Position numbers and translations under genes: made by a program
The notes under the pieces: generated by a model
The model's database searches: none
The model's input: only the letters and a program-made list of their open reading frames with translations
What the model was told of the DNA's origin: nothing
Shown: positions 1-64,000 of the stretch, piece after piece
How positions within the stretch are numbered: position 1 is the first letter of the stretch
How the letters are laid out: each line of letters begins with the position of its first letter
Source of the DNA: Coriobacteriaceae bacterium
Lineage (GTDB): Bacteria > Actinomycetota > Coriobacteriia > Coriobacteriales > QAMH01
Length of the DNA: 64,000 nt
NCBI GenBank assembly: GCA_025992705.1
Contig: DAJPGJ010000001.1
Coordinates: forward strand, 1,553,270 to 1,617,269
Reading direction: 5' to 3'

Positions 1-1
1 G

Positions 2-694
2 TTCAGCCGTCATAAGGAGACATACATCCAGTCGGCATTCTTCTTCCTTTCGGCATGGATTTATCTCCTTGCGGTGCAGCATATGAATGCCGGTCTCGTG
101 ACGTGCATCTTCTATACGTTTCCCGCCGTGGTCGCCCTGCTCAACACGATAGTCTTCAAGGAAAAGATGACCTGGCGCGTGGTGATGGCATTGGCGCTTT
201 CCATCATCGGCATCATCCTCATATCCGGAATACTCGAGCCGCATGCCGTGTTCATGGAGCCCCTTGGGGTGCTTTTCTCGGTCCTCGCCTGCCTTTCGTT
301 CGCGGGCTATTCCGTGATAATCCACGTCACAAGCTCCGAGGAGAGCTCGTTTACCTCGACGTTCACGATGTCGACGGTCTGCCTGGTGGCATCGCTCGTT
401 CTGTTTGCCCCAGAGGTCCCCGGCGCCTTCATGGGATTTGACCTGTACCGCTTTGGCATCGCGTCCGGCTTTGCCATCATTGCCACGATCCTGCCGATTG
501 TCCTCTACATCGTCGCGATCAAGTACATCGGCTCCACCAAGGCGGCGATACTCAGCTTGATCGAAACCCCCGCATCGCTCTTCCTGGCATGGCTCATCCT
601 AGGCGAGACACTATCCGTCATCCAGCTCGTCGGCGCAGTCGTCATCGTCGCATCCGTCCTCGTCATTACCCTGAAGGGCAAAGATGCGGCATAG
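2..694 (+). CDS. EamA/DMT-family transporter, C-terminal part (5' end outside the window)
   Basis: The frame is open from the window edge. The sequence is multi-TM and hydrophobic with an EamA-like repeat (FPAVVALLNTIVFKEK; ILPIVLYIVAIKYIGSTKAAILSLIETP). Confidence 0.7.
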   Translation, partial: FSRHKETYIQSAFFFLSAWIYLLAVQHMNAGLVTCIFYTFPAVVALLNTIVFKEKMTWRVVMALALSIIGIILISGILEPHAVFMEPLGVLFSVLACLSFAGYSVIIHVTSSEESSFTSTFTMSTVCLVASLVLFAPEVPGAFMGFDLYRFGIASGFAIIATILPIVLYIVAIKYIGSTKAAILSLIETPASLFLAWLILGETLSVIQLVGAVVIVASVLVITLKGKDAA

Positions 695-701
695 GACGGG
701 G

Positions 702-1409
702 CTATGCCTCGGATGCGTTTGGGGTGGCCTCGCGCTTGCTCCCGGCTTCCTCGATCACACCCATGTCAAGGCGGAGCGTCTGCTCCACGATCTTCATGAG
801 CTCCTCGTCCGAGACGCTGGGCTTGATCTTGGCTAACCCCACCAGGCCGTAAATCGTGACGCAGAGCATTTCGTATACGAGGTCGATCTCGATCTGATGA
901 TGGGCCGCATACTCCGTGACGATGTGGTCGCTGAAGCAGTCCACCGTCTCCTGCGCTGCCCGCACGCCGAACGCATCGCGCACCCCCAGCTCCTCGAGCA
1001 CGTGAATCATCGGGCGCGGTTTGCCCTTTGCATCGTAGAGCACGTAACGGAAGGTGCGTATGCACTTCTTGAGCGACCCGGCGGTGTCGCCGAAGGTGCG
1101 CTCCTCGTTCCACGTGATGACGCTTTCCACAAGATCCTCGACATAGTCATCGAGCAGCGCCTCTATGACGCCATTCTTGTTTTGGAAGTGATAGTAGACG
1201 AGCTCGCGCGTGACGTTGGCTTCCTCGGCGATGGCGGTGACCGTCGTCGCATGGACTCCATTGCGCTCTATGAGTTTGCGTGCCGCGCTCACGATCGAGC
1301 CCTGCGTCCCAGAAAGACGTCGTGTTTCCATGAGATTCTTGCGTCGAGGTCTGACATGTGAAGCCGCTTTGGCGGGCGTGCGGTTGCCATATCGGGGGAT
1401 ATTAGTCAT
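702..1409 (-). CDS. TetR/AcrR-family transcriptional regulator
   Basis: The N-terminal HTH is typical of TetR (SIVSAARKLIERNGVHATTVTAIAEEANVTRELVYYHFQNKN). The start is uncertain: the ORF is open to 1484 and I chose M26. Confidence 0.75.
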   Translation of the reverse strand: MTNIPRYGNRTPAKAASHVRPRRKNLMETRRLSGTQGSIVSAARKLIERNGVHATTVTAIAEEANVTRELVYYHFQNKNGVIEALLDDYVEDLVESVITWNEERTFGDTAGSLKKCIRTFRYVLYDAKGKPRPMIHVLEELGVRDAFGVRAAQETVDCFSDHIVTEYAAHHQIEIDLVYEMLCVTIYGLVGLAKIKPSVSDEELMKIVEQTLRLDMGVIEEAGSKREATPNASEA

Positions 1410-1749
1410 GAGTACCCCTTTCGGAGTCACCATAAAACCATACTCACGTTTCATAATCCAAGGGATTTTGTTAAACACTGGCATGTGCGCGGCTGCTACG
1501 CTCGGTGCGATTTCCTTGATTCATCGCACATCAGCTGGCCGAATCGAAGGAGCAGGTCACGGTCATTCTAAAGGCATGCTTCAAAGCCATCGACCCCACG
1601 TCACCGAACCGTCAGGGAAACGATATCGACACGCAGCATCGCACGGGACTCCGCGCACGCCGGGAAGCGTCGGTTTGCGACCGTCGTGCATGGCAAACCG
1701 CTTATAATGGCGCTCCCGATGGTTCGAATGCCCAAGTCGAGGAGGACCC

Positions 1750-2424
1750 ATGCAATACGAAATCGAAGGCGGAGCGTTTCCCGTAGTGGTCTGCCACCTG
1801 GAGGCCGGTGAGCAGATGAAGACCGAGAAGGGATCGATGGTGTGGATGGATCCCTGCATGACCATGGAGACGACTGGCGGCGGTGTCGGTAAGATGTTCT
1901 CCAAGATGTTCTCGGGCGAGTCCATGTTCCAGAACATCTATACCGCGTCATCGGCCGGCCTCATCGCGTTCGGTTCGAGCTTTCCCGGCAAGATCCTTCC
2001 CATCCAAATCGAGCCTGGCAAGGGCTTCATCGCCCAGAAGATGTCGTTTCTCGCCTCGGAGATGGGCGTTGATTTGTCGATCTTCTTCAATAAGAAGATG
2101 AGTGGCGGCTTCTTTGGCGGCGAGGGCTTCATCATGCAGCGCATGAGCGGTCAGGGCATCGTCTTTCTGGAATGTGATGGCGAGCTGATGAAGTACGAGC
2201 TGGCCGCCGGGCAGAGCATGCTCATTGACACCGGCAACGTGCTCGGATTTACCGAGGGCATGACGATCGAGGTCGAGCGCATCCATGGAGCCAAGAACAT
2301 CATGCTGGGCGGCGAAGGCCTCTTCAACACGAAGGTGACTGGCCCGGGTACGCTGTGGTTGCAGACGATGCCGCTCGCGACGCTGGCAAACTCCATCGCC
2401 GCGCACCTGCCTGTCTCCAGCTAG
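1750..2424 (+). CDS. AIM24 / TIGR00266-family protein
   Basis: The N-terminus MQYEIEGGAFPVVVCHLEAGEQMKTEKGSMVWM and the GEGFIMQRMSGQGIVFLE pattern are typical of this family. Confidence 0.7.
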   Translation: MQYEIEGGAFPVVVCHLEAGEQMKTEKGSMVWMDPCMTMETTGGGVGKMFSKMFSGESMFQNIYTASSAGLIAFGSSFPGKILPIQIEPGKGFIAQKMSFLASEMGVDLSIFFNKKMSGGFFGGEGFIMQRMSGQGIVFLECDGELMKYELAAGQSMLIDTGNVLGFTEGMTIEVERIHGAKNIMLGGEGLFNTKVTGPGTLWLQTMPLATLANSIAAHLPVSS

Positions 2425-2532
2425 CGAAGGCGGCACAGGCGCGGAGCAATTCCCGCATGCGGCTTCGAATGCAAGCTATTCCTGAAGATGAAGCGGCGAG
2501 GAGCAATCCCCGCTGCTTCTCATGGATGCGTA

Positions 2533-2718
2533 TTACCTGCAGAGCTCCTCGAGGCGATACTGCTTGATGAGCTCATCTGCGAGCGCCTTCTTGTCCGCGG
2601 GAAGCTCTCCCGGCGCTGTCGCAGCTTCCTGCTGCGGACAGCCTTCGTGACGAGCATCTTCGGCCGTCTCCTTTAACGTGGAGTCCACGTGACCCTTTAT
2701 CTGCGTACCGGCTTTCAT
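2533..2718 (-). CDS. small hypothetical protein (61 aa)
   Basis: An ATG is preceded by GGAGCAGAC. This is the only plausible start inside the long high-GC ORF 2533..3291, and there is no family recognition. Confidence 0.3.
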   Translation of the reverse strand: MKAGTQIKGHVDSTLKETAEDARHEGCPQQEAATAPGELPADKKALADELIKQYRLEELCR

Positions 2719-2749
2719 GTCTGCTCCTTCAAGTAACCACATGTGTTGC

Positions 2750-3346
2750 TCAGCAGGGTAACACGTCCGTGCCAGACGAATGCTCGGCCTTGGCGAGGTC
2801 CGTGTACTTCCTGACGAAGGCGGCCTTCGCCTGCGTGTAGCCATCGCGGTCGTGCTCGAACTCCTTCCAAAGCGAGAGCTTGAGGCGCTCGTACTCTTGG
2901 GCGACATCGGGATGGGCGTTGAGATAATCGCGGAAGTAAATCTCATCATTGTCGCCGGCAATGCGCAAGTGGACGTGGAAAACCCGCTCGGCGAAGCCTT
3001 CCGGCGTGTAGCCCTTGTTGAGGTCGCGGTCGGCCATGGCCAGGTAGCCATGGGCTGCAAGCCGTGCCTTGGCGGATTCGATGGCCGCATCATCGGGTAG
3101 CTCGACGAGAATGTCGACGATGGGTTTTGCCCAGATGCCATCGATTGCCGTGCTACCGATGTGGTGGATTGCATGCGGCAGGCCCGGAGACAGGATGCCA
3201 TCGAGCGCGGAGGCCTCCTCTCGATACCAGCCAGCCCAGCAATCCCGATGCTCCACGAGCTCGATGGGAAAGAGCTGCCAGAGCTCCTCAAGGGACATGT
3301 CGGTCAAGGATTTGGACACAGGTAGCGCTCCTTTGGTCGTGGCCAT
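2750..3346 (-). CDS. GrpB-family protein
   Basis: HHIGSTAIDGIWAKPIVDILVELPD and VFHVHLRIAGDNDEIYFRDYLNAHPDVAQEYERLK are GrpB hallmarks. The start was chosen at MATTKG. Confidence 0.75.
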   Translation of the reverse strand: MATTKGALPVSKSLTDMSLEELWQLFPIELVEHRDCWAGWYREEASALDGILSPGLPHAIHHIGSTAIDGIWAKPIVDILVELPDDAAIESAKARLAAHGYLAMADRDLNKGYTPEGFAERVFHVHLRIAGDNDEIYFRDYLNAHPDVAQEYERLKLSLWKEFEHDRDGYTQAKAAFVRKYTDLAKAEHSSGTDVLPC

Positions 3347-3430
3347 GGAGTCATTGTAAATACTCTTAGCCGGATTAGGACAGGCGCGAAAGGATAAGAG
3401 GAACCGCCGCACGGTAAACCCAAGCTCCAT

Positions 3431-4285
3431 CTACAAACGCTTGCGCAGATAGACCATGTCGACAAGCCGAACACCGCCCTCGAATATGGGATGGTCGTAG
3501 TTTTCCGTGAAGAATCCTTCGACCACATGAGAGCGCTCGAAGCCGCATCGCTCGTAAAACGGCACGGTGAGCGGACTGTCGCCTGTCCCCACTTGCAGGA
3601 TGTCATACTCGCCTGCATGGCGCATGGCCACGAAGTCGATGAGTATGCGCCCATAACCCTGGTGCTGGTGAGAGGGATTGACAGCGATGTTCTTGATCTC
3701 CAGCACGCCGTTGCCCACATCGTTCACAACGCACTCGCCCACCACGACGCCGTCGACCTCCAGGACGTACATCGTGCCTTCGTCGAGATAGCGATCGACC
3801 ATGCTTTCCTGCTCATCGGCAAGCAGGAGCAGGGGCAGGTGGCGCCGTCTGTCGCCATGTTCCTCGCGAATGAGCATGGGTGGTTCTTTACCTTTCCTCA
3901 GCTCATCGCAGCTCTCGCAATCGTGAAGCGGCCACTGCGCCAGTTCCGCCTCCCAGCCGACGCCGCAATCATCCCACTGGCATTTCCCCATCATCACACG
4001 GCCGTCATCGTCGAAGTCCACACCCTCGGACTCGAGCATGGCATGTTGTTCCTCCGGTCCGCCAAACGCGAAGCTGCGCGCCATGGAGCCGTCCTTGAAC
4101 ACGACGCGATGGCAGGGAATATCCCCCGGTCCCATACCAGGGGATGGATTGTTGCGCAGGGCATAGCCAACGTAGCGCGCCGAACGCGAAGCGCCGATGA
4201 TACGCGCAATCTGCCCGTACGTCGCGACACTCCCGCGCGGAATGTGCTGAACGACCGCAAACACCCGGTCCGAAAAAGCGCCCAC
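3431..4285 (-). CDS. fusion protein: MGMT-type DNA-binding domain (PCHRV retained) plus GNAT acetyltransferase
   Basis: The N-terminus VATYGQIARIIGASRSARYVGYALRNNP...IPCHRVVFKDG is MGMT-like. The C-terminus has a GNAT core (IAVNPSHQHQGYGRILIDF...FYERCGF). Confidence 0.7.
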   Translation of the reverse strand: MGAFSDRVFAVVQHIPRGSVATYGQIARIIGASRSARYVGYALRNNPSPGMGPGDIPCHRVVFKDGSMARSFAFGGPEEQHAMLESEGVDFDDDGRVMMGKCQWDDCGVGWEAELAQWPLHDCESCDELRKGKEPPMLIREEHGDRRRHLPLLLLADEQESMVDRYLDEGTMYVLEVDGVVVGECVVNDVGNGVLEIKNIAVNPSHQHQGYGRILIDFVAMRHAGEYDILQVGTGDSPLTVPFYERCGFERSHVVEGFFTENYDHPIFEGGVRLVDMVYLRKRL

Positions 4286-4289
4286 GAAA

Positions 4290-5432
4290 TTAGCCCTCCC
4301 CTAACTTGGCGAAGCGATACGAATAATTTCCGAACCCACTGTCTGTCCCAAGGTCGGTGCGCTGCTCGGTTAGCCTGGCATCGCTCAACGCATCCAACCA
4401 GTATGGATTCTTTAACTCGTGTATCACCGCATCTTGCATATCACTGGCCTCAAGCAGCGTAACAAACATGTTGAAATTATCTTGTCCTAAAGACGCGTAC
4501 TTGCCTTTGGCGTCGATGCGATTCGCCCTCCTAACCAACTCGAAGAGCTCCTTGTTTGCATCGATAAACTTCTCGAACGCCTCTTTCAGAGTGCTCTCTA
4601 GGACAAGGAGCTGGCTCATGCAGTCTTCGAACGCAGGCCCTTCCTTTCCCAGTCCTCCGGTCGCGGAGCCAAGATCCTCGAAGCACCACGAGATAATCCG
4701 TGAATCGGCAACCGCTGAAACCGCGTCCTCGGAATACACCTCGAGCTCGTCAATCAGCCGCTTGTATACCTGGGCAAGCGATGGCGCGCATCGCTTGATG
4801 AGCCCATGCAATTCTCTGCGTTCCGCATTCCACAACGCGCGCCTAGCAAGACTCAGCATCGGCCGACTATCCCCGGAAAGCACCTCATCGATATCAGCCA
4901 GCAAGTCGAAGGTCACATTGGCCTTGCCCGCCTCAATCCGACTCAATGCCGGCTGGTCGATGCCGATGGCATCCGCAAGTTCGCGCTGGGACATGCCCAG
5001 ACCCATGCGCCGTGCTTTGATCTCCTGGCCGAGCTTCTGCCGGCGCTGCATCGTTCGATCAACGCGGCCTGACTCGTAGCTTGCCTCGTCTATTTCCTCG
5101 ACGACGAAACTATCCTGAGAGCTCTCCCCACGTCCTGCCCGCAGCAGCGTAAGCTCGCTGTATTCGCTGAGCCCATGGGCATCCAGAATCTCGCCCAGGT
5201 TTTGCCTTCCCGGAGGTGGCACGCGCTCACGTACCCAACGAAGGGCTAGGTCCGCACCGATATAGCGCTCCTCCTTCTCGACAAACGGAACGAAGAACGC
5301 CGGCACCTCGTCCGCGGAAACGTCTGAATCGATATCAATCTCGAAGCCCGTTTCATCGGCGTAACGCATGAACGCGCACGGCGTGGCCTTTCTGCGCGCG
5401 CCGTCCCGTATGGCAAAGTATTCGACCGTCAT
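4290..5432 (-). CDS. three-part protein: N-terminal domain resembling the N-subdomain of HipA-like kinases, central XRE-type HTH, C-terminal helical domain of unknown function
   Basis: The HTH is LGMSQRELADAIGIDQPALSRIEAGKANVTFDLL. The N-terminus is LRWVRERVPPPGRQNLGEILDAHGLSEYSELTLLRAGRGESSQDSF. Its ATG overlaps the stop of the upstream kinase gene (ATGA at 5429-5432). Confidence 0.6.
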   Translation of the reverse strand: MTVEYFAIRDGARRKATPCAFMRYADETGFEIDIDSDVSADEVPAFFVPFVEKEERYIGADLALRWVRERVPPPGRQNLGEILDAHGLSEYSELTLLRAGRGESSQDSFVVEEIDEASYESGRVDRTMQRRQKLGQEIKARRMGLGMSQRELADAIGIDQPALSRIEAGKANVTFDLLADIDEVLSGDSRPMLSLARRALWNAERRELHGLIKRCAPSLAQVYKRLIDELEVYSEDAVSAVADSRIISWCFEDLGSATGGLGKEGPAFEDCMSQLLVLESTLKEAFEKFIDANKELFELVRRANRIDAKGKYASLGQDNFNMFVTLLEASDMQDAVIHELKNPYWLDALSDARLTEQRTDLGTDSGFGNYSYRFAKLGEG

Positions 5433-6262
5433 TGGTCACCACACTCCTTTGCTATGCCAAGGTCTACAAGATGCTGCCAGCGTATGCTGACAATCTCCCA
5501 TATCTTTTCCCGAAGGCAATCAGGCATTGCATCTTCGAGTCCCCGGAAAAGGGATGCACCCCCATCAGAGAGCACGCTGCCTTGTAGCGCGCCTGACGGG
5601 ACAAGTTCGAGATTGCGCTCGAGCGAACGCGATCCGATGTAGTTGTTTGCGTTTCTGTCAGCCATCGGATCGAACGTACGTATCCGCTCTTCGTCGTCGT
5701 AACACGAAAACGCGAAGGAGACGCCATGGTCGAAAAGTGGCGCAAGCTCGACCGTCCCGTCACGCAAGATAACCTCGATGTTCGCGCCATGGCGATCGCG
5801 ATTGATGATGAGATAATCGAACGCCATCATCGCGTTAATCGCATCCGTCCATCCCCGTTTCGTGCAAAATTCGAGTGGCGACTCATCACCCCGGGCATTC
5901 AGGTCGATATAGGTGTCAAGGGCCTGGCGTCGCTCGTGGGGACGACGATAGTCCCTCGACTCGCTGAGCCACGTCTCGTGCGTCTGCCCCTTCACCATGA
6001 CAAGTGCATGTACGAGCTTATAGGGGATATGGGAAATGCCGAGATTGTCGAGCAACCGACTCGCGATGAGCTCGTTCACGGATTCGTGTCCGTAAATACC
6101 CTGATGTCGGTCATAGCAGGAAAGCTTATAGTAGATGTTTCCCCTACTCGATTTGGTACGCGACTTGAGGAACGTGCCACCCGTGCCACTTGTGACGGCT
6201 TTCTCGTCCCACGCGAGATGCGTGTAGTCTTGTAACTTCTTTATGACATCGCGAGTACCCAC
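5429..6262 (-). CDS. HipA-like C-terminal (kinase core) domain protein, 277 aa
   Basis: The catalytic-loop-like FDYLIINRDRHGANIEV and APLFDHGVSF are present, with glycine-rich TSGTGGTFLK near the N-terminus. A GTG start is preceded by GAGGAG. Confidence 0.65.
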   Translation of the reverse strand: MGTRDVIKKLQDYTHLAWDEKAVTSGTGGTFLKSRTKSSRGNIYYKLSCYDRHQGIYGHESVNELIASRLLDNLGISHIPYKLVHALVMVKGQTHETWLSESRDYRRPHERRQALDTYIDLNARGDESPLEFCTKRGWTDAINAMMAFDYLIINRDRHGANIEVILRDGTVELAPLFDHGVSFAFSCYDDEERIRTFDPMADRNANNYIGSRSLERNLELVPSGALQGSVLSDGGASLFRGLEDAMPDCLREKIWEIVSIRWQHLVDLGIAKECGDQ

Positions 6263-6287
6263 TGGCAGCTCCTCAGTCTAATGTTGT

Positions 6288-6309
6288 TGTATGTATTATA
6301 ATACATACA
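6288..6309. promoter_or_regulatory. 22-bp perfect palindrome with a central TATAAT; candidate operator and -10 box of the kinase/HTH operon
   Basis: TGTATGTATTATAATACATACA is self-complementary. Its centre lies about 36 nt upstream of the GTG at 6262. Confidence 0.45.
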
Positions 6310-6396
6310 TATTATAGAGCGCTTCTCATTATCCGTCGGCTTCCCCACTAGCTCATCGCGCTACAATGCTCTGAAAACCTACGAAGGAGGACACGG

Positions 6397-8187
6397 ATGG
6401 AAGCGCTGCAACTCGTGCTGTTCCTGCTGGCGGCCGTGGTGGTCTCCAGCATCATCGGGCGCTTCCTGCCCGCGTTGTCGCTTCCCCTCGTGCAGATTGC
6501 GCTCGGTGCCGTCATCGCCGTCTTCGTCACGGGCTCCTTCGACACCGGGCTGGATGCCGAGCTGCTGCTCATCCTGTTCATCGCCCCGCTGCACTTCAAC
6601 GAGTCGCGCCATGCCGATTCCGGCGCCCTCTGGAAGAGCCGCTGGGGCATCTTCTCGCTTGCCGTGGGACTCGTGCTCGTCACCGTCGTCGCCGTGGGCT
6701 TCGCGCTGCACGCGCTGCTTCCCGCCATCCCATTGGCCGCCGCCATCGCCTTTGGCGCCGCCATGGGATCGACCGACGCGGTGGCCGTCACGGAGCTCTC
6801 CAAGGACTTCCGCTTCGGCAAGCGCCACGAGACGCTTTTGATGGGCGAGGCGTTCTTCAACGACGTGACCGGCACGGTGGTGTTCAAGACCGCCATCGGA
6901 TTTGCCCTCACGGGGGCGCTTTCCCTGGCGCACGCCGGCGAGGAGTTCGCCCTGGAGCTCTTCGGCGGACTTTTCGGAGGCGTCATCCTGGGCTTCGCGG
7001 CATGGCTGTTGCTGGAGTTCATCCGCCGTCGCGGCATAGACAGCCCCAACCTGCACGTGACCCTCGAGCTGCTCTTGCCCTTCGTGATCTACCTCATCTG
7101 CCACCAGATCCACATCGGCGCCGTCATCGCCGTGGTCATGGCGGGCATGGTCATGTCGCTTCTCCCCCATCGTCACACGCCCCAGACCGCGCGCCAGCGC
7201 ATGCAGGCCAAGGGCGTCTGGGATACGCTCGGCTTCATCCTCAACGGCATCATCTTCGTCTTGCTGGGCATGCAGCTGCCCCGCTTCATCGCGCCGGCTG
7301 CCGACGGCGGCTTCGGCGATCCGTGGCTCATGTTCGGCGTCGTCATCGTCCTCACGCTGGTTCTGGAAATCGTACGCTTCTGCTGGATCGCGGGGATGGA
7401 CGTCGTGCACTGCCTCGCCCGCAGGCAGCCCGTGCGCACCTTGCTCAACGGCGAGCACTTTCGCAGTGCACTGGCCACGGCCTTCGCGGGCCCCAAGGGC
7501 GGCATCACGCTCTCGCTCATCCTGACAGTGCCCGCCACGCTACCGGCATCCGGGGCGCTCCCGGTCCACACAATGCTCGCGTCCATCGCTTCCGGCGTCA
7601 TCCTGTGCACGCTCTTGCTGGCGAACTTCGCCGTGCCGACGCTGGTGCCGCACAAGGCCGATTCGCGCCGCACGAAAAGGCAGGTGGATGCCGAGGCGCG
7701 GCTGCTCATGCGGGTCATCGAATCCATAAGGGTCGATGCCCACCAGACGGGATCGGTCACCGGGGAGGCATCGGCGCAGATGGCAGCCGTAAACGGCGAT
7801 GTTGACGAACCGGCCACGGTCATCGTGATGAAGCGCTACGCCGACCAGCTCGCAGACATCGCCAAGCGCGCCTCCGCCGACGTGGCCGCGCAGGCCCGAC
7901 AGGTGATAGCGCAATGCGACGAGCAATACGAGCGCATCGAGGAGCTCGACTCCGAGCTCAGGGAATCCGGTTTCTACGACGGTGACGAGGAGGCCGAAGA
8001 CCCATCAATCCTCACCGCGCATTTTCGCGCCCTGCGTGACGTCTACGATGCGGTGGAGGACGTCCAGGCCCAAGCACTGACCCGCGAGCTCGAGTACGTG
8101 AAGGAGATGGCCCACGACGGGCAGATCGACCCCAAGCACGCCAAGGAGCTGCGCAACGACGTGTACATCCAGCAGCTCACGCTCTGA
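6397..8187 (+). CDS. Na+/H+ antiporter (CPA1, NhaP-type) with cytoplasmic C-terminal tail
   Basis: About 400 aa of multi-TM exchanger sequence (AIAFGAAMGSTDAVAV; FNDVTGTVVF) is followed by a soluble tail. Confidence 0.8.
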   Translation: MEALQLVLFLLAAVVVSSIIGRFLPALSLPLVQIALGAVIAVFVTGSFDTGLDAELLLILFIAPLHFNESRHADSGALWKSRWGIFSLAVGLVLVTVVAVGFALHALLPAIPLAAAIAFGAAMGSTDAVAVTELSKDFRFGKRHETLLMGEAFFNDVTGTVVFKTAIGFALTGALSLAHAGEEFALELFGGLFGGVILGFAAWLLLEFIRRRGIDSPNLHVTLELLLPFVIYLICHQIHIGAVIAVVMAGMVMSLLPHRHTPQTARQRMQAKGVWDTLGFILNGIIFVLLGMQLPRFIAPAADGGFGDPWLMFGVVIVLTLVLEIVRFCWIAGMDVVHCLARRQPVRTLLNGEHFRSALATAFAGPKGGITLSLILTVPATLPASGALPVHTMLASIASGVILCTLLLANFAVPTLVPHKADSRRTKRQVDAEARLLMRVIESIRVDAHQTGSVTGEASAQMAAVNGDVDEPATVIVMKRYADQLADIAKRASADVAAQARQVIAQCDEQYERIEELDSELRESGFYDGDEEAEDPSILTAHFRALRDVYDAVEDVQAQALTRELEYVKEMAHDGQIDPKHAKELRNDVYIQQLTL

Positions 8188-8471
8188 GGTGGATGGATGG
8201 CACATCGCTAGCGAGCATCCAAGGCATCGAGAGCTGGTGTATGCACCATCCCACTGTGCCAAGGATTGCAAGTTCGTGACCGCTGGATGCCATGTTTTCC
8301 CTGGTCGTGACCGCAAAATACGGTCATCAAACCGCATTCTTCGTCATCTAGCGGTCACCACTTAGTATTTCTTGGCACAAGGTGCGTCGTAGCGATCAGA
8401 GTCAATGGCAAGAGGCGCCATCTCGCCGGTGTACTATCATGATCGCGTTATTACGACATGACGAGGAGCAG

Positions 8472-8954
8472 ATGATGGAGATCAGGAGCTACCGGCAGGA
8501 TGACCTCACCGAGATGGTGGACATCTGGAACGAGGTCGTGAGAGACGGCATCGCGTTTCCCCAGGAAGAGGAGCTGGACCTCACGAGCGGCGGCACGTTC
8601 TTCGCGTCGCAGACGTACTGTGGCATCGCCGAGGAGGACGGGCACGTCATCGGGCTCTACATCCTGCATCCCAACAACGTCGGGCGCTGCGGGCACATCG
8701 CCAACGCCAGCTACGCAGTCGGTTCGGCCGTGCGCGGCAAGGGCGTGGGCCGCATGCTCGTCGAGGACTCGCTTGTCCAGGGTAAGGCGCACGGCTTTCG
8801 CGTGCTGCAGTTCAACGCCGTCGTCGCGACCAACGCCGGCGCGCGCCACCTCTACGAGAAGCTCGGCTTCGTGCAGCTCGGCACCATTCCCGGTGGCTTT
8901 CGCATGCCCGATGGCACGTATGTCGACATCTGCCCGTACTATCATGAGCTGTAG
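8472..8954 (+). CDS. GNAT-family N-acetyltransferase
   Basis: MEIRSYRQDDLTEMVDIWNEVV and RGKGVGRMLVEDSL...LYEKLGF are present. The start was chosen at the MM pair. Confidence 0.75.
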   Translation: MMEIRSYRQDDLTEMVDIWNEVVRDGIAFPQEEELDLTSGGTFFASQTYCGIAEEDGHVIGLYILHPNNVGRCGHIANASYAVGSAVRGKGVGRMLVEDSLVQGKAHGFRVLQFNAVVATNAGARHLYEKLGFVQLGTIPGGFRMPDGTYVDICPYYHEL

Positions 8955-9000
8955 AGCTGACGAGGCGACGATAGCCAGAGGAGGATCAGGAGCGTAGGCT

Positions 9001-9891
9001 ATGGGTTGGGTTAGCGCGGCACTGCTCGCGGCGCTCTTCGCGGGCGTAACGTCGATTCTCGCCAAATGCGGCGTACGAGAGACCGATTCCGACATCGCCA
9101 CGGGCATTCGAACCGCGGTCGTGCTCGTCTTTGCCTGGATCGTCGTCTTCGTCACCGGCGCGCAAGGCGGAATAACCCGTATCGCTCCCCTCTCGTGGAC
9201 GTTTCTCATCGCCTCGGGGCTCGCGACGGGCGCGTCTTGGATCTGCTACTTCAAGGCGCTTTCGCTTGGCGACGTCAACAAGGTCGTACCCGTGGACAAG
9301 TCGAGCACGATCCTGGCCGCGCTCTTCGCAATCGTCCTGTTCGGCGAGACGAGCAACCTCGTGGTCAAACTCGCCTCCATCATCGCGATCGGCGTGGGCA
9401 CCTACCTCATGATCGAGCGGAAGGCGGGGCAGGACGGCAGTGACGCGCGGGATGGCAGCGGAGGCGGACATGGATGGCTGTGGTATGCCATCGGGGCCGC
9501 GGTGTTCGCGGCGCTCACCTCGATTCTCGCGAAGGTCGGCATCGAGGGCGTCGACTCGAACCTGGCGACCGCGATCCGCACCTGCGTGGTGCTGGTGATG
9601 GCGTGGGGCATCGTCGCCGGACGCGGGAAGCTGCGGGCCGTGCGCGACGTGCGGCCCGGCGAGGCGTTGTTCCTGATAGCGTCCGGCCTCGCGACCGGCG
9701 CGTCGTGGCTGTTCTTCTACTACGCCATACAGACCGGTCAGGTGAGCATCGTCGTGCAGATCGACAAGCTCTCGATCGTCGTGTCGATCGCGTTTGCCTG
9801 GCTGTTCCTGCACGAGCGGCTATCGTGGCGGGCGGGCATGGGACTCGCACTCATCGTCTGCGGCACGGCGCTCATGACGGCGTTTCCGTAG
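9001..9891 (+). CDS. EamA/DMT-family transporter
   Basis: There are two EamA repeats and about 10 TM segments (ASGLATGASWICYFKAL appears in two versions). Confidence 0.8.
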   Translation: MGWVSAALLAALFAGVTSILAKCGVRETDSDIATGIRTAVVLVFAWIVVFVTGAQGGITRIAPLSWTFLIASGLATGASWICYFKALSLGDVNKVVPVDKSSTILAALFAIVLFGETSNLVVKLASIIAIGVGTYLMIERKAGQDGSDARDGSGGGHGWLWYAIGAAVFAALTSILAKVGIEGVDSNLATAIRTCVVLVMAWGIVAGRGKLRAVRDVRPGEALFLIASGLATGASWLFFYYAIQTGQVSIVVQIDKLSIVVSIAFAWLFLHERLSWRAGMGLALIVCGTALMTAFP

Positions 9892-9995
9892 GGATGGAAG
9901 GATGCGAACGCTCTGCGGTTCTTTCGCAGCACGTGGCGCAGCCCGACATTTGCGATGGTAAAGTACGCGGTAGATGAAATGACGGAGGAATCGCC

Positions 9996-10517
9996 ATGAT
10001 GATACGGGTAGAGCGGCAAGGCGACCACGATGCGGTGCGCGAGGTGGTCAGGAGTGCCTTCGCAACCGCCGAGCACAGCGATGGAAACGAGCATGATCTG
10101 GTAGATGCCCTAAGGCAGAGTGGCGCATACGTTCCCGAACTGTCGCTAGTGTGCGAAATTGACGGCGAAATCGTCGGGCACATCATGTTCACCAAGCTGC
10201 ACGTGGGCGAGCATGTCGCGCTCGCGCTTGCCCCGTTGTCCGTGGCACCGGCATGGCAAAGGCGCGGCATCGGCGCCGCCCTGGTCCGCGAGGGACACAG
10301 GATAGCCCGGGAGCTCGGGTACGATTACTCGGTCGTGCTCGGCAGCGACGAGTACTACCCACGCGTCGGCTACGTGCCGGCCGAGACGCTGGGGATTCTC
10401 CCGTGCTTCGACGTTCCGAGCGAGAACTTCATGGCTTGTAAGCTTCGCGAGAACGCCCCGACGATATCGGGCATGGTCACGTACGCGAAGGAATTCGGAG
10501 AAGGAGCGACATCATGA
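9996..10517 (+). CDS. GNAT-family N-acetyltransferase (YhbS-like)
   Basis: LAPLSVAPAWQRRGIGAALVREG and the N-terminal acid-rich segment fit this family. Confidence 0.75.
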   Translation: MMIRVERQGDHDAVREVVRSAFATAEHSDGNEHDLVDALRQSGAYVPELSLVCEIDGEIVGHIMFTKLHVGEHVALALAPLSVAPAWQRRGIGAALVREGHRIARELGYDYSVVLGSDEYYPRVGYVPAETLGILPCFDVPSENFMACKLRENAPTISGMVTYAKEFGEGATS

Positions 10518-10882
10518 ACTTGACGGGTATCGAGGGAAACGACGTGCTCTGCGTCCTCGTGGAGAGTGACGAGCCGGTCATCACGGACGCGCAATCGGCA
10601 ATCGATCTGCTGATGAGCGCACAGTACGACGTGGGGTCGAAGAATATCGTGATTCCCAAGCAGCTCATCGCCGAGGACTTCTTCGTCCTCAGCACAGGAC
10701 TGGCCGGTGAGATATTGCAGAAGTACGTCAACTACGGCGGCCGCATGGCCATCTACGGCGACTATTCGCGCTACACGAGCAAGCCACTCAAGGACTTCAT
10801 GTACGAGAGCAACAAGGGCAGGGACTTCTTCTTCGTCGCCACGAAAGATGAGGCCATCGCCGCGCTCGCAAAGAGCCGCTGA
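10514..10882 (+). CDS. DUF4180 domain protein
   Basis: FFVLSTGLAGEILQKYVNYGGRMAIYGDYSRYTSKPLKDFMYESNKG is present. The gene overlaps the upstream gene by 4 nt. Confidence 0.7.
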   Translation: MNLTGIEGNDVLCVLVESDEPVITDAQSAIDLLMSAQYDVGSKNIVIPKQLIAEDFFVLSTGLAGEILQKYVNYGGRMAIYGDYSRYTSKPLKDFMYESNKGRDFFFVATKDEAIAALAKSR

Positions 10883-10936
10883 TAGGGGGCGCGAGGCGGG
10901 GCTTACAGTAGTCCGATTTTGTGACGATAGACTTGC

Positions 10937-11338
10937 CTATGCTGCCTGGGGAAAGCCGATGACGCAATACTCGATGACAGATGACTGTCTCTCTCCTATC
11001 ACAACAATCTCGGCACCACTCATCGCCTCCACCTCACGACGCAACGCACGGACCTCGCGCTTGAGGCTCTCGTTCTCTTGTACGAGCCGGTCATAGCTAT
11101 ACGCAGAATAACCGCCGATTCCACGCCCCTCGCGCGCGTCTTCGACCAACTGCCTGAGATTCTGTTTCCTGTAAAGCGAACTTCGCGCAATCTGCGCACG
11201 ATCTGCGACCTTGTAGAACGAGGGTGTCTTACCTTCTGCCAACAAAGAGACAATCGCATCACGGACGCTTTCTTCCATGGCGTTCTCTCGCTTCATGCGA
11301 AAACACCGCAGCGACGCTGATTGATGATTTCCTGTCAT
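10937..11338 (-). CDS. small HTH/coiled-coil protein resembling the small TnpC/DUF6262-type proteins of tyrosine-recombinase transposons
   Basis: LLAEGKTPSFYKVADRAQIARSSLYRKQNLRQLVEDARE is followed by a coiled coil. The start is uncertain (MTGNHQ or MEESV). A decayed paralogue lies at 19706..20069. Confidence 0.45.
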   Translation of the reverse strand: MTGNHQSASLRCFRMKRENAMEESVRDAIVSLLAEGKTPSFYKVADRAQIARSSLYRKQNLRQLVEDAREGRGIGGYSAYSYDRLVQENESLKREVRALRREVEAMSGAEIVVIGERQSSVIEYCVIGFPQAA

Positions 11339-11591
11339 GTTTGGCGACACCTTCCTTCGCAGACGAGCAACTACATCACAAGAGCATTTTACAGGGCAAC
11401 AGGGACATGAGATTTCTGGCAATTACATGTCGGGAATATCGAATTCGGACTATTGCGACTGTTTTTGTCTAGAGCCAGCTGCAGTACGGTACCTACAGCA
11501 ACTTATTCATTGGAAGCATGCAGGTGTCACCAAATGAGCAAGAAATTCACGACATGGTTTGCGCAGGTGTTGAGGGTCGAACAAAAAGCGG

Positions 11592-12503
11592 GTGATCGCA
11601 ATGCAAGCACCTATGACAACGGTTGAAGTCGTCGTCCCAAAGACGGCCTCCAAAGCGCCTCTGCGCTGGAAGAGGCAGCCACCTCGCATTGTGCTGCCGC
11701 GATATAGTCGAAGAAACGAAGTAATCGATTTGAAGAAAAAGGACATTGAAACGAGAAGCGGCACGCTTGTCGTTGGTGACTTGCATTGCAAGCAGGCAGA
11801 AATGCTGCCGCGAATTAGTACCGTTGCCAAGGAGCGAGGCACACAAAGCATCGTGCTCTTGGGTGATTACACTGACGAGTGGGGTTCGACGGTTGACGAC
11901 GTACTCAATGCCCTGGATTTCCAAATCGGCTGGCTAAAGGAACAGACAGCTGACGGCATGAACGTGACCTGCCTTGTGGGAAACCACGATTTCGAATACC
12001 TGATTGGTCGCGGCTGCTCCGGCACGCACCACGAGGCGTTCATCGAAATCCGCGACAAGCTGCAGGAAATAGAAATGCAAGCCGCAGCATGTGTCGATGG
12101 TTTTCTCCTCACGCATGCCGGGCTCACGCAGGAATGGAGAGACGAGAACCTACCTGGATGTGACGACGCGAGAGCGTGCGCCTCGCGCATCAACGAGTTC
12201 TTCTTCGATGGCAGATCTCGCTGCCGAGAAAAGCTTTCGATGGTGGGCTGGGCCCGAGGCGGCTACGGAGTGCCGGGGCCGTTGTGGGCCGACCTCTCGG
12301 AGTTACGCGATGACGCAGCACAGGGCATCAATCAAATCGTCGGGCATACACCCGTTCCCACATGCGAAAAAATCGACGGTATCAACGAAACCATCTGGCT
12401 ATGCGACACCCTCTCTCGTACGACATACAACCGGCCCATCGGGGATGGAACGGCGCTATTGCTCAGCAACGGACACGCTGAGGCGGTTCCGCTGCGTACT
12501 TAG
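11592..12503 (+). CDS. calcineurin-like metallophosphoesterase
   Basis: The motifs GDLHCK, GDYTDEWG, GNHDFE, LTHAG and VGHTP occur in the canonical order. The start codon is uncertain because the pre-motif extension is long. Confidence 0.7.
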   Translation: MIAMQAPMTTVEVVVPKTASKAPLRWKRQPPRIVLPRYSRRNEVIDLKKKDIETRSGTLVVGDLHCKQAEMLPRISTVAKERGTQSIVLLGDYTDEWGSTVDDVLNALDFQIGWLKEQTADGMNVTCLVGNHDFEYLIGRGCSGTHHEAFIEIRDKLQEIEMQAAACVDGFLLTHAGLTQEWRDENLPGCDDARACASRINEFFFDGRSRCREKLSMVGWARGGYGVPGPLWADLSELRDDAAQGINQIVGHTPVPTCEKIDGINETIWLCDTLSRTTYNRPIGDGTALLLSNGHAEAVPLRT

Positions 12504-12675
12504 CGTAGCAGGCTTGTCATGATGAGAAAGCCTCTTCCGAGCGGTCGCCTGTTACAATCCCGCATTGCATCACTGCATCATCATGTTGTGGCAAAACCTC
12601 GCCATAATTGGTAGTGTTCTGCCATATTGAACAACAACGCATATTCACACGCGAACGCATCCAGAGAGGATGACC

Positions 12676-13221
12676 ATGCAGAAGCCGAGCAAAGTGCCTA
12701 CCGTCTCCCCCACCGCGCACGTGGCGACCGACGCGACCGTCATCGGCGACGTCACCATCGGCGACGAGTGCTGCGTCCTGTTCAACGCGACCATCCGGGG
12801 CGACTGCGACAGCTTCGTAAAGCTGGGTGAGCGCACGAACGTGCAGGAAGGCGCATGCCTGCACGTGAGCCACGGTTCGCCCACGATCATCGGCCATGAC
12901 GTGACCATCGGTCATGCCGCGGTCGTGCACGGCTGCACCATCGGCGACCATTCGCTTGTCGGCATGGGAGCCACGGTACTCGATGGCGCCGAAATCGGGA
13001 ATCACTGTCTCATCGGAGCCGGAGCACTCGTGACAGGGTCGGCGCGCATCCCGGACGGCATGCTCGTTGTCGGCGCGCCCGCACGGGCGAAACGTCCCCT
13101 GACCGACGAGGAAAGGGCCAGCCTGGACGCGAACGCCGCCGAGTACGTTGAGGTGGGATACCAGCTGGCAAGCGAAGGCTGGCTGCTCACGGGCGAGGTG
13201 CCCAAGCCGCCGCTAGGGTAG
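12676..13221 (+). CDS. gamma-carbonic-anhydrase-like / left-handed beta-helix (hexapeptide) protein
   Basis: Hexapeptide repeats and LHVSHGSPTIIGHDVTIGHAAVVHGCTIGD are present. The second ATG has GAGAGG 6 nt upstream. Confidence 0.8.
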   Translation: MQKPSKVPTVSPTAHVATDATVIGDVTIGDECCVLFNATIRGDCDSFVKLGERTNVQEGACLHVSHGSPTIIGHDVTIGHAAVVHGCTIGDHSLVGMGATVLDGAEIGNHCLIGAGALVTGSARIPDGMLVVGAPARAKRPLTDEERASLDANAAEYVEVGYQLASEGWLLTGEVPKPPLG

Positions 13222-13460
13222 TCTTAATTTGAAATATCCCCATCTTCCTCAGGATGCAATCTCCATCCTTCTTTTAAGTAATCTGCATACGAGGGATACT
13301 CACTCGCATAAATGCTTGTAATCTCTTCGCGCATTGGCTCGATGATAGCCAGAAAGGGACGCTCGGGATTCAGCATGAATCCGGATGAATCAGGAAGCCA
13401 ATTCTCGAAACTCTCAAAATGGTTCGCCTGTGTTTACTCATACACGCAAGCCCAATAATC

Positions 13461-14791
13461 GGGCTATGTTTCAAAAAGTGTGTCCGAATAAGACCCGTTA
13501 CCCCAGTTGAACACAAGCAAATCAGGTCCTTGAGTTGGAATCGCCCAACTCGAAGGTGTTTCAAAAAGTGTGTCCGCTTTCCTCTTGACGTGCCTGTTCA
13601 GGCAAGCTTTCCGAAGGGAAAAGTTGCCTAGTGGACAGGATGACGCCTTGAGTAGCCCGAGATGCGACGTTTGCGGAAGCGAGATGAAGGGGAACGGATA
13701 CACGAAGGCAGGGACCAAGCGCTGGCGGTGCAAGTCGTGCGGTGCCTCCAAGACGAGAAGGATTGACAACGCCGCCAAGCTGCTCCGGGCCTTCCTTGCC
13801 TGGATCCTCTCCAAGAGGTCGATCGCCGATCTCGGATACAGCAGGTCGACCTTCTGGCGAAAGTGCGCCGGGTTCTGGGAGCTTTGGCCCATCGCCCCTT
13901 TCACCGGCGAGGTCTTCGACACGGTCTTTCTCGACGGCATCTGGTTTTCCCACGACGCCGTCGTGCTCGTCGCGCGCTCCAAGGAGCACGTGATCGCATG
14001 GCACCTGGCGCAAAGGGAGTGCTCGAGCTCCTGGGCGGCGCTGATGATGAGGATACCCGCTCCGATGCTGGTGGTGTCGGACGGATCCACCGGGCTCGCG
14101 AAGGCGGCGCGCACCGTATGGCCCGGCACCAGGATACAGCGCTGCGTCGTGCATGCCGCGCGCCAGGTCAAGCGCTACACGACCAAGAGTCCCAAGCTCG
14201 AGTGCGGCCGCGAGCTCCTGGGCATCGCGAACCGCCTGACGAGGGCCAAAGACGAGGACGCGATGAGGGAGTGGCTCGTCGACTACGCGCAGTGGTGCTC
14301 CGATTGGAGCGAGTTCCTGAAGGAGTTCACGGTGAAAGACGGCAGGAGGGTCTACACGCACGAGAGGCTGCGGCGGGCCAGGGGAAGCCTCAACCGCCTG
14401 GTGAAGGAAGGGACGCTTTTCACATTCATCGAGATGCAAAGGGAGCGCGGCGGGCGCTGGGATTCCACCAACAACCCGATCGAGAGCCTGAACGCGCAAC
14501 TGAGGGAGATGCTCAGGCTGCATCGGGGATTGCCGCTGCTGCACCGCGTGAAGGCCGTCATGTGGTGGTGCTACATGCACACCGAAGAGCCCGAGAGCCC
14601 GGCGGAGATCCTGCGCCGCATGCCGAGGGACGAAGACGTCGACGGGCTTTTCGCAACCGTCTCGGGCGAGGGCCGGCATTCGGATGGAAGCCCGGAGAGG
14701 TATGGGAAGGCCATCGACTGGAACGAGTTTCACATGCCGACGAGGTACCGTCAGTGATGTCCCGCCGGACACACTTTTTGAAACATAGCCC
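13461..14791 (+). mobile_element. IS256-family (IS1249-group) insertion sequence, about 1.33 kb
   Basis: The terminal inverted repeats are a perfect 25-bp match (GGCTATGTTTCAAAAAGTGTGTCCG at 13463..13487, reverse complement at 14766..14790). It is flanked by the 8-bp direct repeat CAATAATC (13453..13460 and 14792..14799). Confidence 0.85.
13570..14757 (+). CDS. IS1249-type (IS256 family) transposase
   Basis: An N-terminal Cys4 finger (CDVCGSEM...WRCKSCG) and a DDE-type core (VVSDGSTGLAKAA; RCVVHAARQV; NNPIESLNAQLR) are present. The exact start is uncertain. Confidence 0.85.
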   Translation: MSAFLLTCLFRQAFRREKLPSGQDDALSSPRCDVCGSEMKGNGYTKAGTKRWRCKSCGASKTRRIDNAAKLLRAFLAWILSKRSIADLGYSRSTFWRKCAGFWELWPIAPFTGEVFDTVFLDGIWFSHDAVVLVARSKEHVIAWHLAQRECSSSWAALMMRIPAPMLVVSDGSTGLAKAARTVWPGTRIQRCVVHAARQVKRYTTKSPKLECGRELLGIANRLTRAKDEDAMREWLVDYAQWCSDWSEFLKEFTVKDGRRVYTHERLRRARGSLNRLVKEGTLFTFIEMQRERGGRWDSTNNPIESLNAQLREMLRLHRGLPLLHRVKAVMWWCYMHTEEPESPAEILRRMPRDEDVDGLFATVSGEGRHSDGSPERYGKAIDWNEFHMPTRYRQ

Positions 14792-16373
14792 CAATAATCT
14801 GCCAAATAGGAAATAATCTGTCCGAAATTATACGAGTGCACGCCAAATTGGCAGCGAGCGGAACTTTCCCCGCTGCTTAAGTCTATAAACTCATAATGAC
14901 CCTTGAGAGGCAAATGTACGTATTCACATAATGCTCCATATAATCTGCCGACAGGCTTTATCTTTGCCTTAAGACGACCGATGGATTTCGTAGGCGAAAT
15001 TTTCTCCGCTTCTTCCAAATCCTTCGCCTTGCAGGCGTTATACGCCCATGCGATTTGCTCTAGCATCAACCTACTCATAGCATGAGCCTCGATCATATGG
15101 CCTTCCCTGTATAACATTGCGGCGACATAATAAGTATTCTTCGCCCGAGTTAAGGCCGCATCTGAATATACCTCTCCCGCGTTCGGCTCAGCTTCAGGAT
15201 GCATCCGCCGCATCGTGTCTTCCATGTGCTGCTTTCCCGCAAAGTACATTCTCTGAAACGCCAGATGTATATCTGGAATGTCAGGCTCACTACTAGAAAC
15301 AAGATGCCTCAAAGCGTAGTCAAATGGTGTGCCCAAATTATGTGCAGCAATCGCCGCCTGAACATATTCGACCAGCTTTTTCGGTGCATTTCTTGATATA
15401 TGGACAGCATGTGCCGAATAGCCAATCTGCGTGTAGTCTTCAAGGAGATCTCGACTTGCTTCAGCACGCATTTGTTCAAACGTCTCGTATGGCACCCCTT
15501 CTGCAAACGATGCGCTAATCCCCTGGTACCCCGTGTTATTTTCCGCATCATCCTCATCGCTTGTCATCATATCGATTGGATCATCCTCAGCATTGCTGTA
15601 TCTGTATAGGAGCTTGCGAGATGAGGTCAAACGGTAACCGTTATCCATTAACATTTGTATCGAATCTTTACCTACGGACCTCGGGTCATATTTGGTGTTC
15701 TGTTCCTGGGAAGCGTAATACCCATCAGCAGCATCAGCCAGGTAGCAGCAAAGTTCGGGCATCACACCAATATATTGATAAACAGCATGCGGGAGCTTAT
15801 CAAAGAAGTCTTGTAGATTAGCAGCTTCGTAAGCTTCTCGCGATAACTCGAGTTTATGGATGTAAAGCACATCAACATACATCCCAGAAGGACTTTCGAT
15901 AAGCCCTTCGCCCTCTAAATCAGTGGCTACTTCGCATAAATCCGCATTGCAATCATCGCATTCCATAACGATATTGCGCTTATCCCTATAGGCCTGTGCG
16001 CCGAATATGAATGCACCGTCAAGATGACCAACCAAGTCCACCTTCGCATCATCACCGTAAAGGGAGATGACGGTATCCCCATCTTCTTGTTCAAGCGCGA
16101 AGTTCATTGTCAGCCATGTGATATGCGGAAACTCTTCTTCAAATAACCTAGTACTTTCGTACTCCTTCCCATTTTCAAACGGAACGGAAATAAGCAAGTC
16201 CTTGAAATTTAGCTCTGCTGACATGATGACTATCCTTAAATACGTTTAGCGATAATAAATGGCTTGTCTCGATGTTTACATTTAACTCGCGGCGGACAGA
16301 GACCGAAGAAAATATCCGTCAATCCGCAACTCTTCGAATCTCTCGAAACCACTCTGCTGCAGGAAACGAGCCG

Positions 16374-16565
16374 CTACATGGAACCCCCGCGATCGGCCAG
16401 CTCCCCGAATTCTTCGCTCGTCATCGTCTGCACGGAATACCCCTCGCAGGCGTAGAGGCTCTCGTGAAACGGCGCGCTGTTCTTGTGACAGCGGATGAAC
16501 TGCATCGCCTTGCCCGTCGAGGCATCGAACCCGACGACCCATACGTAATCACTTGACATACCCAT
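16374..16565 (-). CDS. small hypothetical ORF (63 aa), translationally coupled to the previous one
   Basis: Third-position GC is high and the start overlaps the previous stop. There is no family recognition. Confidence 0.3.
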   Translation of the reverse strand: MGMSSDYVWVVGFDASTGKAMQFIRCHKNSAPFHESLYACEGYSVQTMTSEEFGELADRGGSM

Positions 16566-16753
16566 CACATCCCATCGTCATCGAAACCCGTGACGTCAAT
16601 CGAAAACGCCACGTCGACGATTGTATGCGTGGGGTGTGACACGGTTTCACTGTTCGAGTCGCTGCGCGACGTGCCCAGCAACGAGGGGCTGAAGGGATAC
16701 GAGCTGAAGGACTCGTTCATGGGCAGCGAGGGGGTCGCCCTCGTAATGCTCAC
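16565..16753 (-). CDS. small hypothetical ORF (62 aa), possibly a gene remnant
   Basis: Third-position GC is high, unlike the surrounding AT-rich DNA. Its stop overlaps the start of the next ORF (TGATG). Confidence 0.25.
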   Translation of the reverse strand: MSITRATPSLPMNESFSSYPFSPSLLGTSRSDSNSETVSHPTHTIVDVAFSIDVTGFDDDGM

Positions 16754-17226
16754 CGCATCCCCATCTGCCTGTCACTGAATCTCTCGGAGGTCTACGTCCT
16801 CTTCGGCGCGCTCGCGGAATACGTCCGCGGGAAAGACGGGCAGGACTCGCACCGCAAGACCGCCAAGCGCCTCGCGGGCATGGCCAAGTCCCAGCTGAGC
16901 GATTATGCGAAGGAGAGGCTTCAAGCGCGGCAGCATGCGAGTTCATCTAGGGCATGACATCAAGCGCAAGAACAAACGGCTGCGCCCCATCGTGCGCCGT
17001 GCAGATGATGATTGCGACATCGTGCCGTTGGCAGAGGTGATTGACGTGAGGAGGGGTGCGGGGTGAAATTCTTGCAGACATTGTGAATGACGGGCTCATC
17101 TTAGTGCGGCTATAAAACTCTTCAATTCATCTGCGAATGTAACAACTCTTAAGAAAAGGTTTTCCATTTACTTATTACACCCCTTACCCGAAAATACTAA
17201 GTGAACAATGAGGAAAAGGAGAGACC

Positions 17227-17514
17227 GTGTCCAACAAAAAGCATCGCTGGAGTCTTGAAGAAGATACATATTGCTGTGAAACATGCGTCAAATACTATGT
17301 TGCGGAAAAATCAAACATGCCTGTCGAAGTTCTTGTCAAAGAATTGTCTGAGCATTTTCCGAATATCTCAACAACATCGCTAAGAATGAAAATCCAGAAT
17401 ATTAAGCAAATTCTTGAAGAAGAAGGAATAGAAAACAGTTTACGTATTGGTCCACTCTCAAATTATTCGCAGCAAAACAAGAAAGCTATGCAAAACGTAT
17501 TAAGAAAGCAATGA
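17227..17514 (+). CDS. small AT-rich protein (95 aa) with a weak Myb/SANT-like pattern
   Basis: KHRWSLEEDTYC...FPNISTTSLRMKIQNIKQIL is present, with AAGGAGAGACC upstream of the start codon. It is convergent with the kinase gene. Confidence 0.4.
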   Translation: MSNKKHRWSLEEDTYCCETCVKYYVAEKSNMPVEVLVKELSEHFPNISTTSLRMKIQNIKQILEEEGIENSLRIGPLSNYSQQNKKAMQNVLRKQ

Positions 17515-17707
17515 CGAAGAAGGAGCTTCTGCGAAGCTTTGGTAAAAGCGCTATCTGGGGCACAGACGCTCCATCAGACTCTAAGTCAAGAAGACGATGC
17601 CCGTGCGGCTCACGCTACCTATGAGAATCGCCATCACATTTTCGTTCCCTGAACGGTCAGCCCGGTATACCCTAGCCATTTCAGCAATCGGTACTGGATG
17701 ACCCGCG

Positions 17708-19552
17708 CTATTCAACCTCGACTAGACCAAGCACCTTGGCTAAGGTTACGGTTACGTCAAAAACTAGGTTCCATACGTGCATGATTTTATCTTCCACTTT
17801 GAGCGGCAATCTGAACAAATCGTCAATATCAGCCTCGAAGATATAGTGACCTCGTGCAATTTCTCGTGCTTCTTTTTTAAATTCGTCGTAATGCTCTTGG
17901 TCGTCGAATATTACAATCGCCTGCTCATCTTCGATCTGACTTTCGATATTCGAATACTTTTCATTGAGAATATCGAGAATCTCTTTTGCTCTTCGGTAAT
18001 AGACGGACTCCGCTTTCCTCAAGGCACGCGCAAACGCATGATTCTCTAAATATGAATTCAGGATAGGATCTTCAACATCAGATATCGAAACGTGGTCTAT
18101 AAGATTGAAATCATCCAGCAATTCATCAGGCGTTGCATCAGGATAAGTGGCCGCACAGATATCAAGCGCAATTCTCCCAGCAATCCAGAAAAGCGGCTCA
18201 TCTTCCCCAAAAACAAAAGGAGACTTATCGATCATGTTTACTGCGTCAATAAGCTCTTCGCAGTGATACGAACTACACGAAACAAAGTATTTTCGAACTC
18301 TAACCCCCAGAGCCTCGCTTGAGATTCTTCCGCTCAAGTAAAACGAATGCTTTTCTAGCCATTCATCAAGCTTGACCCGAGAAGCTTCGCTTGGCCCATC
18401 ATCGTAGAGATTCTGTTTGCCATCTCCGGATATCGAATGATATATGTTCGATTCGTAAAGGAACTTACTCTTGCATTTTTCAAGCACTTGAGCAAAACGC
18501 GACGCGTTAATTAGGTCTTCCGATGGATTGAAACGAATGTTGCAATGATAGTTAGAATTAATCTGATCCCAATCTTCAGGTTTTAAAGATGCAACTAATT
18601 TATTGGCTAGCAGCATATCTTCGGCAGCTTGGCGATAAACAATACCCCTCGTTTTGCTGTCAATACCCTCAGCCCAACCCCCAAAGCATTCCTTATCTAA
18701 TTCTCGTAGCTCCTTTTCGGCATCGTCAAGGGCGTTCACAAGCTCCTGTTGAATTCTGCCTAGCTCAAGTCTGGCATGCGAGACGGATATCCTTTTCGCA
18801 GGATCCTGATACGTCATACGCCGAACTAGATCATCTAAATCACCGAGCAACGGCTCTGCCTGAGATATTGTTTTGAAGTTGCTCCCACGAGGAATGCTCC
18901 CAGTGAATATTTCATTTGTAATGAGCCCAACAGCAAAGACATCGACAGCAGCAGTAATCTTCGTTTGATCAGCACCCTTCCCCTGCTCGGGGGCAAAATA
19001 TAAACGATTCGCCAGCAAATCTTTTGTTTTGGTAACTGAAAAATCTTCAAAATGAGCAATGCCGAAATCTGCAAGAACTGGAAGATTATCCATCCCAATA
19101 AGAATGTTCTCAGGCTTTATGTCTCGATGGATGACCCCATCTGAGTGAATCACTTCTACGGCACCGTATAGTTTCAGAAGAAGATTGATCTTTTCGTTGA
19201 TGCCGAGATTCACATCGTCCATCGTTTTACGCAAATCACGTTCATAGTACGGCATCACATACAGAAGGGATGTGGTTCTTTTGCCGCCCTTCCCAGTTTC
19301 CTCAATCTCTTCAGCGCCGATTATCTGAATAATGTTGTCAGAATGATAATGTCTGCAATACTCAACTTCTTTTCTAAAACGCTTATTCTTAGTCTTGTTC
19401 TTCTTCTTTTTTTCATCAAGTAACGGTACTTTCTTTATTGCATAGGTTTTATCTTCTGATATGGCACAAATTACCGTCCCCGTCCCTCCTTGCCCCAGCT
19501 GTCCCCTTTTAGAGAGTGAGTACTTAACTCCTTCAATCGATACTTCCGTCAC
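17708..19552 (-). CDS. Hanks-type Ser/Thr protein kinase with an uncharacterised C-terminal domain of about 330 aa
   Basis: All catalytic motifs are intact: GQGGTGTV, YAIKKV, HRDIKPENIL, LADFGIA, YFAPEQ and DVFAVGLITNEIF. There is no TM or PASTA segment. The codon usage is strongly AT-rich. Confidence 0.8.
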   Translation of the reverse strand: MTEVSIEGVKYSLSKRGQLGQGGTGTVICAISEDKTYAIKKVPLLDEKKKKNKTKNKRFRKEVEYCRHYHSDNIIQIIGAEEIEETGKGGKRTTSLLYVMPYYERDLRKTMDDVNLGINEKINLLLKLYGAVEVIHSDGVIHRDIKPENILIGMDNLPVLADFGIAHFEDFSVTKTKDLLANRLYFAPEQGKGADQTKITAAVDVFAVGLITNEIFTGSIPRGSNFKTISQAEPLLGDLDDLVRRMTYQDPAKRISVSHARLELGRIQQELVNALDDAEKELRELDKECFGGWAEGIDSKTRGIVYRQAAEDMLLANKLVASLKPEDWDQINSNYHCNIRFNPSEDLINASRFAQVLEKCKSKFLYESNIYHSISGDGKQNLYDDGPSEASRVKLDEWLEKHSFYLSGRISSEALGVRVRKYFVSCSSYHCEELIDAVNMIDKSPFVFGEDEPLFWIAGRIALDICAATYPDATPDELLDDFNLIDHVSISDVEDPILNSYLENHAFARALRKAESVYYRRAKEILDILNEKYSNIESQIEDEQAIVIFDDQEHYDEFKKEAREIARGHYIFEADIDDLFRLPLKVEDKIMHVWNLVFDVTVTLAKVLGLVEVE

Positions 19553-19705
19553 TTGAACTCCCTTTCCAGACCTTCATCGATTTTGAGCATGCAGAGATAA
19601 TCCATTTAAGTCTCCGATTTAAATAATTATTGAAAGGCCATTATATGGGGCAAACTTCCAATAACACCCCGGATACGCTGCTCAAGGAAACCGAGAACGA
19701 ATAAC

Positions 19706-20069
19706 TCAACAACAGACGATTGCACTTCCCCTATCGCGAAAACCCCAACATCGCTCACTGCCCTCATCTCGCAACACAATTTGCAAACATCGCGTCAAAA
19801 CTCTCGTTCCTCGCAAAAGCTCCTCGTGCTTGCGCGCAGAATAATCACCTATTCCACGCTCTACGCGTGCATTTTCGACCATCTGCTTTAGAGTTTGCCT
19901 CCTGCAAAGCGAGTTTCGTACAATCCGCTCACGCCTCCGCAACCCTGCAGAACAAGGTATCCCCCTTCCGCCAGCAGCAAGACAATCGCATCGCTACGCT
20001 TTCCTCCATCACGTCTTTTCAACCGGCATAGAGGTGCTACAGCGTCGTCGATTGATGATTATCGATCAT
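19706..20069 (-). pseudogene. decayed paralogue of the small HTH gene at 10937..11338
   Basis: It aligns at the nucleotide level over about 330 bp, including the upstream leader (GATTGATGATT...). At least two frameshifts and premature stops occur relative to copy 1 (MEESV... then out of frame). Confidence 0.55.
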
Positions 20070-20320
20070 GCCTGACGCCCTCCCTCGAGCGTCAAAATAG
20101 GAGCATGCCGCCATGATCTTTGGCGACGCGTTGCCGATATCATAATCGAACTCAGTAATATCGGGACTTGCCCTCTCATAGGTCACGTCGTAGGTGATCC
20201 GGTTCTCCGTCATTCATGGCACTCGGTCGAATTGTTTTCATTTACTGAAAACTTATTCAGTGAATAATTTTTCAGCAAATCGCCTTACCCACCGGCTCCC
20301 TACTTGCCAGCGCTCCGCCT

Positions 20321-21145
20321 TCACAAAAACACGTCAGCGACCTCGTCAGCAGTGAGGGCCCGCTGCTCTTCGGGCGAAAGGCTCGCCTCGCCGTCACCAT
20401 CCTGCGAGCCGTACGAGCCGAACTGGGCGTGGTTGCCGCCGGGGATGACGAGCTCGCGCGCGTCCTCGCCGAGGTTTCCCTCGTTGTCGGCGGCGGCCCG
20501 GCGGTTCAGCACCCCATCCGAATCCCCCGTGACGCTCAGCACCGTGACGCCGTCATCGGAGAGGTCGGCGGTGGAATAGGCCCCCAGCAGCACGAGGCCG
20601 TCCCACGACCGCGCGTGGCCGTCGAGGTAGCCGGCCGCCATGACGCCACCGAGCGAGTGCCCCATCAGGATCCATCTCTGCACGGCGGGAAACTGCCCCT
20701 GCACGCCGTCGGCCCCGTTCGCGTCGAGCACGGACAGGTTGAACGGCATGCAGACGATTACGCAGAGGAACCCGCGCTCGGCCAGGTCCTGCATGAGCGG
20801 CGCGTACGCCTCAGCCTGCACCTTGCCTCCGGGGTAGAAGACGATTCCGGCCCGCGGATCGTCGGGGACGAAGGCGATGTCGCCGCCCTCCAGCCGCTGC
20901 ACGGCCACGGTGTCGGTCGGTTCCATGGCGGCCAGGGCCGCGTCATCCGCGTGATAGTAGTCGCCCACGTAGACGCCGAAGCCTATGATGCCGGCGACGA
21001 TGATCGCGAGGACGGCCACCAGGGCGATCTTCAGCTTGCGGTGGGTCTTGCGGACCGGGGTATGCTCCACCTTGCCCGCGAGCAGCTCCTCTTCGCATGC
21101 CGGCTCGGCGGCGTTGGTGATGTCCGATTTACTCTCCAGGGTCAT
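20321..21145 (-). CDS. membrane-anchored alpha/beta hydrolase
   Basis: An N-terminal TM helix and the nucleophile elbow MGHSLGG are present, in high-GC core-like composition. The start was chosen at MTLESK. Confidence 0.7.
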   Translation of the reverse strand: MTLESKSDITNAAEPACEEELLAGKVEHTPVRKTHRKLKIALVAVLAIIVAGIIGFGVYVGDYYHADDAALAAMEPTDTVAVQRLEGGDIAFVPDDPRAGIVFYPGGKVQAEAYAPLMQDLAERGFLCVIVCMPFNLSVLDANGADGVQGQFPAVQRWILMGHSLGGVMAAGYLDGHARSWDGLVLLGAYSTADLSDDGVTVLSVTGDSDGVLNRRAAADNEGNLGEDARELVIPGGNHAQFGSYGSQDGDGEASLSPEEQRALTADEVADVFL

Positions 21146-21214
21146 GGCCTGCTCCCGCTCGGGCGGATTGCAACATGCGTCTCGCGGATGCATATCGCAT
21201 CCCGATTGCAGCTC

Positions 21215-21895
21215 CTACCGTGAAAGTCTTTTAGCTGACGTCGATTTGAGGTAGTTCTTCTTCAAATCCCTCGCACTCATGAAAAACTCTTTCTCGGAAT
21301 TGCTAAGGCCTTCACACTTGAGCTTCTCTTCGAGGAGCGTGAGCGTGCAGAACATATCCGCAGCTTGGAACAGGCTGTAGTCCGACGGTGAGACCTTTCT
21401 GACGTCGGCCTCGAGGAAGGCGTTGAAGAGCGTGTTCACCAGGTTGGTGATCTCCTTCTGGCCGTTGTCATAATAGACAATGATACGGTCGAAAGACTGC
21501 AAGAAGCCCAGGTTATCGCGCAGGAAAGAGCTCACCTCGCGCGATATCCGGGAAACCATTTTGTCGTGATCGGCAAACTCCCGCTTCCTGAAGACGAAGG
21601 ACTTGTAGGAGATATCGCAAAGACGCATGAACGTAAACAGCGATCGGAAGAGCTTTCGACGCGCCGTCAGGTCCATACTCACGTAATCCCTTTCGCGTCT
21701 GATGAGCGGAGCGGAGTGCACGGCATGGTCTTCGGAAAGGCCCTGCTCGACAAGATGGCGTCTCAGATGATCAATCTGGTCTGCGATGTCAGCGCTCTGA
21801 TCATGAAAGACCAACGTGATGATGTAGTACGGAGCATGATGTTCGTATGGGCCAAAGTCACCCGACTCGTCTATGAACACACTGAGCTCAGCCAT
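21215..21895 (-). CDS. DUF3800 domain protein
   Basis: The N-terminus is LSVFIDESGDFG, and YYDNG lies further on. Confidence 0.7.
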   Translation of the reverse strand: MAELSVFIDESGDFGPYEHHAPYYIITLVFHDQSADIADQIDHLRRHLVEQGLSEDHAVHSAPLIRRERDYVSMDLTARRKLFRSLFTFMRLCDISYKSFVFRKREFADHDKMVSRISREVSSFLRDNLGFLQSFDRIIVYYDNGQKEITNLVNTLFNAFLEADVRKVSPSDYSLFQAADMFCTLTLLEEKLKCEGLSNSEKEFFMSARDLKKNYLKSTSAKRLSR

Positions 21896-22023
21896 GGGTC
21901 TCCTGAAAATGAAATGGCGGGGAAAAAGTCCCCGCCCTTGGGTGGACCAGGGCCTTTCGGCCAGCCCAGAATATGACTAGTTTATAGCACGTTTTCATAA
22001 CCCCGTCCATAGGCGCGCGCTTC

Positions 22024-22560
22024 CTAGAACCACCACTCGAGCGAGTCCTCGATCACGTCCTTTCCACGAAGCTGTTCGACCCACCCCTTGGGGATTGAGT
22101 CATAACCGTACATTGCACCTGCCAGAGCTCCCGCGACGCAGGCAGTCGTGTCGGAATCGTCCCCGAGGTTCACCGCGGCAAGAACGCAACTGGCGTAGTC
22201 GTCCGTGTTGAGAGCGCACCAAAGCGCGGCACCGAGCGTGTCTATGACGTAGCCTGTCGAGCGCACGTCGTCACGGCTCCACGACTCGATCTCGCGCATA
22301 AAGCCGAAGCGGGGGTCGTCGGGGATGTTGCCCTTGATCGCAGTAGTGAGGGCTTCGCCTCGCAACACCTCCCGCAGGATGCGCACGAACGCGACGCACG
22401 CCTCCTTCGAGATGACATGGGCATGGGTCACCGCCGACGCGTCCCTGATCTCGTCATCGCTTGCGGTCGTCAGCGCAAGCGGCGCGATGCGCATGAGAGA
22501 ACCGTTGCCGTTCGAGCGCTCCCCATCGCAACCATGGCCGCTCCGTAGACGATGCCACGC
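22024..22560 (-). pseudogene. ADP-ribosylglycohydrolase-family gene, apparently 5'-truncated
   Basis: The C-terminal two thirds are clear (GNGSLMRIAPL ... NLGDDSDTTACVAGALAGAMYGYDSIPKGW). The N-terminal GDALG-type motifs are absent. The upstream part of the tracked ORF (to 22779) is antisense to the AbiEii remnant. The boundary is approximate. Confidence 0.55.
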
Positions 22561-23354
22561 AGCTGCCTGCCGCCTTATCAATTGCTTCTGGAGTACGGGA
22601 TCGAAGAGCCTTGGAAGAAGAGAAGCAACACAAAACAAGACGCTTTCGTCAAACGGATCAACAAAGATGCCGGAGCGTTTCTCCGCAACAGCCTGATGCC
22701 TGAAATGCTGGCCTATCTCAAAGAGCAACATATCGTCGATGCGTCTTTGCGCATCGACGAGGACGCCCCCCCCCCCCAACGCTCAGATTCTTCTATCCGC
22801 AGTCCTTTTCCGATGATTCCATTTTGCAAGAAATCCGATTGGAGACAGGCGCCCTTGCGGCGTGGACGCCCACAACAGTGGCGCTCATCAGCCCGTATAT
22901 TGCAGAGGCGTTCCCGGAGGCCTTTGCTCGCCTGACAACATCAGTGCTGGCAGTTTCTCCCGAAAGGACGTTCTGGGAAAAGACGACCATCCTGCACAAG
23001 GAGGCATTCCGCACGAACGGAAGGTCTCCCTCCAGATACTCTCGCCACTACTACGATCTTTACATGCTTGCGAATTCTGATGTCAAGTCGCGAGCACTAA
23101 ATGATACGAACCTTCTCAAGAGTGTAGCGGATTTCAAGATGGCTTTCTGGCGGTCGAACACCGCACGACATGACCTATGCGCTCCCGGAACGCTGAAGCT
23201 CATGCCTCCAAAGGGGTCCCTCCCTTTGGTCGAAGAAGACTATGCATCCATGCGAAATATTATTTTCGGCGATGCTCCCGACTTCGGCGAACTGATATTG
23301 GGAATATCCGAGCTTGAATCTGAGATTAATAATCCCGAGCCTTCAAAAGGGTAA
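22552..23354 (+). pseudogene. AbiEii/AbiGii-family (DUF1814) nucleotidyltransferase toxin remnant: 5'-truncated and frameshifted at a C12 tract
   Basis: Downstream of the tract the frame reads TLRFFYPQSF...RTFWEKTTILHKEAFR...SRHYYDLYMLANS. Upstream of the tract the reading frame differs by one nucleotide. The N-terminal NTase motif region is missing. Confidence 0.6.
22766..22777. repeat. homopolymeric C12 (G12 on the minus strand) tract
   Basis: Counted directly in the sequence. Confidence 0.95.
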
Positions 23355-23838
23355 TACTGTGCATATATCGAAGATAAGAATCCGAGAGTTTAAAGCATTA
23401 CGAAAGCAGCCTCGGTCTTGCCATGAACTTAATTCAGATGGGCATAGAAAACAAAACTAGCAATGATTAGATCTTAGTTAGCACCCACAGAAGCTAGACG
23501 AGATTTCGGGATATTCCTAAAGCCCCATGCGCATCCTGACACGATGAGCAATGTTTTGCCCCAAACCTGTGAAACGCACGATCCGTGGCTCTGAGAGCCC
23601 TATGTCATAGAAGCGACAAATCATGGAATCCGCTCTAGTTTTGGCATCATCGCTATTAGACACCGATCTTGAAAGACGCGCCCGCCATGCTCATGCAGAC
23701 CATTGTGGTGCTGGGAACATGAAGTATTTGAGGCAACTCTCCAACGGAAATATTCGCATACCGAGAAACTCGTCAAAGATTGAAACATAGGACATAACGT
23801 AGTCATTATGCCCCTCTCTGAAGCACCTGCCATGCAAT

Positions 23839-25209
23839 TTAGTTCGACCACTCCATTCCAGACGCATCCTTCTTATCTATCGAAAGGTAATCCTCCTTGC
23901 ATCCCCAAGTGTTAGTTTCGACCTCCAAAAGTCTTCGAAGGAATACCTGATACATTTCATCAGACTGCTCTCCGTCCAGGGTGAGAACCATAAAGCAATC
24001 ACATAGATCACTTGCTAAGTTTCCGACTAAAAATAGAAGATCGGATTTTTGCTGATTAGGGGTAATTGGCAAATTTGCAATTTCCTCTAAAAGAATTGTT
24101 GCCATCGACAAAGAACAGATAGTCGCCACAGAGCTTTCGTCAAATTCCGCATACAAATCCGGCTCATAGAAGAAAGAGCGTGCAGTCAATGCATCAATAT
24201 GCACGAATTGGCATGCATATCTGTAGAAAAGACCTCTTAATTCCTTGTCTGCGCAGGTTCCATTCCTCTCGCACTCAGCACCGATCTTCAGCTCGTCCTT
24301 CCTATTGCGCTTAGGGGCATCAGAGCCAAATAGCGAGTCAATCCTGAGCTTTTTGTAATTAATCACGCCATCTTTTATCTCAAACCCATATTCAGCAAAT
24401 GATAGAGAGGGCAGGATCTTGCTTGTGAAGAAATCTTCGTCACAGTTGATAGATCTCATACTTATGTAGCTTTCGAATAGGCTCCTTCCCAACGCATAGA
24501 TCGATGCGGGTTCGGCAATCTCACGCAACTTCGAGATTGAGTTAATCGTTTTAACAGCCCGAATTGCCATAAAAGGCACATACTCTGCGAGCGAATAAGG
24601 TGGCGCCTCGATATCGCCTCTGTCTTTATTTTGGTAGTTCAAAAAATAATTTAGTCCGCTTGTCAAAGAAGACGCGACATTGCTTATCCGCTCGTCAATG
24701 ATTTCGTTTCCCATTAGAACAAGCGCAGGAATACTTACATTCAGTCCTTCCCCGCAATCTCCGGTCCTCAAACGAGCGGCTTCGTCAACTATTTCATCAT
24801 ACTCTTCCATATATGCAGAAAATGCGTCTAGATCGTACTGGGTCAAATATCTTTCGTTCATTGCACACGGCATGAGACCCTCTGTACGATACATTGCATA
24901 TATCCAACTCTCTGACATGCCGCTTTCTCGTAGCGGTGGCATCAAGGCTTTGTAGTAGCTATTGCTATGGCGCTCTGCATCAAAGCTAATCAAGTCATCT
25001 GATCCAGGTTCTCTACCGAACAGCTTGCAGAATTTGTCACGAGAACGATGAAAAGCTTCGAGGTGTTCTTCAGGTATCAAAGCTTCATACTTTGATACAA
25101 ACGAACCATCATCGTCTCTAAACCAGTTAATGCCTTTCTTCTTGCAACATTTTTTATATTTCTTTCCTCTACCGCAAGGGCACTTTTCATTCGGACTGAC
25201 CTCTTTCAT
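23839..25209 (-). CDS. SEC-C-motif protein with a helical C-terminal module (DUF5677/AbiV-like pattern, tentative)
   Basis: The N-terminus is CPCGRGKKYKKCCKKK. Later come GRSLFESYISMRSI and LFYRYACQFVH. An ATG is preceded by GGAGG. The gene is AT-rich. Confidence 0.6.
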   Translation of the reverse strand: MKEVSPNEKCPCGRGKKYKKCCKKKGINWFRDDDGSFVSKYEALIPEEHLEAFHRSRDKFCKLFGREPGSDDLISFDAERHSNSYYKALMPPLRESGMSESWIYAMYRTEGLMPCAMNERYLTQYDLDAFSAYMEEYDEIVDEAARLRTGDCGEGLNVSIPALVLMGNEIIDERISNVASSLTSGLNYFLNYQNKDRGDIEAPPYSLAEYVPFMAIRAVKTINSISKLREIAEPASIYALGRSLFESYISMRSINCDEDFFTSKILPSLSFAEYGFEIKDGVINYKKLRIDSLFGSDAPKRNRKDELKIGAECERNGTCADKELRGLFYRYACQFVHIDALTARSFFYEPDLYAEFDESSVATICSLSMATILLEEIANLPITPNQQKSDLLFLVGNLASDLCDCFMVLTLDGEQSDEMYQVFLRRLLEVETNTWGCKEDYLSIDKKDASGMEWSN

Positions 25210-25552
25210 AAATACCTCCAATACGAAATATTTTGGATGGCATTAGAGCAAGCATCTTTCCGTCCTCAAATTCGTACACCAAAAGGAACGGGTATATGGA
25301 TGCTCTCACACAAATCTAGGACAAAAAATGCTACATCTAGATTGAAAAGCAAGAGAAGATTCCGCAAATGCTGGACATGCATAGGCTATACAGAGATAAA
25401 GCATACCAATTACTACAGCACTTCCAGCACAAATTATCAAAGCAGCCAGCGCCTTCGCTATTCCTTGAAAAAAGTGATTGAATCGTTTCGAGAGTTGTTA
25501 TCTTCGCCCACAAAGTATCCAATAAGCGGATATTAACTAACAAGCATCTGCG

Positions 25553-27229
25553 CTATTCCCACTCCACGGTACTCGGCGGCTTGGACGTGATGTCGTAGAC
25601 CACGCGGTTGATCCCCGGGACCTCGGCCACGATGCGGCTGCTGATCCGCCCGAGCACGTCGTAGGGCAGCTTGGCCCAGTCCGCCGTCATCGCGTCGCTA
25701 CTCTCCACCGCGCGCAGGATGATCGGGCGCGCGTAGGTGCGCTCGTCGCCCATCACGCCGACGCTGCGTATGTCGGGCAGCACCGCGAAGTACTGCCACA
25801 CGGCCCGCTCGATGACGGGCCCGCCGGCGCATCCGCGCTCGACCTCGCCATTTGGCTCGCCGCTCTCCTCGGCGATCATCGCGTTGTACGCGTCGAGCTC
25901 CTCGCGCACGATCGCGTCGGCCTCCTTGAGCATTGCGAGCTTCTCGGGCGTCACGTCGCCGATGATGCGGATCGCCAAGCCCGGCCCCGGGAACGGCTGG
26001 CGCTGCACGATGTGGTCGGGCAGCCCGAGCGCCGTACCCAGCGCGCGCACCTCGTCCTTGAAGAAGTGATCGAGTGGCTCGATGAGCTCGAAGCTCACAC
26101 CGTCCGGGAACGGAATCAGGTTATGGTGGCTCTTGATGGTCGAGGCCTTGCCGCCAGTCTTGCGCGCGCCGCTCTCGATGATGTCGGGATAGATCGTGCC
26201 CTGCGCCAAAAAGCGCACCGGGCGGTCGTCCTCGGCCAGTTCCTCGGCCACGGCGAAGAACTCCTTCCAGAACTGCTCGCCGATGATGCGACGCTTCTGC
26301 TCCGGGTCGGTCACGCCGGCCAGCAGCTGCGCGTAACGGTCCTCGGCGTGCACGTGCACGAAGTCGACGTCGAACTGCTTGGTGAAGACCTCCTCGACCT
26401 GCTCGGGCTCGTCCTTGCGCAGTAGCCCGTGGTTCACGAACACGCAGGTCACCTGGTCACCGATGGCCTTCGAGACGAGCGCCGCCACGACGCTCGAGTC
26501 CACGCCGCCGGAAAGCCCCAGGATCACGCGGCTGTCCCCCACCTGCTCGCGAATCGCCGCGACCGAATCCTCGATGATCGAGTCCATCGTCCAGCTCTTC
26601 TCGAGCCCGCAGATGTCGAAGAGGAAGTTGGCGAGCATCTGGTTGCCGTGAGGCGTGTGGCGCACCTCGGGATGGAACTGCGTCGCGTACAGCCCGCGCT
26701 CGGCATCCTCCATGGACGCAACCGGGCAGATGTCAGTATGCGAGGTGATGACGAAGCCGTCGGGCACCTCGGTCACGGCATCGCGGTGGCTCATCCACAC
26801 GGTCTGCTCGTGCGGCGTGTCCGCGAGCAACCGCGAATCGGAACCCGCGCGCGTGATCTTGGCCGGGCCGTACTCGCCCTTGTCGGTGTGTCCCACCGCG
26901 CCGCCGAGCGCCACGGCCATGGCCTGCTGCCCGTAGCAGAAGCCGAGCACGGGAATCCCCAGCTCGAAGATGGCCGCGTCCACGCTGGGCGCGTCCTCGG
27001 CGTACACGCTTGCCGGACCGCCCGACAGGATGATCGCCGACGGCGCCAGCTCGCGCACCTCGTCGGCCGTGATGTCGCAGGGTACGATTTCGGAGTAAAC
27101 CCCCAGGTCACGAACGCGCCGGGCAATGAGCTGCCCGTACTGCGCTCCAAAATCCAACACGATGACCAATTGCTGTGGGGTTGCGGACGTCGCCACGGTG
27201 CCTCCTCGAAGATGTCGAATGTATCGCAT
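25553..27229 (-). CDS. guaA: GMP synthase (glutamine-hydrolysing)
   Basis: A GATase domain (VLGFCYGQQ), an ATP-PPase SGGVDSS motif and a conserved C-terminus (...PPSTVEWE) are present. An alternative GTG start lies at 27196. The 691-aa tracked ORF is an upstream over-extension. Confidence 0.9.
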   Translation of the reverse strand: MRYIRHLRGGTVATSATPQQLVIVLDFGAQYGQLIARRVRDLGVYSEIVPCDITADEVRELAPSAIILSGGPASVYAEDAPSVDAAIFELGIPVLGFCYGQQAMAVALGGAVGHTDKGEYGPAKITRAGSDSRLLADTPHEQTVWMSHRDAVTEVPDGFVITSHTDICPVASMEDAERGLYATQFHPEVRHTPHGNQMLANFLFDICGLEKSWTMDSIIEDSVAAIREQVGDSRVILGLSGGVDSSVVAALVSKAIGDQVTCVFVNHGLLRKDEPEQVEEVFTKQFDVDFVHVHAEDRYAQLLAGVTDPEQKRRIIGEQFWKEFFAVAEELAEDDRPVRFLAQGTIYPDIIESGARKTGGKASTIKSHHNLIPFPDGVSFELIEPLDHFFKDEVRALGTALGLPDHIVQRQPFPGPGLAIRIIGDVTPEKLAMLKEADAIVREELDAYNAMIAEESGEPNGEVERGCAGGPVIERAVWQYFAVLPDIRSVGVMGDERTYARPIILRAVESSDAMTADWAKLPYDVLGRISSRIVAEVPGINRVVYDITSKPPSTVEWE

Positions 27230-27365
27230 GGATTCTACACCCTCCCCCGCCGTCACCATGTTTCGCGCGCATGAAATGTCGCGACTGCGCCGTCGGTCGG
27301 CCCACCCCCACGTCACCCATGCTACGATGGTCCCGCGCATTTCACCCGCGGCGAAAGGAACCCCC

Positions 27366-27908
27366 ATGCTTGAATCCGAACGCGACCTGCGCGACGAGCA
27401 GGCCCTCGACATCGCCAGAAAGATGCTGGTCGCAGCACGCACGGCCCCCAAGGGCAAGGGCGTCGACATCCTCGAATGCGCCGTCGTCACCGCCGAGCAC
27501 GCCGAGGAGCTCGCCTGTGAGATGGAGGCCATCGCCGAGGAGCGCGGCCACAAGTTCTTCCTGCGCGACGCGGACAACGTCCGCCAAGCCCAAGCCGTCG
27601 TGCTCATCGGCACGCGTCCGCAGCTCATGGGCCTTGACTGCGGACATTGCGGCTACGCCACCTGCGCGGAAAAACCGCAGGCAATCCCCTGCGCGGTCAA
27701 CTGCATCGACGTGGGCATCGCCATCGGGTCGGCCGTATCGCGCGCCGCCGACATGCGCGTCGACAACCGCGTGCTCTTCTCGGCCGGCCTTGCCGCCGAG
27801 CGCCTGGGGCTGCTGGGCGAAGGCGTCGGCCAAGTCTACGCGATTCCCATCTCCATCGGCTCGAAGAGCCCCTTCTTCGACCGCCCGAGCACCCGCCCGC
27901 AGGCATAG
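27366..27908 (+). CDS. DUF2148 (ferredoxin-domain) protein
   Basis: AAERLGLL, MGLDCGHCGYATCAEK and DVGIAIGSAV...RVDNRV are present. The start MLESERDL has an AAAGGAA RBS. Confidence 0.6.
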   Translation: MLESERDLRDEQALDIARKMLVAARTAPKGKGVDILECAVVTAEHAEELACEMEAIAEERGHKFFLRDADNVRQAQAVVLIGTRPQLMGLDCGHCGYATCAEKPQAIPCAVNCIDVGIAIGSAVSRAADMRVDNRVLFSAGLAAERLGLLGEGVGQVYAIPISIGSKSPFFDRPSTRPQA

Positions 27909-27922
27909 GACCACGAAAACGT

Positions 27923-27949
27923 GACAAAAGTGCCCCGGCGACTTTTGTC
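27923..27949 (+). terminator. stem-loop GACAAAAGT[gccccggcg]ACTTTTGTC 15 nt after the stop codon (no U-tract)
   Basis: The stem is a perfect 9 bp. The same element in the same gene-relative orientation lies at 35779..35805. Confidence 0.4.
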
Positions 27950-28328
27950 TGCTGTCAATGGGAGTTATCCACAAATTCTACAATTTTGACCTGCAGAGAG
28001 AATAATTTTATTCACAATTTGAAATAAAAAGGGCCGAATTCTCGCAAAAACGACCTCTCTTTTTCGCGAAATCAAGCGCTTGACCTGCGGATATCAAGTT
28101 TTCCACAAAATTAATTCTTCGAGACAGTAATAATTTCTATCTGTCAACTTATTTTTCAAATTTTTAGTGATACAATCGGTGTGCGGCAAGATTCTAACCA
28201 TGAATGACAAAATGTCAGGAAATGGAAGACTGCTCGACTCCTCCATCTCGCGCTGACAGAGCTTCATTCGATGGTTGTTTTCGAACCCGAAAACGGATGA
28301 GAGTTCTATAAGGAAAGGGGTGAGGAAA

Positions 28329-29939
28329 ATGAGTGAAGAAAAGACGGCACCGGCGGCATCCGGCAAGCAAGCGGCAAAGATGCTCGGATTCGGTGGCTTC
28401 TTCGCCATGACGGCATCGATGGTCATGACCGTGTATGCGTACCCCAACTTCGCATCATCTGGTCTGCATCTGATCTTCTTCCTCATACTGGGTGGTATCT
28501 TCTGGTTCCTCCCGGTCGCACTGGTCGCCGCCGAGATGGCGACTGTCAAAGGATGGGAAGACGGTGGCATCTATGCCTGGGTCGGCAACACCCTCGGCAA
28601 GCGCTGGGGTTTCGCGGCCCTGTTCTACCAATGGTTCCAGATCACGGTCGGCTTCGTAACCATGGCGTTTTTCGTCCTGGCCGCGATTTCGTACATCGTG
28701 GGATGGGACGCGCTCTACAATAATCCGCTCGTCATGTTCATCGGCGTGGCGATTATCGTATGGGTGCTCACGCTCACGCAGCTCGGCGGCACCAAGCTCA
28801 CCGCCCGCATAGCCAAGATCGGCTTCTTCGGCGGCGTGCTGATTCCCGCCGTCGTCCTTCTGATCGGCCTGGTCGCGTACCTGGCCACGGGCGGCGTCTC
28901 ACAGCTGCACTTTGACGCGGGCGGCATCGTCCCCGACTTCACGAAGGTGAGCACGCTGGTCATCTTCGCATCGTTCATCCTCGCCTTCGCGGGCGTCGAG
29001 GCTTCCGCCTCGCACGTGAACGAGCTGAAGAACCCCGGCAAGATCTACCCGATGGTCATGATCGTGCTCTGCATCCTCACCATCGTGCTCGACACGCTGG
29101 GTGGTCTCGCGGTTGCCATGACCATGACCGAGGCGCAGCTCGACGCCAACCTCTCCACCGGCGTCGTCGTGGCGTTCGCCAACATATTCGACGCGCACTT
29201 CCACTGCGGATGGCTCGTGTACGTGATCGCGTTCCTGCTGGCCGCAGGCGTCCTTGCCGAGATCTCTTCCTGGATCGTCGGCCCGTCGCGCGCGCTGCTC
29301 GAGACCGCGAACGAGGGCATCATCCCGCGTAGCTTCGCCAAGACCAACAAGCACGGCGTCTCCGTCAAGACCGTCGTGGTCCAGGGCGTCATCGTCACCA
29401 TCTGGGACGCGGTGCTCTGCGGGTCCATGGCACTGGCGGGTGGCTCGGGCTCGTCGATTTCGTACCTCACGGCAGTCGGCCTGACCGTCGTCATCTACCT
29501 CGTGGGCTACGTCCTGTTCTTCCTCGCCTACTTCAAGCTGGTGTTCAAGGGCAAGGACCACACTCGCGTGTTCCAGATCTTCGGCGGCACCGCGGGCAAG
29601 TGCATCGTCGCCGGCCTCGGTCTCATACTCACAGTCTTCGCGCTGGTCGTGTCGTTCTTCCCGCCGAGCCAGCTCAATGCGTCGTCCGGCACCGTGTACG
29701 TCATCACCCTGCTGATCTGCTGGGTCATCTCGGTGGCGATCCCGTTCGTCATCTACGGCCTGCGCAAGCACTGGAACGGTGGCGTCGACCACAAGCCGCC
29801 CACGATTGCGAGCAAGAAGACCGCAGCGGCCACGGCAACGGCCGCAGACGCGCCGGCTCCCGTCGGCAAGCACTCCGTCCCCTCGCCCGCTGCCGGCACG
29901 CAAGACGCGGCCCCCGCGGACACGCCCCAGAAGGAGTGA
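28329..29939 (+). CDS. gadC: glutamate:GABA antiporter (APC family)
   Basis: It is a 12-TM APC permease sitting directly upstream of glutamate decarboxylase. The start MSEEKT has the RBS GGGGTGAGG. Confidence 0.8.
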   Translation: MSEEKTAPAASGKQAAKMLGFGGFFAMTASMVMTVYAYPNFASSGLHLIFFLILGGIFWFLPVALVAAEMATVKGWEDGGIYAWVGNTLGKRWGFAALFYQWFQITVGFVTMAFFVLAAISYIVGWDALYNNPLVMFIGVAIIVWVLTLTQLGGTKLTARIAKIGFFGGVLIPAVVLLIGLVAYLATGGVSQLHFDAGGIVPDFTKVSTLVIFASFILAFAGVEASASHVNELKNPGKIYPMVMIVLCILTIVLDTLGGLAVAMTMTEAQLDANLSTGVVVAFANIFDAHFHCGWLVYVIAFLLAAGVLAEISSWIVGPSRALLETANEGIIPRSFAKTNKHGVSVKTVVVQGVIVTIWDAVLCGSMALAGGSGSSISYLTAVGLTVVIYLVGYVLFFLAYFKLVFKGKDHTRVFQIFGGTAGKCIVAGLGLILTVFALVVSFFPPSQLNASSGTVYVITLLICWVISVAIPFVIYGLRKHWNGGVDHKPPTIASKKTAAATATAADAPAPVGKHSVPSPAAGTQDAAPADTPQKE

Positions 29940-30039
29940 TGTGTCGACGAACCATACCAAGCACGTAAAGGCACGTAAGTTCGTTCAACGTAGGTACCAA
30001 ATCCGAAGCGATTCGGATAGTGATTAGGAGGAGATTATC

Positions 30040-31485
30040 ATGACTGTTAAAGACATCGACCTCGTTTCGACCGAGGAACTGGCAGAGATGGACGCCCAGA
30101 CCTCATACACGTCCCCGATCTTCGGCAGCTATGCCTCGGACGTCGAGATGCCCGAGACCAAGCTCAACAAGATGCCCATCGAACCGCGTATCGCAAGCGA
30201 GATGATTCGCGAGTACATCGGCACCGAGGGTAACGCCCACCAGAACCTCTGCACCTTCGTCCAGACCTACATGGAGCCCGAGGCTGCGGAGCTGATGAAG
30301 GACACGCTCGAGAAGAACGCCATTGACAAGGACGAATACCCGATGACGGCCGACCTCGAGAACCGCTGCGTGAAGATCATCCAGGACCTGTGGCACGCCG
30401 ATCAGGACGAGCAGCCCATGGGCACCTCGACCGTCGGCTCGTCCGAGGCCTGCATGCTGGGTGGCCTGGCCGCTCTGTTCCGCTGGAAGGCCCTGGCCAA
30501 GAAGGCTGGCATCGACATCTACAGCGATCATCGCCCCAACCTGGTCATCACCTCCGGCTACCAGATCTGCTGGGAGAAGTTCTGCCGCTACTGGGACATC
30601 GAGATGCGTCTGGTCCCCATGGACGCCGAGCACCTGTACATGACCCCGGAGTCGTGCATGCCCTTCGTCGATGACCACACCATCTGCGTCGTCGCCCTGC
30701 TCGGCATCACCTACACCGGCTGCTACGATGACGTCAAGGGCATCGACGCCGCTCTGACCGAGTACAACAAGACGGCCAAGGTGCCTGTCCGCATCCACGT
30801 CGACGGCGCGTCCGGCGCCATGGTCGCCCCGTTCATCGAGCCCGAGCTCGAGTGGGACTTCCGCCTTCCCAACGTCTGGTCCATCTCGACCTCCGGCCAT
30901 AAGTACGGCCTGGTCTACCCGGGCATCGGCTGGGTCATGTGGCGTTCGAAGGAGGCCTTGCCCGAGGACCTGATCTTCTGGGTCAGCTACCTCGGCGGCG
31001 AGGAGGCCACCATGGCCATCAACTTCAGCCGCTCGGCATCGCAGATCATCGGCCAGTACTACGTCTTCATGCGCAATGGCTTCGAGGGCTACAAGGAGAT
31101 CCAGAAGCGCACCCTGGACGTGGCACGTCACCTGGTCGACGAGATCAAGAAGATCGGCATCTTCGTCATGTACGAGGAGGCCTCCGAGGTCCCCATCCTG
31201 TGCTGGAGCCTTGACCCCAAGGCCGGCAAGAAGTGGACGCTGTACGACCTGGACGACCGTCTGCGCATGCATGGCTGGCAGATTCCGGCTTACCCGCTGC
31301 CCGAGAACATGCAGGACGTCACGTGCCAGCGCATCGTGGCTCGCGCGGACCTCTCGATGACCATGGCCGACAAGTTCATCAAGGACATGAAGGCAGAGAT
31401 TAAGAACCTCGACAACGCGAAGGTGATCGGATCGGCCGATACCAATATCGCCCCCAAGAAGTCGTTCGACCACAGCGGCAGGTAA
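30040..31485 (+). CDS. gadB: glutamate decarboxylase (PLP-dependent)
   Basis: NLCTFVQTYMEPEA, DEYPMTADLENRCV and the PLP-lysine motif SGHKYGLVYPGIGWVMWR are present. Confidence 0.9.
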   Translation: MTVKDIDLVSTEELAEMDAQTSYTSPIFGSYASDVEMPETKLNKMPIEPRIASEMIREYIGTEGNAHQNLCTFVQTYMEPEAAELMKDTLEKNAIDKDEYPMTADLENRCVKIIQDLWHADQDEQPMGTSTVGSSEACMLGGLAALFRWKALAKKAGIDIYSDHRPNLVITSGYQICWEKFCRYWDIEMRLVPMDAEHLYMTPESCMPFVDDHTICVVALLGITYTGCYDDVKGIDAALTEYNKTAKVPVRIHVDGASGAMVAPFIEPELEWDFRLPNVWSISTSGHKYGLVYPGIGWVMWRSKEALPEDLIFWVSYLGGEEATMAINFSRSASQIIGQYYVFMRNGFEGYKEIQKRTLDVARHLVDEIKKIGIFVMYEEASEVPILCWSLDPKAGKKWTLYDLDDRLRMHGWQIPAYPLPENMQDVTCQRIVARADLSMTMADKFIKDMKAEIKNLDNAKVIGSADTNIAPKKSFDHSGR

Positions 31486-31575
31486 ACGGACGGCCCTCGG
31501 AAGGGAAACGATATAGTTTTACTTTCCTCCCCCTACTCACGCCCCGCTTAAGCCGCAAAGCAGGGCAACGGCACG

Positions 31576-31617
31576 GTACCGGCTCTCCATTTCGATGGAG
31601 GGCCGGTACTGGTTTAT
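31576..31617 (+). terminator. 15-bp stem with a UUCG loop followed by TGGTTTAT; probable gadB terminator
   Basis: The hairpin is GTACCGGCTCTCCAT-TTCG-ATGGAGGGCCGGTAC, with one G-U pair. Confidence 0.55.
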
Positions 31618-31659
31618 GCGGGACAAATGTGGGACAAGTGGACAGGTCATTTGTCCCGC
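31618..31659. repeat. hairpin GCGGGACAAATG[18 nt]CATTTGTCCCGC, related to one arm of the palindrome at 46165..46239
   Basis: The loop-plus-stem segment TGGGACAAGTGGACAGGTCATTTGTCCC matches 46168..46195 with one mismatch. Confidence 0.7.
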
Positions 31660-31708
31660 TTGCTGCCGGTAACTGCAGCAAATGAGACAACGTCTCTGAG
31701 TAACTGTC

Positions 31709-34700
31709 TCAGCGGGCGGCGTCGACGGCGAGGCGGATGCGGTTCTCGCGGTTGAGCGCCGAGGACTCGGGATCGTAGTCAATGACCGTGATGCGCATGT
31801 TGGCAAAGCGCTCGTGCAGCTCACGCAGGGCCCCGCGGGCGCTCACGTGCCCCTTGAGGCAGCCAAAGCTCAGAAGGTAGATGACGTCGTGGATGCCCTG
31901 CTCGGCGAATGCGGCGAGTTGGTCGAGGTAGCGCACGTCATCGCCCTCGAGAAGCGCGGGGTCGGGCATGACGGGCTCGCATCCGAGCGAATCGAGCACC
32001 TCGACGATGCAATCGTTCATGAAGGGCTCGAACACGATGAGCGGGTTGCCGACGATGCCGATGCGGGGGCGAGGATTCGAGTGAGATTTCTCGACTGCGC
32101 CGCCTTCGGCGGCTTCGCTCGAAATGACAGAGGGAGCCATGCCTTCGGCGGCTCCGCTCGAAATGACAGTGTCCCATGGCACCCAGACGTACTCGGGCGT
32201 GCGACCGCAGGCGCGCTCGACGATACGGGGCACGGCATCGGTCAGGCAGGTCTCGCAGACCTGCGGAAGCTCGACGCGCGTGATACCGGAATCGTCGCGC
32301 AGCATGCGGATGACGCGCGCCGCCATCGCGTTGGCGGTGAAGCACACGTCCTTCACGCAGCTACGCCGCGCGCACTCAAGGTCGTTGGCATCGAGAGGTC
32401 GTTTGGCGAGATCGGCGAGCAGCGAAGCGGATGAGCCGGCCCCGCTGTCATCTCGACCGGAGCGGCCGCCTGGCCGCGCAACGGAGAGATCTCGGGGCGG
32501 AGATTTCTCGACTCCGCTGCCTTCGGCAGCTTCGCTCGAAATGACAGGGGGTGCCGCTTCGTCCGCTTCGGCGGTTCCTCGCATGGCGATGGCCGCGGCA
32601 AGCGTGCGCAGGCGGATGCGGATATGCGCGAGATCGCTGATGTCGTCGACCTTGAGCGTCGTGCACGGCTTGCCCGCCGCGTCGAGCACGTCAGCTGCCT
32701 CCTCGACCGACACCGCCTCGAACCCGCAGCCAAACGACTGCAGAAACACGGCGTCGAGCTGCGGATGGCCGGCGACGAAGCGCGCGATCCCGACGAGCCG
32801 CTTGGCAGGCACCCATGGATACGCGCCATCGAGGTGCGCCTTCGCACGTGATGGGTCGGCCGCCGCGAGACCCGCCACGCCCAGCACCGCAAACCCCAAC
32901 CGGGCGAGCTCGCGGTCAATGCCGTGCAGTAGCGCCTCGTCCATGTGATACGGACGTCCGGCGAGCACGATGCCGTGACGCGACGGATCCTCGGCAAGCC
33001 AGCGCAGGGCACCCTCGGACCGCTCCGCGAGCTCGGCGTTGACCTCCTCCTGGCGCTGCATCGCCATGGAAAACGCCCGGTCGAACTCGCCACGCGTGAT
33101 GGCGGGCACCTCGTCGCCGGCGAGCTCGTTCATGGCGTCGAACAGCCGCTCCATCGAGGCCTCGTCGCGAACGAATCGCGCGGGACGGTAGTTGGCGAGC
33201 TCGGGCGACACGATGGGCGCGAGACCGGCACCGCTTCGGGCCGTCCCGACGTTGGCGGCAAGCGCGCTGGCGTATCCGGTCTGGACCGGGCAATGGTAGT
33301 TGCGCGTGAAGCGCGGCATGAAGACGGCATCGCAGCCGCCCTCGCACAGGCTGAAGTAGCGCACGTGCGACGTCTTGGCCGGATAGCACGCGCTCTCGGA
33401 AGGCACCGTCTCCCACGCCTCGCTCATGCGGTCGGCCTCGCAACCGGGTCGGGGCAGCATGACGCTGAAGCCGAGCTCGACGAGCAACGTGCGCCAGAAG
33501 GGTCGGTACGCGTAGAGCGCCATCGAGTCCATGAGGCCGATGCGCCGCGAACCGCGACTCCCCCGCTGCTCAATGTCGCCAAACGACGCGATCAGGCGCT
33601 GCTCGTCGGCAATGACGTTGGGAGGTGGGACTGGGACAGGGGGAGCCACCTCGTTCGCCTCTCCCCATCGGCGCCGCGGCTCGTCGAGGCCGCGTTCGCA
33701 CTTGTTGTCGCTGACGAAGCAACGCGTCCTCTCGGCATCGAAGCTCACAATCGACAGCTCGCATGCGTTCGCGCAACCCGTGCACGCGACCTTCTCGCGA
33801 CGAATCTCGAGACACCGAAGCTCGTCGAGGCTGATGAGACCGCTTTTCGCCGTCGTATCCGCACCCACCGCGTCGAGCGCGAAAAGCGCGCAGCCAATCG
33901 CTCCCATGAGGTGCGCCTGCGCGGGGCGCACGGCCTCGACGCCGCACAGCAGCTCGAAGGCACGCAGCACGGCGTCCGAGCGGAAGGTTCCGCCCTGGAC
34001 GACCACGCGCTGCCCGGGCTGCGGGATGCGATCGTCACCGATGATGCGATGCAGGGCGTTCTTGACGACGGAGTACGCGACGCCGGCGGCGATGTCCTCG
34101 ATCGGCGCACCGGTTTTCTGCGCGTGCTTGACCCGCGAGTTCATGAAGACCGTACACTTGGTGCCCAGGTCGATGGGATGGCGCGCGAGCAGGGCATCAT
34201 CGGCAAACTGCCACGGCGTCGTCTTGAGCGCGGCGGCCGTGCCCTCGATGAACGCGCCGCATCCGCTCGAGCACGCCTCGTTGAGCGCCGCATCGGTCAC
34301 CATGCCGTGTCGCACCCACAGTGCCTTCATGTCCTGTCCGCCTATGTCGAGCAGGAAGTCGAGGTCATCGCATAGGTGCCGCGCCGAGCGAAGGTGCGCG
34401 GCCGTCTCGACCACCCCCATGTCGACCCCGAATGCGGCGCGCAGCAGCTCCTCGCCGTAACCGGTCGCGCATGCGCGGGCAATCCACGTGCTCGACTTGG
34501 CATGGGGCAGGTACGAAGGCGGCTCGATCTTGCGATACAGCTCGTCGAGCGCCTCGCGCAGCGTCTCGATAAGGTCACCGCGAATGGGCTCGTAGACGCT
34601 GTAGACGATCTGCGCGTCGGCGTTGAGCGCGACGAGCTTGAGGGTCGTCGAACCCGCATCGATGCCGAGGAACAAGGGGCCCGTCGCTTCGTAAATGCCC

Positions 34701-35644
34701 TGACGCTCGAACTCGGCTTGCGCATGCCGCGCGCGAAACGCCGCGAGTTCGTCGGCGTCCTCGAACAGCGGCGGCAGAAATGCGAGGTCGCTCTTGAGCT
34801 CGCCCATGTCGGCGATGCGCCGCTCGAGCTCTGACGTGTTCATGACGACGGGAGCACACCCCAGCGAACGCGTGTCATCCGAGAGCAGCGCTGCGCCCGT
34901 GACGGTGAACAGGTGCGCGTTCTTGGGCTTGACGCCCTCATGCGCCGAAAGCCCGAGCGTCCGACGGAACGCGTGGACGAGATACGGCATGTGCTCGAGC
35001 GGACCGCCCAGGAAGACGACGTTGCCGCGGATGGGGCGCCCGCAGGCCAGCCCCGACAGCGTCTGGCGCACGACGGCGTCGAAAACGCTCGCGGCGATGT
35101 CGGCCTTGCTCGCGCCGGCGTTGAGCAGCGGGCGCACGTCGGTCTGCGCGAACACGGCACAGCGCGAGGCGATCGGATAGCTGCGGCTCGCGCCAAAGGC
35201 CAGCTGGCTCATCTGGCTGCTGCGCATGTCGAGCATGTAGGCGATGGTGTCGATGAATCCGCCGGTTCCACCCGCGCACGTCGCGTTCATGCGCTGCTCG
35301 GGGCGCTCGTCGAGGTAGATGATCTTCGCGTCCTCACCGCCGAGCTCGATGACGACATCGGCGTCTGGCTCGAGGCCGCGCACGGCATGGGTCGTGGCGA
35401 CGACCTCCTGTACGAAGGGAATGCCGAGGACGCGCGCGACCTCGATTGCGGCCGATCCGGTCATGGCGATCGACGCGTCGACGGGGCCGTGGCGCCAGTT
35501 GAAGTCGTGAATTGCCTCGCCCAGCGTGCGCGCGATGTTGGCGCGATGGCGCATGTAGGTGTCGTAGACGACGGCGCCCGACTCATCGAGCACGACGAGC
35601 TTGAGCGTCTTGGAACCGGCGTCGATGCCGATGCGATACGTCAT
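31709..35644 (-). CDS. giant fusion: two BadF/BadG/BcrA/BcrD-type ATPase (activase) domains plus a 2-hydroxyacyl-CoA-dehydratase-related domain
   Basis: There are two copies of the actin-fold start (YRIGIDAGSKTLK; LFLGIDAGSTTLK) and a long C-terminal dehydratase-like region. The start was chosen at MTYRIGID with a GAGG RBS. The ORF is open to 35677. Confidence 0.8.
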   Translation of the reverse strand: MTYRIGIDAGSKTLKLVVLDESGAVVYDTYMRHRANIARTLGEAIHDFNWRHGPVDASIAMTGSAAIEVARVLGIPFVQEVVATTHAVRGLEPDADVVIELGGEDAKIIYLDERPEQRMNATCAGGTGGFIDTIAYMLDMRSSQMSQLAFGASRSYPIASRCAVFAQTDVRPLLNAGASKADIAASVFDAVVRQTLSGLACGRPIRGNVVFLGGPLEHMPYLVHAFRRTLGLSAHEGVKPKNAHLFTVTGAALLSDDTRSLGCAPVVMNTSELERRIADMGELKSDLAFLPPLFEDADELAAFRARHAQAEFERQGIYEATGPLFLGIDAGSTTLKLVALNADAQIVYSVYEPIRGDLIETLREALDELYRKIEPPSYLPHAKSSTWIARACATGYGEELLRAAFGVDMGVVETAAHLRSARHLCDDLDFLLDIGGQDMKALWVRHGMVTDAALNEACSSGCGAFIEGTAAALKTTPWQFADDALLARHPIDLGTKCTVFMNSRVKHAQKTGAPIEDIAAGVAYSVVKNALHRIIGDDRIPQPGQRVVVQGGTFRSDAVLRAFELLCGVEAVRPAQAHLMGAIGCALFALDAVGADTTAKSGLISLDELRCLEIRREKVACTGCANACELSIVSFDAERTRCFVSDNKCERGLDEPRRRWGEANEVAPPVPVPPPNVIADEQRLIASFGDIEQRGSRGSRRIGLMDSMALYAYRPFWRTLLVELGFSVMLPRPGCEADRMSEAWETVPSESACYPAKTSHVRYFSLCEGGCDAVFMPRFTRNYHCPVQTGYASALAANVGTARSGAGLAPIVSPELANYRPARFVRDEASMERLFDAMNELAGDEVPAITRGEFDRAFSMAMQRQEEVNAELAERSEGALRWLAEDPSRHGIVLAGRPYHMDEALLHGIDRELARLGFAVLGVAGLAAADPSRAKAHLDGAYPWVPAKRLVGIARFVAGHPQLDAVFLQSFGCGFEAVSVEEAADVLDAAGKPCTTLKVDDISDLAHIRIRLRTLAAAIAMRGTAEADEAAPPVISSEAAEGSGVEKSPPRDLSVARPGGRSGRDDSGAGSSASLLADLAKRPLDANDLECARRSCVKDVCFTANAMAARVIRMLRDDSGITRVELPQVCETCLTDAVPRIVERACGRTPEYVWVPWDTVISSGAAEGMAPSVISSEAAEGGAVEKSHSNPRPRIGIVGNPLIVFEPFMNDCIVEVLDSLGCEPVMPDPALLEGDDVRYLDQLAAFAEQGIHDVIYLLSFGCLKGHVSARGALRELHERFANMRITVIDYDPESSALNRENRIRLAVDAAR
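32083..32130. repeat. 48-nt palindromic repeat, copy 1 (inside the CDS, in frame)
   Basis: The sequence is GAGATTTCTCGACTGCGCCGCCTTCGGCGGCTTCGCTCGAAATGACAG. On the minus strand it encodes VISSEAAEGGAVEKS. Confidence 0.9.
32141..32169. repeat. half copy of the 48-nt repeat (inside the CDS, in frame)
   Basis: The sequence is GCCTTCGGCGGCTCCGCTCGAAATGACAG. It encodes VISSGAAEG. Confidence 0.85.
32500..32547. repeat. 48-nt palindromic repeat, copy 3 (inside the CDS, in frame)
   Basis: The sequence is GAGATTTCTCGACTCCGCTGCCTTCGGCAGCTTCGCTCGAAATGACAG. It encodes VISSEAAEGSGVEKS. Confidence 0.9.
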
Positions 35645-35666
35645 GGGCGACCTCGGGGCGACGAAT

Positions 35667-35703
35667 GAATGAGACAAATCCAGCCCGGCGGGATTTGTCT
35701 CAT
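35667..35703. repeat. 14-bp-stem hairpin AATGAGACAAATCC[agcccggcg]GGATTTGTCTCATT just upstream of the activase-fusion gene
   Basis: The inverted repeat is perfect. The loop nearly matches that of the 27923 and 35779 hairpins. Confidence 0.8.
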
Positions 35704-35778
35704 TATTATACGAGGCGGGAAATAAGGTGTGAGGGCGAAAATGCAGCCCGATGCCGAGCCGTTGCCTTGGAGCAACCA

Positions 35779-35805
35779 GACAAAAGTCGCCGGGGCACTT
35801 TTGTC
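35779..35805 (-). terminator. stem-loop GACAAAAGT[gccccggcg]ACTTTTGTC abutting the stop codon of the HTH membrane protein gene
   Basis: It is the exact reverse complement of 27923..27949, so it has the same orientation relative to its upstream gene. Confidence 0.4.
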
Positions 35806-36690
35806 TTATTTACGGCGCTTCCTCCACCAATGCGAGAGCGCTCCGCAAAGCCAGCCCACGAGGGGAATCGTCAGGAACACCACCCACGCGGGATGCGGCT
35901 GCCCGCAGACGAACGCCATGTAGCAGAACCAGCAAATCGCGCCGACCACGTAGAGCGTGCAGAAGAACGCCGCGATGTGCTTGGCACCGAAAAGGCCGCC
36001 GAGCGCATAGTAGACGGGAATGGCGGCGATCAGGAACAGACCATAGCCCCATGCGTCGTACACGAGCCCAACTAATATATATGCGATGAGCACCACCAGC
36101 GGAAACGGAAATCGGTTCCACGCGCGCAGAAACAACGACCCCTTCTTGCCCGTGCCCATGTACGCGTTCGCATCGGCCAGGTTGTCGAACTCGCGGTCGT
36201 TGATGTGGACGCCATCCCAGCCCACGTGCACGTGGTCACCCTTCTTGCCATCGACGACGTTCACACCATCGCGCCAGTTGATGTGGACGTAGTCCTTGCC
36301 GTCCTCGACATGGATGCCATCGAAGCCTATATGGGTCGTGCCGTCGCCCTTGCGAGACGTGGCGTCGTCTTCGGCGGCGGCGTCACCATCGGCGTCGTCT
36401 TCGCCAGCACCCGCATCGAAACCGGGCTCACCGACAGCGTCCTCTTCCGCATCCTCTCCGCAAGCCGTATCAGCGTCGTTGCGTTCCACGTCCGTATACA
36501 GCAGATCGTCGAGCGAGACGTCGTAGAGGCGCGCCAGGGATATGAGGTTGTCCGTGTCGGGCGAAGACTCCGAGCACTCCCACTTGGAGACGGCCTGCCG
36601 CGAGACGCCGAGCTTCTCGGCAAGCTCCTCCTGCGTGAGGCCCGCCGCACGACGCCGGTCCGCCAGCCGCTTCGCGATATCTACATCCAT
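35806..36690 (-). CDS. XRE-family HTH protein with an acidic linker, G(F/W)DG(I/V)H repeats and a C-terminal multi-TM domain
   Basis: The HTH is LTQEELAEKLGVSRQAVSKWECSES. Three or four C-terminal TM helices are present. The start MDVDIAKRL has a GGAGAAAGGA RBS. Confidence 0.7.
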   Translation of the reverse strand: MDVDIAKRLADRRRAAGLTQEELAEKLGVSRQAVSKWECSESSPDTDNLISLARLYDVSLDDLLYTDVERNDADTACGEDAEEDAVGEPGFDAGAGEDDADGDAAAEDDATSRKGDGTTHIGFDGIHVEDGKDYVHINWRDGVNVVDGKKGDHVHVGWDGVHINDREFDNLADANAYMGTGKKGSLFLRAWNRFPFPLVVLIAYILVGLVYDAWGYGLFLIAAIPVYYALGGLFGAKHIAAFFCTLYVVGAICWFCYMAFVCGQPHPAWVVFLTIPLVGWLCGALSHWWRKRRK

Positions 36691-36854
36691 GTGCGTCCTT
36701 TCTCCTGCAAGCATGATAAGCCATGTCTGTTGGGGAAGTTACGGGAGAGCAGCTGGTTGCGCCAGCGATTCTAGTTGGAACTTCGCGCAATTATCGGTTG
36801 CGCGCATGCGTCTGAGCGGGGAAATGCGTGCGTGCTACGCGAAGGGCGAGGAGA

Positions 36855-36902
36855 GAGATTTCTCGACTGCGCAGCCTTCGGCTGCTTCGCTCGAAATGAC
36901 AG
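36855..36902. repeat. 48-nt palindromic repeat, copy 4 (intergenic)
   Basis: The sequence is GAGATTTCTCGACTGCGCAGCCTTCGGCTGCTTCGCTCGAAATGACAG. Confidence 0.9.
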
Positions 36903-37002
36903 GAGAGATGTGTGCACATTTGTCACACGACGTTTACAAAAGCCGCGGGGCACCCGTGTTAGAATCACGGCCAATACGCTCGCGATGGAAGGGACGTTCA
37001 TC

Positions 37003-38031
37003 ATGAAGGCACGGCGAATCATCGTCACGACGCTGGTCACGTTGGCCCTGGGTTGCTGTGTGGTCGGCCTCGGCGCTTGCGCATCGGGAGGCACGCCGAG
37101 TAACGGCGCCAACGGCGAAGGCGGAGCCCCCCTCACGGTGGCGGCCATGAAGGGCCCGACGGCCATCGGCATGGCCCATCTCATGCAGGAGCAAGACGCC
37201 TTGGCCGATGACGGCAAGAAACCGGCTTACGAATTCACGGTCGCGGCCACGGCCGATGAGCTCGTCCCACGCGTGGCGACTGGCGAATTCGACATCGCCT
37301 GCGTGCCCGCCAATCTCGCCGCCAGGCTCTACAAGCAGACCAACGGTGACATCCGCGTCATCGGCATCAACACGCTCGGCGTGCTCTACGGCATCTCCTA
37401 CGATGGCGCCGTCCAGAACCTCGACAACCTCGCCGGACGCACGGTCTACCTCACCGGCAAGGGCTCGGTTCCGGGCTATACCGTTGAGTATCTGCTGGAC
37501 AAGTCCGGGCTCTCCGATCGCGTCGCGCTCGAGTACGTCTCCGAGCCTTCCGAGGCGCTCGCCCGTCTCAACGCCGACCACACGACCGTCGCCATCGTGC
37601 CCGAACCCTTCGCGACCGCCTCGCTTGCCAAGGATGCCGATCTTGTCCGCGTACTCGACATGACCGCGCTGTGGGATGAGTCCTCCGCGGGCAAGGAGGA
37701 GCATGGTCGCTTCGTCACGGGCGTTACCGTGGCGAGAAGCGAGCTCATCGACAACGATCCCGAGAGCCTCGCCCGCTTCATGGACGCGTGGGGCGCCTCG
37801 GTGCAAGCGGGACTCGCGAACCCCTCCTCCATCGCCCAGACGCTCGTGGATTTCGGAATATTAGGCAACGCGTCTATCGCTGATGCGGCCGTACCGCGCT
37901 GCAACATCGTCTGCATACTCCACGAGCAGATGAAGGAGGACCTCTCGGGCTACTTGCAGGCGCTCTACGAGGCCGAGCCCTCCTCCATCGGCGGCGAACT
38001 CCCCGACGACGGCTTCTACTACATAGGCTAG
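37003..38031 (+). CDS. ABC-transporter substrate-binding lipoprotein (NMT1/SsuA-like)
   Basis: A lipobox LGAC follows the signal peptide. MKGPTAIGMAHLM and DIACVPANLAARLYKQTNG are present. Confidence 0.7.
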   Translation: MKARRIIVTTLVTLALGCCVVGLGACASGGTPSNGANGEGGAPLTVAAMKGPTAIGMAHLMQEQDALADDGKKPAYEFTVAATADELVPRVATGEFDIACVPANLAARLYKQTNGDIRVIGINTLGVLYGISYDGAVQNLDNLAGRTVYLTGKGSVPGYTVEYLLDKSGLSDRVALEYVSEPSEALARLNADHTTVAIVPEPFATASLAKDADLVRVLDMTALWDESSAGKEEHGRFVTGVTVARSELIDNDPESLARFMDAWGASVQAGLANPSSIAQTLVDFGILGNASIADAAVPRCNIVCILHEQMKEDLSGYLQALYEAEPSSIGGELPDDGFYYIG

Positions 38032-38041
38032 CGGGCTTCCC

Positions 38042-39478
38042 GTGGGCAACGACCACCAGACGCGCAATCGACGCTCCCCCGCCGCCTTCGCGAAGAGGGC
38101 TCTGGCCGTCATCGCCTGGCTCGTCATCTGGCAGCTCATCGCGGCCGCCCTCGGCAATCCCTGGCTGCTCAGCGGCCCGGTCGAGACCGCGCAGACATGG
38201 GGTCAGCTCGTGCTCACCGCGAGCTTCTGGCAGGCGGTCGCCTCCTCGATCGCGCGCATCGCGATTGGCTACGGCATCGCCTTCGTCGCCGGCTGCGTCC
38301 TGGGATACCTGGCCGCGAAGCTCCCCGGCCTGCGCATCTTCCTCAAACCCGCCATCCTCGTCGTCAAGAGCGCACCGGTCGTCTGCGTCATCGCGCTGCT
38401 GCTCGTCGCGGCGGGATCGCACGTGACCACCGCCATCGTGGTCGGACTCGTCGTCTTTCCGCAGTTCTACCATGCGGTCATGGAGGCGTCGCTTTCCCGT
38501 GACAGCGAGGTCGACAAGGTCCTGGACGTCTTTGGCGTACCGGCCATGCGGCGGGCGCTGTGCGTGGAACTCGTCGCCTTCGGCACCTCCGTACGAGCCG
38601 CGACGGCAACGGCCGCAGGTCTGGCCTGGAAGTCCGGCGTGGCTGCCGAGCTCATCGGCCTGCCGGGCATCTCGATTGGCGAGGGCGTGTACCTGGCGAA
38701 GATCTCGTTGGACAGCGCCTCGATCATCGCCTGGACGGCGACGGTCATCGTGCTGAGCTGGCTGTCCGAAAAGCTCCTGGTCAAGCTCGTGGACGCGATC
38801 GTGAAACTGCCGAGACGTTGGCTGACCGCACGGGTGCGCACGGCCATGGCCGCAAAGGGCGCCGATGCGCCGGTGGCCACGGCGCCGACGGGCCTGCGCA
38901 TCGAGGGGCTCGCATGCGTCTACGACACCGAGGGCAGTACTCCCCTGTGTCTGGACTACGAGGACCTGACCATGGCCGCCGGCGCGCGCCTGTGCGTGAT
39001 GGCGCCATCCGGTGCCGGCAAAACCACCCTGCTGTCCATGGTGGCCGGCATCAAGCGACCCAGCGCGGGCGCCATCGCCCATGATGACGGGCAGACACCG
39101 GCCATGGCTACGGTGCTGCAGGACTGCACGCTGCTACCCTGGGCCTCGGCCCTCGAGAACATCGCGCTCGTGGCAAAGGACGTCTCCGAGATACGCCGCG
39201 GCGCGCATCTATGCCGCACGATGCTCGACGAGGAGGCGCTGGCCAAGCCGTCACGCGCGCTTTCGGGCGGCATGCGCCGTCGCGCCGAGCTCGCCCGCGC
39301 CCTGGCCCATCCCAGCTCGCTCGTCATCCTCGACGAGCCCTTCGCCGGACTTGACGAGGCGACGAAGGAACGCTGCACGCGGGTTATCGACGATGAGCTG
39401 GATGGCCGCACCCTCATCATCGCCACGCACGACGAGAAGGACGCACGGGCACTGGGCTGCGACATCGTGAGGCTGTAG
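38042..39478 (+). CDS. fused ABC permease-ATPase
   Basis: An N-terminal 6-TM permease is followed by Walker A APSGAGKTTLL, the signature LSGGMRRR and Walker B LVILDEP. Confidence 0.75.
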   Translation: MGNDHQTRNRRSPAAFAKRALAVIAWLVIWQLIAAALGNPWLLSGPVETAQTWGQLVLTASFWQAVASSIARIAIGYGIAFVAGCVLGYLAAKLPGLRIFLKPAILVVKSAPVVCVIALLLVAAGSHVTTAIVVGLVVFPQFYHAVMEASLSRDSEVDKVLDVFGVPAMRRALCVELVAFGTSVRAATATAAGLAWKSGVAAELIGLPGISIGEGVYLAKISLDSASIIAWTATVIVLSWLSEKLLVKLVDAIVKLPRRWLTARVRTAMAAKGADAPVATAPTGLRIEGLACVYDTEGSTPLCLDYEDLTMAAGARLCVMAPSGAGKTTLLSMVAGIKRPSAGAIAHDDGQTPAMATVLQDCTLLPWASALENIALVAKDVSEIRRGAHLCRTMLDEEALAKPSRALSGGMRRRAELARALAHPSSLVILDEPFAGLDEATKERCTRVIDDELDGRTLIIATHDEKDARALGCDIVRL

Positions 39479-39531
39479 GCGCGAGAGGGCCGTCGCGCCA
39501 GGGATTCAAACCGACGCGCGTAGCCATCAGC

Positions 39532-39753
39532 CCGCAAAACGTGGCGCAACAGGCGATGAATGCCCAAAACTGCGCCCTCGTGGCTGCCCGGTGCCAAGTC
39601 CTGCGGTCACATGACAGCAAAACGCGGCGCAACGCCGGGGCGCGCAGCCACCCAACCGCAAAACGTGGCACGGCAGGTGATAGCTGCCCAAAATTGTGTC
39701 CCCGTGGCCGTCCGGTGCCAAGTCCTGCGGTCACATGACAGCAAAACGCGGCG
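39532..39753. repeat. tandem direct repeat, about 1.8 units of 124 bp, carrying four copies of GCAAAACG(T/C)GGC
   Basis: CCGGTGCCAAGTCCTGCGGTCACATGACAGCAAAACGCGGCG recurs exactly at 39588 and 39712. Confidence 0.85.
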
Positions 39754-39948
39754 AGATGCCAATGAGGTGGTGACTCTGAGTTGCTGCCTCGCTTTTCATC
39801 CTCGGGGCATGATGACCATGCACACTGTTTACGTTAGATTGAGTGCGCGTTGCGTATGTGCCTAATCCCATCTGCATTGTTAACGTAATCGTTACATTCG
39901 TACGCTAGCATTTACGCACTTGTCTATAGCTCCGGGAGGAAGAGCCTT

Positions 39949-41814
39949 ATGACGCTAATGGAAATCGAACGCCCGACGGCAGCGCATGCCGTCATGGAGG
40001 ATGTGTGCGACACGATCGCGCGCAGGGCGCAGTCCGGATCGGTGGGCACCTGCCCCGTCGAGCTCACGGACGCGTTCGTCAGCCTATCCGCCTCGCAATC
40101 TTGCGGCAAGTGCGTCCCCTGCCGCGTGGGACTTGCCCAGATGCGCAACCTCGTGGAGGCCATCCTCGACGGGCGCGCGAACGAGCGCGACATCGACGTG
40201 CTCGAACGCACCGCACGTAGCGCCTACCTGAGTGCCGACTGCGCCATCGGCTACGAGGCCGGTGCCATGGTGCTGCGGGCCGTGAAGGGCTTCCGCGACG
40301 ACTTCGTCTCCCACGCCACGCAGGGTCGTTGCACGGCCGGCGCGCGCAACGCCGTGCCCTGCCGCGCGGCATGCCCCGCGCACGTCGACATTCCCGGCTA
40401 CGTCGCCCTGGTCCACGCGGGCCGCTACGACGACGCCGTGCGCCTCATCCGCAAGGACAACCCATTCCCGCTTGCCTGCGGCCTCATCTGCGAGCATCCC
40501 TGCGAGCTCGCATGCAGACGCGGCGTGGTGGACGACGCCATCAACATCCGCGCCCTCAAGCGCTATGCGGTGGATAACGCGTCCGAAATGTTCGAACTCG
40601 ACTCCGACGGCACACCCGCCGAGCCCTCGAAGCCCTTCCACTACCCCGCCACCGGCAAGCGCGTCGCCGTCATCGGCGGCGGCCCGGCCGGCCTCACCGC
40701 CGCGTACTACCTCGCGCTCATGGGGCACTCCCCCGTCGTGTTCGAGCAGCGCGAGCATCTGGGCGGCATGATGCGCTACGGCATTCCCGCCTATCGCTTC
40801 CCGCGTCCCGAGCTCGAGCGCGAGGTCGACTGGATCGTCTCGCAGGGCATCGAGCTGCACATGGGCACGACCGTTCCCAACGACGTGACCCTGGGCGAGC
40901 TGCGCCGCGACTTCGACGCCGTCTACATCGCCATCGGAGCGCATAACGAGAAGACGCTCGGCATCGAGGGCGAAAACGCCGAGGGCGTGCTCTCGGCCGT
41001 CGAGATGCTGCGTGCCATTGGCGACGGCTTCATGCACGACTTCGCCGGCCAGCGCATCGTCGTCGTGGGTGGCGGCAACGTGGCCATGGACGTGGCCCGC
41101 ACCTCGCTACGCCTGGGCGCCGAGTCCGTCACCGTGGTCTACCGCCGGCGCATCGAGGACATGACGGCGCAGCGCGAGGAGATCGACGGCGCCATCGCCG
41201 AAGGCTGCGAGATCATGGAACTCGCCGCTCCGCTACGCGTCATCGAGAAGGATGGCTGCGTCACGGGCCTCGAGGTCCAGCCCCAGATCATCGGGCAGTT
41301 CGACCGCGGACGCCCCAAGCCCATCAAGGCCGACAAACCGCCCCAGACGATCGAATGCGACCGCGTGCTCATGGCCGTGGGCCAGGCCGTCGGCGCGTCC
41401 GAGCTGGGAAGCGAGGAGCTGCCGGTCGAATGGGGCAAGGTCGTGACCAGTCCGTTCGGCCAGGTCGAGGGCATGGAAGGCGTGTTCTGCGGAGGCGACT
41501 GCGAGAGCGGTCCGGCAACGGTCATCCGCGCCATCGCCGCCGGCAAGGCCGCCGCGCGCAACATCGACGAGTTCCTCGGCTACGACCACGTCATCGAAAC
41601 CGACGTGGAGGTTCCCGACGCCCGTGCCACCGACCGCATGCCCTGCGGCCGCTCCAACACGACCGAGCGAAGCGCCGAGGCACGCCGCCGCGACTTCGCG
41701 ATGATGGAACGCGGCCTCACCGACCAGGAAGCTGCCCAAGAGTCCAACCGCTGCCTGCGCTGCGACAAGTTCGGCCTAGGCGCGTTTCGTGGAGGGAGGG
41801 AGTTCTCATGGTAA
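39949..41814 (+). CDS. NAD(P)H-oxidoreductase subunit: NuoF-type Fe-S domain fused to a glutamate-synthase small-chain (GltD)-like flavoprotein
   Basis: SCGKCVPCRVG is NuoF-like. CPAHVDIPGY, CEHPCELACRRG and the dinucleotide fold VAVIGGGPAGLTAAYYL are present. Confidence 0.8.
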   Translation: MTLMEIERPTAAHAVMEDVCDTIARRAQSGSVGTCPVELTDAFVSLSASQSCGKCVPCRVGLAQMRNLVEAILDGRANERDIDVLERTARSAYLSADCAIGYEAGAMVLRAVKGFRDDFVSHATQGRCTAGARNAVPCRAACPAHVDIPGYVALVHAGRYDDAVRLIRKDNPFPLACGLICEHPCELACRRGVVDDAINIRALKRYAVDNASEMFELDSDGTPAEPSKPFHYPATGKRVAVIGGGPAGLTAAYYLALMGHSPVVFEQREHLGGMMRYGIPAYRFPRPELEREVDWIVSQGIELHMGTTVPNDVTLGELRRDFDAVYIAIGAHNEKTLGIEGENAEGVLSAVEMLRAIGDGFMHDFAGQRIVVVGGGNVAMDVARTSLRLGAESVTVVYRRRIEDMTAQREEIDGAIAEGCEIMELAAPLRVIEKDGCVTGLEVQPQIIGQFDRGRPKPIKADKPPQTIECDRVLMAVGQAVGASELGSEELPVEWGKVVTSPFGQVEGMEGVFCGGDCESGPATVIRAIAAGKAAARNIDEFLGYDHVIETDVEVPDARATDRMPCGRSNTTERSAEARRRDFAMMERGLTDQEAAQESNRCLRCDKFGLGAFRGGREFSW

Positions 41815-43673
41815 ACGTAACGGTCAACGGAACGCCCGTCGCGCTCCCGGAAGGTTCCAAGATCATCGAGGCGGTCTTCGCCTCGGGCAACTACGTGCCC
41901 ACGCTCTGCGGGCTCGAGGGCATAAGCGACATCGGCGCGTGCCGCGTGTGCGTCGTCGAGGTCGAGGGCATCGAGCGCCTCGTGCCCGCCTGCAACACCG
42001 CGCTCGAGGAGGGCATGGTCATCCGCACCGACACCCCGCGCGTGCTCGAGGCACGCCGCGTCAACGTCTCGTTGTTGCTTTCCCAGCATGACGTGCAATG
42101 CGCGACCTGCGTGCGCAACGGCAACTGCGTGCTGCAGGACCTCGCGCAGGACCTCAACATCCTCGACGTCCCCTACGAGAAGGAACCGACCTTCACGCCC
42201 TGGGACAAGAGCTTCCCGCTCATCCGCGACAGCTCGAAGTGCGTGCGCTGCCTGCGCTGCGTGCAGGTGTGCCACAAGGTGCAGGGCTGCGACGTATGGG
42301 ACATCAAGAACCGCGCGACGCGCCTGGACGTGGGCGTGCGCGACGGACTGCCCATCGAGGAGGCCGGTTGCACGCTCTGCGGCCAGTGCATCACCCACTG
42401 CCCCACCGGTGCGCTGCGTGCCCGCGACGACATCGATGCCGTGCTCGAGGCGCTCGCCGACCCGGACGTGGTATGCGCGGTGCAGGTCGCCCCGGCGGTG
42501 CGCACGTCGTGGGGCGAGACGCTCGACCTGCCAGCAGAGCTCGCGACCGAGGGACGCCTGGCGGCCACCTTCCGCGCGCTCGGCTTCGACTACGTCTTCG
42601 ACACGAACTTCGGCGCCGACATGACGATCATGGAGGAGGGCAGCGAGCTGCTCGAGCGCCTGGATGGCCAGGGCACCATGCCCATGTTCACGTCATGCTG
42701 CCCGGGCTGGGTGCGCTACCTCAAGATCAAGCATCCCGACAAGCTCGCCCATCTCTCGAGCGCCAAGTCGCCGCAGCAGATGTTCGGCGCGCTGCTCAAG
42801 GAGTACGTCGGTCCCAAGCTCGGCATGGTGCCGCCCAAGGAGGGCACCCACGTGCTCGAAGGCGTACGCGAGGGTGCGGGCCTGGGCATCGGCGTGGACA
42901 CCAACCCCGTCGGCACCGGCGCCAATGACGACGCATCCGTGGCGGCAGCCGGCGAGACGGGCTTCGCGACGTCGGCGCCGATGGGCACGCGCATCTTCAA
43001 CGTGTCGTGCATGCCGTGCGTGGCCAAGAAGTACGAGGCCGCCGTCGAGGAGATGGTGCGCGAGACCGAACCCGACGTCGACGCGGTGCTCACCGTGCGC
43101 GAGCTCGGCAGGCTCATCCGCCTCATGCACGTCAACATCGCCGCGCTTGACGAGACGTCCTTCGACGACCCGATGAACGAGGGTTCCGGTGCCGCCGTGA
43201 TCTTCGGCGCAACCGGCGGCGTCATGGAAGCCGCGCTGCGCAGCGCCTACTATCTCGTCAACGGAACCAACCCCGACCCCGATGCCTTCACCGAGGTGCG
43301 TGGCCTGGACGGTTGGAAGGAGAAGACCTTCGACCTTGGCGGCAGCGAGGTGCGCATCGCGGTGGCAAGCGGCCTGGCGAATGCCGAGAAGCTCTTGGCG
43401 GCCATCGATGCCGGCGAGGTCGAGTACGACTTCGTCGAGGTCATGGCGTGCCCGGGCGGATGCGCCGGCGGAGGCGGACAGCCCATCCACGAGGCACGCG
43501 AGATGGCAGGCGAGCGCGGCCGGACGCTCTACGCACTGGACCGCACGCGTCCGACGCGCTTTAGCCACGAGAACCCCAACGTGGCCACGTGCTACGAGGA
43601 GTTCCTGGGCGAGCCGCTCTCGCATCTGGCCCACGATCTGCTCCACACCGACCAGGAGCAGTGGACGCTGTAG
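41808..43673 (+). CDS. hydA: [FeFe]-hydrogenase catalytic subunit (group A architecture)
   Basis: An N-terminal 2Fe-2S and F-clusters are present, with H-cluster motifs FTSCCPGW, MPCVAKKYE and EVMACPGGCAGGGGQP. The ATG at 41808 has the RBS GGAGGGAGGGAG. The tracked ORF from 41355 is an over-extension. Confidence 0.85.
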   Translation: MVNVTVNGTPVALPEGSKIIEAVFASGNYVPTLCGLEGISDIGACRVCVVEVEGIERLVPACNTALEEGMVIRTDTPRVLEARRVNVSLLLSQHDVQCATCVRNGNCVLQDLAQDLNILDVPYEKEPTFTPWDKSFPLIRDSSKCVRCLRCVQVCHKVQGCDVWDIKNRATRLDVGVRDGLPIEEAGCTLCGQCITHCPTGALRARDDIDAVLEALADPDVVCAVQVAPAVRTSWGETLDLPAELATEGRLAATFRALGFDYVFDTNFGADMTIMEEGSELLERLDGQGTMPMFTSCCPGWVRYLKIKHPDKLAHLSSAKSPQQMFGALLKEYVGPKLGMVPPKEGTHVLEGVREGAGLGIGVDTNPVGTGANDDASVAAAGETGFATSAPMGTRIFNVSCMPCVAKKYEAAVEEMVRETEPDVDAVLTVRELGRLIRLMHVNIAALDETSFDDPMNEGSGAAVIFGATGGVMEAALRSAYYLVNGTNPDPDAFTEVRGLDGWKEKTFDLGGSEVRIAVASGLANAEKLLAAIDAGEVEYDFVEVMACPGGCAGGGGQPIHEAREMAGERGRTLYALDRTRPTRFSHENPNVATCYEEFLGEPLSHLAHDLLHTDQEQWTL

Positions 43674-43716
43674 AGGCTCGGAGCTCTCAAATTACGATTG
43701 CGCGCGCAAAAACCGC

Positions 43717-43847
43717 GGAAGTCTAGGATGCGAATACGCCACGGACGAGCCGCACGCGCAAAAACCACGGAAGTCTAGGATTTGAGCACGGGAATCCTAG
43801 ACTTCCGTCATATATGCGCTCGGAGCTCCCGCGAATCCTAGACTTTC
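43717..43847. repeat. cluster of four copies (two direct, two inverted) of GGAAGTCTAGGAT, including a 13-bp-stem hairpin at 43769..43806
   Basis: The copies lie at 43717, 43769, 43794 (inverted) and 43835 (inverted, one mismatch). Confidence 0.85.
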
Positions 43848-43904
43848 GCGAAAAGTGCGCATGGCAGGGGCGCGATGACGCGTCGGCGGGTACAATATAC
43901 AGCG

Positions 43905-44060
43905 AATTGGCTTACGGGCCGCCTCCGATAGGCGGTGCCTCGTAGAGGCCTCGGGGAATGCGGGTGCAAATCCCGCGCTATACCAGTAACCGTAAGGCGC
44001 CGCATGCGTGCGGCCGAAGTCGGACTACCGAGCCATGACCGAAAGCCCTGGATGAAAGAG
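43905..44060 (+). ncRNA. cobalamin (B12) riboswitch
   Basis: GGGAAUGCGGGUGCAAAUCCCGCGCU...CCGUAAGG and the B12-box-like GAAGUCGGACUACCGAGCC are present. A TACAAT box sits at 43891. B12-uptake-type genes lie downstream. The boundaries are approximate. Confidence 0.65.
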
Positions 44061-44067
44061 GTCTATC

Positions 44068-44517
44068 ATGAAACGTCTTTTTGCATGCATTGCCGCCTGC
44101 GCGCTCTTCGCCTCGCTGGCACTTGCCGGTTGTGGCTCGAATGCCCCGGCATCGTCGAGCGCGGCGAGCACGCAAGGCTCCTCCGCCGCCGCGGCGGCGA
44201 GCCAACAGGCTGACCAGCCCGGTGAGCTCATCGAGACCAAGGCGACGATTACGGATGCCGACGGAAACACCACGAGCTACACCGTCCAGATACCGGCAGC
44301 CGATGCGACGGCGCTTGCCGTGCTCGAGGCAACCGATGCCGAAGTCGCCACCGAGAACAGCCAGTACGGCACGTACATCACCGCCATCAACGGCATCGCG
44401 GCCGAGGGCAATTCGGGTTGGGTCTACACGGTCAACGGCGAGCAGGTCATGGAAGCCGTCGACGTCTGTCCCGTGGCAGCCGGTGATACCGTGGAGTTCT
44501 CCTTCATCACGATGTAG
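44068..44517 (+). CDS. DUF4430 (transcobalamin-like) lipoprotein
   Basis: A lipobox LAGC is present, and the C-terminus reads YGTYITAINGIAAEGNSGWVYTVNGE. Confidence 0.7.
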   Translation: MKRLFACIAACALFASLALAGCGSNAPASSSAASTQGSSAAAAASQQADQPGELIETKATITDADGNTTSYTVQIPAADATALAVLEATDAEVATENSQYGTYITAINGIAAEGNSGWVYTVNGEQVMEAVDVCPVAAGDTVEFSFITM

Positions 44518-44526
44518 CGCACGCGC

Positions 44527-45435
44527 ATGCGCCCCGATGCCTTCTCGACACATCATCCTGCGGTGACGCTCACCTTCTTCGTGGGCGTCATCGTGTTGTG
44601 CGTGCTCGTGCAGCAACCCGTCGTGCAAGCGGCGGGCCTCATGGGTGCGGTGCTCTACTACCTGTGTCTGCGCGGGCGCGATGCCTGGCGCCTGCTTGCG
44701 GCGATGGCATTGGCGCTCGTCGTGCTTGCCACGATCAACCCCCTCTTCAACACGCTTGGCGACACCGCGCTCTTCACGTACCTGGGCGCACGCCCCTACA
44801 CGCTCGAGGCGCTCGCCTACGGTGCGTCGACCGCGACCATGTTCGTGAGCGTCATGCTGTGGTTTGCCTGCTATGCGCAGGTGATGAGCACGGACAAGTT
44901 CACGTACCTCTTTGGCCGCCGGGCACCAGCGCTCACGCTCGTGCTGACGATGACGCTACGCCTCGTGCCGAGTTACGGACGCAAGGCCCGACAGATTTCG
45001 ACAGCGCGGCGCTGCGTCGGCCTGTCGATGACGCAGGGCAGCGTACGCGAACGTGCGCGGGATGGGGCTTCGCTGCTCTCGGCGCTCACGAGCTGGGCGC
45101 TCGAGGGTGCCGTGACCACGGCCGACTCGATGCGTTCGCGCGGTTACGGCGCGCGGACTAGCGGCGACTCATCGACTCCGGGGCGCTACCTGCAATGCCG
45201 CTTCCGCATGCGCGATGCGCTGTTGCTCGCCCTCATGGTCGCGTGCGTTATCGTCACCTGCATCGCCCTCGCGAGCGGCGCGCTTGCCGTGAGCTACGTG
45301 CCCGCCATCGACATCCCCACGCTCTCGCCGCTTGGCATCGGCGCGCTCGTGGCGTGTACGGTGCTCGTGCTCGTGCCATCTGCCATCGATGCGAAGGAGG
45401 CGATTGCATGGCGCTCTTCGCTCTCGAACATCTGA
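44527..45435 (+). CDS. ECF transporter transmembrane (T) component, CbiQ/EcfT family
   Basis: The protein is multi-TM, and LTMTLRLVPSYGRKARQISTARRCVG is the coupling-helix region. Confidence 0.8.
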   Translation: MRPDAFSTHHPAVTLTFFVGVIVLCVLVQQPVVQAAGLMGAVLYYLCLRGRDAWRLLAAMALALVVLATINPLFNTLGDTALFTYLGARPYTLEALAYGASTATMFVSVMLWFACYAQVMSTDKFTYLFGRRAPALTLVLTMTLRLVPSYGRKARQISTARRCVGLSMTQGSVRERARDGASLLSALTSWALEGAVTTADSMRSRGYGARTSGDSSTPGRYLQCRFRMRDALLLALMVACVIVTCIALASGALAVSYVPAIDIPTLSPLGIGALVACTVLVLVPSAIDAKEAIAWRSSLSNI

Positions 45436-47132
45436 GCTTCAGCTATCCCGATGCCACGGTGCCCGCACTCGACGAGCTTAGCCTCGAGGTCGAGCGCGGC
45501 GAGTACCTCTGCGTCTGCGGCAAGAGCGGTTGCGGCAAGACGACGTTCCTGCGCCAGCTCAAGAGCGTGCTCGCCCCCTTCGGACAGCGTTCGGGCGCCA
45601 TCTTGCTCGATGGCGTTTCCCTGGACGAGGTGCCGCTTGAGACCCAGGCCCGGCGCATCGGCTTCGTCATGCAGGACCCGGATGCGCAGATCGTGACCGA
45701 CAAGGTATGGCACGAGCTCGCCTTCGGACTGGAAAGCATCGGTTGCCCTTCGCCGGTGCTCCGCCTGCGCGTGGCGGAGATGGCAAGCTACTTCGGCATA
45801 TCCGACTGGTTCGACCGCGACGTCTCCGAGCTCTCCGGCGGGCAGAAGCAACTCCTCAACCTGGCCGGCGTGATGGCCATGCAGCCTGACGTGCTCGTCT
45901 GCGACGAGCCGACAAGCCAGCTCGACCCCATCGCGACGGCGAGCTTCCTCGACACGCTGCGTCGACTCAATCGCGAGCTCGGCGTGACCGTCATCATCAG
46001 CGAACATCGCCTCGAGGATGTCTTCGCGCAGGCCGACCGCGCGCTCGTTCTCGACGAGGGGCGCATGATGGCTTATGGCACGCCGCGCGAAGTGGCGGCC
46101 CGCCTATACGCGACGGACGATGACATGACGCGTGCGTTGCCTTCGCCAGTGCGCGTGTTCTATGGGGTGGGACAAGGGGACAGGTCATTTGTCCCACTGG
46201 AATCCAGTGGGACAAATGACCTGTCCCCTTGTCCCACCCGATGCCCGCTCACGGTACGCGAGGGACGCACGTGGCTTGTCGAACGCGTGCTCGCCAAACC
46301 GCCCGCACGCGTGAACATCCCCGACAGCAACGACGACATGGACGCGCGCAAACCCGTCGTGGAACTCCGCGACCTGTGGTTTCGTTACGAGCGACAGGCA
46401 CCCGACGTACTGCGCGGCCTGGACCTGCGCGTGCCGCAAGCCACGCTCTTCGCGCTCGTGGGCGGCAACGGCAGCGGCAAGTCGACACTGCTCAGGTGCC
46501 TTTGCGGCGTACAGCGTCCCTATCGCGGCAAGATGCGCGTGCTCGGCCACAAGCGAGGGTCGGACAAAGGCACCGGGCGGCTCCGGGAGGGCGTCGCCAT
46601 GCTGCCCCAGGACCCGGCCAACCTCTTCTCGAAGAACAGCGTGCACGAGGAGCTCGCCGAGATGCTCGCAGCTCAGGGGCTTGATGCGAGCGAAAACGCA
46701 CGGCGCTGCGCGGCCATGGCGCACGATTGCGGCATCGAAAGGCTACTCGATGCACACCCCCGCGATCTGTCCGGCGGCGAGCAGCAACGCGTGGCACTCG
46801 CCAAGGTGCTCCTGACCGAGCCGCGTCTGCTCCTGCTCGACGAGCCGACCAAGGGCATCGACGCCTTCTTCAAGCACGAGCTCGCCGTATTGCTGCATCG
46901 CCTAACCGAGCGCGATGTCTCCATCATCATGGTCTCGCACGACATCGAGTTCTGCGCGCGTTATGCGGACTTCGTCGGCCTGCTTTTCGACGGCAGCGTC
47001 GTGACCACGGCAACCCCGCGCCGTCTCTTCTCGGACAGCGGGTTTTACACGACGGCTGCCAATCGCATGAGCCGCAGCGTGTTTGCCGGCGCCATCACGG
47101 ACGAGGACGTGATCGAGCTGTGTCTGAGCTAA
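45408..47132 (+). CDS. duplicated ECF/ABC ATPase (EcfA1-EcfA2 fusion)
   Basis: There are two Walker A motifs (GKSGCGKTT; GGNGSGKST), two signatures (LSGGQKQ; LSGGEQQ) and two Walker B motifs. The RBS is GAAGGAGG. Confidence 0.85.
   Translation: MALFALEHLSFSYPDATVPALDELSLEVERGEYLCVCGKSGCGKTTFLRQLKSVLAPFGQRSGAILLDGVSLDEVPLETQARRIGFVMQDPDAQIVTDKVWHELAFGLESIGCPSPVLRLRVAEMASYFGISDWFDRDVSELSGGQKQLLNLAGVMAMQPDVLVCDEPTSQLDPIATASFLDTLRRLNRELGVTVIISEHRLEDVFAQADRALVLDEGRMMAYGTPREVAARLYATDDDMTRALPSPVRVFYGVGQGDRSFVPLESSGTNDLSPCPTRCPLTVREGRTWLVERVLAKPPARVNIPDSNDDMDARKPVVELRDLWFRYERQAPDVLRGLDLRVPQATLFALVGGNGSGKSTLLRCLCGVQRPYRGKMRVLGHKRGSDKGTGRLREGVAMLPQDPANLFSKNSVHEELAEMLAAQGLDASENARRCAAMAHDCGIERLLDAHPRDLSGGEQQRVALAKVLLTEPRLLLLDEPTKGIDAFFKHELAVLLHRLTERDVSIIMVSHDIEFCARYADFVGLLFDGSVVTTATPRRLFSDSGFYTTAANRMSRSVFAGAITDEDVIELCLS
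46165..46239. repeat. 75-bp perfect palindrome (two 36-bp arms with a 3-nt centre) inside the ATPase linker, in frame
   Basis: The sequence is GGGTGGGACAAGGGGACAGGTCATTTGTCCCACTGG-AAT-CCAGTGGGACAAATGACCTGTCCCCTTGTCCCACCC. It encodes GVGQGDRSFVPLESSGTNDLSPCPT. Confidence 0.95.
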
Positions 47133-47170
47133 ACGGGAAGCGAAATAGGCAAGCAGCTGCCCGTCGGCGC

Positions 47171-47872
47171 ATGGCCCTCGCATGGACCCTGTCGCTTGCG
47201 TGCGCAGTCGCGAGCGTCGTTATCAGCGCGCTCGTAGGCGGCAAGGCGTACGTAATCGCGAGCGTCATCGTGGTGCTTTGCACCATCGTCCCCTTCTTCG
47301 CGATCTTCGAGGCGCGGCGCCCCCAGGCGCGCGAGCTCGTCATGCTCGCGGTCATGTGTGCCCTGGCGGTGGCGGCACGCGCGGCCTTCATCTGGCTGCC
47401 GGGCTTCAAGCCAATGGCGGCCATCATCATGATCGCGGGTATCGCCTTCGGGCCGTCATCAGGCTTTCTGGTCGGTTCGCTTGCGGCGCTCACGAGCAAC
47501 TTCATCTTCGGTCAAGGCCCCTGGACGCCCTGGCAGATGCTCGCCTTCGGGCTCTGCGGCCTCGTCTTCGGAGCGCTCGCCCAACGCGGCCTGATACGCC
47601 GCGAGAAGCTGAGCGTGCGGGCCCGCGTGGGGGTGGCCGCAAGCGGCGCCGTCTTCGTCGTGCTCGTCGCGGGGCCCATCCTCGACACGAGCTCACTTTT
47701 CTTCATGCTCTCGCGCATCACGCCCGAAGCCATCATCGCCGTCTATCTCGCCGGCTTCCCGATGAACTGCATCCAGGCGGCCGCGACATTCGTCACGCTG
47801 TTGCTCGTGGCAAACCCCCTGCTCGACAAGCTCACCCGCGTGCAACGCAAGTACGGTATGCTCGTGCGCTGA
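47171..47872 (+). CDS. ECF transporter substrate-specific (S) component, candidate cobalamin-specific
   Basis: It is a 6-TM small integral membrane protein directly after the ATPase. An alternative GTG start lies at 47120. Confidence 0.6.
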   Translation: MALAWTLSLACAVASVVISALVGGKAYVIASVIVVLCTIVPFFAIFEARRPQARELVMLAVMCALAVAARAAFIWLPGFKPMAAIIMIAGIAFGPSSGFLVGSLAALTSNFIFGQGPWTPWQMLAFGLCGLVFGALAQRGLIRREKLSVRARVGVAASGAVFVVLVAGPILDTSSLFFMLSRITPEAIIAVYLAGFPMNCIQAAATFVTLLLVANPLLDKLTRVQRKYGMLVR

Positions 47873-48021
47873 GCCTCATACTCGCCGTTCAGGTGCTCAT
47901 ACCTGGGTACTGAAATTGGAGAATCCCCACTACGAAACGCGCAAACTCGGTCGCGCCCATTTATAGGACGAGTAAAATATTCACGTGGACAGATAAGTCT
48001 GCACATGCACATCGTGAGGGA

Positions 48022-48201
48022 ATGGAGTCCATCATGGTTGAGTTTGAGAAAGATCCCGATATCAGCACGGAGGAAGGCTACGGGACCGAGGACATCGATG
48101 TCATCGACACCGAAGTCGAGCTCGAGGAAGATCCGGATGTCAGAACGGAGGAAGGCTACGGCAACATCGACCCGAACCGGGATACGGGTATGCCAGCCTA
48201 G
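48022..48201 (+). CDS. small acidic protein (59 aa) with an internal DPD(I/V)xTEEGYG repeat
   Basis: The ORF is below the track cutoff. It is followed by strong terminators, and its RBS is weak (GAGGGA adjacent to the ATG). Confidence 0.35.
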   Translation: MESIMVEFEKDPDISTEEGYGTEDIDVIDTEVELEEDPDVRTEEGYGNIDPNRDTGMPA

Positions 48202-48235
48202 GCGCTAGAAGCCCATCACGACGATACACATTCGA

Positions 48236-48279
48236 GGGGACGGCCTTCCCGTAACATGGGAGGGCCGTCCCCTTTTCTT
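48236..48279 (+). terminator. rho-independent terminator
   Basis: The hairpin is GGGGACGGCCTTCCC-gtaacat-GGGAGGGCCGTCCCC followed by TTTTCTT. Confidence 0.7.
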
Positions 48280-48285
48280 GGATTG

Positions 48286-48320
48286 GGACAGATAAATAGC
48301 TTATTTGTCCTATTTTTTTT
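48286..48320 (+). terminator. second stem-loop with a long T-run
   Basis: The hairpin is GGACAGATAA-atagc-TTATTTGTCC followed by TATTTTTTTT. Confidence 0.5.
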
Positions 48321-48430
48321 GTGGGCAGAAAGTCTAATTCGTGATAGTATGCATGGACATTCAATCTAATTTGAATAACGATAGATTAGTCGAAGTATTT
48401 TTGGATTAGTTGTCTATTTTAGGAGCGAAC

Positions 48431-49987
48431 GTGGCACGACCGCCGAAGAATGCAGAAGGACCGAGCGCAACCGAACGCATGGAGCTCGCATTCTGGGATT
48501 GCATGAAGGAAATGCCCTTCAGCGAAATTACGGTACGTGACATCGTGAGCCGCGCCAAGGTCAATCGTAACTCCTACTACTACCACTACGACAGCATGTG
48601 GGATCTCGCCCAGGCAAGTGTCGAACACGCGGATTTCGCGGCTGTGGCACGCATGCTCCTCGAAGGCTTCGTCGCCGATGAAGCCGCTGATGCAGACGAC
48701 GTCGCAGCTCAAGCGCAGAAAGGCTTCGATCATCTACGCGTGCTGGCGAGCGAAAACGGCAACCAGCGTCTACTCGAGGATGCCAAGCGCTCCGTCGTGA
48801 ACGAGTGGCTCGCCCTCTTCAAGTTGCGCGAAGACAGGCTCCCGAGCGAGACGCGCTCCTCCATCGACTTCGTGTTCGGTGGGGTCGCGGCCTTGCTAGC
48901 AGGCGGCCGACCAGGGGATTTGGACACATTCGAGACAACGATCGAGAGCTCTCCCCTCCTCACGAACACCATCGCGATGCTGCGCAGTGACCTCGACCCT
49001 GAGGAGCCTGCACAAAGCTCCTGGTCACAGAGCTTGTACACGAAGATGACCGAGGAACGGGTCGTCGTCGAACGTACGGTCGAGGAATTCGTCGTCAGAG
49101 AGGAAGAGGTCGAGGAAATCCTCGCAGAGGCAAAGAACGCCCCGGTCAATGGGGTGCTAGCACCTTCTGAGGACATCCGTCTGGAAAGCGATTCCGCGAC
49201 ATCCGAGCCCATTATCGAAGAGCGTGTCACGTCCACAAACCTCACCGGAAGCGAAATGGCCACTTCTTGGGATGAGAACGAGACGGCTCATAGTACCCCC
49301 GAAGTAGCAGAAGAACAGGAATCGGCAGATCTTTTGAGCGAGGATGCCACCATTCCGGAAACAACAGGTACACAAATTGAGCAGGAGCCTGCCAATATTT
49401 CTGCTCATACAAGCGAAATAGAGGAAACGGTCGAAGAGGGGATTGTTTCCGAGACCATAATCGAGGCTCACGAAGGCTTTAGTCTGGTATCTGAGCAGGT
49501 ACCAGAGAATGACATACAAACGCAGCAAGAAACGGAGCACGCAAATGAGGCAATATCAGAGCAGGAACCTGTCAATGAAACGCAATCTCAAGATGATTAC
49601 GTACCAACGCAGGACCTCAATGATGTTTCTGCAAATGAAGCGGAGCAAGAAAGCGAACCGACCGTCAATCTAGAACAGGAGGCTGCAGAGAATCATGAAT
49701 CCGAAGCCCTCCCCGCGCGGGAAACCGCGGACGTCTCAGAAGCTGAAAGGGTTTCTGAACGAGATGCAGAAGGCCTGGGAAGCCACGAAGCCACAGACAC
49801 CGATGTATCTGAACTCTCAGACGGATCCGCGTCTGACTCGCTTGATGAACAAGCGGTACCCGTCAAATCAGCTGACAATGAGCAATCAACGTCGCAAACC
49901 AAGTCCCCTACTGAACCTGAGGTAAGGTCTGAGGAACCGAGTGACTCGAACGAGGAAGACCAGCTCTCCTTCGATTTTCTCTTCTAG
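48431..49987 (+). CDS. TetR-like regulator with a C-terminal extension of about 330 aa that is highly acidic and low in complexity
   Basis: FSEITVRDIVSRAKVNRNSYYYHYDSMWDL is a TetR HTH. The tail is rich in E, T, S and Q. The GTG start has an AGGAG RBS. Confidence 0.65.
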   Translation: MARPPKNAEGPSATERMELAFWDCMKEMPFSEITVRDIVSRAKVNRNSYYYHYDSMWDLAQASVEHADFAAVARMLLEGFVADEAADADDVAAQAQKGFDHLRVLASENGNQRLLEDAKRSVVNEWLALFKLREDRLPSETRSSIDFVFGGVAALLAGGRPGDLDTFETTIESSPLLTNTIAMLRSDLDPEEPAQSSWSQSLYTKMTEERVVVERTVEEFVVREEEVEEILAEAKNAPVNGVLAPSEDIRLESDSATSEPIIEERVTSTNLTGSEMATSWDENETAHSTPEVAEEQESADLLSEDATIPETTGTQIEQEPANISAHTSEIEETVEEGIVSETIIEAHEGFSLVSEQVPENDIQTQQETEHANEAISEQEPVNETQSQDDYVPTQDLNDVSANEAEQESEPTVNLEQEAAENHESEALPARETADVSEAERVSERDAEGLGSHEATDTDVSELSDGSASDSLDEQAVPVKSADNEQSTSQTKSPTEPEVRSEEPSDSNEEDQLSFDFLF

Positions 49988-50491
49988 AGAAACTTATGCA
50001 ATATATTTCCTATATGTTGCATACTGCACATGCGAAATGCCTATGACCTTGGGATAATATATAGGCAATATACTGCTTTTCTAATCAATCACAGCTCCGT
50101 GACATAGTTGCTGTGACAGATCTTCTCCCCGCGCGGCCTCAGCGCCGCATACGTCCGCCAGAACAAGAGCACTGGCAACATAATCTTCCTTTCTCGAAAC
50201 CAGAGGGATCCGCTCTCATGTGCCCCTATGCCAAACATGCGGACTTTCCACTTATATAAGCGGGTACCCATTTGATTTACCGACGCTCAAAGCGATTTGC
50301 TTACCAGTCGACCCTACGATAATTATCCTGTACCTGTTATTCAAACAAAACGAAGCGAGAATATAACCGCACGCATCAGCTGACAAAACGAACGGAAGTC
50401 ACGCGAAGTCACCGGCGTACAAAGCAAAGGCGTCGGCAAAGACTTTACGCAAGCTGTGCTGTCCCATTGTCATAATGCCACCCATCCTGTC

Positions 50492-50529
50492 GAAAAAGTA
50501 AGGGGTGCCAGATAATTCTGACACCCCTT
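50492..50529 (-). terminator. rho-independent terminator of the 50555..51022 gene
   Basis: On the minus strand the hairpin is AAGGGGTG-14 nt-CACCCCTT followed by ACTTTTTC. Confidence 0.55.
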
Positions 50530-50554
50530 CCGCGCGCTCTGATGACGCAGACGC

Positions 50555-51022
50555 TTATTGACAGTACATGCGTTTATCGGAATTTGCGAAGACGGCAACG
50601 ATGATGAGCAAGACCGCTACGATGACGCTTCCGCCAAGGAAACTTAGAATGGTACCGGCTATAGCCCAACCCATGACGAGCCCGAGCTTGGGCGGATTGG
50701 CGGCATGCATCACGCCGAGGATGCCTGCAATAAGTCCACCGACGCAGCAAATGAGCAGCCAAACCGACAGGCCCCCGCCAAGCAACATCATGATGGCACT
50801 GACAAAGAATGCATCATCAGGATCGATATCGTTAAAGTACATCGAGGTGCCATCGTACTCATAGCGCATGTCATTCATGAGCTCCGGACCATCATTCATG
50901 ATGATCGCACTGAGCACGCCCGAAAACACCATGAGGAGAACAGCGGCGAGTATGCCCAGGGCAGACAAAATGATGACGGCGATGCTCAGACCCTTGATTG
51001 AACTGGCGTGAGCGTTTTTCAT
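50555..51022 (-). CDS. small integral membrane protein (4 TM)
   Basis: The hydrophobic helices are clear. The ATG has a GAAGGAG RBS 6 nt upstream. Confidence 0.6.
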   Translation of the reverse strand: MKNAHASSIKGLSIAVIILSALGILAAVLLMVFSGVLSAIIMNDGPELMNDMRYEYDGTSMYFNDIDPDDAFFVSAIMMLLGGGLSVWLLICCVGGLIAGILGVMHAANPPKLGLVMGWAIAGTILSFLGGSVIVAVLLIIVAVFANSDKRMYCQ

Positions 51023-51092
51023 ATACATCTCCTTCAATAACTAGACTATATATCTAATACGTGTGCTGCTTCTATATATATGTGCAGTCCAC

Positions 51093-52157
51093 TTACACGT
51101 TGAACTTGAAGTGCATGACGTCGCCATCCTGCACAACGTATTCCTTGCCTTCCTGGCGCAATTTGCCGGCAGCACGGCAACCAGCCTCTCCCCCAAGCTC
51201 GACGTAATCGTCATAACTACAGGTCTCAGCCTTGATAAAACCACGCTCAAAGTCCGTATGGATGACGCCAGCAGCCTGCGGAGCCTTGGCACCGATGGGA
51301 ATAGTCCAGGCCTTGACCTCCATCTCGCCTGCGGTGAAGAAGGACTGCAGACCCAGCAGGCGATAAGCCGCCTTGGCCAGACGCGAAAGACCCGGCTCTT
51401 CTAGCCCCATATCGGCAAGAAACTCGGCTTTCTCATCCGCATCAAGCTCGGCAAGCTCCGCTTCAACCTGCGCGCAAATGGGCAGTGGCTTGATGCCGTC
51501 GATCTCGTCAAGGTCTGCATTGACCATATCTTCGTCAACATTGGCCAAGTAAAGAACAGGTTTCATGGTCAAAAGGTGCAAATCGTACAGGAGGGATTTT
51601 TCCTCGTCAGTCATGTCCAGGAGACGCGCAGGATGTCCCTCGTTGAGCCATTCTTCCACGCGTTTTGCCATCTCGTACTTGGGAAGGTTCGCCTTGTCGC
51701 GTTTGGCCTCTTTTTCGAGTCGCACGAGTGCCTTCTCGAGTGTGGCCAGATCAGCCAAGACCAGCTCAGTGCGTATGGTCTCAATGTCGGATGTCGGATC
51801 CTGGCTACTCTCATGTCGTATGACATCAGGGTCGCTGAAATAGCGGACAACCTCACAAATTGCGTCAGTTTCGCGGATATTGGCCAAGAATTGATTGCCC
51901 AGTCCCTCGCCCTCGCTCGCACCCTTCACGAGCCCCGCGATATCGACAAATTCGACCGTCGCCGGGACGATGCGTCCGGGATGGGCGATCTCGGCCAACT
52001 TCTCGAGACGCTCATCGGGTACGGGAACGATGCCTACATTAGGATCGATGGTTGCGAAGGGATAATTGGCCGCGAGACCGGTCTGATCGGTCAAAGCCGT
52101 AAATAACGTGGACTTTCCTACGTTGGGAAGCCCAACGATGCCAATTGAGAGGGCCAT
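51093..52157 (-). CDS. ychF: ribosome-binding ATPase YchF
   Basis: IGIVGLPNVGKSTLFTALT is present, and the C-terminal TGS-like region ends EYVVQDGDVMHFKFNV. Confidence 0.9.
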   Translation of the reverse strand: MALSIGIVGLPNVGKSTLFTALTDQTGLAANYPFATIDPNVGIVPVPDERLEKLAEIAHPGRIVPATVEFVDIAGLVKGASEGEGLGNQFLANIRETDAICEVVRYFSDPDVIRHESSQDPTSDIETIRTELVLADLATLEKALVRLEKEAKRDKANLPKYEMAKRVEEWLNEGHPARLLDMTDEEKSLLYDLHLLTMKPVLYLANVDEDMVNADLDEIDGIKPLPICAQVEAELAELDADEKAEFLADMGLEEPGLSRLAKAAYRLLGLQSFFTAGEMEVKAWTIPIGAKAPQAAGVIHTDFERGFIKAETCSYDDYVELGGEAGCRAAGKLRQEGKEYVVQDGDVMHFKFNV

Positions 52158-52172
52158 GCTTGTCGTACGCTC

Positions 52173-53645
52173 CTATTCTGTTTCCTCGTCAGTTTCTTCC
52201 TGTATGTCTAAGGTGACAGTATCTACGTCATCAATTTGGGGCTGTTCCTGGTCAGCTGTGACCCGCATAAATATCTCATTCACCGTAGTATCAGAGCCAC
52301 CTTGAGGGGGAACGGGGTACTCAGAGTCATTTGCTTCCTCAGTACTCTGACCTGCGATTATTTCATCTTGGTCACGCTGGGTAACTTCGGTTTCACTCTC
52401 GTTCTTGTCGCGTGCCGTGGTGTAAGCCACGATATCATCAATCTGGAAGGCATCGACGATATCGGCCAGCTTGACCGCGTAGGTCTCGTGATGCTCACGC
52501 TCGCGCTCGCGTGTCCAGGCCGCAGGCGGCACGGGCAGCATCTCGGTCATGTCCTCGATGATAGGGGCCTCTGACGAGCTCTCGAGTTTAGCCTGAGCGG
52601 CGTTTTCGTCACCGCCCTTGACGAGCACTTCCTCGCTCCCCTGCGCGAAGACCTGCTTCTGCTGGCCGGTGATGTTGATGCAGATGGCACCGATGATGAA
52701 GGGGATCCAGAAGATGAGGCCACGGTATGCAAGCGCGATGGCCGCGGCCTGGGCGGGCGTGGCCCCATAGGCGCTCAGGACGAGCGCGAGCAGGATCTCG
52801 ACAGCGCCGATGGTCTGCAGGATGAAGGTCGCGATGATGAAGCCCGCCACGTAGGAGGCCATGAGGAACGGGATGTACGTGTACCCGAAGGCAAAGCCCA
52901 CGAAGATGAAGCACATGCAATCACAGGCATGCAGCAGCACCATGCGGCAGAACATGACGATGAGCTGGCGTGGTTTGTCGACGGCAATGCTCGCTGCCTC
53001 GTGAAATGACGCCGCGATGCGGCCAGCCCAAGGCTCGGCAGGCTTGCGCTTGAAGACGATGAGGGCACGATTGACAAGGTTCTCGATCCAGGCGAAGAGC
53101 TTCTGCTCCGTCTCGACATGACTATATCCGAGCCACATCACGAACCCGAAGGTAAAAATCATAAGTAGGACAGCTAGGCCACCAAGGGCAAGATACCAAA
53201 CCATCTGCCCCGTGAAGATGAGGATGGCAAAGCCGATGAGCATGACGACGGCGAAGCCTCCGAAGAAGCCGATCTTCTCGAGAAAGACAACCGTAACCGA
53301 CTTGCCCATGTCGAGCCCCTGCTTATGCGACCAGGCGGCGATGAGTACCGATCCGGCCGTACCTGCCGTGGGGGCACAGTCGTTCGCAAAGGTCACGGAG
53401 AAGACGAGCGGCACGATGTGCAGGTACTTCACGTCCTCGTCCACGCAGCGAAACACCGCCTTGTACGCGAAGGCATGACTGAAGTAGCGCCCGAACAGGC
53501 AGCACGCGGCAAGTGCAAAGGGAACGATGGAGACGTCCTTGATGGTCTCGACAAAGGAGCCCAGGTCGTCACGCTTGATGAAGACGATGACTGCCACGAT
53601 GATGACGACCACGATGGGCAGGATGATATTCCAGCGCTTGGCCAA
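52173..53645 (-). CDS. UPF0104 / lysylphosphatidylglycerol-synthase-TM-like (flippase-like) membrane protein with an acidic C-terminal tail
   Basis: About 330 aa of multi-TM region typical of the family is followed by an acidic soluble tail of about 150 aa. Confidence 0.65.
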   Translation of the reverse strand: MAKRWNIILPIVVVIIVAVIVFIKRDDLGSFVETIKDVSIVPFALAACCLFGRYFSHAFAYKAVFRCVDEDVKYLHIVPLVFSVTFANDCAPTAGTAGSVLIAAWSHKQGLDMGKSVTVVFLEKIGFFGGFAVVMLIGFAILIFTGQMVWYLALGGLAVLLMIFTFGFVMWLGYSHVETEQKLFAWIENLVNRALIVFKRKPAEPWAGRIAASFHEAASIAVDKPRQLIVMFCRMVLLHACDCMCFIFVGFAFGYTYIPFLMASYVAGFIIATFILQTIGAVEILLALVLSAYGATPAQAAAIALAYRGLIFWIPFIIGAICINITGQQKQVFAQGSEEVLVKGGDENAAQAKLESSSEAPIIEDMTEMLPVPPAAWTREREREHHETYAVKLADIVDAFQIDDIVAYTTARDKNESETEVTQRDQDEIIAGQSTEEANDSEYPVPPQGGSDTTVNEIFMRVTADQEQPQIDDVDTVTLDIQEETDEETE

Positions 53646-53646
53646 A

Positions 53647-54978
53647 TCACTTCACCTGCGAATATCCGGACTCATCGAGTCGCGTGGAGAACTCGGCGCC
53701 GTCGCCCGCCAGCGTGGCCGAATAGCCGTTGAGCGCCTCGATCGCCGCCACAGCCGCATCGCCGGAAAGCGGCATGGGCTGATAGTCGTTCACGCTCGAG
53801 GAGCTGCTGACCAGACAGGGTACGACACGGGCCTGGGTACGCATGGCCTCGCCAAGCGCGATCTGACCGTTTTTGATCGGGAAGGTCTGCTGGTAGATCA
53901 CGGTGCGGTAATCCATGGGATTGGTGTTGCCACCGAAGCAGAAGTTGCCAAGGCTGTAGCAGATGTAACGCTGCTTGTAGTACTCGATGCCCTGCAGCAC
54001 ATGGGGATGCGAGCCCAAGACAAGGTCGCATCCGGCATCGATGGCCTGATGCGCGAGCGAGACCTGCGTGGCCGTGACCTCGTACTCGCCCTCGTTGCCC
54101 CAGTGGAAGGTGCCGACGATAATCGCGCAGCCCTCCTTCTGCAAGCGCTCGATGTCCTGGAGCATGAGACTTTGCGCCTTCTCGACGCCATCGAGCTCGT
54201 TGACGCCAAAGAGGCCGATCTTGATGCCATCGACCTCGTAGGTGTTTGTGCGGTCATACCCGAAGCTCGTGATTCCGGCATCCTGAAGCGCTGCCTTCGT
54301 ATCATTGTAGCCCGTAGTACCATAGTCAAACGAATGGTTATTGGCTAGGTTTACAGCCTCAACACTGCCCTGGACGAAGACGTTGGCGTATTCCGCGGGA
54401 GCCTTGAAGTTAAAGGACTTTTCCTGGATGTCGTTGCTCTCCGTGAAGGTGCCCTCGCAGTTGGCGATCGTCAGGTTATCTGCCGAAGTAAACGGCAGTA
54501 CGTCTGCAAAGAAATAGGCGGGACCGTTTGCCTGGTAGAACGCGTTGAAACTCGTCGCATCCGGGAAATCCGGATCCTTGCCGAAGGTGCAGTCCCCCAC
54601 TGCCGAGATGGTGACCTGCGTGTCGAGACCCTGCTGTGCCGTGCCGTTGAGACCGGCAAGTCCGGCCTTCTGACGCGCCACGTCGATGTTCTGAACGACG
54701 ATGGCCAGTACGCCCGAATTGCTCTCGGTCTTCTCCTCGGCCTTGAGGAAGGGCAGGCCGCCACAGGCGAACTGCCACACGCAGGCGATGAAGATGACGA
54801 CGAGGGCGGCGATGAGGGCGATGCGCGGCCAGCGCCGCGGCGTCTTGCTGTAGATGCGCATCTGGGAGCCCATGTGACGCCGACCGGTGCTGCCGAAGAT
54901 GCCGCGCTTATCGCCGCCGTAGATGATGCGACCCTTGTGAGGACCGCCACCTACGTATGTCTCCCTGCGTCGTGCCAC
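53647..54978 (-). CDS. CapA-family (PGA_cap metallophosphatase-like) protein with an N-terminal membrane anchor
   Basis: ISAVGDCTFG, NLANNHSFDYG and GSHPHVLQGIEYY are present. The start is uncertain. Confidence 0.75.
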   Translation of the reverse strand: MARRRETYVGGGPHKGRIIYGGDKRGIFGSTGRRHMGSQMRIYSKTPRRWPRIALIAALVVIFIACVWQFACGGLPFLKAEEKTESNSGVLAIVVQNIDVARQKAGLAGLNGTAQQGLDTQVTISAVGDCTFGKDPDFPDATSFNAFYQANGPAYFFADVLPFTSADNLTIANCEGTFTESNDIQEKSFNFKAPAEYANVFVQGSVEAVNLANNHSFDYGTTGYNDTKAALQDAGITSFGYDRTNTYEVDGIKIGLFGVNELDGVEKAQSLMLQDIERLQKEGCAIIVGTFHWGNEGEYEVTATQVSLAHQAIDAGCDLVLGSHPHVLQGIEYYKQRYICYSLGNFCFGGNTNPMDYRTVIYQQTFPIKNGQIALGEAMRTQARVVPCLVSSSSSVNDYQPMPLSGDAAVAAIEALNGYSATLAGDGAEFSTRLDESGYSQVK

Positions 54979-55135
54979 GTGATTGCTCCTGGAACTCGTA
55001 AAAGTCCCTGTATTCTACCATTTTCAGACGACGCAAAAGACGCGGGGGATGTGCGACCAGAGCGAATGGGTTTCTGAGCTCTGGCGTACATCCCCCGCGT
55101 CCTGTAGAAGTCGCGAAGAAGCGAGCGTGACGCGC

Positions 55136-57325
55136 TTAGTCCCTGCGGCGCGGCTTGCGCGTGTCCTTGGAACGACGGTTGTTGCGGTCGTTGCCATGGC
55201 CCTTGTCGTTGCGCGGCTTGGAGCTGCCCTCGGGAGCGTCGGGCTTGTCGAGGCGATCCAGGCTGATCTTGCCGGTCTTCTCGTCCACCTCGATGATCTT
55301 CACCTTGACGATGTCACCCTCGGAAAGCACGTCCTCGACGGCACCGACGCGACCATTGGCCACACGGCTGATGTGGAGCAAACCGTCCTTGTTCGGCGTG
55401 AGCTTGACGAAGGCGCCGAAGGACTGGATGTTGACGACCTCGCCCTCGTACTCCTCGCCCACCTCGGGCACCTTGACGATGTCCTCGACCATCTTGCGGG
55501 CAACCTCGCCGCCGGTATCGACCGATGCGATGAAGACGTTGCCGTCCTCGTGTACCTCGATGGAAGCGCCGGTCTCCTCCTGGATGCCGCGAATGACCTT
55601 GCCACCGGTGCCGATGACGTCGCGGATCTTGTCGACCGGAATCTTGATCGTGATGATGCGCGGCGCATACTCGGAGAGCTCCTCGCGCGGAGCGGGAATC
55701 TTCTCGAGCATGGCGTCGAGGATGAAGGCGCGGCCGCGCTTGGCCTGGCCGAGCGCCTCGGCGAGAATCTCGGTCGAGAGGCCCTTGGCCTTGTTGTCCA
55801 TCTGCAGGGCCGTGATGCCCTCAGTCGTGCCGCAGACCTTGAAGTCCATGTCGCCGAGGAAGTCCTCGAGACCCTGGATATCGGTCAGGATGACGTGCTG
55901 GTCGCCTTCCTTGATGAGGCCCATGGCGACGCCGGAGACCGGGCGCTTGATGGGCACGCCGGCGTCCATGAGCGCGAGCGTGGAGCCGCAGGTCGATGCC
56001 ATGGACGACGAGCCGTTGGACTCCATGACCTCGGAAACGACGCGGATGGTGTACGGGAACTCCTCCTCGCTGGGAATCATCGGCTCGAGCGCGCGAGACG
56101 CCAGGGCGCCATGACCGAGCTCGCGGCGCTTGGGAGCACCCATGCGGCCAACCTCGCCCGTGCAGTACGGCGGGAAGTTGTACTGGTGAATGTAGCGCTT
56201 GCCCTCGGCAGGGTCGATCGTGTCGAGGCGCTGCCACTCGTTGAGCATGCCGAGCGTGACGACCGAGAGGACCTGCGTCTGGCCGCGCTGGAACAGGCCC
56301 GAACCATGGGCGCGGGGCAGGTAATGCGGCACGATGTAGAGCGGGCGAATCTCGTCGTTGGCACGACCGTCGACGCGCTCGCCGGTCTCGATGATCATCG
56401 TGCGCATGGCGCGCTTCTCGAGGGCCTTGCAGGCAGCGGCGATCTCGCGACCCCACATGCTGCGCTCTTCCTCGGTGAAGGACGCCTTGATCTCGTCCTT
56501 GAGCTCCTCGACCTTGGCGATGCGCGACTGCTTGTCGGCATCCTTGAGGGCGGCCTCCATGGCGGCATAGAAGCCGTCGACCTTGGAGACGACCTCGGGG
56601 ATGGGCTCATCGAGCTCGTAGGTCTTGGGCTCGATGGTGCATTTGTCGAGGAACTTCTGCTGCTCCTCGCAGAATGCGCCGATGGCCTCCTGGGCAAACT
56701 CGAGCGCACCGATCATGTCCTCCTCGGTGACCTCATCGGCACCGCACTCGACCATGGAGATGTACTCCTTAGTGCCGGCAACGGTGAGGTTGAGGTCGGA
56801 GGCCTCGGCCTCCTCGAAGGTCGGGTTGACGATGTAATCGACGAGACCGTCCTCGGCGATGGTACGTGCGATGCGCACGCCGGCGACCGGGCCCTCGATG
56901 GGCACGCCGCCCACCATGAGAGCGGCCGAAGCACCCATGATGGAGATGACGTCAGGCTGATTAACCTGGTCGACGGAAAGCGTGGTGATGACGATGTGGA
57001 CATCGTTGCGCATGCCGTCGGGGAAGCTCGGGCGAATGGGGCGATCGACGAGACGAGCCGTGAGCGTGCCCTTCTCGCTCGGACGCGCCTCGCGCTTGAG
57101 ATAGCCACCGGGAATGCGACCGACGGCGTACATCTTCTCGATGAAATCTACCGTGAGGGGGAAGAAGTCGAGATCGCGACGCTCCTTGGACACAACAGCC
57201 GTTGTGAGCAAGATAGTGTCGCCTTGGCTCACGACGACCGCGCCCGTTGCCTGCTTGGCAAGTTCGCCGGTCTCGAGCCTGTAGCTCTTCCCGTACAGTT
57301 CAAATTCGTGCGTAATCTTAGTCAT
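55136..57325 (-). CDS. pnp: polyribonucleotide nucleotidyltransferase (PNPase)
   Basis: There are two RNase PH domains, KH (VIGTGGKVIRGIQEETG) and S1 (GEVVNIQSFGAFVKL). The 939-aa plus-strand ORF is its mirror. Confidence 0.95.
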   Translation of the reverse strand: MTKITHEFELYGKSYRLETGELAKQATGAVVVSQGDTILLTTAVVSKERRDLDFFPLTVDFIEKMYAVGRIPGGYLKREARPSEKGTLTARLVDRPIRPSFPDGMRNDVHIVITTLSVDQVNQPDVISIMGASAALMVGGVPIEGPVAGVRIARTIAEDGLVDYIVNPTFEEAEASDLNLTVAGTKEYISMVECGADEVTEEDMIGALEFAQEAIGAFCEEQQKFLDKCTIEPKTYELDEPIPEVVSKVDGFYAAMEAALKDADKQSRIAKVEELKDEIKASFTEEERSMWGREIAAACKALEKRAMRTMIIETGERVDGRANDEIRPLYIVPHYLPRAHGSGLFQRGQTQVLSVVTLGMLNEWQRLDTIDPAEGKRYIHQYNFPPYCTGEVGRMGAPKRRELGHGALASRALEPMIPSEEEFPYTIRVVSEVMESNGSSSMASTCGSTLALMDAGVPIKRPVSGVAMGLIKEGDQHVILTDIQGLEDFLGDMDFKVCGTTEGITALQMDNKAKGLSTEILAEALGQAKRGRAFILDAMLEKIPAPREELSEYAPRIITIKIPVDKIRDVIGTGGKVIRGIQEETGASIEVHEDGNVFIASVDTGGEVARKMVEDIVKVPEVGEEYEGEVVNIQSFGAFVKLTPNKDGLLHISRVANGRVGAVEDVLSEGDIVKVKIIEVDEKTGKISLDRLDKPDAPEGSSKPRNDKGHGNDRNNRRSKDTRKPRRRD

Positions 57326-57418
57326 GTTCTTTCCTCTACTTCAGCCCTCCCGCCCCGTGCGAAAGAGCACCTTCAGCCGTCCTGCGTGGACGGGCATTAC
57401 CATGAGATGCAGGTACAA

Positions 57419-57443
57419 GAAGGGCCGCTGCATGCGGCCCTTC
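57419..57443 (-). terminator. 10-bp perfect stem-loop between rpsO and pnp (attenuator or processing hairpin)
   Basis: The hairpin is GAAGGGCCGC-tgcat-GCGGCCCTTC, 14 nt after the rpsO stop. Confidence 0.5.
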
Positions 57444-57457
57444 CCTGCGCTTTGCGA

Positions 57458-57733
57458 CTAGATGTTGTCGCGGATGCCGAGCTTTGCGATGAGTTCGCGG
57501 TAGTTGTTGATGTCGCGCTCCTTGATATAAGAGAGAAGACGACGACGCTTACCGACGAGCATGAGCAGGCCACGGCGCGTGTGGTGATCCTTCTTGTGGA
57601 CCTTGACGTGCTCGGTGAGCTCGCGAATGCGCTCGGTGAGAATTGCGACCTGGACCTCGGCGGAACCAGAATCGTTGGCATCCTTGCCAAACTCCTTGAT
57701 GAGCTCGGCCTTGCGTTCCTTGGAGACTGCCAT
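57458..57733 (-). CDS. rpsO: 30S ribosomal protein S15
   Basis: [57 protein letters not shown] is present. The start was chosen at the conserved MAVSK. Confidence 0.9.
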
Positions 57734-57857
57734 GTGACTAGCCACCCTTTCATGTCTGGGCACCGCGTGTGGCCGGCGCCTTTACAATACGCCCGAAGCT
57801 GAGCCGACATCCAGGGTGCCGGGTGCACAGCCAAGCTGCGGGTACACACGAGCGCCC

Positions 57858-57886
57858 ATCATACCCTTTAGTTCGCGCGCGAGCAA
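57858..57886 (-). promoter_or_regulatory. candidate sigma-70-type promoter of rpsO
   Basis: On the minus strand it reads TTGCTC-17 nt-TATGAT. Confidence 0.35.
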
Positions 57887-58014
57887 GCTTTCTCCCCTCC
57901 CTCTCCATATCTTCCGCGGGGTATAGGCACTGAGGCCGTAAGGGGCGCACGCCGGGGAGGTGACAGGGGGACGGGGGTTCTGTCACGTCCATGGACGTGA
58001 CAGAACCCCCGGGC

Positions 58015-58092
58015 GGGTTCAGGCGATCATTGCACCTTCCGCCAACACTTCCTGGGTTCAGGCGATCATTGCACCTTCCGCCAACACTTCCT
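58015..58092. repeat. perfect 39-bp tandem duplication spanning the transposase stop codon
   Basis: GGGTTCAGGCGATCATTGCACCTTCCGCCAACACTTCCT occurs twice in tandem. Confidence 0.95.
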
Positions 58093-59248
58093 GCATAGCC
58101 TCGGAAGGGAACTTCCAGCCCAGGACCTTCCTCGGACGGTTGTTGAGCAGCCACCGCACCTTGCCCACCTCTTCGTCCGACACCTCCGTGAAGTCAGTCT
58201 CTTTGGGGAAGAACTCCCTGATCAGCCCGTTCACATTCTCATTGGTGGGCCGCTGCCAAGGAGAGTGCGGATCGCAGAAATACACCTCGAAGCCAGAGGA
58301 GAGCTTGAACCTGTCCACGCATGCCATCTCCGACCCCTGATCCCAGGTGAGCGTGCGCCTGAGCTCCTCGGGGATCCCCTCGGCCATCTGCGCCATGCGC
58401 TCTGCGACCGTGTCCGCGTCATGGCAGGTCAGCCTCGACATCAAAAGGAAGCGCGACCTTCTCTCCACGAGGGTTATGAGGCAGCTCGACAGGTCGCTTC
58501 CAATGATCAGGTCCCCTTCCCAATGCCCGGGGATGGAGCGGTCACCCGCCTCCGGGGGCCTCTTGGATATATGCGCATCCTTAAGCCAGGGCCTGTTCTT
58601 TGCGGGGAGCTTGGATGCCGGTTTGCGACCGCGGCGCTTGGTGCGCAAGGCGTACTCGACGCCGAGCTCATGGCGCAGCGTCCCGTAGCCTTGTACATAA
58701 AGGGACCGGTATATCGTCTCGTGGCTTATGCGCATCCCCTCGTCATCCGGGAAGTCTTCTTCGATCCGCTTGGAGACCTGCTCGGGCGACCATCTGCTGG
58801 CAAGCATCTGCAGCACATAGGCCCTAAGGGGGCCTCGGGCATCGAGCTTGCGGGGTTTTGGCCTTTTCGCCTTCTTCCTCGCATCAAGCTGGGCGTGCCT
58901 CGGATCGTAGGGTCCTTGCACCCGAGAAAGCTCGCGAGCGACGGTCGTCCTGCTGATGTTCATTTTATCGGCAATCTCTTGGTTGGTGCGCCCGACATCG
59001 AGAAGGGCCGCGATAAAGCAGCGGTCCTCGTATGTCAGGCGCTGCTTGGGCGATGTTCTTGCGCTCGGGGTCGGGCAGCTCGCGGCGTCCATTGTAAGCA
59101 CCATCCGATCCGGAGGGCGGTCCATTCGGCTCCACTTGAAAACGGCACCACGCCCGATTCCGGTCCGCCTTGCGCACTCCCTGATCGAATCACCCGCGCG
59201 AAGCCTCTCTTTGACCGCCGTCCAATCATCGATAGAGTATTTAGCCAT
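58058..59248 (-). CDS. IS30-family DDE transposase
   Basis: An N-terminal HTH (SIRECARRTGIGRGAVFKW; NQEIADKMNISRTTVAREL) and a DDE core (TLTWDQGSEMA...FCDPHSPWQRPTNENVNGLIREFFPK) are present. The start was chosen at MAKYS. Confidence 0.85.
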   Translation of the reverse strand: MAKYSIDDWTAVKERLRAGDSIRECARRTGIGRGAVFKWSRMDRPPDRMVLTMDAASCPTPSARTSPKQRLTYEDRCFIAALLDVGRTNQEIADKMNISRTTVARELSRVQGPYDPRHAQLDARKKAKRPKPRKLDARGPLRAYVLQMLASRWSPEQVSKRIEEDFPDDEGMRISHETIYRSLYVQGYGTLRHELGVEYALRTKRRGRKPASKLPAKNRPWLKDAHISKRPPEAGDRSIPGHWEGDLIIGSDLSSCLITLVERRSRFLLMSRLTCHDADTVAERMAQMAEGIPEELRRTLTWDQGSEMACVDRFKLSSGFEVYFCDPHSPWQRPTNENVNGLIREFFPKETDFTEVSDEEVGKVRWLLNNRPRKVLGWKFPSEAMQEVLAEGAMIA

Positions 59249-60516
59249 TGCACCACATCCTTTCCATGCGTGCAATGACCGCTAGAATCCGCCCCGTCCC
59301 CCTGTCACCTCCCCGTCCCCATGTCACGAATCCTCTCAGTTCATGCTGTTAAATCTTGCTCAATCATACAATTCAATGGGTATGATTATACATGTGAGCA
59401 GGTATAACGATATTTTCGGTGCATAGAAAACAGGACAAATTATGCGCGTAGGCACGCCGCGGAAGCATTGCCGAGCGTGCGCGTTCTTCGGCTGATATTC
59501 CTCTGACCGGCATGAACGGATGCAGCATTTGCCATTTGGGTAGGATTTTCCCTGATAAACCACAATCAATGGAGGAGGAAAGTGCTCTTGCGCAAATGGT
59601 GGCCTACTGGGGCCAAGATAATCCGTATTATGGACAGCCGATGGCAAGATACTAGGTACCTCATTGCATGAAAATGCATGTGACCTTGGAATATGACGCT
59701 CTGAGCAGGTGCTTTTAAAGGCTTTTGAATAGGTAATATGATGCCTGTATATTCCTAACATAGACAATTGCTGGGGAGGATGAATTCTCCTCCCTCCCCA
59801 TAGTGGCCAGGTGGGGAGAATAAGCCTGTCTTTGACCGCATTTCAGACAGATTAAGGACAAGCGCGACCAAGAAGAAATGTGATTCTACCCACGAAACGA
59901 GTAGTTTGGCTAGATTTTATGTCTAATTATAGAATCCAGGGACTGTCCCCTTCTTTCCGCTCGGGGTGCAAAATCACTCCCTGGATCCCCAAAAGGCCAT
60001 TGGTTGCCCATGAGTCTTATGCGGCGAAAAGAGAGTTTTGAAGGTCTTGAAGGCAGTTGCTAGCACCTTGAGAAGGCATCTGGTTGCTATACACGTTGTC
60101 CTGGGATGATATACGCTAGCAGACGAGCATCACCGCCCTCCTGGAGCCGGTTTCTCGTCTGCGCGAAGGGGTCTCCCCCCACCTTCTTTTGTACGAGGAT
60201 TTCGCGCCAAAAACACGCCGAACAACCCTCGATCCTGCATGACGACGATCTTGCGCGCGACTGCGTTGAGGCTATGTTGAGTTGTGCAGAGAACCCGTTA
60301 AATCCTCGTCACAACCTGCATGCAAGTCGCCGTCATGCAGAGTGCATCAAAATGCCTGTATTAGACACTTTTATTGCATCTGGGTAGGATAATACACTTT
60401 TTCAAGCAAAAATCAAGTGGAATTTGTATGGTATTCAAGCCCATATTATGATTTGTGGGGCAAGAGCGTATTTCTGCTCTATCATCCTGCCCAAGCGAGG
60501 AAAAGCCTGACAGGAA

Positions 60517-60999
60517 CTAGGACAAGGGCAATATCCACAGCCCCAGAATGCCCCCGAACACGGCCACGAGCGCCCCCACGATGACATCCCTGGGGGTAAT
60601 GCACTCCCCCGACAACGCGTATGATCGCCATGACCACACCGCCCACCAGCAAAGCAATACCAAGCGGTGGACAGTATGCTAGCCAGCACGTGGCAATCAT
60701 GAACACTGAGAAGATGTGTCTGCTGGGAAAGGATTTGCCCTGGGTGTCCTTGTGCATGAGCGGGGTCAATCGCGAGGGCTTCATAGGGGCGTGGCGCATT
60801 GTAGAGGACGCCTGAACACGCTCAATCCGATGAAGAGCACCGCTGGAACCAGAATCTCCTTTAGCAGCAAGGATGGGTCATGCAGGGCCACGAGTATCAA
60901 CAGCATAGGATAGAGGAGGTAGCAGAGCCACTTGAGTCCGTCGTTGACCAGCACCAACGCCCGCAACGCTGCGGGATTGTCACGAAATGGACGCGACAA
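60517..60999 (-). pseudogene. PAP2-family phosphatase gene with at least three frameshifts
   Basis: The conserved blocks lie in different frames: ...GLSVFRR / LYNAPRPYEALAIDP / LMHKDTQGKSFPSRH...GGVHYPQ / DVIVGALVAVFGGILG. Confidence 0.6.
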
Positions 61000-61036
61000 G
61001 GGCCGTATATTGCTCGGCGTTCATGACGCGCCTCCC

Positions 61037-61576
61037 CTACTCCAAAGTGGCAATCATGCGCACAAGCTCGTCTGCCGAGTCTGCGACCTTGAGATACGAA
61101 CGCATCTCTGGCGTCATGAAGCCATGCAGGAGCATGCGATCAAATAAGGCGATGAGCTCGTCATAGTATCCATTGCTGTTGAGTAGATACAGATAACCAG
61201 GCGGTGTGCCTAATTTAACAAGGGACATGATCTCCGATAATTCCTCGAGCGTGCCCGGGCCTCCTGGCAGAGCAATGAAAACCTCGCCGAGTTCGATCAT
61301 CGTGGCCTTGCGTTGCGCCATGGTTTCGACGCGAATGAGCTGCGTCAGACGACCAGACGGCGGCTCGCGATCGGAAAGTATGTCGGGCAAGATGCCAATG
61401 ACCTCGCCTCCCGCATCAAGCACGGCACCCGCAATGAGCCCCATGAGGCCGACACTCGTACCCCCATATATTAGTGTGTGATGATGCGCGCCGATCCAGG
61501 ATCCAAGAGTCTGCGTCTCTCGAGCAAAGGCCTCGTCCTCGCCAAATGATGAGGCACAATAGACCGTAATGTTCAC
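61037..61576 (-). CDS. LOG-family (TIGR00730) nucleotide phosphoribohydrolase
   Basis: IYGGTSVGLMG and the motif PGGPGTLEE are present. Confidence 0.85.
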   Translation of the reverse strand: MNITVYCASSFGEDEAFARETQTLGSWIGAHHHTLIYGGTSVGLMGLIAGAVLDAGGEVIGILPDILSDREPPSGRLTQLIRVETMAQRKATMIELGEVFIALPGGPGTLEELSEIMSLVKLGTPPGYLYLLNSNGYYDELIALFDRMLLHGFMTPEMRSYLKVADSADELVRMIATLE

Positions 61577-61578
61577 GT

Positions 61579-61971
61579 CTACTCCTGCTTCGTGCAGGTC
61601 ATGGTCTGGCCACCTTCTTCAAAGGTGAGCGCCCCGTCTGAAAGCGTGGCAGGTATCTCTTCGTAGCCCTCGAAGTCGATAACGCAGGTATCCTCCCCCG
61701 TCGGCTTCCAAGTGCCCGAAAGCGTCGTCTGGTTGGCAAGATCGAAGCTGGCCTGATCATCCTCATCGGAAAGCGTAAGGGTGAGGTACTTCTCTGCGGA
61801 AGCAAGCTGCTCGATTGTGGAGGTGAGCTCAGCACCCGAACTATCCGTCATTGCCGTGACACGCCAAGTACCCACGAAGTTGGGCTTGTAGTCAGGGCCA
61901 CAAGCGACAAGTGCAAGGCACAGAAGGGATAGGCACAGCGCACTAATAAGACAAGGTATGAGTTTTTTCAT
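61579..61971 (-). CDS. small lipoprotein (lipocalin-like size)
   Basis: The start MKKLIPCLISALCLSLLCLALVACG carries a lipobox. The tracked ORF extends further upstream. Confidence 0.6.
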   Translation of the reverse strand: MKKLIPCLISALCLSLLCLALVACGPDYKPNFVGTWRVTAMTDSSGAELTSTIEQLASAEKYLTLTLSDEDDQASFDLANQTTLSGTWKPTGEDTCVIDFEGYEEIPATLSDGALTFEEGGQTMTCTKQE

Positions 61972-64000
61972 CTCGTTCACATCCTCGATGACAGGGTGAA
62001 TCACGCATCGAACGACCTTAATGATACCTGAACACGCAGTAAAGACAGAAGTTTGCGTGCGAAGAACAAGGCAAAGCGCACAAGAAGGACTCATCACCGC
62101 AGGTACCTAGCACAGGTCTTGCGTTTGGGAAAGGCGATATCCCATATTTTGAGGTTTATATAGGACGGAAATATATTTGTGGGTAAGATGTGAAAATGCT
62201 GTGAATGAACAAGATTTTGGAGGAAACACAGTATGAATAGAAAGGATCAAAACACCATTTGACCTGCGCTTTTATAGAAGGCTAATTATTGTCTTAGTCT
62301 TTTATTACTAATATGTCTAAGTTATTTAAAAGCTTGCGTTTCCTGGTTATATGCGTATAATTCGTCCGTAATACGTCACGGAACTGGTTAAACATAGTAA
62401 TGGGCAACCAAAACACCGGCAAACAACCAGTTCCTCCGACAGTGTTTTGATCTCACCATCAAGACACTCGGCGTATGAAAACGAAGCAAGAAATGTACCA
62501 AGAACGAGAAACAGAGCACGAACGAACGATTCACAACTGAAGAGCTATCCAGGAGGGGACTTGGTTATAGCGTTAGGCTATACGTTGCCTAGCTATGCTA
62601 TTCCCTATGCTATACAAGGTCAGAGCCTGGTTTCACTGGATCGAATAGCCATTCGATAGAAGCCAGATAGTAAACCAGGTATCTTGCTTTACGGGATTTG
62701 ACGCAGTGCTTTACAGCAGTGCTATCTTGCTATGCCTGTATAGCAACTTTCCTGCTATCAGGGCGATTTTTGCTAGCACTGACCATGTTACCCACTCTTA
62801 AATTTTGACTAGGATTTAAGGGCATTTTGGTCGTTTCTTAGCATATTGCGGTAATTAAGCATTAATGTGGTCATTTCGTAGGATTAATGACTAAGATTAT
62901 TTTGCAAGACTTTCCCTACCTGGACATAAATTTATATTTGGGTATCATGCCTAAATAGAAATTTTCATAGATCTGCGCTGCTTCGAAGCATTTCTTTTCC
63001 TCTTCAGCTTCGGGGTTCCTGCCACAGCAGCGGTTGGTACCTGTATGAGGGGCGCTTCTGGAGTTCAAGTTGGAGCATTTTGACACCGAAATTAGGCGAT
63101 ATACCCGTAGAACGCAATATTTTGGCGTCTAAGGGCCGATAAGGTTTTTTGCATGCCGAGTACCACCTTAAAGGCCAGAATCGTTTTAAGAGGCACTAGA
63201 ACGCGTTGTTTTTGACCTGCGATATCAGGAAAAAGTGCCTGGTTGAGCTCGGAAAAAGAAAAAACAGGAGAAATTGTGCTATACGCCCAGTTTCTCTAGA
63301 AAATAATTTGAAGATCATCCAGGGCTCAGGCTATCAACAAAACCTGCCCCTGTTGGAACCCTGTATATCTTGAAAACAGGTTCCTACGGGAAACTTAGCC
63401 ATAATTCACAAGAAGGGGAACTTCGTATAGGAGCCGTGAATAAATTTCCCATTCAGTAATTTCTAACAGGGTTTCTGATGCCTCTTTTTACGAGAATCTT
63501 CTACTTGTTCCTTTGGAATTTGATTTATTTAACTGGTGCCTGTGTAAAGGAAATGCGGCCTGACCAGGACACCGGTACTGCATGTCATGCCCGTACCAGC
63601 TCAGAGAAGAGACAAGGTCACGATACGTATCTCCAGAAAGGTGGAGATAGTAATTTTCCACAGGCATAGGTAGATTACACTTGCATGGAGGCATACAGGA
63701 GGCTTGCCCCGTATGAGCAAACGCGGGCTTTCCTCTCAATTCAATATGGTGCCTGTTAATATGATGCGAGCAAATGAAAACGTGAGGCCCGCTAAATACG
63801 TGCATGCTTAACGGGTACCCCATTGTTCAGCATGACTTAGACAATAGATGAGATTGCTTTTGATAACAACCCAAAGGGCATCCTGCATAAAATCACAGCG
63901 GTACCGTCTAATAGAGGATGTAAAGCTTTGAATTGAGGGCGATGTACAAGGGGACCAGTTGTCTTTTGAGACGCTCTGCGCTATCTTAAAGTTGACGAAG

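Follow-up and report, generated by a model that had tools for sequence, protein, structure and literature searches.

Few kinase-based anti-phage systems are known to us, and for the single-gene systems Stk2 and PD-T4-6 the way in which infection is sensed is, to our knowledge, still mostly unclear. We know of almost no defense systems that have been tested in gut Coriobacteriaceae.

Stk2 of Staphylococcus epidermidis is a single-gene Ser/Thr kinase that works as an abortive-infection system (cited in PMC11470126 from Depardieu et al. 2016). [quoted passage not shown] 2022, bioRxiv 10.1101/2022.05.12.491691). KKP is a kinase-kinase-phosphatase module of Pf prophages (PMC11341870). The locus described here lies in a Coriobacteriaceae genome, in a stretch of 64,000 nucleotides that was analyzed as a whole and is called the window below. 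It carries a single kinase gene with a large additional domain. The gene was recently transferred, and its C-terminal domain is unmatched. Its relatives are frequently positioned among anti-phage genes in three phyla, which makes it a credible defense candidate.

Kinase gene and kinase domain

The gene and its kinase half comprise the following features.

17708..19552, minus strand: complete kinase gene, 614 aa (ORF listing and exact-sequence look-up)
19558..19653, minus strand: expression signals ahead of the gene, namely TTGCCC-16-AATAAT (19653-19626), which resembles a promoter, and the ribosome-binding site GGAAAGGGAG, both as consensus matches only
18776..19510, minus strand: Hanks-type Ser/Thr kinase domain, aa 15-259, with all catalytic motifs (Pfam, invariant columns, motif scan)

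The exact-sequence look-up identifies the product as GenBank entry HJJ00899.1, annotated 'protein kinase' from a Coriobacteriaceae bacterium MAG. The reading frame opens with a GTG codon, and the Shine-Dalgarno sequence read at 19567-19558 ends 5 nt 5' of this start. Residues 15-259 match Pfam Pkinase with an E-value of 1.9e-34 and a score of 119.7 bits (gathering cutoff 31.7). The motif scan locates GQGGTG at 20-25, YAIK (K40), HRDIKPEN at 142-149, DFG at 162-164 and APE at 187-189, and the full Hanks residue set is present from the G-loop to Arg254 of subdomain XI; profile and residue set both place the protein in the Hanks superfamily. Residues K40, E62, D144, K146, N149, D162, D204 and R254 are invariant in an alignment of 43 full-length homologs that share 28–46% identity, which argues that kinase activity is under selection. 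The intact Hanks motifs reported in the earlier note are thus borne out by Pfam, by the motif scan and by this invariance. The protein is an RD kinase, and Thr174 in the activation loop is nearly invariant.

Profile matches of the kinase half in the PDB are to PknB/StkP kinases, among them 4eqm, with E-values of 1e-44 to 1e-39, and Foldseek with the full-length model returns kinases only. Pfam and NCBIfam find no PASTA, FHA or any further domain in the 614 residues. The highest mean hydropathy over 19 residues is 1.65, at aa 593-611. This segment forms a conserved strand-helix inside the folded C-terminal subdomain with pLDDT >90 and is not an obvious membrane segment. The same results agree with the earlier reading that transmembrane, PASTA and FHA partners are lacking.

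C-terminal domain

The remainder of the protein is joined to the kinase C-lobe by a long helix and carries a signature motif.

18686..18775, minus strand: long linker helix, part of the helix aa 257-289, from the kinase C-lobe to the C-terminal domain (AF2 secondary structure)
17711..18685, minus strand: family-specific C-terminal domain, aa 290-614, about 325-330 residues (AF2 and searches)
18260..18277, minus strand: signature motif C426-S-S-Y-H430-C431, with SCxDYHCxE as the consensus across the family (invariant alignment columns, 43 and 24 sequences)

In the AF2 model, which is confident (pLDDT 87.9), the C-terminal domain begins as a helical bundle and continues as an alpha/beta subdomain. 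Some homologs carry insertions of 60-80 aa directly past the linker helix (alignment columns 401-500). Cys360, whose codon lies at 18473-18475, makes an invariant Cys3His set together with C426, H430 and C431. This set is a putative zinc site.

Searches of Pfam, PADLOC and a PDB sequence profile with 24 members of the C-terminal family gave no matches, and the C-terminal 330 aa have none in PADLOC even at E <= 1. Foldseek with a model of the C-terminal domain only finds nothing significant in the PDB (best E 0.11, TM <0.2) or in BFVD (best E 0.14). Aminotransferases, the top PDB rows of this search, were rejected on their TM of <0.2 and rmsd of ~19 Å. The last ~100 aa resemble small uncharacterized phage proteins with probabilities of 0.96-0.97, but E-values of 0.14-0.17 and TMt of 0.38-0.49 are too weak for an assignment. 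The half of the protein that the earlier note could not assign by eye therefore has no family or fold by these tools either, and the match to a characterized non-defense family that would have spoken against defense was looked for and not found. Its claim that the domain is new holds, as the domain lacks any sequence or fold match and is nearly confined to one architecture. Open-access papers and bioRxiv yielded nothing on this kinase family or on a defense kinase with such a domain.

Relatives of the C-terminal domain form 172 clusters among 1.84 billion representatives. In nearly all of them the domain occupies residues ~275-590 of proteins of 570-610 aa, and the preceding region of ~275 residues is a kinase in every examined member. 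The distribution is patchy and covers Actinomycetota, Bacillota and Bacteroidota, with the majority of members on low-GC contigs. A profile scan of genome contigs with the full-length alignment recovered mostly unrelated kinases, with patterns that fell in the kinase core, and true members only at two loci (L011 and L012).

Transferred module and surrounding island

The kinase gene has a GC content of 0.428 and a GC3 of 0.421. The corresponding values are 0.668 and 0.908 for guaA, the whole window has a GC content of 0.585, and GC3 of host genes is 0.84–0.91. Two features define the stretch that moved with the gene.

17000..20200, no strand: AT-rich module, ~3 kb, GC 0.44 (binned identity of the window against related strain L001; composition)
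17227..17514, plus strand: 95-aa ORF, HJJ00898.1, convergent with the kinase gene, no family assigned (ORF listing, look-up)

Between the window and strain L001 the module is 99.4–99.8% identical, while its flanks are only 90–93% identical. Atypical composition and an identity above that of the flanking core DNA are the two marks of a horizontally acquired gene, and both are present. It is strongly supported that the kinase gene is foreign, horizontally acquired and recently exchanged; horizontal acquisition had already been proposed in the earlier note, which pointed to the high AT content in a high-GC genome. The two near-identical kinase alleles show eight differences, three synonymous and five non-synonymous, too few for an informative comparison of the two classes. 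The module contains just the kinase gene and the 95-aa ORF; the latter travels inside it and is not kept beside distant kinase homologs.

The module sits in a variable chromosomal island adjoining guaA in a gut Coriobacteriaceae bacterium. Its surroundings are as follows.

25553..27229, minus strand: guaA (GMP synthase, HJJ00904.1), conserved gene that bounds the variable island (Pfam, exact look-up)
13456..14796, plus strand: IS256/Mutator-family IS with 31-nt inverted repeats (Pfam Transposase_mut; repeats I1)
14800-16224, minus strand: N-terminal part of an IS-disrupted gene of unknown function (comparison with L001)
22824..23354, plus strand: AbiEii toxin gene remnant, C-terminal 60% only (PADLOC and Pfam)
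19835..20077, minus strand: decayed small gene, DUF6262-like and interrupted by 3 stop codons (direct repeats, stop codons)

In two further lineages a kinase homolog lies directly past guaA (loci L091, L093 and L135). At this hotspot in other lineages the kinase alleles are divergent, with 39–40% identity, and the accessory genes differ each time. The IS-disrupted gene is an intact ORF of 553 aa in L001, where the insertion is missing. The AbiEii remnant matches PADLOC with an E-value of 5.1e-50 over profile positions 140-303 of 309, and Pfam AbiEii over 100-232 of 238. An ADP-ribosylglycohydrolase gene in the island has had its 5' end lost or exchanged. The decayed small gene has an intact paralog at about 10937-11346, with 11102-11346 as the paralogous stretch, and the two copies share direct repeats D1-D3 with 74–83% identity and a spacing of 8731-8733 nt; the DUF6262 assignment comes from a weak match of the L001 orthologue. 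The disrupted gene, the remnants and the decayed small gene that the earlier note saw around the kinase gene are all real, and they now carry the names IS256, AbiEii and DUF6262-like pseudogene. The window holds no mobility genes that belong to the kinase island itself. Because the defense neighbors inside the window are remnants, the local island is decaying, a point against the defense reading.

Pseudogenes and an IS around the gene raise the idea that the kinase is itself a functionless relic, a decaying passenger of a degrading island, and some cluster members are truncated to 461-515 aa. This is highly improbable. The reading frame is intact behind a good ribosome-binding site. All catalytic residues are retained, as are the residues specific to the family that do not vary between phyla, and many contigs from independent samples carry a near-identical, full-length copy.

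Genomic neighborhoods of homologs

Homologs of the kinase are frequently found close to defense genes. Of 22 independent locus groups, at least 10 contain a named defense gene within ~10 kb, or 13 once candidate systems and cargo of integrative and conjugative elements (ICEs) are counted, both as raw counts; at about half of the kinase loci no recognized defense gene was seen among the neighbors that were scanned. The systems include Gabija with Tmn, DRT2, Mza, Lamassu, RosmerTA and type I/III restriction-modification (RM).

L115: Gabija GajA 5.5e-161, GajB 4.8e-107, Tmn 8.5e-85
L008: DRT2 9.5e-121
L095: MzaC 2.2e-109, MzaE 1.6e-71
L096: RmrA 1.1e-84 and PDC-S19
L109: LmuB 1.2e-39
L120: type I REase, E = 0, 38 bp upstream
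L124: type I RM
L106: type III MTase and a DndD/PbeC-like protein
L099: MmeI-type RM, TIR and SLFN, on an integrative element
Window locus: AbiEii remnant

Candidate-only neighbors are PDC-S01, PDC-S06 and PDC-M16A, and at L101 the kinase gene is ICE cargo beside NERD, RES and ArdA genes. The kinase is the sole gene common to all loci, and no conserved partner gene was found. Partners recur within sub-clades only: an HTH gene with a 285-aa gene (L011/L096), an XRE-type HTH gene (four independent loci) and rlmCD, which adjoins the kinase gene at L117/L122.

Hanks kinases that carry one of various sensor domains at the C-terminus are common regulators in bacteria. The protein might be an accessory signaling kinase outside immunity that serves host physiology or the behavior of its carrier element or island, with a C-terminal domain that binds a ligand or a substrate protein. 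The XRE-type regulator beside the kinase fits such a role, and several homologs do lie among ordinary genes. The Listeria homolog is found between an aspartate-kinase-like gene and a PPIase gene, the Leifsonia homolog near glnE/glnA, and those of L117/L122 beside rlmCD; these settings, like the loci in which no recognized defense gene was seen, also count against the defense reading. We nevertheless regard a signaling role as unlikely, about a one-in-four prospect. Across the loci, neither a phosphatase nor an FHA partner, a substrate gene or an operon is conserved. The family is rare and extremely patchy in its distribution, horizontal transfer turns the gene over, and defense systems are frequently co-located. 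Conserved cell-wall or division operons, a setting that the earlier note had named as telling against defense, were not encountered among the examined loci.

A phage kinase that broadly disarms defenses has been documented (PMC13645617), and the present family could act in a comparable, T7-kinase-like manner as a counter-defense or competition factor of integrative mobile elements, phosphorylating and so disarming host defense proteins or targeting rival elements. Two homologs are indeed cargo of integrative or conjugative elements, that of L101 near anti-restriction ardA and that of L099 behind an integrase/primase module, and anti-defense genes also occur in defense islands. Such a role is improbable, however. 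No member turned up in a scan of 2.9 million viral contigs or, by tblastn with two C-terminal domains, in 50,697 phage records and 72,556 plasmids, integrase or transfer genes are not seen near most loci, and the copy in the window sits in a chromosomal island that has no mobility genes of its own. For the defense reading itself, this absence from phage and plasmid collections is neutral and counts neither for nor against.

The adjoining RM genes offer another explanation, namely that the kinase belongs, as one subunit, to a larger system linked to methylation or restriction, of the PglW or MAD6 kind, and that decay of the island has orphaned the copy in the window. The best PADLOC match is mad6 (2.4e-39), RM genes directly adjoin the kinase gene at L120, L124, L106 and L099, and the island in the window is visibly decayed. 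Yet the matches cover the kinase region only and are far under the cutoffs for MAD6 (NCBIfam NF047741, 88.1 against 460 bits) and for BREX PglW (NF033442, 51 against 990 bits), and the transferred module holds the kinase gene and the 95-aa ORF only. The RM systems beside the kinase differ in type, so there is no single conserved partner. A MADS-like system suggested by neighbor matches to 'mad2/mad3/mad5/mad8' was rejected: the 'mad2' neighbors at two loci are housekeeping RlmCD-type rRNA methyltransferases (PDB 5xj1, E 8e-65), and those of 'mad3/mad5/mad8' are generic ATPase or methyltransferase domain matches. We give the subunit explanation little credence.

Proposed function

The reading that we favor, with a probability of roughly 45%, is that of a mobile one-gene kinase with a family-specific domain that most likely serves anti-phage defense or abortive infection in the manner of Stk2 and PD-T4-6. 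As a single-gene phage-defense candidate the kinase is plausible, and its defense role is proposed by guilt by association only. The protein would be soluble and catalytically competent, a Hanks kinase joined by a long helix to a domain of ~325 residues, and its gene would be a self-contained module that settles in variable or defense islands, here adjacent to guaA. In the uninfected cell the C-terminal domain may hold the RD kinase off and serve as sensor or regulator for an infection cue. When triggered, the kinase would autophosphorylate its activation loop at the conserved Thr174. It would then phosphorylate host proteins, phage proteins or both, and phage production or cell growth would stop. 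We tentatively suggest, at somewhat less than even odds, that the C-terminal module with its SCxDYHC motif and Cys3His set is an undescribed infection sensor that gates a Hanks kinase, and that the family is a new form of stand-alone kinase immunity that moves between Actinomycetota, Bacillota and Bacteroidota and has reached human-gut Coriobacteriaceae.

The family is a compact case in which one gene combines a kinase with an unclassified partner domain that folds confidently, and it has a clear set of invariant residues to mutate and natural alleles in three phyla. If it is defensive, it would provide a new sensor fold for bacterial immunity and a way into the phage resistance of gut Coriobacteriaceae. 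Should it not be, it is still a clean case of a recently exchanged ~3 kb module at a guaA-adjacent hotspot.

Comparison with known kinase systems

In PADLOC, the matches to PD-T4-6, mad6 and Stk2 are confined to the kinase domain. Such matches are known to be non-specific, the PD-T4-6 models in particular being promiscuous for Hanks kinases (PMC11514479), and the scores of the defense kinases are no better than those of the generic Pkinase or PknB models. The case illustrates why kinase-domain matches from defense-annotation tools are not to be trusted at face value.

MAD6 (MADS), PglW (BREX type 2) and MkoA (Mokosh) resemble the present protein in that Hanks kinase domains serve defense. However, their architecture differs, the other subunits of these systems are not conserved beside the kinase gene, and there are no other mad genes in the window. 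The housekeeping PknB/StkP-type PASTA kinases provide the nearest solved structures for the kinase domain by sequence. The protein scores only 94 bits against a cutoff of 450 for the PknB/Stk1 family (NCBIfam NF033483, PknB_PASTA_kin), has no obvious transmembrane helix, no internal hydrophobic segment and no PASTA repeats, and its gene has no PP2C, cell-wall or division genes beside it. KKP is similar as a case of mobile-element Ser/Thr kinases that affect phage defense, but it consists of three genes with a phosphatase in a prophage, whereas here there is one gene with neither phosphatase nor prophage.

PD-T4-6 is likewise a one-gene kinase system, and its PADLOC models are among the best matches (3.5e-34). 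These matches run from aa 5 to about aa 220-230 and thus cover the kinase core, not the full-length profile. With Stk2 the common part is the kinase fold alone (PADLOC 1.4e-15, profile 131-320 of 500 on aa 18-222). The match does not extend to the non-kinase regions, the domains stand in another order, and nothing in Stk2 corresponds to the C-terminal domain. Judged by sequence, the kinase has the common kinase fold but does not otherwise belong to Stk2, PD-T4-6 or MAD6. The likeness to Stk2 is one of design: a Hanks-type kinase that stands alone in the cytoplasm, is encoded on mobile or accessory DNA and has a region outside the kinase that is presumed to sense infection. The proposed logic would also be the same, with a phage cue that activates the kinase and mass phosphorylation that leads to abortive infection.

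Kinase gene and catalytic domain

17708–19552 (-), kinase ORF, intact, 614 codons, GTG start

The kinase is encoded behind a ribosome-binding site, GGAAAGGGAG, whose sequence reads to an end 5 nt 5' of the GTG start. An exact-sequence look-up identifies the protein as HJJ00899.1, annotated 'protein kinase', of a Coriobacteriaceae bacterium MAG, and the product of the adjoining guaA as HJJ00904.1. Pfam Pkinase covers residues 15–259 (E 1.9e-34; 119.7 bits versus a cutoff of 31.7), and a motif scan found the G-loop GQGGTG, K40, HRDIKPEN, DFG and APE. Across 43 aligned full-length homologues, 28–46% identical to the window kinase, residues K40, E62, D144, K146, N149, D162, D204 and R254 are invariant and Thr174 of the activation loop is nearly so. 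Kinase competence is under selection, and the reading of the gene as a decaying relic, although it has gene remnants for neighbors, is very improbable.

Neither Pfam nor NCBIfam finds PASTA, FHA or any other partner domain in the protein. Its sole hydrophobic stretch is residues 593–611 (mean hydropathy 1.65); the segment is a conserved strand-helix within a confidently folded subdomain and not an obvious membrane anchor. The gene has a GC content of 0.43 and a GC3 of 0.42, versus a GC3 of 0.84–0.91 for guaA, the adjacent hydrolase gene and a 1322-codon ORF at 31709–35677. The earlier note had claimed a complete Hanks motif set, the absence of a TM segment, PASTA, FHA or partner domain, and AT-richness in a high-GC genome. 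The Pkinase score and invariant catalytic residues bear out the first, Pfam, NCBIfam, hydropathy and the AlphaFold2 model the second, and the GC3 values the third.

A conserved and exclusive C-terminal domain

About 55 proteins of 570–690 aa turned up in a database search; they align over 93–100% of the window kinase with 29–40% identity, and therefore the C-terminal region (residues ~290–614) is a conserved domain, not junk. They come from Listeria monocytogenes, Sphingobacterium, Streptomyces, Leifsonia and a Bacteroidales MAG, joined later by Propionicicella and Microbacterium. Invariant positions of the domain include A309, D312, C360, E367, F423, C426, H430, C431, F549 and F558, and its signature is SCxDYHCxE. 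The invariant Cys-Cys-His-Cys set suggests a putative structural zinc site. AlphaFold2 gives a pLDDT of 88.2 and a pTM of 0.76 for the full-length protein and a pLDDT of 87.9 for residues 285–614 alone; in the models a long linker helix leads into a helical bundle and a terminal α/β subdomain.

The earlier description of this half as unassignable stands. Searches of 24 family members gave only chance-level matches in Pfam and nothing meaningful in PADLOC, where the sole match was to JetA, in one member and at chance level (E 0.013). A profile search of PDB sequences gave nothing below E 0.29, and the best Foldseek values were E 0.11 (TM <0.2) against PDB and E 0.14 against BFVD. The BFVD search aligns only the terminal subdomain, residues ~520–614 (window 17711–17995), to small uncharacterised phage proteins, such as A0A4Y5FED1 of Lactobacillus phage 521B (prob 0.96, TMt 0.49, E 0.14), too weak to interpret.

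A profile search of 1.84 billion representative proteins recovered only 172 relatives of the domain. It lies at positions ~275–590 of 570–610-aa proteins in nearly all of them, and the shorter ones look like fragments. The ~275-residue N-terminal region is a kinase in every domain-bearing member examined. The domain is thus rare and, as far as seen, occurs only behind this region. It was not found in 2.9 million viral contigs, 50,697 phage records and 72,556 plasmids. Two kinase homologues are carried by integrative or conjugative elements. A counter-defence kinase serving mobile elements, comparable to the T7 kinase, is improbable.

Surroundings and recent transfer

13456–14796, IS256/Mutator-type element with 31-nt inverted repeats; splits a gene intact (553 aa) in a related strain
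17227–17514 (+), 95-aa ORF convergent with the kinase, 'RWSLEED' start
19835–20077, decayed DUF6262-like small gene; intact paralogue at about 10937–11346
21921–21968 (-), DUF3800-XI RNA motif (Rfam), 61.8 bits versus a gathering score of 37.8
22824–23354, AbiEii fragment (PADLOC, Pfam)
23839–25221 (-), 460-aa ORF, AT-rich (GC 0.43), N-terminal SEC-C zinc motif and DUF5677 region

The IS256/Mutator element, the AbiEii fragment and the DUF6262-like copy confirm the brackets that had been described as an IS-disrupted gene, gene remnants and a decayed small gene. Comparison with contig L001, which comes from a related strain in a different metagenome, shows GC-rich flanks of 90–93% identity around a stretch at 17.0–20.0 kb (95-aa ORF, kinase and its upstream region) of 99.4–99.8% identity. 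Therefore ~3 kb was exchanged recently between otherwise diverged lineages, which together with the GC3 contrast upholds the proposed horizontal acquisition. Family members from metagenomes are mostly on contigs of 26–41% GC, which fits a low-GC donor. For the IS-disrupted gene (14800–16224 (-) plus 13461 and downstream; 13340–15001 in L001), neither Pfam nor PADLOC matches the 553-aa product. The AT-rich 5' part of the gene (14.5–15.5 kb) is 98–99% identical between the two strains and may represent another module of recent exchange. An ADP-ribosylglycohydrolase gene in these surroundings has a lost or exchanged 5' end.

Segments 11102–11346 and 19835–20077 are collinear direct repeats of DUF6262-like small-gene origin (74–83% identity, spacing ~8.73 kb) and bracket genes for a metallophosphoesterase, a hexapeptide transferase, the 553-aa protein, the 95-aa ORF and the kinase. 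Two elements may have accreted in tandem here and left these repeats as a trace. The 95-aa ORF has only a borderline PADLOC match (PDC-S36, E 0.013); it accompanies the kinase in near-identical copies and has no counterpart beside distant homologues. The DUF3800-XI motif is immediately upstream of a DUF3800 gene, 21215–21895 (-), and gene and leader (window 20996–21881) are absent from L001. The exact sequence of the 460-aa protein is absent from the protein collection; a second DUF5677 protein is found in the Sphingobacterium island with a kinase homologue (L008 2790–3833).

The kinase-to-guaA segment is completely different in the two strains. The window carries the AbiEii remnant and the SEC-C/DUF5677 protein, and L001 an EcoRI-type methylase, an HTH protein and ATPase matching defence candidate PDC-S06, and an AAA+ protein. 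Two more lineages, with guaA DNA 64–68% identical, have kinase homologues (39–40% identity) shortly downstream of guaA: in L091/L135 the homologue follows guaA immediately, and in L093 one gene intervenes. The accessory genes are different each time. Variable islands recur at the 3' side of guaA (window 25553–27229), a hotspot in no fewer than three Coriobacteriia-like lineages; other cargo includes PDC-S01, an AbiL/HEC-01A-like ATPase, Mza, Macro and Fic. Elsewhere in the window, an AdoCbl-II (cobalamin) riboswitch at 43940–44038 (+) (44.3 bits versus a gathering score of 36.5) is unrelated to the kinase, and the lower-GC stretches 48000–52000 and 59000–64000 (GC 0.41–0.55; background ~0.6–0.68) may be additional acquired islands.

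Genomic company of the homologues

Flanks were usable in 22 independent locus groups, and no gene besides the kinase is common to all of them. Counting only strong, near full-length matches within ~10 kb of the kinase homologue, named defence genes occur in at least 10 of the 22. This is a raw count, and the association is suggestive, not statistically established.

Named defence genes near kinase homologues, by locus
L115: Gabija (GajA 5.5e-161, GajB 4.8e-107) and Tmn (8.5e-85), beginning 54 bp from the kinase
L008: DRT2 (9.5e-121)
L095: Mza (MzaC 2.2e-109, MzaE 1.6e-71)
L096: RosmerTA RmrA (1.1e-84) and PDC-S19
L109: Lamassu LmuB (1.2e-39)
L120: type I restriction subunit, 38 bp upstream (E = 0)
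L124: type I RM
L106 group: type III methyltransferase, DndD/PbeC-like and DndH-like proteins
L099: MmeI-type RM, SLFN/AlbA_2, T5orf172 and TIR proteins, on an integrative element
Window: AbiEii remnant

Two further groups have only candidate families, one each (PDC-S01, 1.3e-107; PDC-M16A, 3e-113), and one further locus is ICE cargo adjoining NERD, RES and ArdA genes. In the L117/L122 sub-clade only, the kinase homologue adjoins a gene scored as 'mad2' by PADLOC (1e-16 to 1e-22; L117 3052–4506, L122 7768–9081), which was rejected as an RlmCD-type 23S rRNA methyltransferase (PDB 5xj1, E 8e-65); because it scored through a shared domain, weak PADLOC domain matches are to be ignored.

At four independent loci (L106/L112/L123, L099, L009, L096/L011) a small XRE-family HTH gene is directly beside the kinase homologue, with mutual phmmer E values of 1e-5 to 1e-26; it could regulate the kinase or the adjacent RM genes. 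The pair of HTH and a 285-aa gene is limited to the L011/L096 sub-clade. RM neighbors would suit a subunit orphaned from a restriction- or methylation-linked system, the lack of a shared partner gene speaks against it, and we consider this reading improbable.

The remaining groups show nothing recognisable or ordinary gene surroundings; the Listeria homologue is inserted alone, with an aspartate-kinase-like gene on one side and a PPIase on the other, and the Leifsonia homologue is near glnE/glnA. A non-immune accessory signalling kinase would suit such places, and we consider it unlikely. None of the loci collected places a homologue within an operon for cell wall or division or beside a PP2C/FHA pair, and conserved housekeeping contexts of that kind, which would count against defence, were not seen.

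Proposed function and comparison with known systems

The best-supported model, to which we give a probability of about 0.45, is a one-gene sensor-effector for kinase-based defence. Guilt by association is the ground on which we infer the defence function and phenotype, with trigger and substrates as the model would have them. The family-specific C-terminal domain would restrain the RD-type kinase until an infection-derived cue appears. The kinase would then autophosphorylate its activation loop, presumably at Thr174, and broad phosphorylation of host and/or phage proteins would block phage production or growth. The family is of moderate interest because it is compact, testable and spread over three phyla (Actinomycetota, Bacillota and Bacteroidota), with an unclassified but confidently folded domain.

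The best PADLOC matches of the kinase are mad6 (2.4e-39), PD-T4-6 (3.5e-34, with many weaker), MkoA and Stk2 (1.4e-15). Likeness to all four is confined to the kinase core, and generic Pkinase or PknB models score at least as well. PD-T4-6 models are promiscuous for Hanks kinases (PMC11514479). The NCBIfam models MAD6 (88 bits, cutoff 460), PglW (51 bits, cutoff 990) and PknB-PASTA (94 bits, cutoff 450) are all missed by far. The protein belongs to the Hanks kinase superfamily and to no named defence family. A kinase protein in PMC11514479 carries a Ser/Thr kinase domain at its N terminus and, after it, two kinase-binding-fold modules (PDB 3py9); it gave only a very mild phenotype. No description of the present domain or family was found in the searchable literature, Pfam or PADLOC v2. 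The family is best called a stand-alone kinase defence candidate with a C-terminal domain new to Pfam and PADLOC v2 and may still work like the single-gene anti-phage kinases Stk2 or PD-T4-6.

Follow-up and report, generated by a model that had tools for sequence, protein, structure and literature searches.

A 48-nt hairpin repeat occurs in frame within a large enzyme-activator gene, and again between two other genes, in a stretch of DNA of Coriobacteriaceae bacterium (GCA_025992705.1 DAJPGJ010000001.1:1553270-1617269). Is it a duplicated peptide linker or a dispersed element and, in the latter case, does it act as RNA or as DNA, and what spreads it? We analysed the whole stretch of 64,000 nt (the window; positions are counted from its start). 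The repeat units belong to a very large family of oriented hairpin repeats, which probably work in the form of single-stranded DNA and are partnered in other bacteria by a small Ssn-type GIY-YIG nuclease with a single domain.

Repeat units and their host gene

The window contains three full units of 48 nt and one 5' half, with the coordinates and sequences given in an earlier note on this DNA. These and the other features discussed below are as follows (R1 is a covariance model described further on).

31709..35644, minus strand: host gene, a 1311-aa fusion from MTYRIG, with two BcrAD_BadFG stretches and one DUF2229 domain
32083..32130, minus strand: full unit 1, 48 nt, at linker site C; read as VISSEAAEGGAVEKS, aa 1173-1187; R1 53.1 bits, E=2.6e-8
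32141..32169, minus strand: 5' half unit, made up of the tag, the ATTTC arm, GAGCG and the left side of the central stem; read within VISSGAAEGMAPS
32445..32493, plus strand: degenerate inverted unit of the ATCTC/GAGAT subfamily, with a compensated outer stem; read as RDLSVARPGGRSGRDD; R1 25.6 bits, E=0.005
32500..32547, minus strand: full unit 3, 48 nt, at linker site B; read as VISSEAAEGSGVEKS, aa 1034-1048; R1 55.7 bits, E=8e-9
33617..33667, minus strand: linker site A, WGEANEVAPPVPVPPPN, without a full unit; a remnant is similar to the middle of the 'ANEVS' subfamily
36855..36902, minus strand: intergenic full unit; R1 52.8 bits, E=2.9e-8
43861..43867: empty site, where the relative L135 carries a unit plus 39 nt, placed after CCCCTGCC
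45154..45178: CbiQ linker, 23 nt in the window vs 185 nt in the relatives L136 and L138

A 39-nt core pattern allowing up to three mismatches had three matches in the window, against 0.00 expected (100 shuffles). A pattern for the 3' half found the half copy again (32151-32169), which lies 39 nt upstream of unit 1 in the direction of the gene. The same pattern picked up the inverted unit, on the opposite strand and with three mismatches. The earlier note had overlooked this unit and had assigned one orientation to all copies, which is incorrect: the tagged strand is the minus strand of the window in four of the five units. The inverted unit lies 6 nt from unit 3, and the two form a tail-to-tail dimer (32445-32547), a palindrome of 103 nt whose z-score in folding is -6.5.

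The note's other descriptions of the locus agree with our annotation, i.e., the activase-fusion host, the common frame of the genic copies, their location between domains, and the fourth copy in a divergent intergenic region. The latter is flanked by a gene for an HTH regulator (35806-36714, minus strand) and by a binding-protein-like gene (from ~37003, plus strand). Translated in the host gene, every direct copy gives VISSEAAEG..VEKS or VISSGAAEGMAPS, and the copies sit in linkers that are unconserved and vary in length. At these sites the linkers of homologues at 30-48% identity are unrelated and likewise variable in length. In this gut Coriobacteriia lineage, the flexible linkers of a large gene for an enzyme activator thus harbour in-frame copies of a hairpin repeat.

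Structure and covariation of the unit

The tagged strand reads, from 5' to 3', an unpaired Y-GTC tag, an AT-YYY arm, GA-GC-GA, a variable Watson-Crick stem with mostly a GNA triloop, GA-G(T)C-GA, an RRR-AT arm and a C-Y tail. The outer arm of the family thus measures 5 bp, the internal loops are rich in purines, the central stem is 2-6 bp long with a loop of 3 nt, and the tail is C-T/C. In a CGAG context, the mismatched bases form tandem G.A pairs. As these would be C.T on the opposite strand, only one of the two strands is structured.

All four full-length units of the window (the three full ones and the inverted one) carry a TGTC tag. Across the family, 78% of the units have T and 20% have C at position -1 of the tag, where no purine occurs; the base after the tail C (following GAAATC) is mostly T (82%), with C in 15%. 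Because GTC and ATC served as anchors for most of these sets, the search pattern partly forces the statistics of tag and tail. The C directly 3' of the palindrome is present in every window unit and in 294 of 294 family units, again partly forced by ATC anchoring. Searches without anchoring gave a few variant tags, such as GCC, GTT and GTA.

The three Watson-Crick pairs that had been noticed at one position of the central stem (C:G, T:A and A:T in copies 1, 3 and 4) are present as described. At about 20 loci of the 48-nt subfamily this pair is C:G, A:T or T:A, with one C.A mismatch. Across the family, the central pair 17:25 is GC in 52 units, AU in 11, CG in two and GU in two, and the pair 18:24 is CG in 49, UA in eight, GC in five and UG in four. 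None of 500 shuffles reached the observed covariation score. A search that left the three positions of the outer stem free gave 123 distinct matches, of which 114 were fully complementary and used at least ten combinations; another, which left a 5-nt arm free, gave seven variant outer stems, all beginning with AT. Covariation is therefore present in both stems. Folding of the copies gave a different result, as nearest-neighbour folding of single units showed no gain over shuffled sequence (z from -1.4 to +0.2). The support for the hairpin is thus the covariation and not the predicted energy.

In the host gene the 5' base of the variable pair is a silent third codon position, and the 3' base is a first codon position at which the compensatory change replaces Gly by Ser. 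The additional copies show more covariation, which favours the proposal that it preserves a hairpin rather than a peptide.

Polymorphism among relatives

The number of units is polymorphic. Orthologues of the host gene at 85-95% identity differ at the three linker sites, with one to four units at site A in relatives. In relatives, the intergenic site upstream of the HTH gene holds 1.5, 3 or 5 units, and it holds none if the adjacent gene is a different one. Close relatives also vary in CbiQ and at another intergenic site. Within the 185 nt in the CbiQ of L136 and L138 lie one half, one inverted and one full unit, which are antisense and read ..EISRL..LEMT.. in the protein. At 43861-43867 the window, L136 and an outgroup lack a unit; the insertion of L135, the sole clean one, has 39 extra bases and a short duplicated CTGCC, and fits no simple model. 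Arrays of 5' halves ending in one full unit, the arrangement that the half copy and unit 1 show in the window, were found in relatives and also beside a GIY-YIG gene in another phylum. The 48-nt subfamily is present at at least 12 other loci in contigs of related gut metagenomes.

Could these patterns result from local evolution alone, i.e., from duplication of a peptide-coding linker segment within the gene, the likeness to the intergenic copy being secondary? The tandem copy number does change in steps of 39 nt (13 codons), and unit lengths in the Coriobacteriia lineage are 45 and 48 nt, both multiples of three (34-48 nt across the family). Yet identical units are found between genes, antisense in CbiQ, at the other loci and in other phyla, the compensatory change has its cost in the protein, and the peptide is absent from the distant homologues. 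The frame is under no stop-codon constraint, because five of the six frames of the unit are open. Local evolution is refuted as the sole explanation by the units found elsewhere, in antisense and in other phyla; we give it next to no credence in that role and retain it as a mechanism of local array expansion. The interpretation as a dispersed hairpin repeat is favoured by the occurrence elsewhere, by the differences in unit number between orthologues and by the further covariation.

Distribution and orientation of the family

We built the covariance model R1 from 84 units, all from other phyla. It recovers the three full units of the window with E-values between 8e-9 and 2.9e-8. The window units are therefore members of a very widespread family of hairpin repeats, which is not specific to this lineage. 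We detected family units in at least 120 stretches in a scan of genomes, where the matches listed span Clostridia, Bacteroidales, Pedobacter, Planctomycetota, Dehalococcoidia, Patescibacteria, Bifidobacterium and Coriobacteriia, and in 108 stretches in a scan of viral sequences, phage contigs included.

The orientation of units was compared with that of the flanking genes and with local GC skew. There was no bias relative to genes (19 sense and 22 antisense units between tandem gene pairs), none relative to the flanking genes in phage contigs, and none relative to GC skew (63 vs 70). This lack of bias fits an element that works at the level of DNA rather than of RNA.

The units might instead be structured RNA elements whose hairpins work in transcripts, e.g., as mRNA stabilisers, processing sites or sites of translation pausing between activase domains. 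REPs have often been proposed to act as RNA, the direct units of the activase gene put the structured GA-rich strand on the mRNA, and the internal loops are conserved across phyla. Against this, the units had no match in Rfam at the gathering score or at E-values up to 10, their orientation is unbiased in bacteria and in phage contigs, the CbiQ copies are antisense, and no U-tract follows the units. GNA triloops are typical of stable DNA mini-hairpins. We regard an RNA element as very unlikely, also given that SsnA, a nuclease acting on comparable repeats, shows no binding when its site is RNA (PMC11893778).

Association with a GIY-YIG nuclease

Among the matches listed, the gene of a GIY-YIG protein is the only recurrent neighbour of the units. 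GIY-YIG ORFs (PF01541, E-values of 1e-16 to 1e-18) adjoin units in seven of 120 element-anchored loci. In the reciprocal test, three of three homologues picked by protein alone were bracketed by units at fixed distances. The association between the units and the nuclease gene is thus established for the family. The catalytic spacing of the unit-flanked proteins (Y4/Y15/E62) equals that of SsnA (Y6/Y17/E64), and their assignment rests on the Pfam GIY-YIG domain and on this spacing.

Ssn nucleases cut NTS/SRM hairpins as single-stranded DNA (Chenal et al. 2025, Nat Commun 16:2388, PMC11893778). SsnA acts only on single-stranded DNA and on one strand only; the C after the palindrome and the three bases before it matter, the C being the most important for binding (PMC11893778). 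The conserved positions of our units, the C 3' of the palindrome and the three bases 5' of it, agree with this biochemistry.

We found no GIY-YIG ORF in the window, nor in loci sampled from the Coriobacteriia lineage that total ~450 kb and overlap in part, and the partner nuclease is therefore assigned at the level of the family and not for the organism of the window. By analogy, a cognate nuclease may act on the window copies as well. As in Neisseria meningitidis SsnA, the nuclease would bind the folded hairpin on one DNA strand, using the C past the palindrome for binding and the GTC ahead of it for cleavage a few bases upstream. Cassettes of unit, nuclease gene and unit, as well as gene-less dimers such as 32445-32547, could reach new sites, where arrays would expand and contract by slippage or unequal exchange with a period of 39 nt. 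Intragenic copies would be kept only in tolerant linkers, the favoured frame being the one that gives a peptide rich in Ser, Glu, Ala and Gly.

Spread might also require no dedicated enzyme, if template switching at quasi-palindromes, gene conversion between copies or recombination sufficed and nuclease genes were only frequent landing sites. Segments are indeed replaced and not simply inserted, as in CbiQ (23 nt vs 185 nt), arrays are made of 5' halves, and their positions coincide with block boundaries. But conservation across phyla is strict for the unpaired tag, the tail and the GA loops, which argues for recognition by a conserved protein, and the nuclease gene was bracketed at fixed distances in every reciprocal test. 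We consider enzyme-free spread quite unlikely.

Another possibility is that the units are REPs, REPINs or MITEs moved by a transposase, either Y1 HUH (RAYT or IS200-IS605) or of the DDE type, and that the association with GIY-YIG genes is incidental. Hairpins that contain mismatches and a bulged T and are preceded by a conserved 5' tag would suit such elements, as would the REPIN-like inverted dimer and the tag-like TGCC already present in the empty target at one site. Arguing against it, no Y1 or other transposase recurs near the units, the sole IS of the window (57953-59315, rve/HTH) has unrelated ends, and there is no GC-skew bias. CGTC-tagged REPs similarly lack a dedicated transposase (Di Nocera et al. 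2013, PMC3733652). We judge movement by a transposase unlikely. Identity with MITEs was rejected, since filled and empty sites show no regular target-site duplication and the IS ends are unrelated. So was identity with the GTAG REPs of RAYT systems, as the GTAG tag is absent and no transposase recurs among 574 neighbouring ORFs. The family does resemble GTAG REPs and REPINs in its short high-copy hairpins, inverted doublets and bracketing of a single-copy gene, with the difference that the bracketed gene encodes a GIY-YIG nuclease.

Comparison with known repeats

The earlier note knew of no described counterpart in this kind of organism. Related repeats have in fact been described, namely CGTC-tagged REPs (PMC3733652) and NTS/SRM (PMC11893778), and our family is a GA-rich, longer variant of that kind. 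What stands is that neither description covers the GA-rich family or its Coriobacteriia hosts.

Like the units studied here, NTS/SRM are oriented hairpin repeats of 20-50 nt with HGTC directly 5' and C directly 3' of the palindrome, and are numerous in each genome. Units of both kinds bracket a nuclease gene for ~94-103 aa with a GIY-YIG domain alone and the same Y/Y/E spacing. However, the published SRM pattern, HGTCWYN(0-2)YYVSBRHN(0-5)WNVSBRGN(0-2)RNCYNB, matched none of the 84 alignment members and none of four window units, whereas the NTS and NTSvar controls matched. NTS has a contiguous 8-bp stem, in contrast to the 5-bp AT-YYY arm, two conserved tandem G.A blocks with a bulged T, and free central stem with triloop of our family. 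The published hosts are mainly Pseudomonadati, while our family is abundant in Clostridia, Bacteroidota, CPR, Chloroflexota, Actinomycetota and phages.

The CGTC-tagged REPs comprise the families CGTC-1 to CGTC-4 and include Neisseria dRS3 and the RPE-4 and RPE-6 of Rickettsia conorii (Di Nocera et al. 2013, PMC3733652). Like our family, they have an unpaired CGTC or TGTC tag, A-T as the first two stem positions, a short unpaired tail and frequent dimers. Our family shares the terminal tag (CGTC, TGTC or CCTC) and the A-T at stem positions 1-2 by which these REPs are defined. It falls outside their definition in its composite structure and C-T/C tail, where CGTC REPs have contiguous stems of 8-9 bp, loops of 4-5 nt and a CCA tail. 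The phyla listed in 2013 include neither Actinomycetota nor Bacillota (PMC3733652). Translation of intragenic CGTC REPs from GTC ATx gives 'VI...' peptides (VIPAKAGI, VIPGLDPGI), and the VISSEA of the window units uses this frame as well.

The analogy with Rickettsia RPEs drawn in the note is closer than was supposed, since RPE-4 and RPE-6 are CGTC-tagged REPs that share the tag and the AT start of the stem (PMC3733652); we compared these two by their description. RPE-1 and similar elements differ in being 100-150 bp long and lineage-specific, compared with 34-48 nt and many phyla for our family. RPEs, too, are hairpin repeats in frame in unrelated proteins at tolerant positions. Among units of our family in other phyla, in-frame copies were also seen at tolerant positions of unrelated proteins (DUF4855/DUF6259, LysM/Peripla_BP_6, GH77, GcpE and MurB).

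Hairpin units in the window and in the activase gene

The finding of an oriented 48-nt hairpin repeat in the window is real, and its earlier reading was largely right. The 39-nt core pattern, with up to three mismatches, matched three times in the window against 0.00 matches expected in shuffles, and the pattern of the 3' half recovered the half copy together with a match on the opposite strand at 32445-32463. The positions given in the earlier note for the three full units and the half unit (the 5' half of a unit) are confirmed; a degenerate inverted unit had been overlooked.

Repeat units and their host gene in the window
31709-35644 (-): activase gene, 1311 aa, start MTYRIG, with two BcrAD_BadFG stretches and one DUF2229 domain
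32083-32130: unit 1
32141-32169: half unit
32445-32493: degenerate inverted unit, 6 nt from unit 3, translated as RDLSVARPGGRSGRDD
32500-32547: unit 3
36855-36902: intergenic unit
aa 1034-1048 of the activase: direct unit peptide VISSEAAEGSGVEKS
aa 1160-1172: direct unit peptide VISSGAAEGMAPS
aa 1173-1187: direct unit peptide VISSEAAEGGAVEKS

Folding gave a divided answer. Single units, proposed in the earlier note as hairpins, folded no better than shuffled sequences (z from -1.4 to +0.2, under a nearest-neighbour model that credits tandem G.A pairs little), but the inverted unit and unit 3 fold together as a 103-nt palindrome (z=-6.5). Rfam scans over the units gave no match at the gathering score and none at E up to 10. 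Readings as a hammerhead, a hairpin ribozyme or a k-turn were rejected, as their core motifs are absent from the sequence. A mini hairpin with tag and tail at 28189-28209 (-), TGTCATTC-N7-GAATCT, matched the model weakly (E=0.69) and may be a short relative of the unit or a chance match.

Architecture of the unit

On the tagged strand, i.e., the one with the GTC tag, the unit reads Y-GTC, ATTTC, GAGCG, a variable centre, GTCGA, GAAAT and C-Y. In the centre, a 3-nt loop closes a short Watson-Crick stem; this loop is GAA, GCA, GTA or GGA in 76 of 147 units. Conserved GA dinucleotides stand opposite each other and form tandem G.A mismatches (CGAG context), and a single T is bulged. The same positions on the complementary strand would be C.T, hence the tagged strand alone is presumably structured.

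Covariation supports this structure. Among 84 aligned units from other organisms, both central pairs that the search left unconstrained, 17:25 (GC 52, AU 11, CG 2, GU 2) and 18:24 (CG 49, UA 8, GC 5, UG 4), covary, with a score reached by none of 500 shuffles. Pairing fell from 93% to 19-49% when the 3' partner was displaced by one to three columns. The covariation claimed from the window copies was borne out: in the 48-nt subfamily the variable central-stem pair occurs as C:G, A:T or T:A across about 20 loci, and a single mismatch, C.A, was seen. The outer stem, in which a second viral scan left three positions per arm free, was fully complementary in 114 of 123 distinct matches, against a chance expectation of 1 in 64, in combinations that include CCT/AGG, TCT/AGA, TTC/GAA, TCC/GGA, CCC/GGG and CTT/AAG. 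For the three full units of the window, a covariance model built exclusively from the 84 units of other phyla (R1) gave matches with E between 8e-9 and 2.9e-8; its match to the inverted unit had E=0.005.

Distribution across phyla and phages

We searched public collections with both unit ends fixed, GTCATTTCGAGCG ... GTCGAGAAATC, and the remainder free. This gave 11 stretches in a first viral scan and at least 120 in bacterial genomes; hosts among those listed are Clostridia, Bacteroidales, Pedobacter, Verrucomicrobia, Planctomycetota, Dehalococcoidia, Patescibacteria, Acidobacteriota, Bifidobacterium and one Coriobacteriia MAG. The 48-nt subfamily also occurs elsewhere: a metagenome scan returned 29 stretches, seven at the window locus and the rest at no fewer than 12 other places, with mostly intergenic copies. 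In the lineage, copies at places other than the activase and CbiQ genes were treated as intergenic because their enclosing ORFs received almost no Pfam support. A literature search with unit DNA strings returned chance primer matches only.

Some phage contigs are dense in units, which lie mostly between genes and in both orientations (10 in 14 kb of L185, 7 in 4.2 kb of L181; also L163 and L182). Unit orientation had no bias relative to the direction of genes, of phage genes, or of local GC skew (63 vs 70). No transposase recurred among the genes near units, and the other recurrent neighbours were generic (two-component systems, a deaminase, phage structural genes). Two further candidates were rejected: an ORF between inverted units in phage contig L170 is not a transposase and has no known domain, and the IS at 57953-59315, which has perfect terminal inverted repeats of 24 bp and encodes an HTH + rve (DDE) transposase of 405 aa, has ends unrelated to the units.

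The unit family in general includes coding copies. In other phyla, units lie within Pfam-supported genes at the DUF4855/DUF6259 and LysM/Peripla_BP_6 junctions and inside GH77, GcpE and MurB_C. Five of the six reading frames of the unit are open. Sense copies used the frame GTC ATT TCG ("VIS..") in 19 of 29 cases (from crude ORF calls); this frame encodes small and acidic residues, and the other two in sense orientation encode strongly basic peptides. The peptides encoded by intragenic CGTC-tagged REPs, VIPAKAGI, VIPGLDPGI and VIAGLDPAI, are in the same frame (Di Nocera et al. 2013, PMC3733652).

Variation among close relatives

The units in the window lineage are caught in the act of colonising protein linkers. 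The 120 closest orthologues listed of the activase protein are 85-99% identical and 1277 to 1407 aa long (one is named Coriobacteriia bacterium), and their length differences map to three linker sites.

Linker sites of the activase gene
Site A: a remnant, otherwise empty, in the window; 1 to 4 units in relatives
Site B: one to four direct units, with or without an inverted unit
Site C: 1 to 3.5 units; a degenerate inverted unit (ASAHNDG) in one clade

At each of the three sites, the linkers of homologues at 30-48% identity are unrelated and vary in length, so the unit peptide is not an ancient conserved linker; the orthologue check proposed earlier thus favoured a repeat element.

Other sites vary too. 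Upstream of the HTH gene there is one unit in the window, 1.5, 3 and 5 (one inverted) in the close-relative loci L138, L136 and L135, and none where the neighbouring gene differs. The CbiQ linker has 2.5 units, read antisense, in L136 and L138, and 23 unrelated bases in the window. An intergenic unit of L135 corresponds to an empty site in the window, L136 and an outgroup; the insertion comes after CCCCTGCC, so that a tag-like TGCC was already present in the target. In the DNA of seven relatives the arrays consist of 5' halves, ..CCCYC-TGTC-ATTTCGAGCGRAGC.., with a 39-nt period and one complete unit last. None of the mechanisms that we considered explains why 5' halves in particular are multiplied. 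Such arrays with a terminal complete unit recur in unrelated phyla (L269, a GIY-YIG locus of another phylum, 3360-3518; L135, 8560-8720; window, 32129-32167).

Two nearby regions also differ between relatives. A 124-nt tandem repeat at 39511-39758 (two copies, 81% identical, each beginning with a TGTCATGTGAC-like motif) stands where L135 has a three-unit cluster. A block of about 7.9 kb (window ~36900-44100), with genes for a binding protein, an ABC ATPase and two Fe-hydrogenase-type proteins, is present in window-type genomes and missing from the sister clade (L132/L137/L139). L135 has units at or near both ends of the block and at its internal junction, which recalls the repeat-flanked gene cassettes of Neisseria.

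Association with GIY-YIG nucleases

The first site-specific single-stranded-DNA nucleases were reported in 2025, and the range of targets open to such enzymes is of practical interest. The genes of these 94-aa single-domain GIY-YIG nucleases (Ssn) are bordered by NTS, a longer repeat containing dRS3 (CGTCATTCCCGCGMAVGCGGGAATCYRG), and related SRM hairpins; Ssn bind one strand, as single-stranded DNA only, the C after the palindrome matters most for binding and the three bases before it for cleavage, and the cut lies a few bases upstream (Chenal et al. 2025, PMC11893778).

Clustering of the genes neighbouring units revealed a four-locus cluster of ~100-aa ORFs that are GIY-YIG nucleases. An HMM built from these candidates and run on the 120 element-anchored bacterial loci listed placed a small GIY-YIG gene (PF01541, E 1e-16 to 1e-18) immediately next to units at 7 of them, where we estimate about 0.3 for a single-copy gene by chance. 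Reciprocally, three of three homologues chosen by protein similarity alone were bracketed by units found with R1. At L269 a plus-strand unit ends 8 nt before the start codon of the nuclease gene, and a minus-strand unit overlaps its stop codon and is followed by an array of 5' halves. The catalytic spacing agrees, Y4/Y15/E62 in our alignment corresponding to Y6/Y17/E64 in SsnA. The dimer at 32445-32547, with tags outward and tails inward, has the geometry of these cassettes minus the gene. An HMM search that took in every ORF of the window and of ~450 kb of partly overlapping DNA from the lineage found no GIY-YIG ORF. The gene was also absent from all 108 viral stretches, and none of the best 120 of at least 8000 protein-database matches was named from Coriobacteriia. 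We infer that a cognate nuclease may act on the units in the window lineage.

The binding C and the cleavage bases before the palindrome of Ssn sites correspond to invariant unpaired positions of the present family, both ends of which were fixed in our search. The published SRM search sequence (PMC11893778) matched its own controls and none of our units. CGTC-tagged REPs, which take in Neisseria dRS3 and RPE-4 and RPE-6 of R. conorii, have an unpaired CGTC or TGTC tag, A-T at stem positions 1-2 and a short tail, frequently form dimers, have intragenic copies and lack a dedicated transposase (PMC3733652). Their stem is contiguous (8-9 bp) and closed by a loop of 4-5 nt, and their tail is CCA; the present family shares neither this stem-loop nor this tail. 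It is therefore a variant and not a listed member. It belongs to a known kind of element, the tagged hairpin repeats of single-stranded DNA that are linked to Ssn-type nucleases, of which it is a new and very widespread variant with a distinct structure.

A broader reading is that the GA-rich hairpins form a large uncatalogued branch of Ssn nuclease-hairpin pairs with a recognition architecture peculiar to it (tandem sheared G.A pairs, bulged T, free central stem), that this branch predominates in gut Bacteroidota, Clostridia, CPR, Chloroflexota, Actinomycetota and their phages, and that the Coriobacteriia units are live single-stranded-DNA cleavage sites that also build and remodel protein linkers. 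We advance it tentatively, as rather unlikely in this full form; if true, a single selfish DNA system would lie behind both gene-flow control and protein length variation.

Thousands of nuclease-hairpin pairs become available with this family; their site is structurally distinct and escapes the published motif. Tagged hairpin repeats are thereby known from Gram-positive gut bacteria, candidate phyla and phage contigs as well. The family is also a clean natural example of repeat DNA becoming protein linker, in that an enzyme activator of 1311 aa varies in length from strain to strain. While units go unrecognised, annotation pipelines will keep making spurious ORFs and odd low-complexity inserts (VISSEA.., ..LEMT, ..ARND).

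Other features of the window

Two structured RNAs were identified: a DUF3800-XI RNA (RF02975) at 21921-21968 (-), just upstream of an ORF start and unrelated to the units (61.8 bits vs a gathering score of 37.8), and an AdoCbl-II riboswitch (RF01689, 44.3 bits) at 43940-44038 (+), which adjoins DUF4430/CbiQ/ECF-type genes near an empty unit site (43861-43867). A second palindromic repeat family, GTGGGACAAGGGGACAGGTCATTTGTCCCAC, occurs at 31629-31670, just 3' of the activase gene, and at 46162-46242, where two copies form a 40+40-nt inverted pair (98% complementary). A 38-nt hairpin, GACAAAAGT-GCCCCGGCG-ACTTTTGTC, is found in inverted orientation at 27914-27951 and 35777-35814, both intergenic and one of them between the HTH and activase genes; this hairpin may be a terminator or represent a further repeat family. 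The GC content is 0.47-0.53 at 16001-20000, 48001-52000 and 60001-64000, against 0.56-0.68 elsewhere in the window, and these stretches may be acquired segments.

Follow-up and report, generated by a model that had tools for sequence, protein, structure and literature searches.

How does a transporter ATPase gene come to carry, within its reading frame, a long and nearly perfect palindrome? The question is raised by positions 46165..46239 of the window, the stretch of 64,000 nucleotides of Coriobacteriaceae DNA that was analyzed here. The palindrome is very probably a REPIN-like doublet, composed of two inverted 29-nt REP-type units with an 11-nt centre, that landed in the linker of the ATPase. 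An ordinary process would then account for a perfect 75-bp palindrome in a transporter gene.

The palindrome and its host gene

The features of the host operon and of the palindrome are as follows.

43940..44038, + strand: AdoCbl-II riboswitch, upstream of the operon (RF01689, 44.3 bits versus a gathering score of 36.5)
44068..44517, + strand: DUF4430 lipoprotein gene, upstream in the operon
44527..45435, + strand: EcfT/CbiQ gene, upstream in the operon
45408..47132, + strand: fused EcfA-EcfA' ATPase of 574 aa (two ABC_tran domains), in which the insert forms residues 253-277
46165..46239, no strand: 75-nt palindrome with 37-nt arms, in frame in the ATPase linker
46168..46196, + strand: left REP-type unit, TGGGACAAGGGGACAGGTCATTTGTCCCA, 'GG' subtype, the same in L008, L020, L048, L053 and others
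46197..46207, no strand: 11-nt centre CTGGAATCCAG, itself palindromic
46208..46236, - strand: right REP-type unit, the left unit inverted
47171..47872, + strand: ECF S-component gene, downstream; orthologous 233-aa products carry PF07155/PF12822

The 75-nt stretch was compared with its own reverse complement, and 74 of the 75 positions were self-complementary. The two arms of 37 nt are perfectly complementary around a lone unpaired A at 46202, and the symmetry stops at 46164/46240 (G/G). This agrees with the initial annotation, which placed a 75-bp palindrome in frame between the two ABC domains; its 36-bp arms around AAT are the same arms counted one base shorter. The 25 codons that it described (GVGQGDRSFVPLESSGTNDLSPCPT) do exist, but they occupy 46164..46238 and are offset by one base from the palindrome. 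The mobile core of the palindrome is 69 nt (29 + 11 + 29). The outer GGG/CCC, which extends it from 69 to 75 nt, belongs to the local flank; the left GGGGT occurs in an empty orthologue as well.

The RNA fold of the 75-nt palindrome was calculated as -78.5 kcal/mol, versus -28.7 +/- 3.2 for 200 dinucleotide shuffles (z = -15.6). No Rfam 15 model matched the element at its gathering score. The sub-threshold matches were eukaryotic miRNA hairpin models only, far below their gathering scores; such matches are generic for any long hairpin, and this identity was rejected. The ATPase copy also does not qualify as an intrinsic terminator, as no run of T follows it and the next letters are CCCGATGCCCGC, inside the ORF.

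In the AF2 model, the insert falls within segment 251-286, between the two ABC domains, where pLDDT is below 50. The ATPase linker is thus modelled as disordered. Its length is hypervariable among ATPase orthologues, from 7 to about 70 aa. The predicted peptide of the translated insert region is GQGDRSFVPLESSGTNDLSPCPT. The transporter was earlier described as 'essential-type'; this description does not hold, because the operon stands behind an AdoCbl riboswitch.

The unit contains no stop codon in five of its six frames, and the length of the core, 69 nt, is divisible by three. Therefore, the gene remains open, and the element is translated as about 23-25 linker residues. The same type of insertion was found in other genes of the genus, as the first reading had expected of a genome that tolerates palindromic elements in ORFs. 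One in-frame doublet lies in a MocR-type regulator (L012), between the GntR and aminotransferase domains, and another lies in an LRR_5 protein (L120/L091). Intragenic REPs have been reported, and more than half of them are dimers or grouped repeats encoding 20-30 aa (PMC3733652). Both these intragenic REPs and the Rickettsia palindromic elements (RPE) are in-frame palindromes, often dimers, that add 20-30 residues and are open in most frames (PMC3733652). The sequence family and host found here appear unrelated to theirs, and the targets are inter-domain linkers and an LRR protein, whereas DNA-repair genes are emphasised in that report. An in-frame REP doublet is thus a known type of event; the repeat family and the host lineage are new. 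The insertions exemplify natural linker sites that take about 25 extra residues. For annotation, caution is needed, as the units may inflate or split ORFs in this genus.

A dispersed and insertion-polymorphic repeat family

The core of the palindrome is an inverted doublet of a 29-nt hairpin unit, TGGGACAA-NN-GGACAGGTCATTTGTCCCA, which starts with TGGGACAA and ends with TTGTCCCA. The unit folds into a stem of 11-12 bp with a loop of 5-7 nt (-16.0 kcal/mol for the AT subtype, z = -4.4). A genome-wide recurrence of the arm was looked for with an 18-mer, and the genome scan gave at least 120 matching stretches, most of them from a set of six or more Coriobacteriia MAGs. Each of these MAGs conserves the extended 29-nt unit. 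In a genus of uncultured gut Coriobacteriia, the unit thus forms a dispersed repeat family of dozens of copies whose insertions are polymorphic. Literature searches returned no report of such repeats from uncultured human-gut Coriobacteriia, so that a previously undescribed REP-type family is documented in these bacteria. The family may be used for strain typing.

The reference MAG of the species holds at least 34 units in 216 kb, and a sister MAG holds 48 units in 180 kb. In the former 12 units, and in the latter 18 units, are arranged as head-to-head doublets of 68, 69 or 82 nt. Twenty head-to-head doublets were listed altogether, with lengths of 68, 69, 70, 82 or 98 nt; the window copy is the 69-nt form. 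Doublets are the minority. Most copies are solo units just downstream of genes, many directly after stop codons, and only a handful of copies pass a test for coding sequence on both flanks. The units often adjoin a 48-56-nt repeat. Among viral contigs, one match was found in 2.9 million, which is negligible, and a phage vector for the unit was rejected.

The copy at 31618..31659 was called a half-element in the initial annotation. The two features at this site are as follows.

31618..31659, + strand: solo unit variant, a 12-bp stem around an extra GGGACAA motif, with the unit-like 28-mer at 31630..31657
31683..31711, + strand: solo TGAGACA..TGTCTCA unit, a member of the sister REP family, 24 nt downstream from the unit at 31618

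The reported recurrence of a 28-nt stretch of the arm with one mismatch was found at 31630..31657. No further copy of this stretch occurs in the window at up to 3 mismatches, and the chance expectation is 0. The hairpin with a 12-bp stem, GCGGGACAAATG/CATTTGTCCCGC, was also reproduced (-20.8 kcal/mol, z = -4.4). It lies between a glutamate decarboxylase gene (30040..31485, + strand) and a convergent 1322-aa ORF (31709..35677, - strand). The copy is not a half of the palindrome; it represents the usual solo form of the unit, here enlarged by an 11-nt GGGACAA motif. In the reference MAG of the species (L060), the orthologous site holds a canonical solo unit, from which the window copy differs by the 11-nt insertion and by a compensatory T>C / A>G pair. 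This is the sole compensatory pair seen anywhere.

Insertion polymorphism is seen at window position 36904, where L004 and L001 have a solo unit and the site is empty in the window and in L002. A flank-to-flank search over all loci gave this one clear empty site, and most orthologous unit sites are filled in all sampled species. In L051 and L023, one site is occupied by the GGGACA family or by the TGAGACA family, depending on the species. BIMEs of enterobacteria likewise combine different small palindromic units at intergenic hot spots; the composition and the host differ here.

The ATPase insertion across orthologues

The full doublet is present at the ATPase linker in three independent assemblies from different samples, namely the window, L001 (ENA ERZ27301722) and L130 (ENA ERZ28617362). 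A fourth assembly, L004 (NCBI GCA_902475535.1), holds only the right half of the doublet, with consistent junctions. Palindromes can mislead assemblers; the 96-bp deletion in L004 ends at the centre of the palindrome, and the changes in L130 form a local cluster of transversions. However, recovery of the doublet in three assemblies and of its right half in the fourth, together with a protein cluster (P0001) of 41 member sequences, makes an assembly artefact at the palindrome extremely improbable. The palindrome itself is real.

The orthologues L002 and L003 (93.5% nucleotide identity) lack the element and carry an unrelated 17-aa linker. Comparison with these insert-free orthologues, together with the dispersed nature of the sequence, supports the earlier view of a mobile in-frame insertion in the linker. 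No remnant of the element was detected in the empty L002 linker, where the best local alignment was matched or beaten by 105 of 1000 shuffles. Divergence of the linker itself leaves no clean empty site for the ATPase insertion among the orthologues. The species of the window and the more distant L001 (91.6%) carry the element, which is missing in the closer L002 (93.5%); therefore, one loss or two gains are needed.

Of the 75 positions of the element, 74 are the same in the window and L001, with identical arms, versus about 89% identity for the surrounding gene (P about 0.002). L001 and L004 have T as the centre base, and the window has A. A purely neutral old insertion would not explain this identity. 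It may be taken to favor a function selected in the host, either as an RNA site for processing or pausing, by which expression of the ATPase would be uncoupled from that of the S-component, or as a peptide that tunes the linker. In addition, a 36-bp stem of the calculated stability would presumably influence how the polycistronic mRNA is translated or how stable it is. However, in the L130 strain, whose gene is 97.6% identical, the arms carry four changes and none of them is compensatory; one arm is lost in L004, and the nearest sister species lacks the element. Furthermore, the sequence occurs at more than 100 unrelated sites, and the peptide lies in the region modelled as disordered. A host-selected function is thus unlikely, and the strong structural selection proposed at first is not supported, given the arm changes in L130 and the loss of one arm in another assembly. 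We read the near-perfect symmetry as a probable reflection of youth or of a copy-back origin, not of selection on the host gene.

Copy-back would start from a solo unit that had inserted, or been recruited, in the linker, and the second arm, the centre and 3 flanking bp would be made in place by fold-back or template switch at the hairpin; the doublet would then never have moved as a doublet. This concerns the formation of the doublet and is compatible with a REP identity. The pairing runs 3 bp past the units into the flank, where the left GGGGT is host sequence, as it occurs in the empty orthologue. Flanks extend the stem by at least 3 pairs in 50% of doublets and in 17% of solo units, versus 1.7% of controls. 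In the L019 doublet both arms share the private variant TGTGACAA, while the orthologous L029 site holds a solo unit. The centre of the ATPase doublet is palindromic, unlike the usual asymmetric 10-nt centre of the family, CGAACCCCAG; its nearest relative is the L019 centre, CTGGAACCCAG. However, the same asymmetric 10-nt centre occurs in doublets at unrelated loci and in both orientations, which fits doublets that move as a whole. The three extra base pairs could be due to chance, and the CCC flank is missing beside this doublet in L001. Copy-back at this site is possible, but we do not expect it to be how the doublet arose.

The RAYT link and the origin of the units

Several Firmicutes genomes contain a gene for a RayT-type HUH/Y1 transposase that is bracketed by this unit. 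Inverted units surround a 252-aa gene in L048 (unit at 5016, + strand; gene at 5150-5905; unit at 5960, - strand), L064, L095 and L132, and in L090 a unit lies on one side of a RayT-type gene. The 252-aa protein matches PF01797 Y1_Tnp (E = 1e-15), a Y1 (IS200-like) family, and its relatives are annotated as 'REP element-mobilizing transposase RayT'. Inverted units around a RayT-type Y1 gene are the defining REP/RAYT arrangement. Under the REPIN-like reading, the units would have been moved as single-stranded hairpin DNA by a RAYT acting in trans. A doublet, or a solo unit later copied back on itself, would then have landed in the length-variable, disordered linker.

The family resembles the REP/REPIN-RAYT systems of Escherichia coli and Pseudomonas (PMC3116915, PMC3337134, PMC5581495) in its short imperfect palindrome with tens of copies, mostly downstream of genes, in the frequent inverted doublets that form one long hairpin, and in the inverted units around a single Y1 transposase gene. 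The Coriobacteriia RAYT also occupies a syntenic locus, as expected for a vertically inherited single-copy RAYT. The differences are the Gram-positive hosts (Coriobacteriia and Firmicutes), the identical 29-mer in two phyla, and a sister family flanking the only RAYT seen in the Coriobacteriia host. A conserved GTAG or CGTC tetranucleotide marks one unit end in the two REP superfamilies that have been described (PMC3733652). Neither tag is present at either end of the unit; therefore, the unit stands outside those two superfamilies.

Small non-autonomous repeats with inverted ends, in or near genes, are also known as MITEs (Correia/NEMIS, RUP, ERIC). MITEs have terminal inverted repeats (TIRs) that match a DDE insertion sequence, and direct target duplications. 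The units might be degenerate TIRs of such an element, moved by its transposase. A candidate is the IS30-family element of the window at 57953..59315, with perfect 24-bp ends, CGGGGAGGTGACAGGGGGACGGGG. These ends have the 11-mer GACAGGGGGAC in common with unit variants and, by manual alignment, agree with an L019-type unit at 20 of 29 positions. However, this resemblance to the IS30 ends is partial, and matching TIRs and target-site duplications are absent; the flanks are inverted complements, not direct repeats. The majority of copies are solo units rather than TIR pairs, the exact unit brackets Y1 and not DDE genes in at least four genomes, and one IS30 copy was seen. An IS-derived MITE is therefore very unlikely.

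The first reading suggested that a RAYT or IS200-type gene be looked for. Such genes are flanked by the unit in other genomes. A tblastn search with three RAYTs over the window and all loci gave nothing new, and no RAYT was found in the window or among the loci retrieved from its species. Among the matches listed and in the Coriobacteriia sequence examined, which took in about 10% of the host genome, no RAYT flanked by the GGGACA unit was found. A conserved RAYT locus (comF-like / RayT / nhaC) is present in sister species of the genus. This RAYT is only 35% identical to the Firmicutes RAYT, and its flanks belong to the different family TGAGACA..TGTCTCA. A profile scan of metagenome contigs gave 80 loci with G+C contents of 29-55%, none of them Coriobacteriia-like, and only a few have GGGACAGGT..TTGTCCC-type flanks. 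P0200, which is labelled 'Actinobacteria', was rejected as the host RAYT; its contig has 45% G+C and its repeat is a variant.

The 29-mer of the host is identical to the REP around a Firmicutes RAYT subclade, and the host genus seems to carry only the 35%-identical RAYT with its different flanking repeats. The GGGACA population of the host might therefore be an orphan. If the host has no cognate enzyme, a REP/REPIN population would have crossed phyla and would now be propagated by a heterologous resident RAYT or by hairpin-templated copy-back. We regard this as speculative and rather improbable. If true, the orphan population would contradict a strictly vertical, one-to-one co-inheritance of RAYT and REPIN. 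Cross-recognition by the resident RAYT is hinted at by a TGAGACA/GGACAGG hybrid doublet in L077, and hairpin-templated copy-back would also account for the copy-specific stem extensions.

The palindrome and its host gene

The palindrome lies inside the third gene of an operon encoding a DUF4430 lipoprotein, EcfT (CbiQ), the ATPase and an S component, in this order:

43940..44038, + strand, AdoCbl-II (cobalamin) riboswitch (Rfam match), directly upstream of the DUF4430/EcfT/EcfAA'/S-component operon
45408..47132, ORF of the fused EcfA-EcfA' ATPase, 574 aa, two ABC_tran domains
46165..46239, palindrome, GGGTGGGACAAGGGGACAGGTCATTTGTCCCACTGGAATCCAGTGGGACAAATGACCTGTCCCCTTGTCCCACCC

The palindrome matches its own reverse complement at 74 of 75 positions, with two arms of 37 nt around a lone A at 46202, and the symmetry ends at G/G (46164/46240). 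This verifies the palindrome in the ECF ATPase reported in the initial annotation. As RNA, it is computed to fold into a single unbroken hairpin (-78.5 kcal/mol vs -28.7 ± 3.2 for shuffles, z = -15.6), and the 36-bp RNA stem might affect translation or be open to RNase III cleavage. The 25 codons quoted earlier were correct, but they occupy 46164..46238, one base off the palindrome register, and encode ATPase residues 253-277. The riboswitch ahead of the operon indicates that the ECF module is B12-regulated and not a generic "essential-type" transporter. Inverted and direct repeats of the AATCCTAGACTTCCG type are clustered at 43701-43863, immediately ahead of the riboswitch, and a 124-nt tandem duplication (81% identical) at 39511-39758 lies upstream of hydrogenase-like genes. 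Elsewhere in the window, the Rfam DUF3800-XI RNA motif is matched over its full length at 21921-21968 on the - strand (61.8 bits; gathering score 37.8).

In 22 orthologues, the inter-domain segment between the near-invariant RVFYGV and CPLTVREGR ranges from 7 to about 70 residues without conserved sequence. In the AlphaFold2 model built from their alignment (mean pLDDT 78.7), residues 251-286, which include the insert, have pLDDT below 50 and no secondary structure, and are flanked by two confidently folded domains.

A dispersed, polymorphic repeat family

A genome-wide search for the arm sequence revealed a dispersed family. The 18-mer GGACAGGTCATTTGTCCC matched at least 120 stretches in GTDB (one genome per species). 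Among the matches listed, uncultured Coriobacteriia MAGs from the human gut account for the majority (MGYG-HGUT-02074, MGYG-HGUT-04247, HGM04055, SRR16279944_bin.60, UMGS650 and others), and Firmicutes MAGs make up a second group (Syntrophomonadaceae, Tissierellaceae, Clostridia, Pelosinus and three Bacillaceae). Single matches in other phyla look like chance, because the extended unit is missing there. The block conserved in all real copies is a 29-nt unit, TGGGACAA-NN-GGACAGGTCATTTGTCCCA, with NN mostly AT or GG, and this unit alone is also a hairpin. At least 34 units were counted in 216 kb from the reference MAG of the species and 48 in 180 kb from a sister MAG. They are mostly solo, many immediately 3' of a stop codon; head-to-head doublets are the minority (12 of the 34 and 18 of the 48 units) and measure 68 nt (10-nt centre CGAACCCCAG, both orientations occurring), 82 nt, or 69 nt like that of the window. 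Syntrophomonadaceae MAGs from sediment (L048, L064, L078, L096, L111) carry the same 29-mer abundantly, exclusively as the GG subtype and sometimes in short tandem arrays with periods of 39-75 nt.

Within the window, two further copies stand side by side:

31618..31659, hairpin with a 12-bp stem, containing a GGGACA unit, between a convergent glutamate decarboxylase gene and a 1322-aa ORF
31683..31711, solo TGAGACA..TGTCTCA copy of a sister family, adjoining the 31618 unit

The 28-mer TGGGACAAGGGGACAGGTCATTTGTCCC of the palindrome recurs at 31630..31657 with one mismatch, the sole other copy in the window at up to three mismatches, with none expected by chance. The recurrence and the hairpin are thus as first described, but the term "half-element" does not hold: since most units are solo, this copy is the usual solo form. 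The orthologous site in the reference MAG (L060) has a canonical unit; compared with it, the window copy contains an additional GGGACAA motif of 11 nt, and a T>C / A>G pair of changes leaves the stem intact.

Occupancy varies between genomes. At one site (window 36904, between GACAGGAGA and GATGTGTG), L004 and L001 (orthologous loci, see table) have a solo unit, and the window and L002 have none. At the site shared by L051 and L023, one species has this family and the other a TGAGACA-type doublet, and where L019 has a doublet, L029 has a solo unit. The unit is free of stop codons in five of six frames and the doublets in four of six. In-frame doublets were found in a MocR-type regulator gene between the GntR and aminotransferase domains (L012) and in the gene of an 810-aa LRR_5 protein in two species (L120, L091), which supports the earlier proposal that the genome tolerates palindromic elements inside ORFs. 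Similarly, a comF-like gene (L033) carries a solo unit and other repeats in frame. In-frame REPs have already been described (PMC3733652).

Repeats of a second family (48-56 nt, GAGATTTCTCGACTGCGC..CTTCGG..GCTTCGCTCGAAATGACAG) were observed in the window (32083-32169, 32500-32555, 36855-36910), in L004 (1308-1470) and in L033 (4540-4620). Two sets are in frame in the 1322-aa BcrAD_BadFG-type ORF (31709-35677), as VISSEAAEG..VEKS peptides. Copies of this family are often directly next to GGGACA units, and at the 36.9-kb site their number varies between strains.

Origin of the symmetry

Orthologous loci with and without the element were compared.

Table. The element in orthologous loci. Identities to the window are nucleotide identities over about 5 kb of upstream synteny; the L130 value is for the ATPase gene instead.
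Locus; source; identity; element
L004; NCBI GCA_902475535.1, MGYG-HGUT-02074, same species; 95.9%; right arm only
L130; ENA ERZ28617362; 97.6% (gene); palindrome present, four changes
L002; ENA ERZ27244876; 93.5%; palindrome absent
L001; ENA ERZ27301722; 91.6%; palindrome present, centre T

The left junction (ending in TTCTATGGGGT) is identical in all loci compared and the right flanks differ; therefore, the combined length of element and linker varies between lineages, with ATPases of 574, 579 and 567 aa. Orthologues lacking the insert (L002, L003) encode QGMPGGATAGTGDGAPP in its place, and a search for similarity between the L002 linker and the element gave nothing significant. L001 and L002 are 90.3% identical. 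In L004, a 96-bp in-frame deletion (10690-10710, window 46106-46201) took the left arm and 23 codons upstream. This allele is either an assembly error or a deletion provoked by the palindrome, in which case the hairpin would have been the trigger. The first ABC domain thereby also loses its conserved C-terminal helix (…ALPSPVRVFYGV). The arms of L130 carry four transversions, none compensatory. Five differences from the window, all transversions, fall within 54 nt at the L130 palindrome (window 46196-46249), and the rest of the gene differs mostly by transitions; the cluster may represent hairpin-related sequencing errors or real decay.

Strong structural selection had been offered as one explanation of the symmetry; the uncompensated changes in L130 and the lost arm in L004 argue against it. 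Complementarity in the palindrome runs 3 bp past the units, and family-wide the stem reaches into the flanks well beyond chance (mean 1.5 bp in solo units, 3.2 bp in doublets, 0.34 bp in controls), with some extensions of 11-17 bp. The L019 doublet has private variants common to both arms, and the centre of the window doublet is palindromic, whereas the usual family centre is not. From these data together it is concluded that the symmetry records the mode and time of doublet formation, whether a young doublet transposed or copy-back took place at a solo unit, and not host selection. In many loci (for example L051 5240-5310, L081, L027, L112 763-830), the flanks of solo units and doublets are often copy-specific inverted repeats that lengthen the stem by up to 17 bp. 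They are frequently made of further GGGAC motifs, which suggests that units inserted into hairpins already present or that hairpins served as templates for copying.

Both L001 arms are the same as in the window, and the sole difference is the centre, T for A, giving Asp for Glu. The centre base is also the sole element difference from L004. Inversion of a perfect palindrome could have left this difference, and point mutation fits equally well. Between the window and L001, 74 of the 75 element positions agree, whereas the gene is about 89% identical (binomial P ~0.002). Neutral descent does not account for this; it may stem from separate gains at a favoured GGGGT site, from conversion by other copies, or from a constraint of some kind.

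The transposase link

In L048 (Syntrophomonadaceae), units at 5016(+) and 5960(-) bracket a gene at 5150..5905. The same bracketing was found in L064, L095 (Clostridia) and L132, a metagenome contig retrieved via the protein and not via the repeat; in L090 (Pelosinus), one unit adjoins the gene. The gene encodes a 252-aa protein that matches Pfam Y1_Tnp (PF01797, E = 1e-15), and its relatives bear the JGI name "REP element-mobilizing transposase RayT". One Y1 transposase gene set between inverted units is what defines the REP/RAYT arrangement (PMC3337134, PMC3733652), and RAYT Group 1 has been reported in Clostridia (PMC5581495). A related gene (protein P0200) on a 45% G+C contig has the variant repeat GGGACAGGTACCTTGTCCC on both sides. 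Other flanks surround most of 80 more distant homologues, so the repeat tracks one enzyme subclade.

In Coriobacteriia of the genus, a RAYT homologue also occurs at a syntenic locus (comF-like gene, RayT, nhaC, IF-2B), with 58-99% identity between species and only 35% to the Firmicutes enzyme. In sister species, this apparently single-copy gene has a different palindrome on both sides, TGAGACA…TGTCTCA, with a species-specific inner stem (L126, L127, L129, L033); these palindromes form a sister REP family. An L077 doublet (TGAGACAGATGGACAGGGCATTTGTCTCA…) combines GGGACA-unit architecture with a TGAGACA-family head and tail, by which the two families look related. The RAYT- or IS200-type gene anticipated earlier is therefore present as a homologue in the genus and, bracketed by the unit, in Firmicutes, but no RAYT with GGGACA-unit flanks was found in the Coriobacteriia sequence examined (about one-tenth of the host genome, among the matches listed). 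This has some wider reach, as one 29-mer is shared by two phyla and its cognate enzyme is not yet seen in the Coriobacteriia host.

The E. coli TnpA-REP and IS200/IS605 enzymes recognise a single-stranded hairpin, which is then cut and joined. By analogy, a Y1 HUH transposase acting in trans would recognise the unit in its single-stranded hairpin form and carry out the cutting and joining. The element resembles REP/REPIN in its working and in most defining features. It differs from the two described GTAG/CGTC-tagged REP superfamilies, whose tag is missing from this unit, and any cognate RAYT of this host is putative. The literature searched mentions neither the unit sequence nor REPs in Coriobacteriia; the repeat family and the host lineage are new, and the kind of element and of in-frame insertion is known. 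The initial interpretation of an in-frame mobile palindrome largely stands, apart from the "half", "essential-type" and selection readings.

An IS30-family transposase ORF (58058-59275, - strand) lies within 57953-59315 between perfect 24-bp inverted repeats, CGGGGAGGTGACAGGGGGACGGGG. These ends and REP unit variants have the 11-mer GACAGGGGGAC in common, for which chance, insertion into a REP and shared origin are candidates; one IS30 copy only was found in all sequence examined. At 13456-14796, 31-nt inverted repeats (94% complementary) surround a 395-aa ORF (13570-14757, + strand) with an N-terminal zinc-ribbon motif, probably another insertion sequence within a larger ORF.
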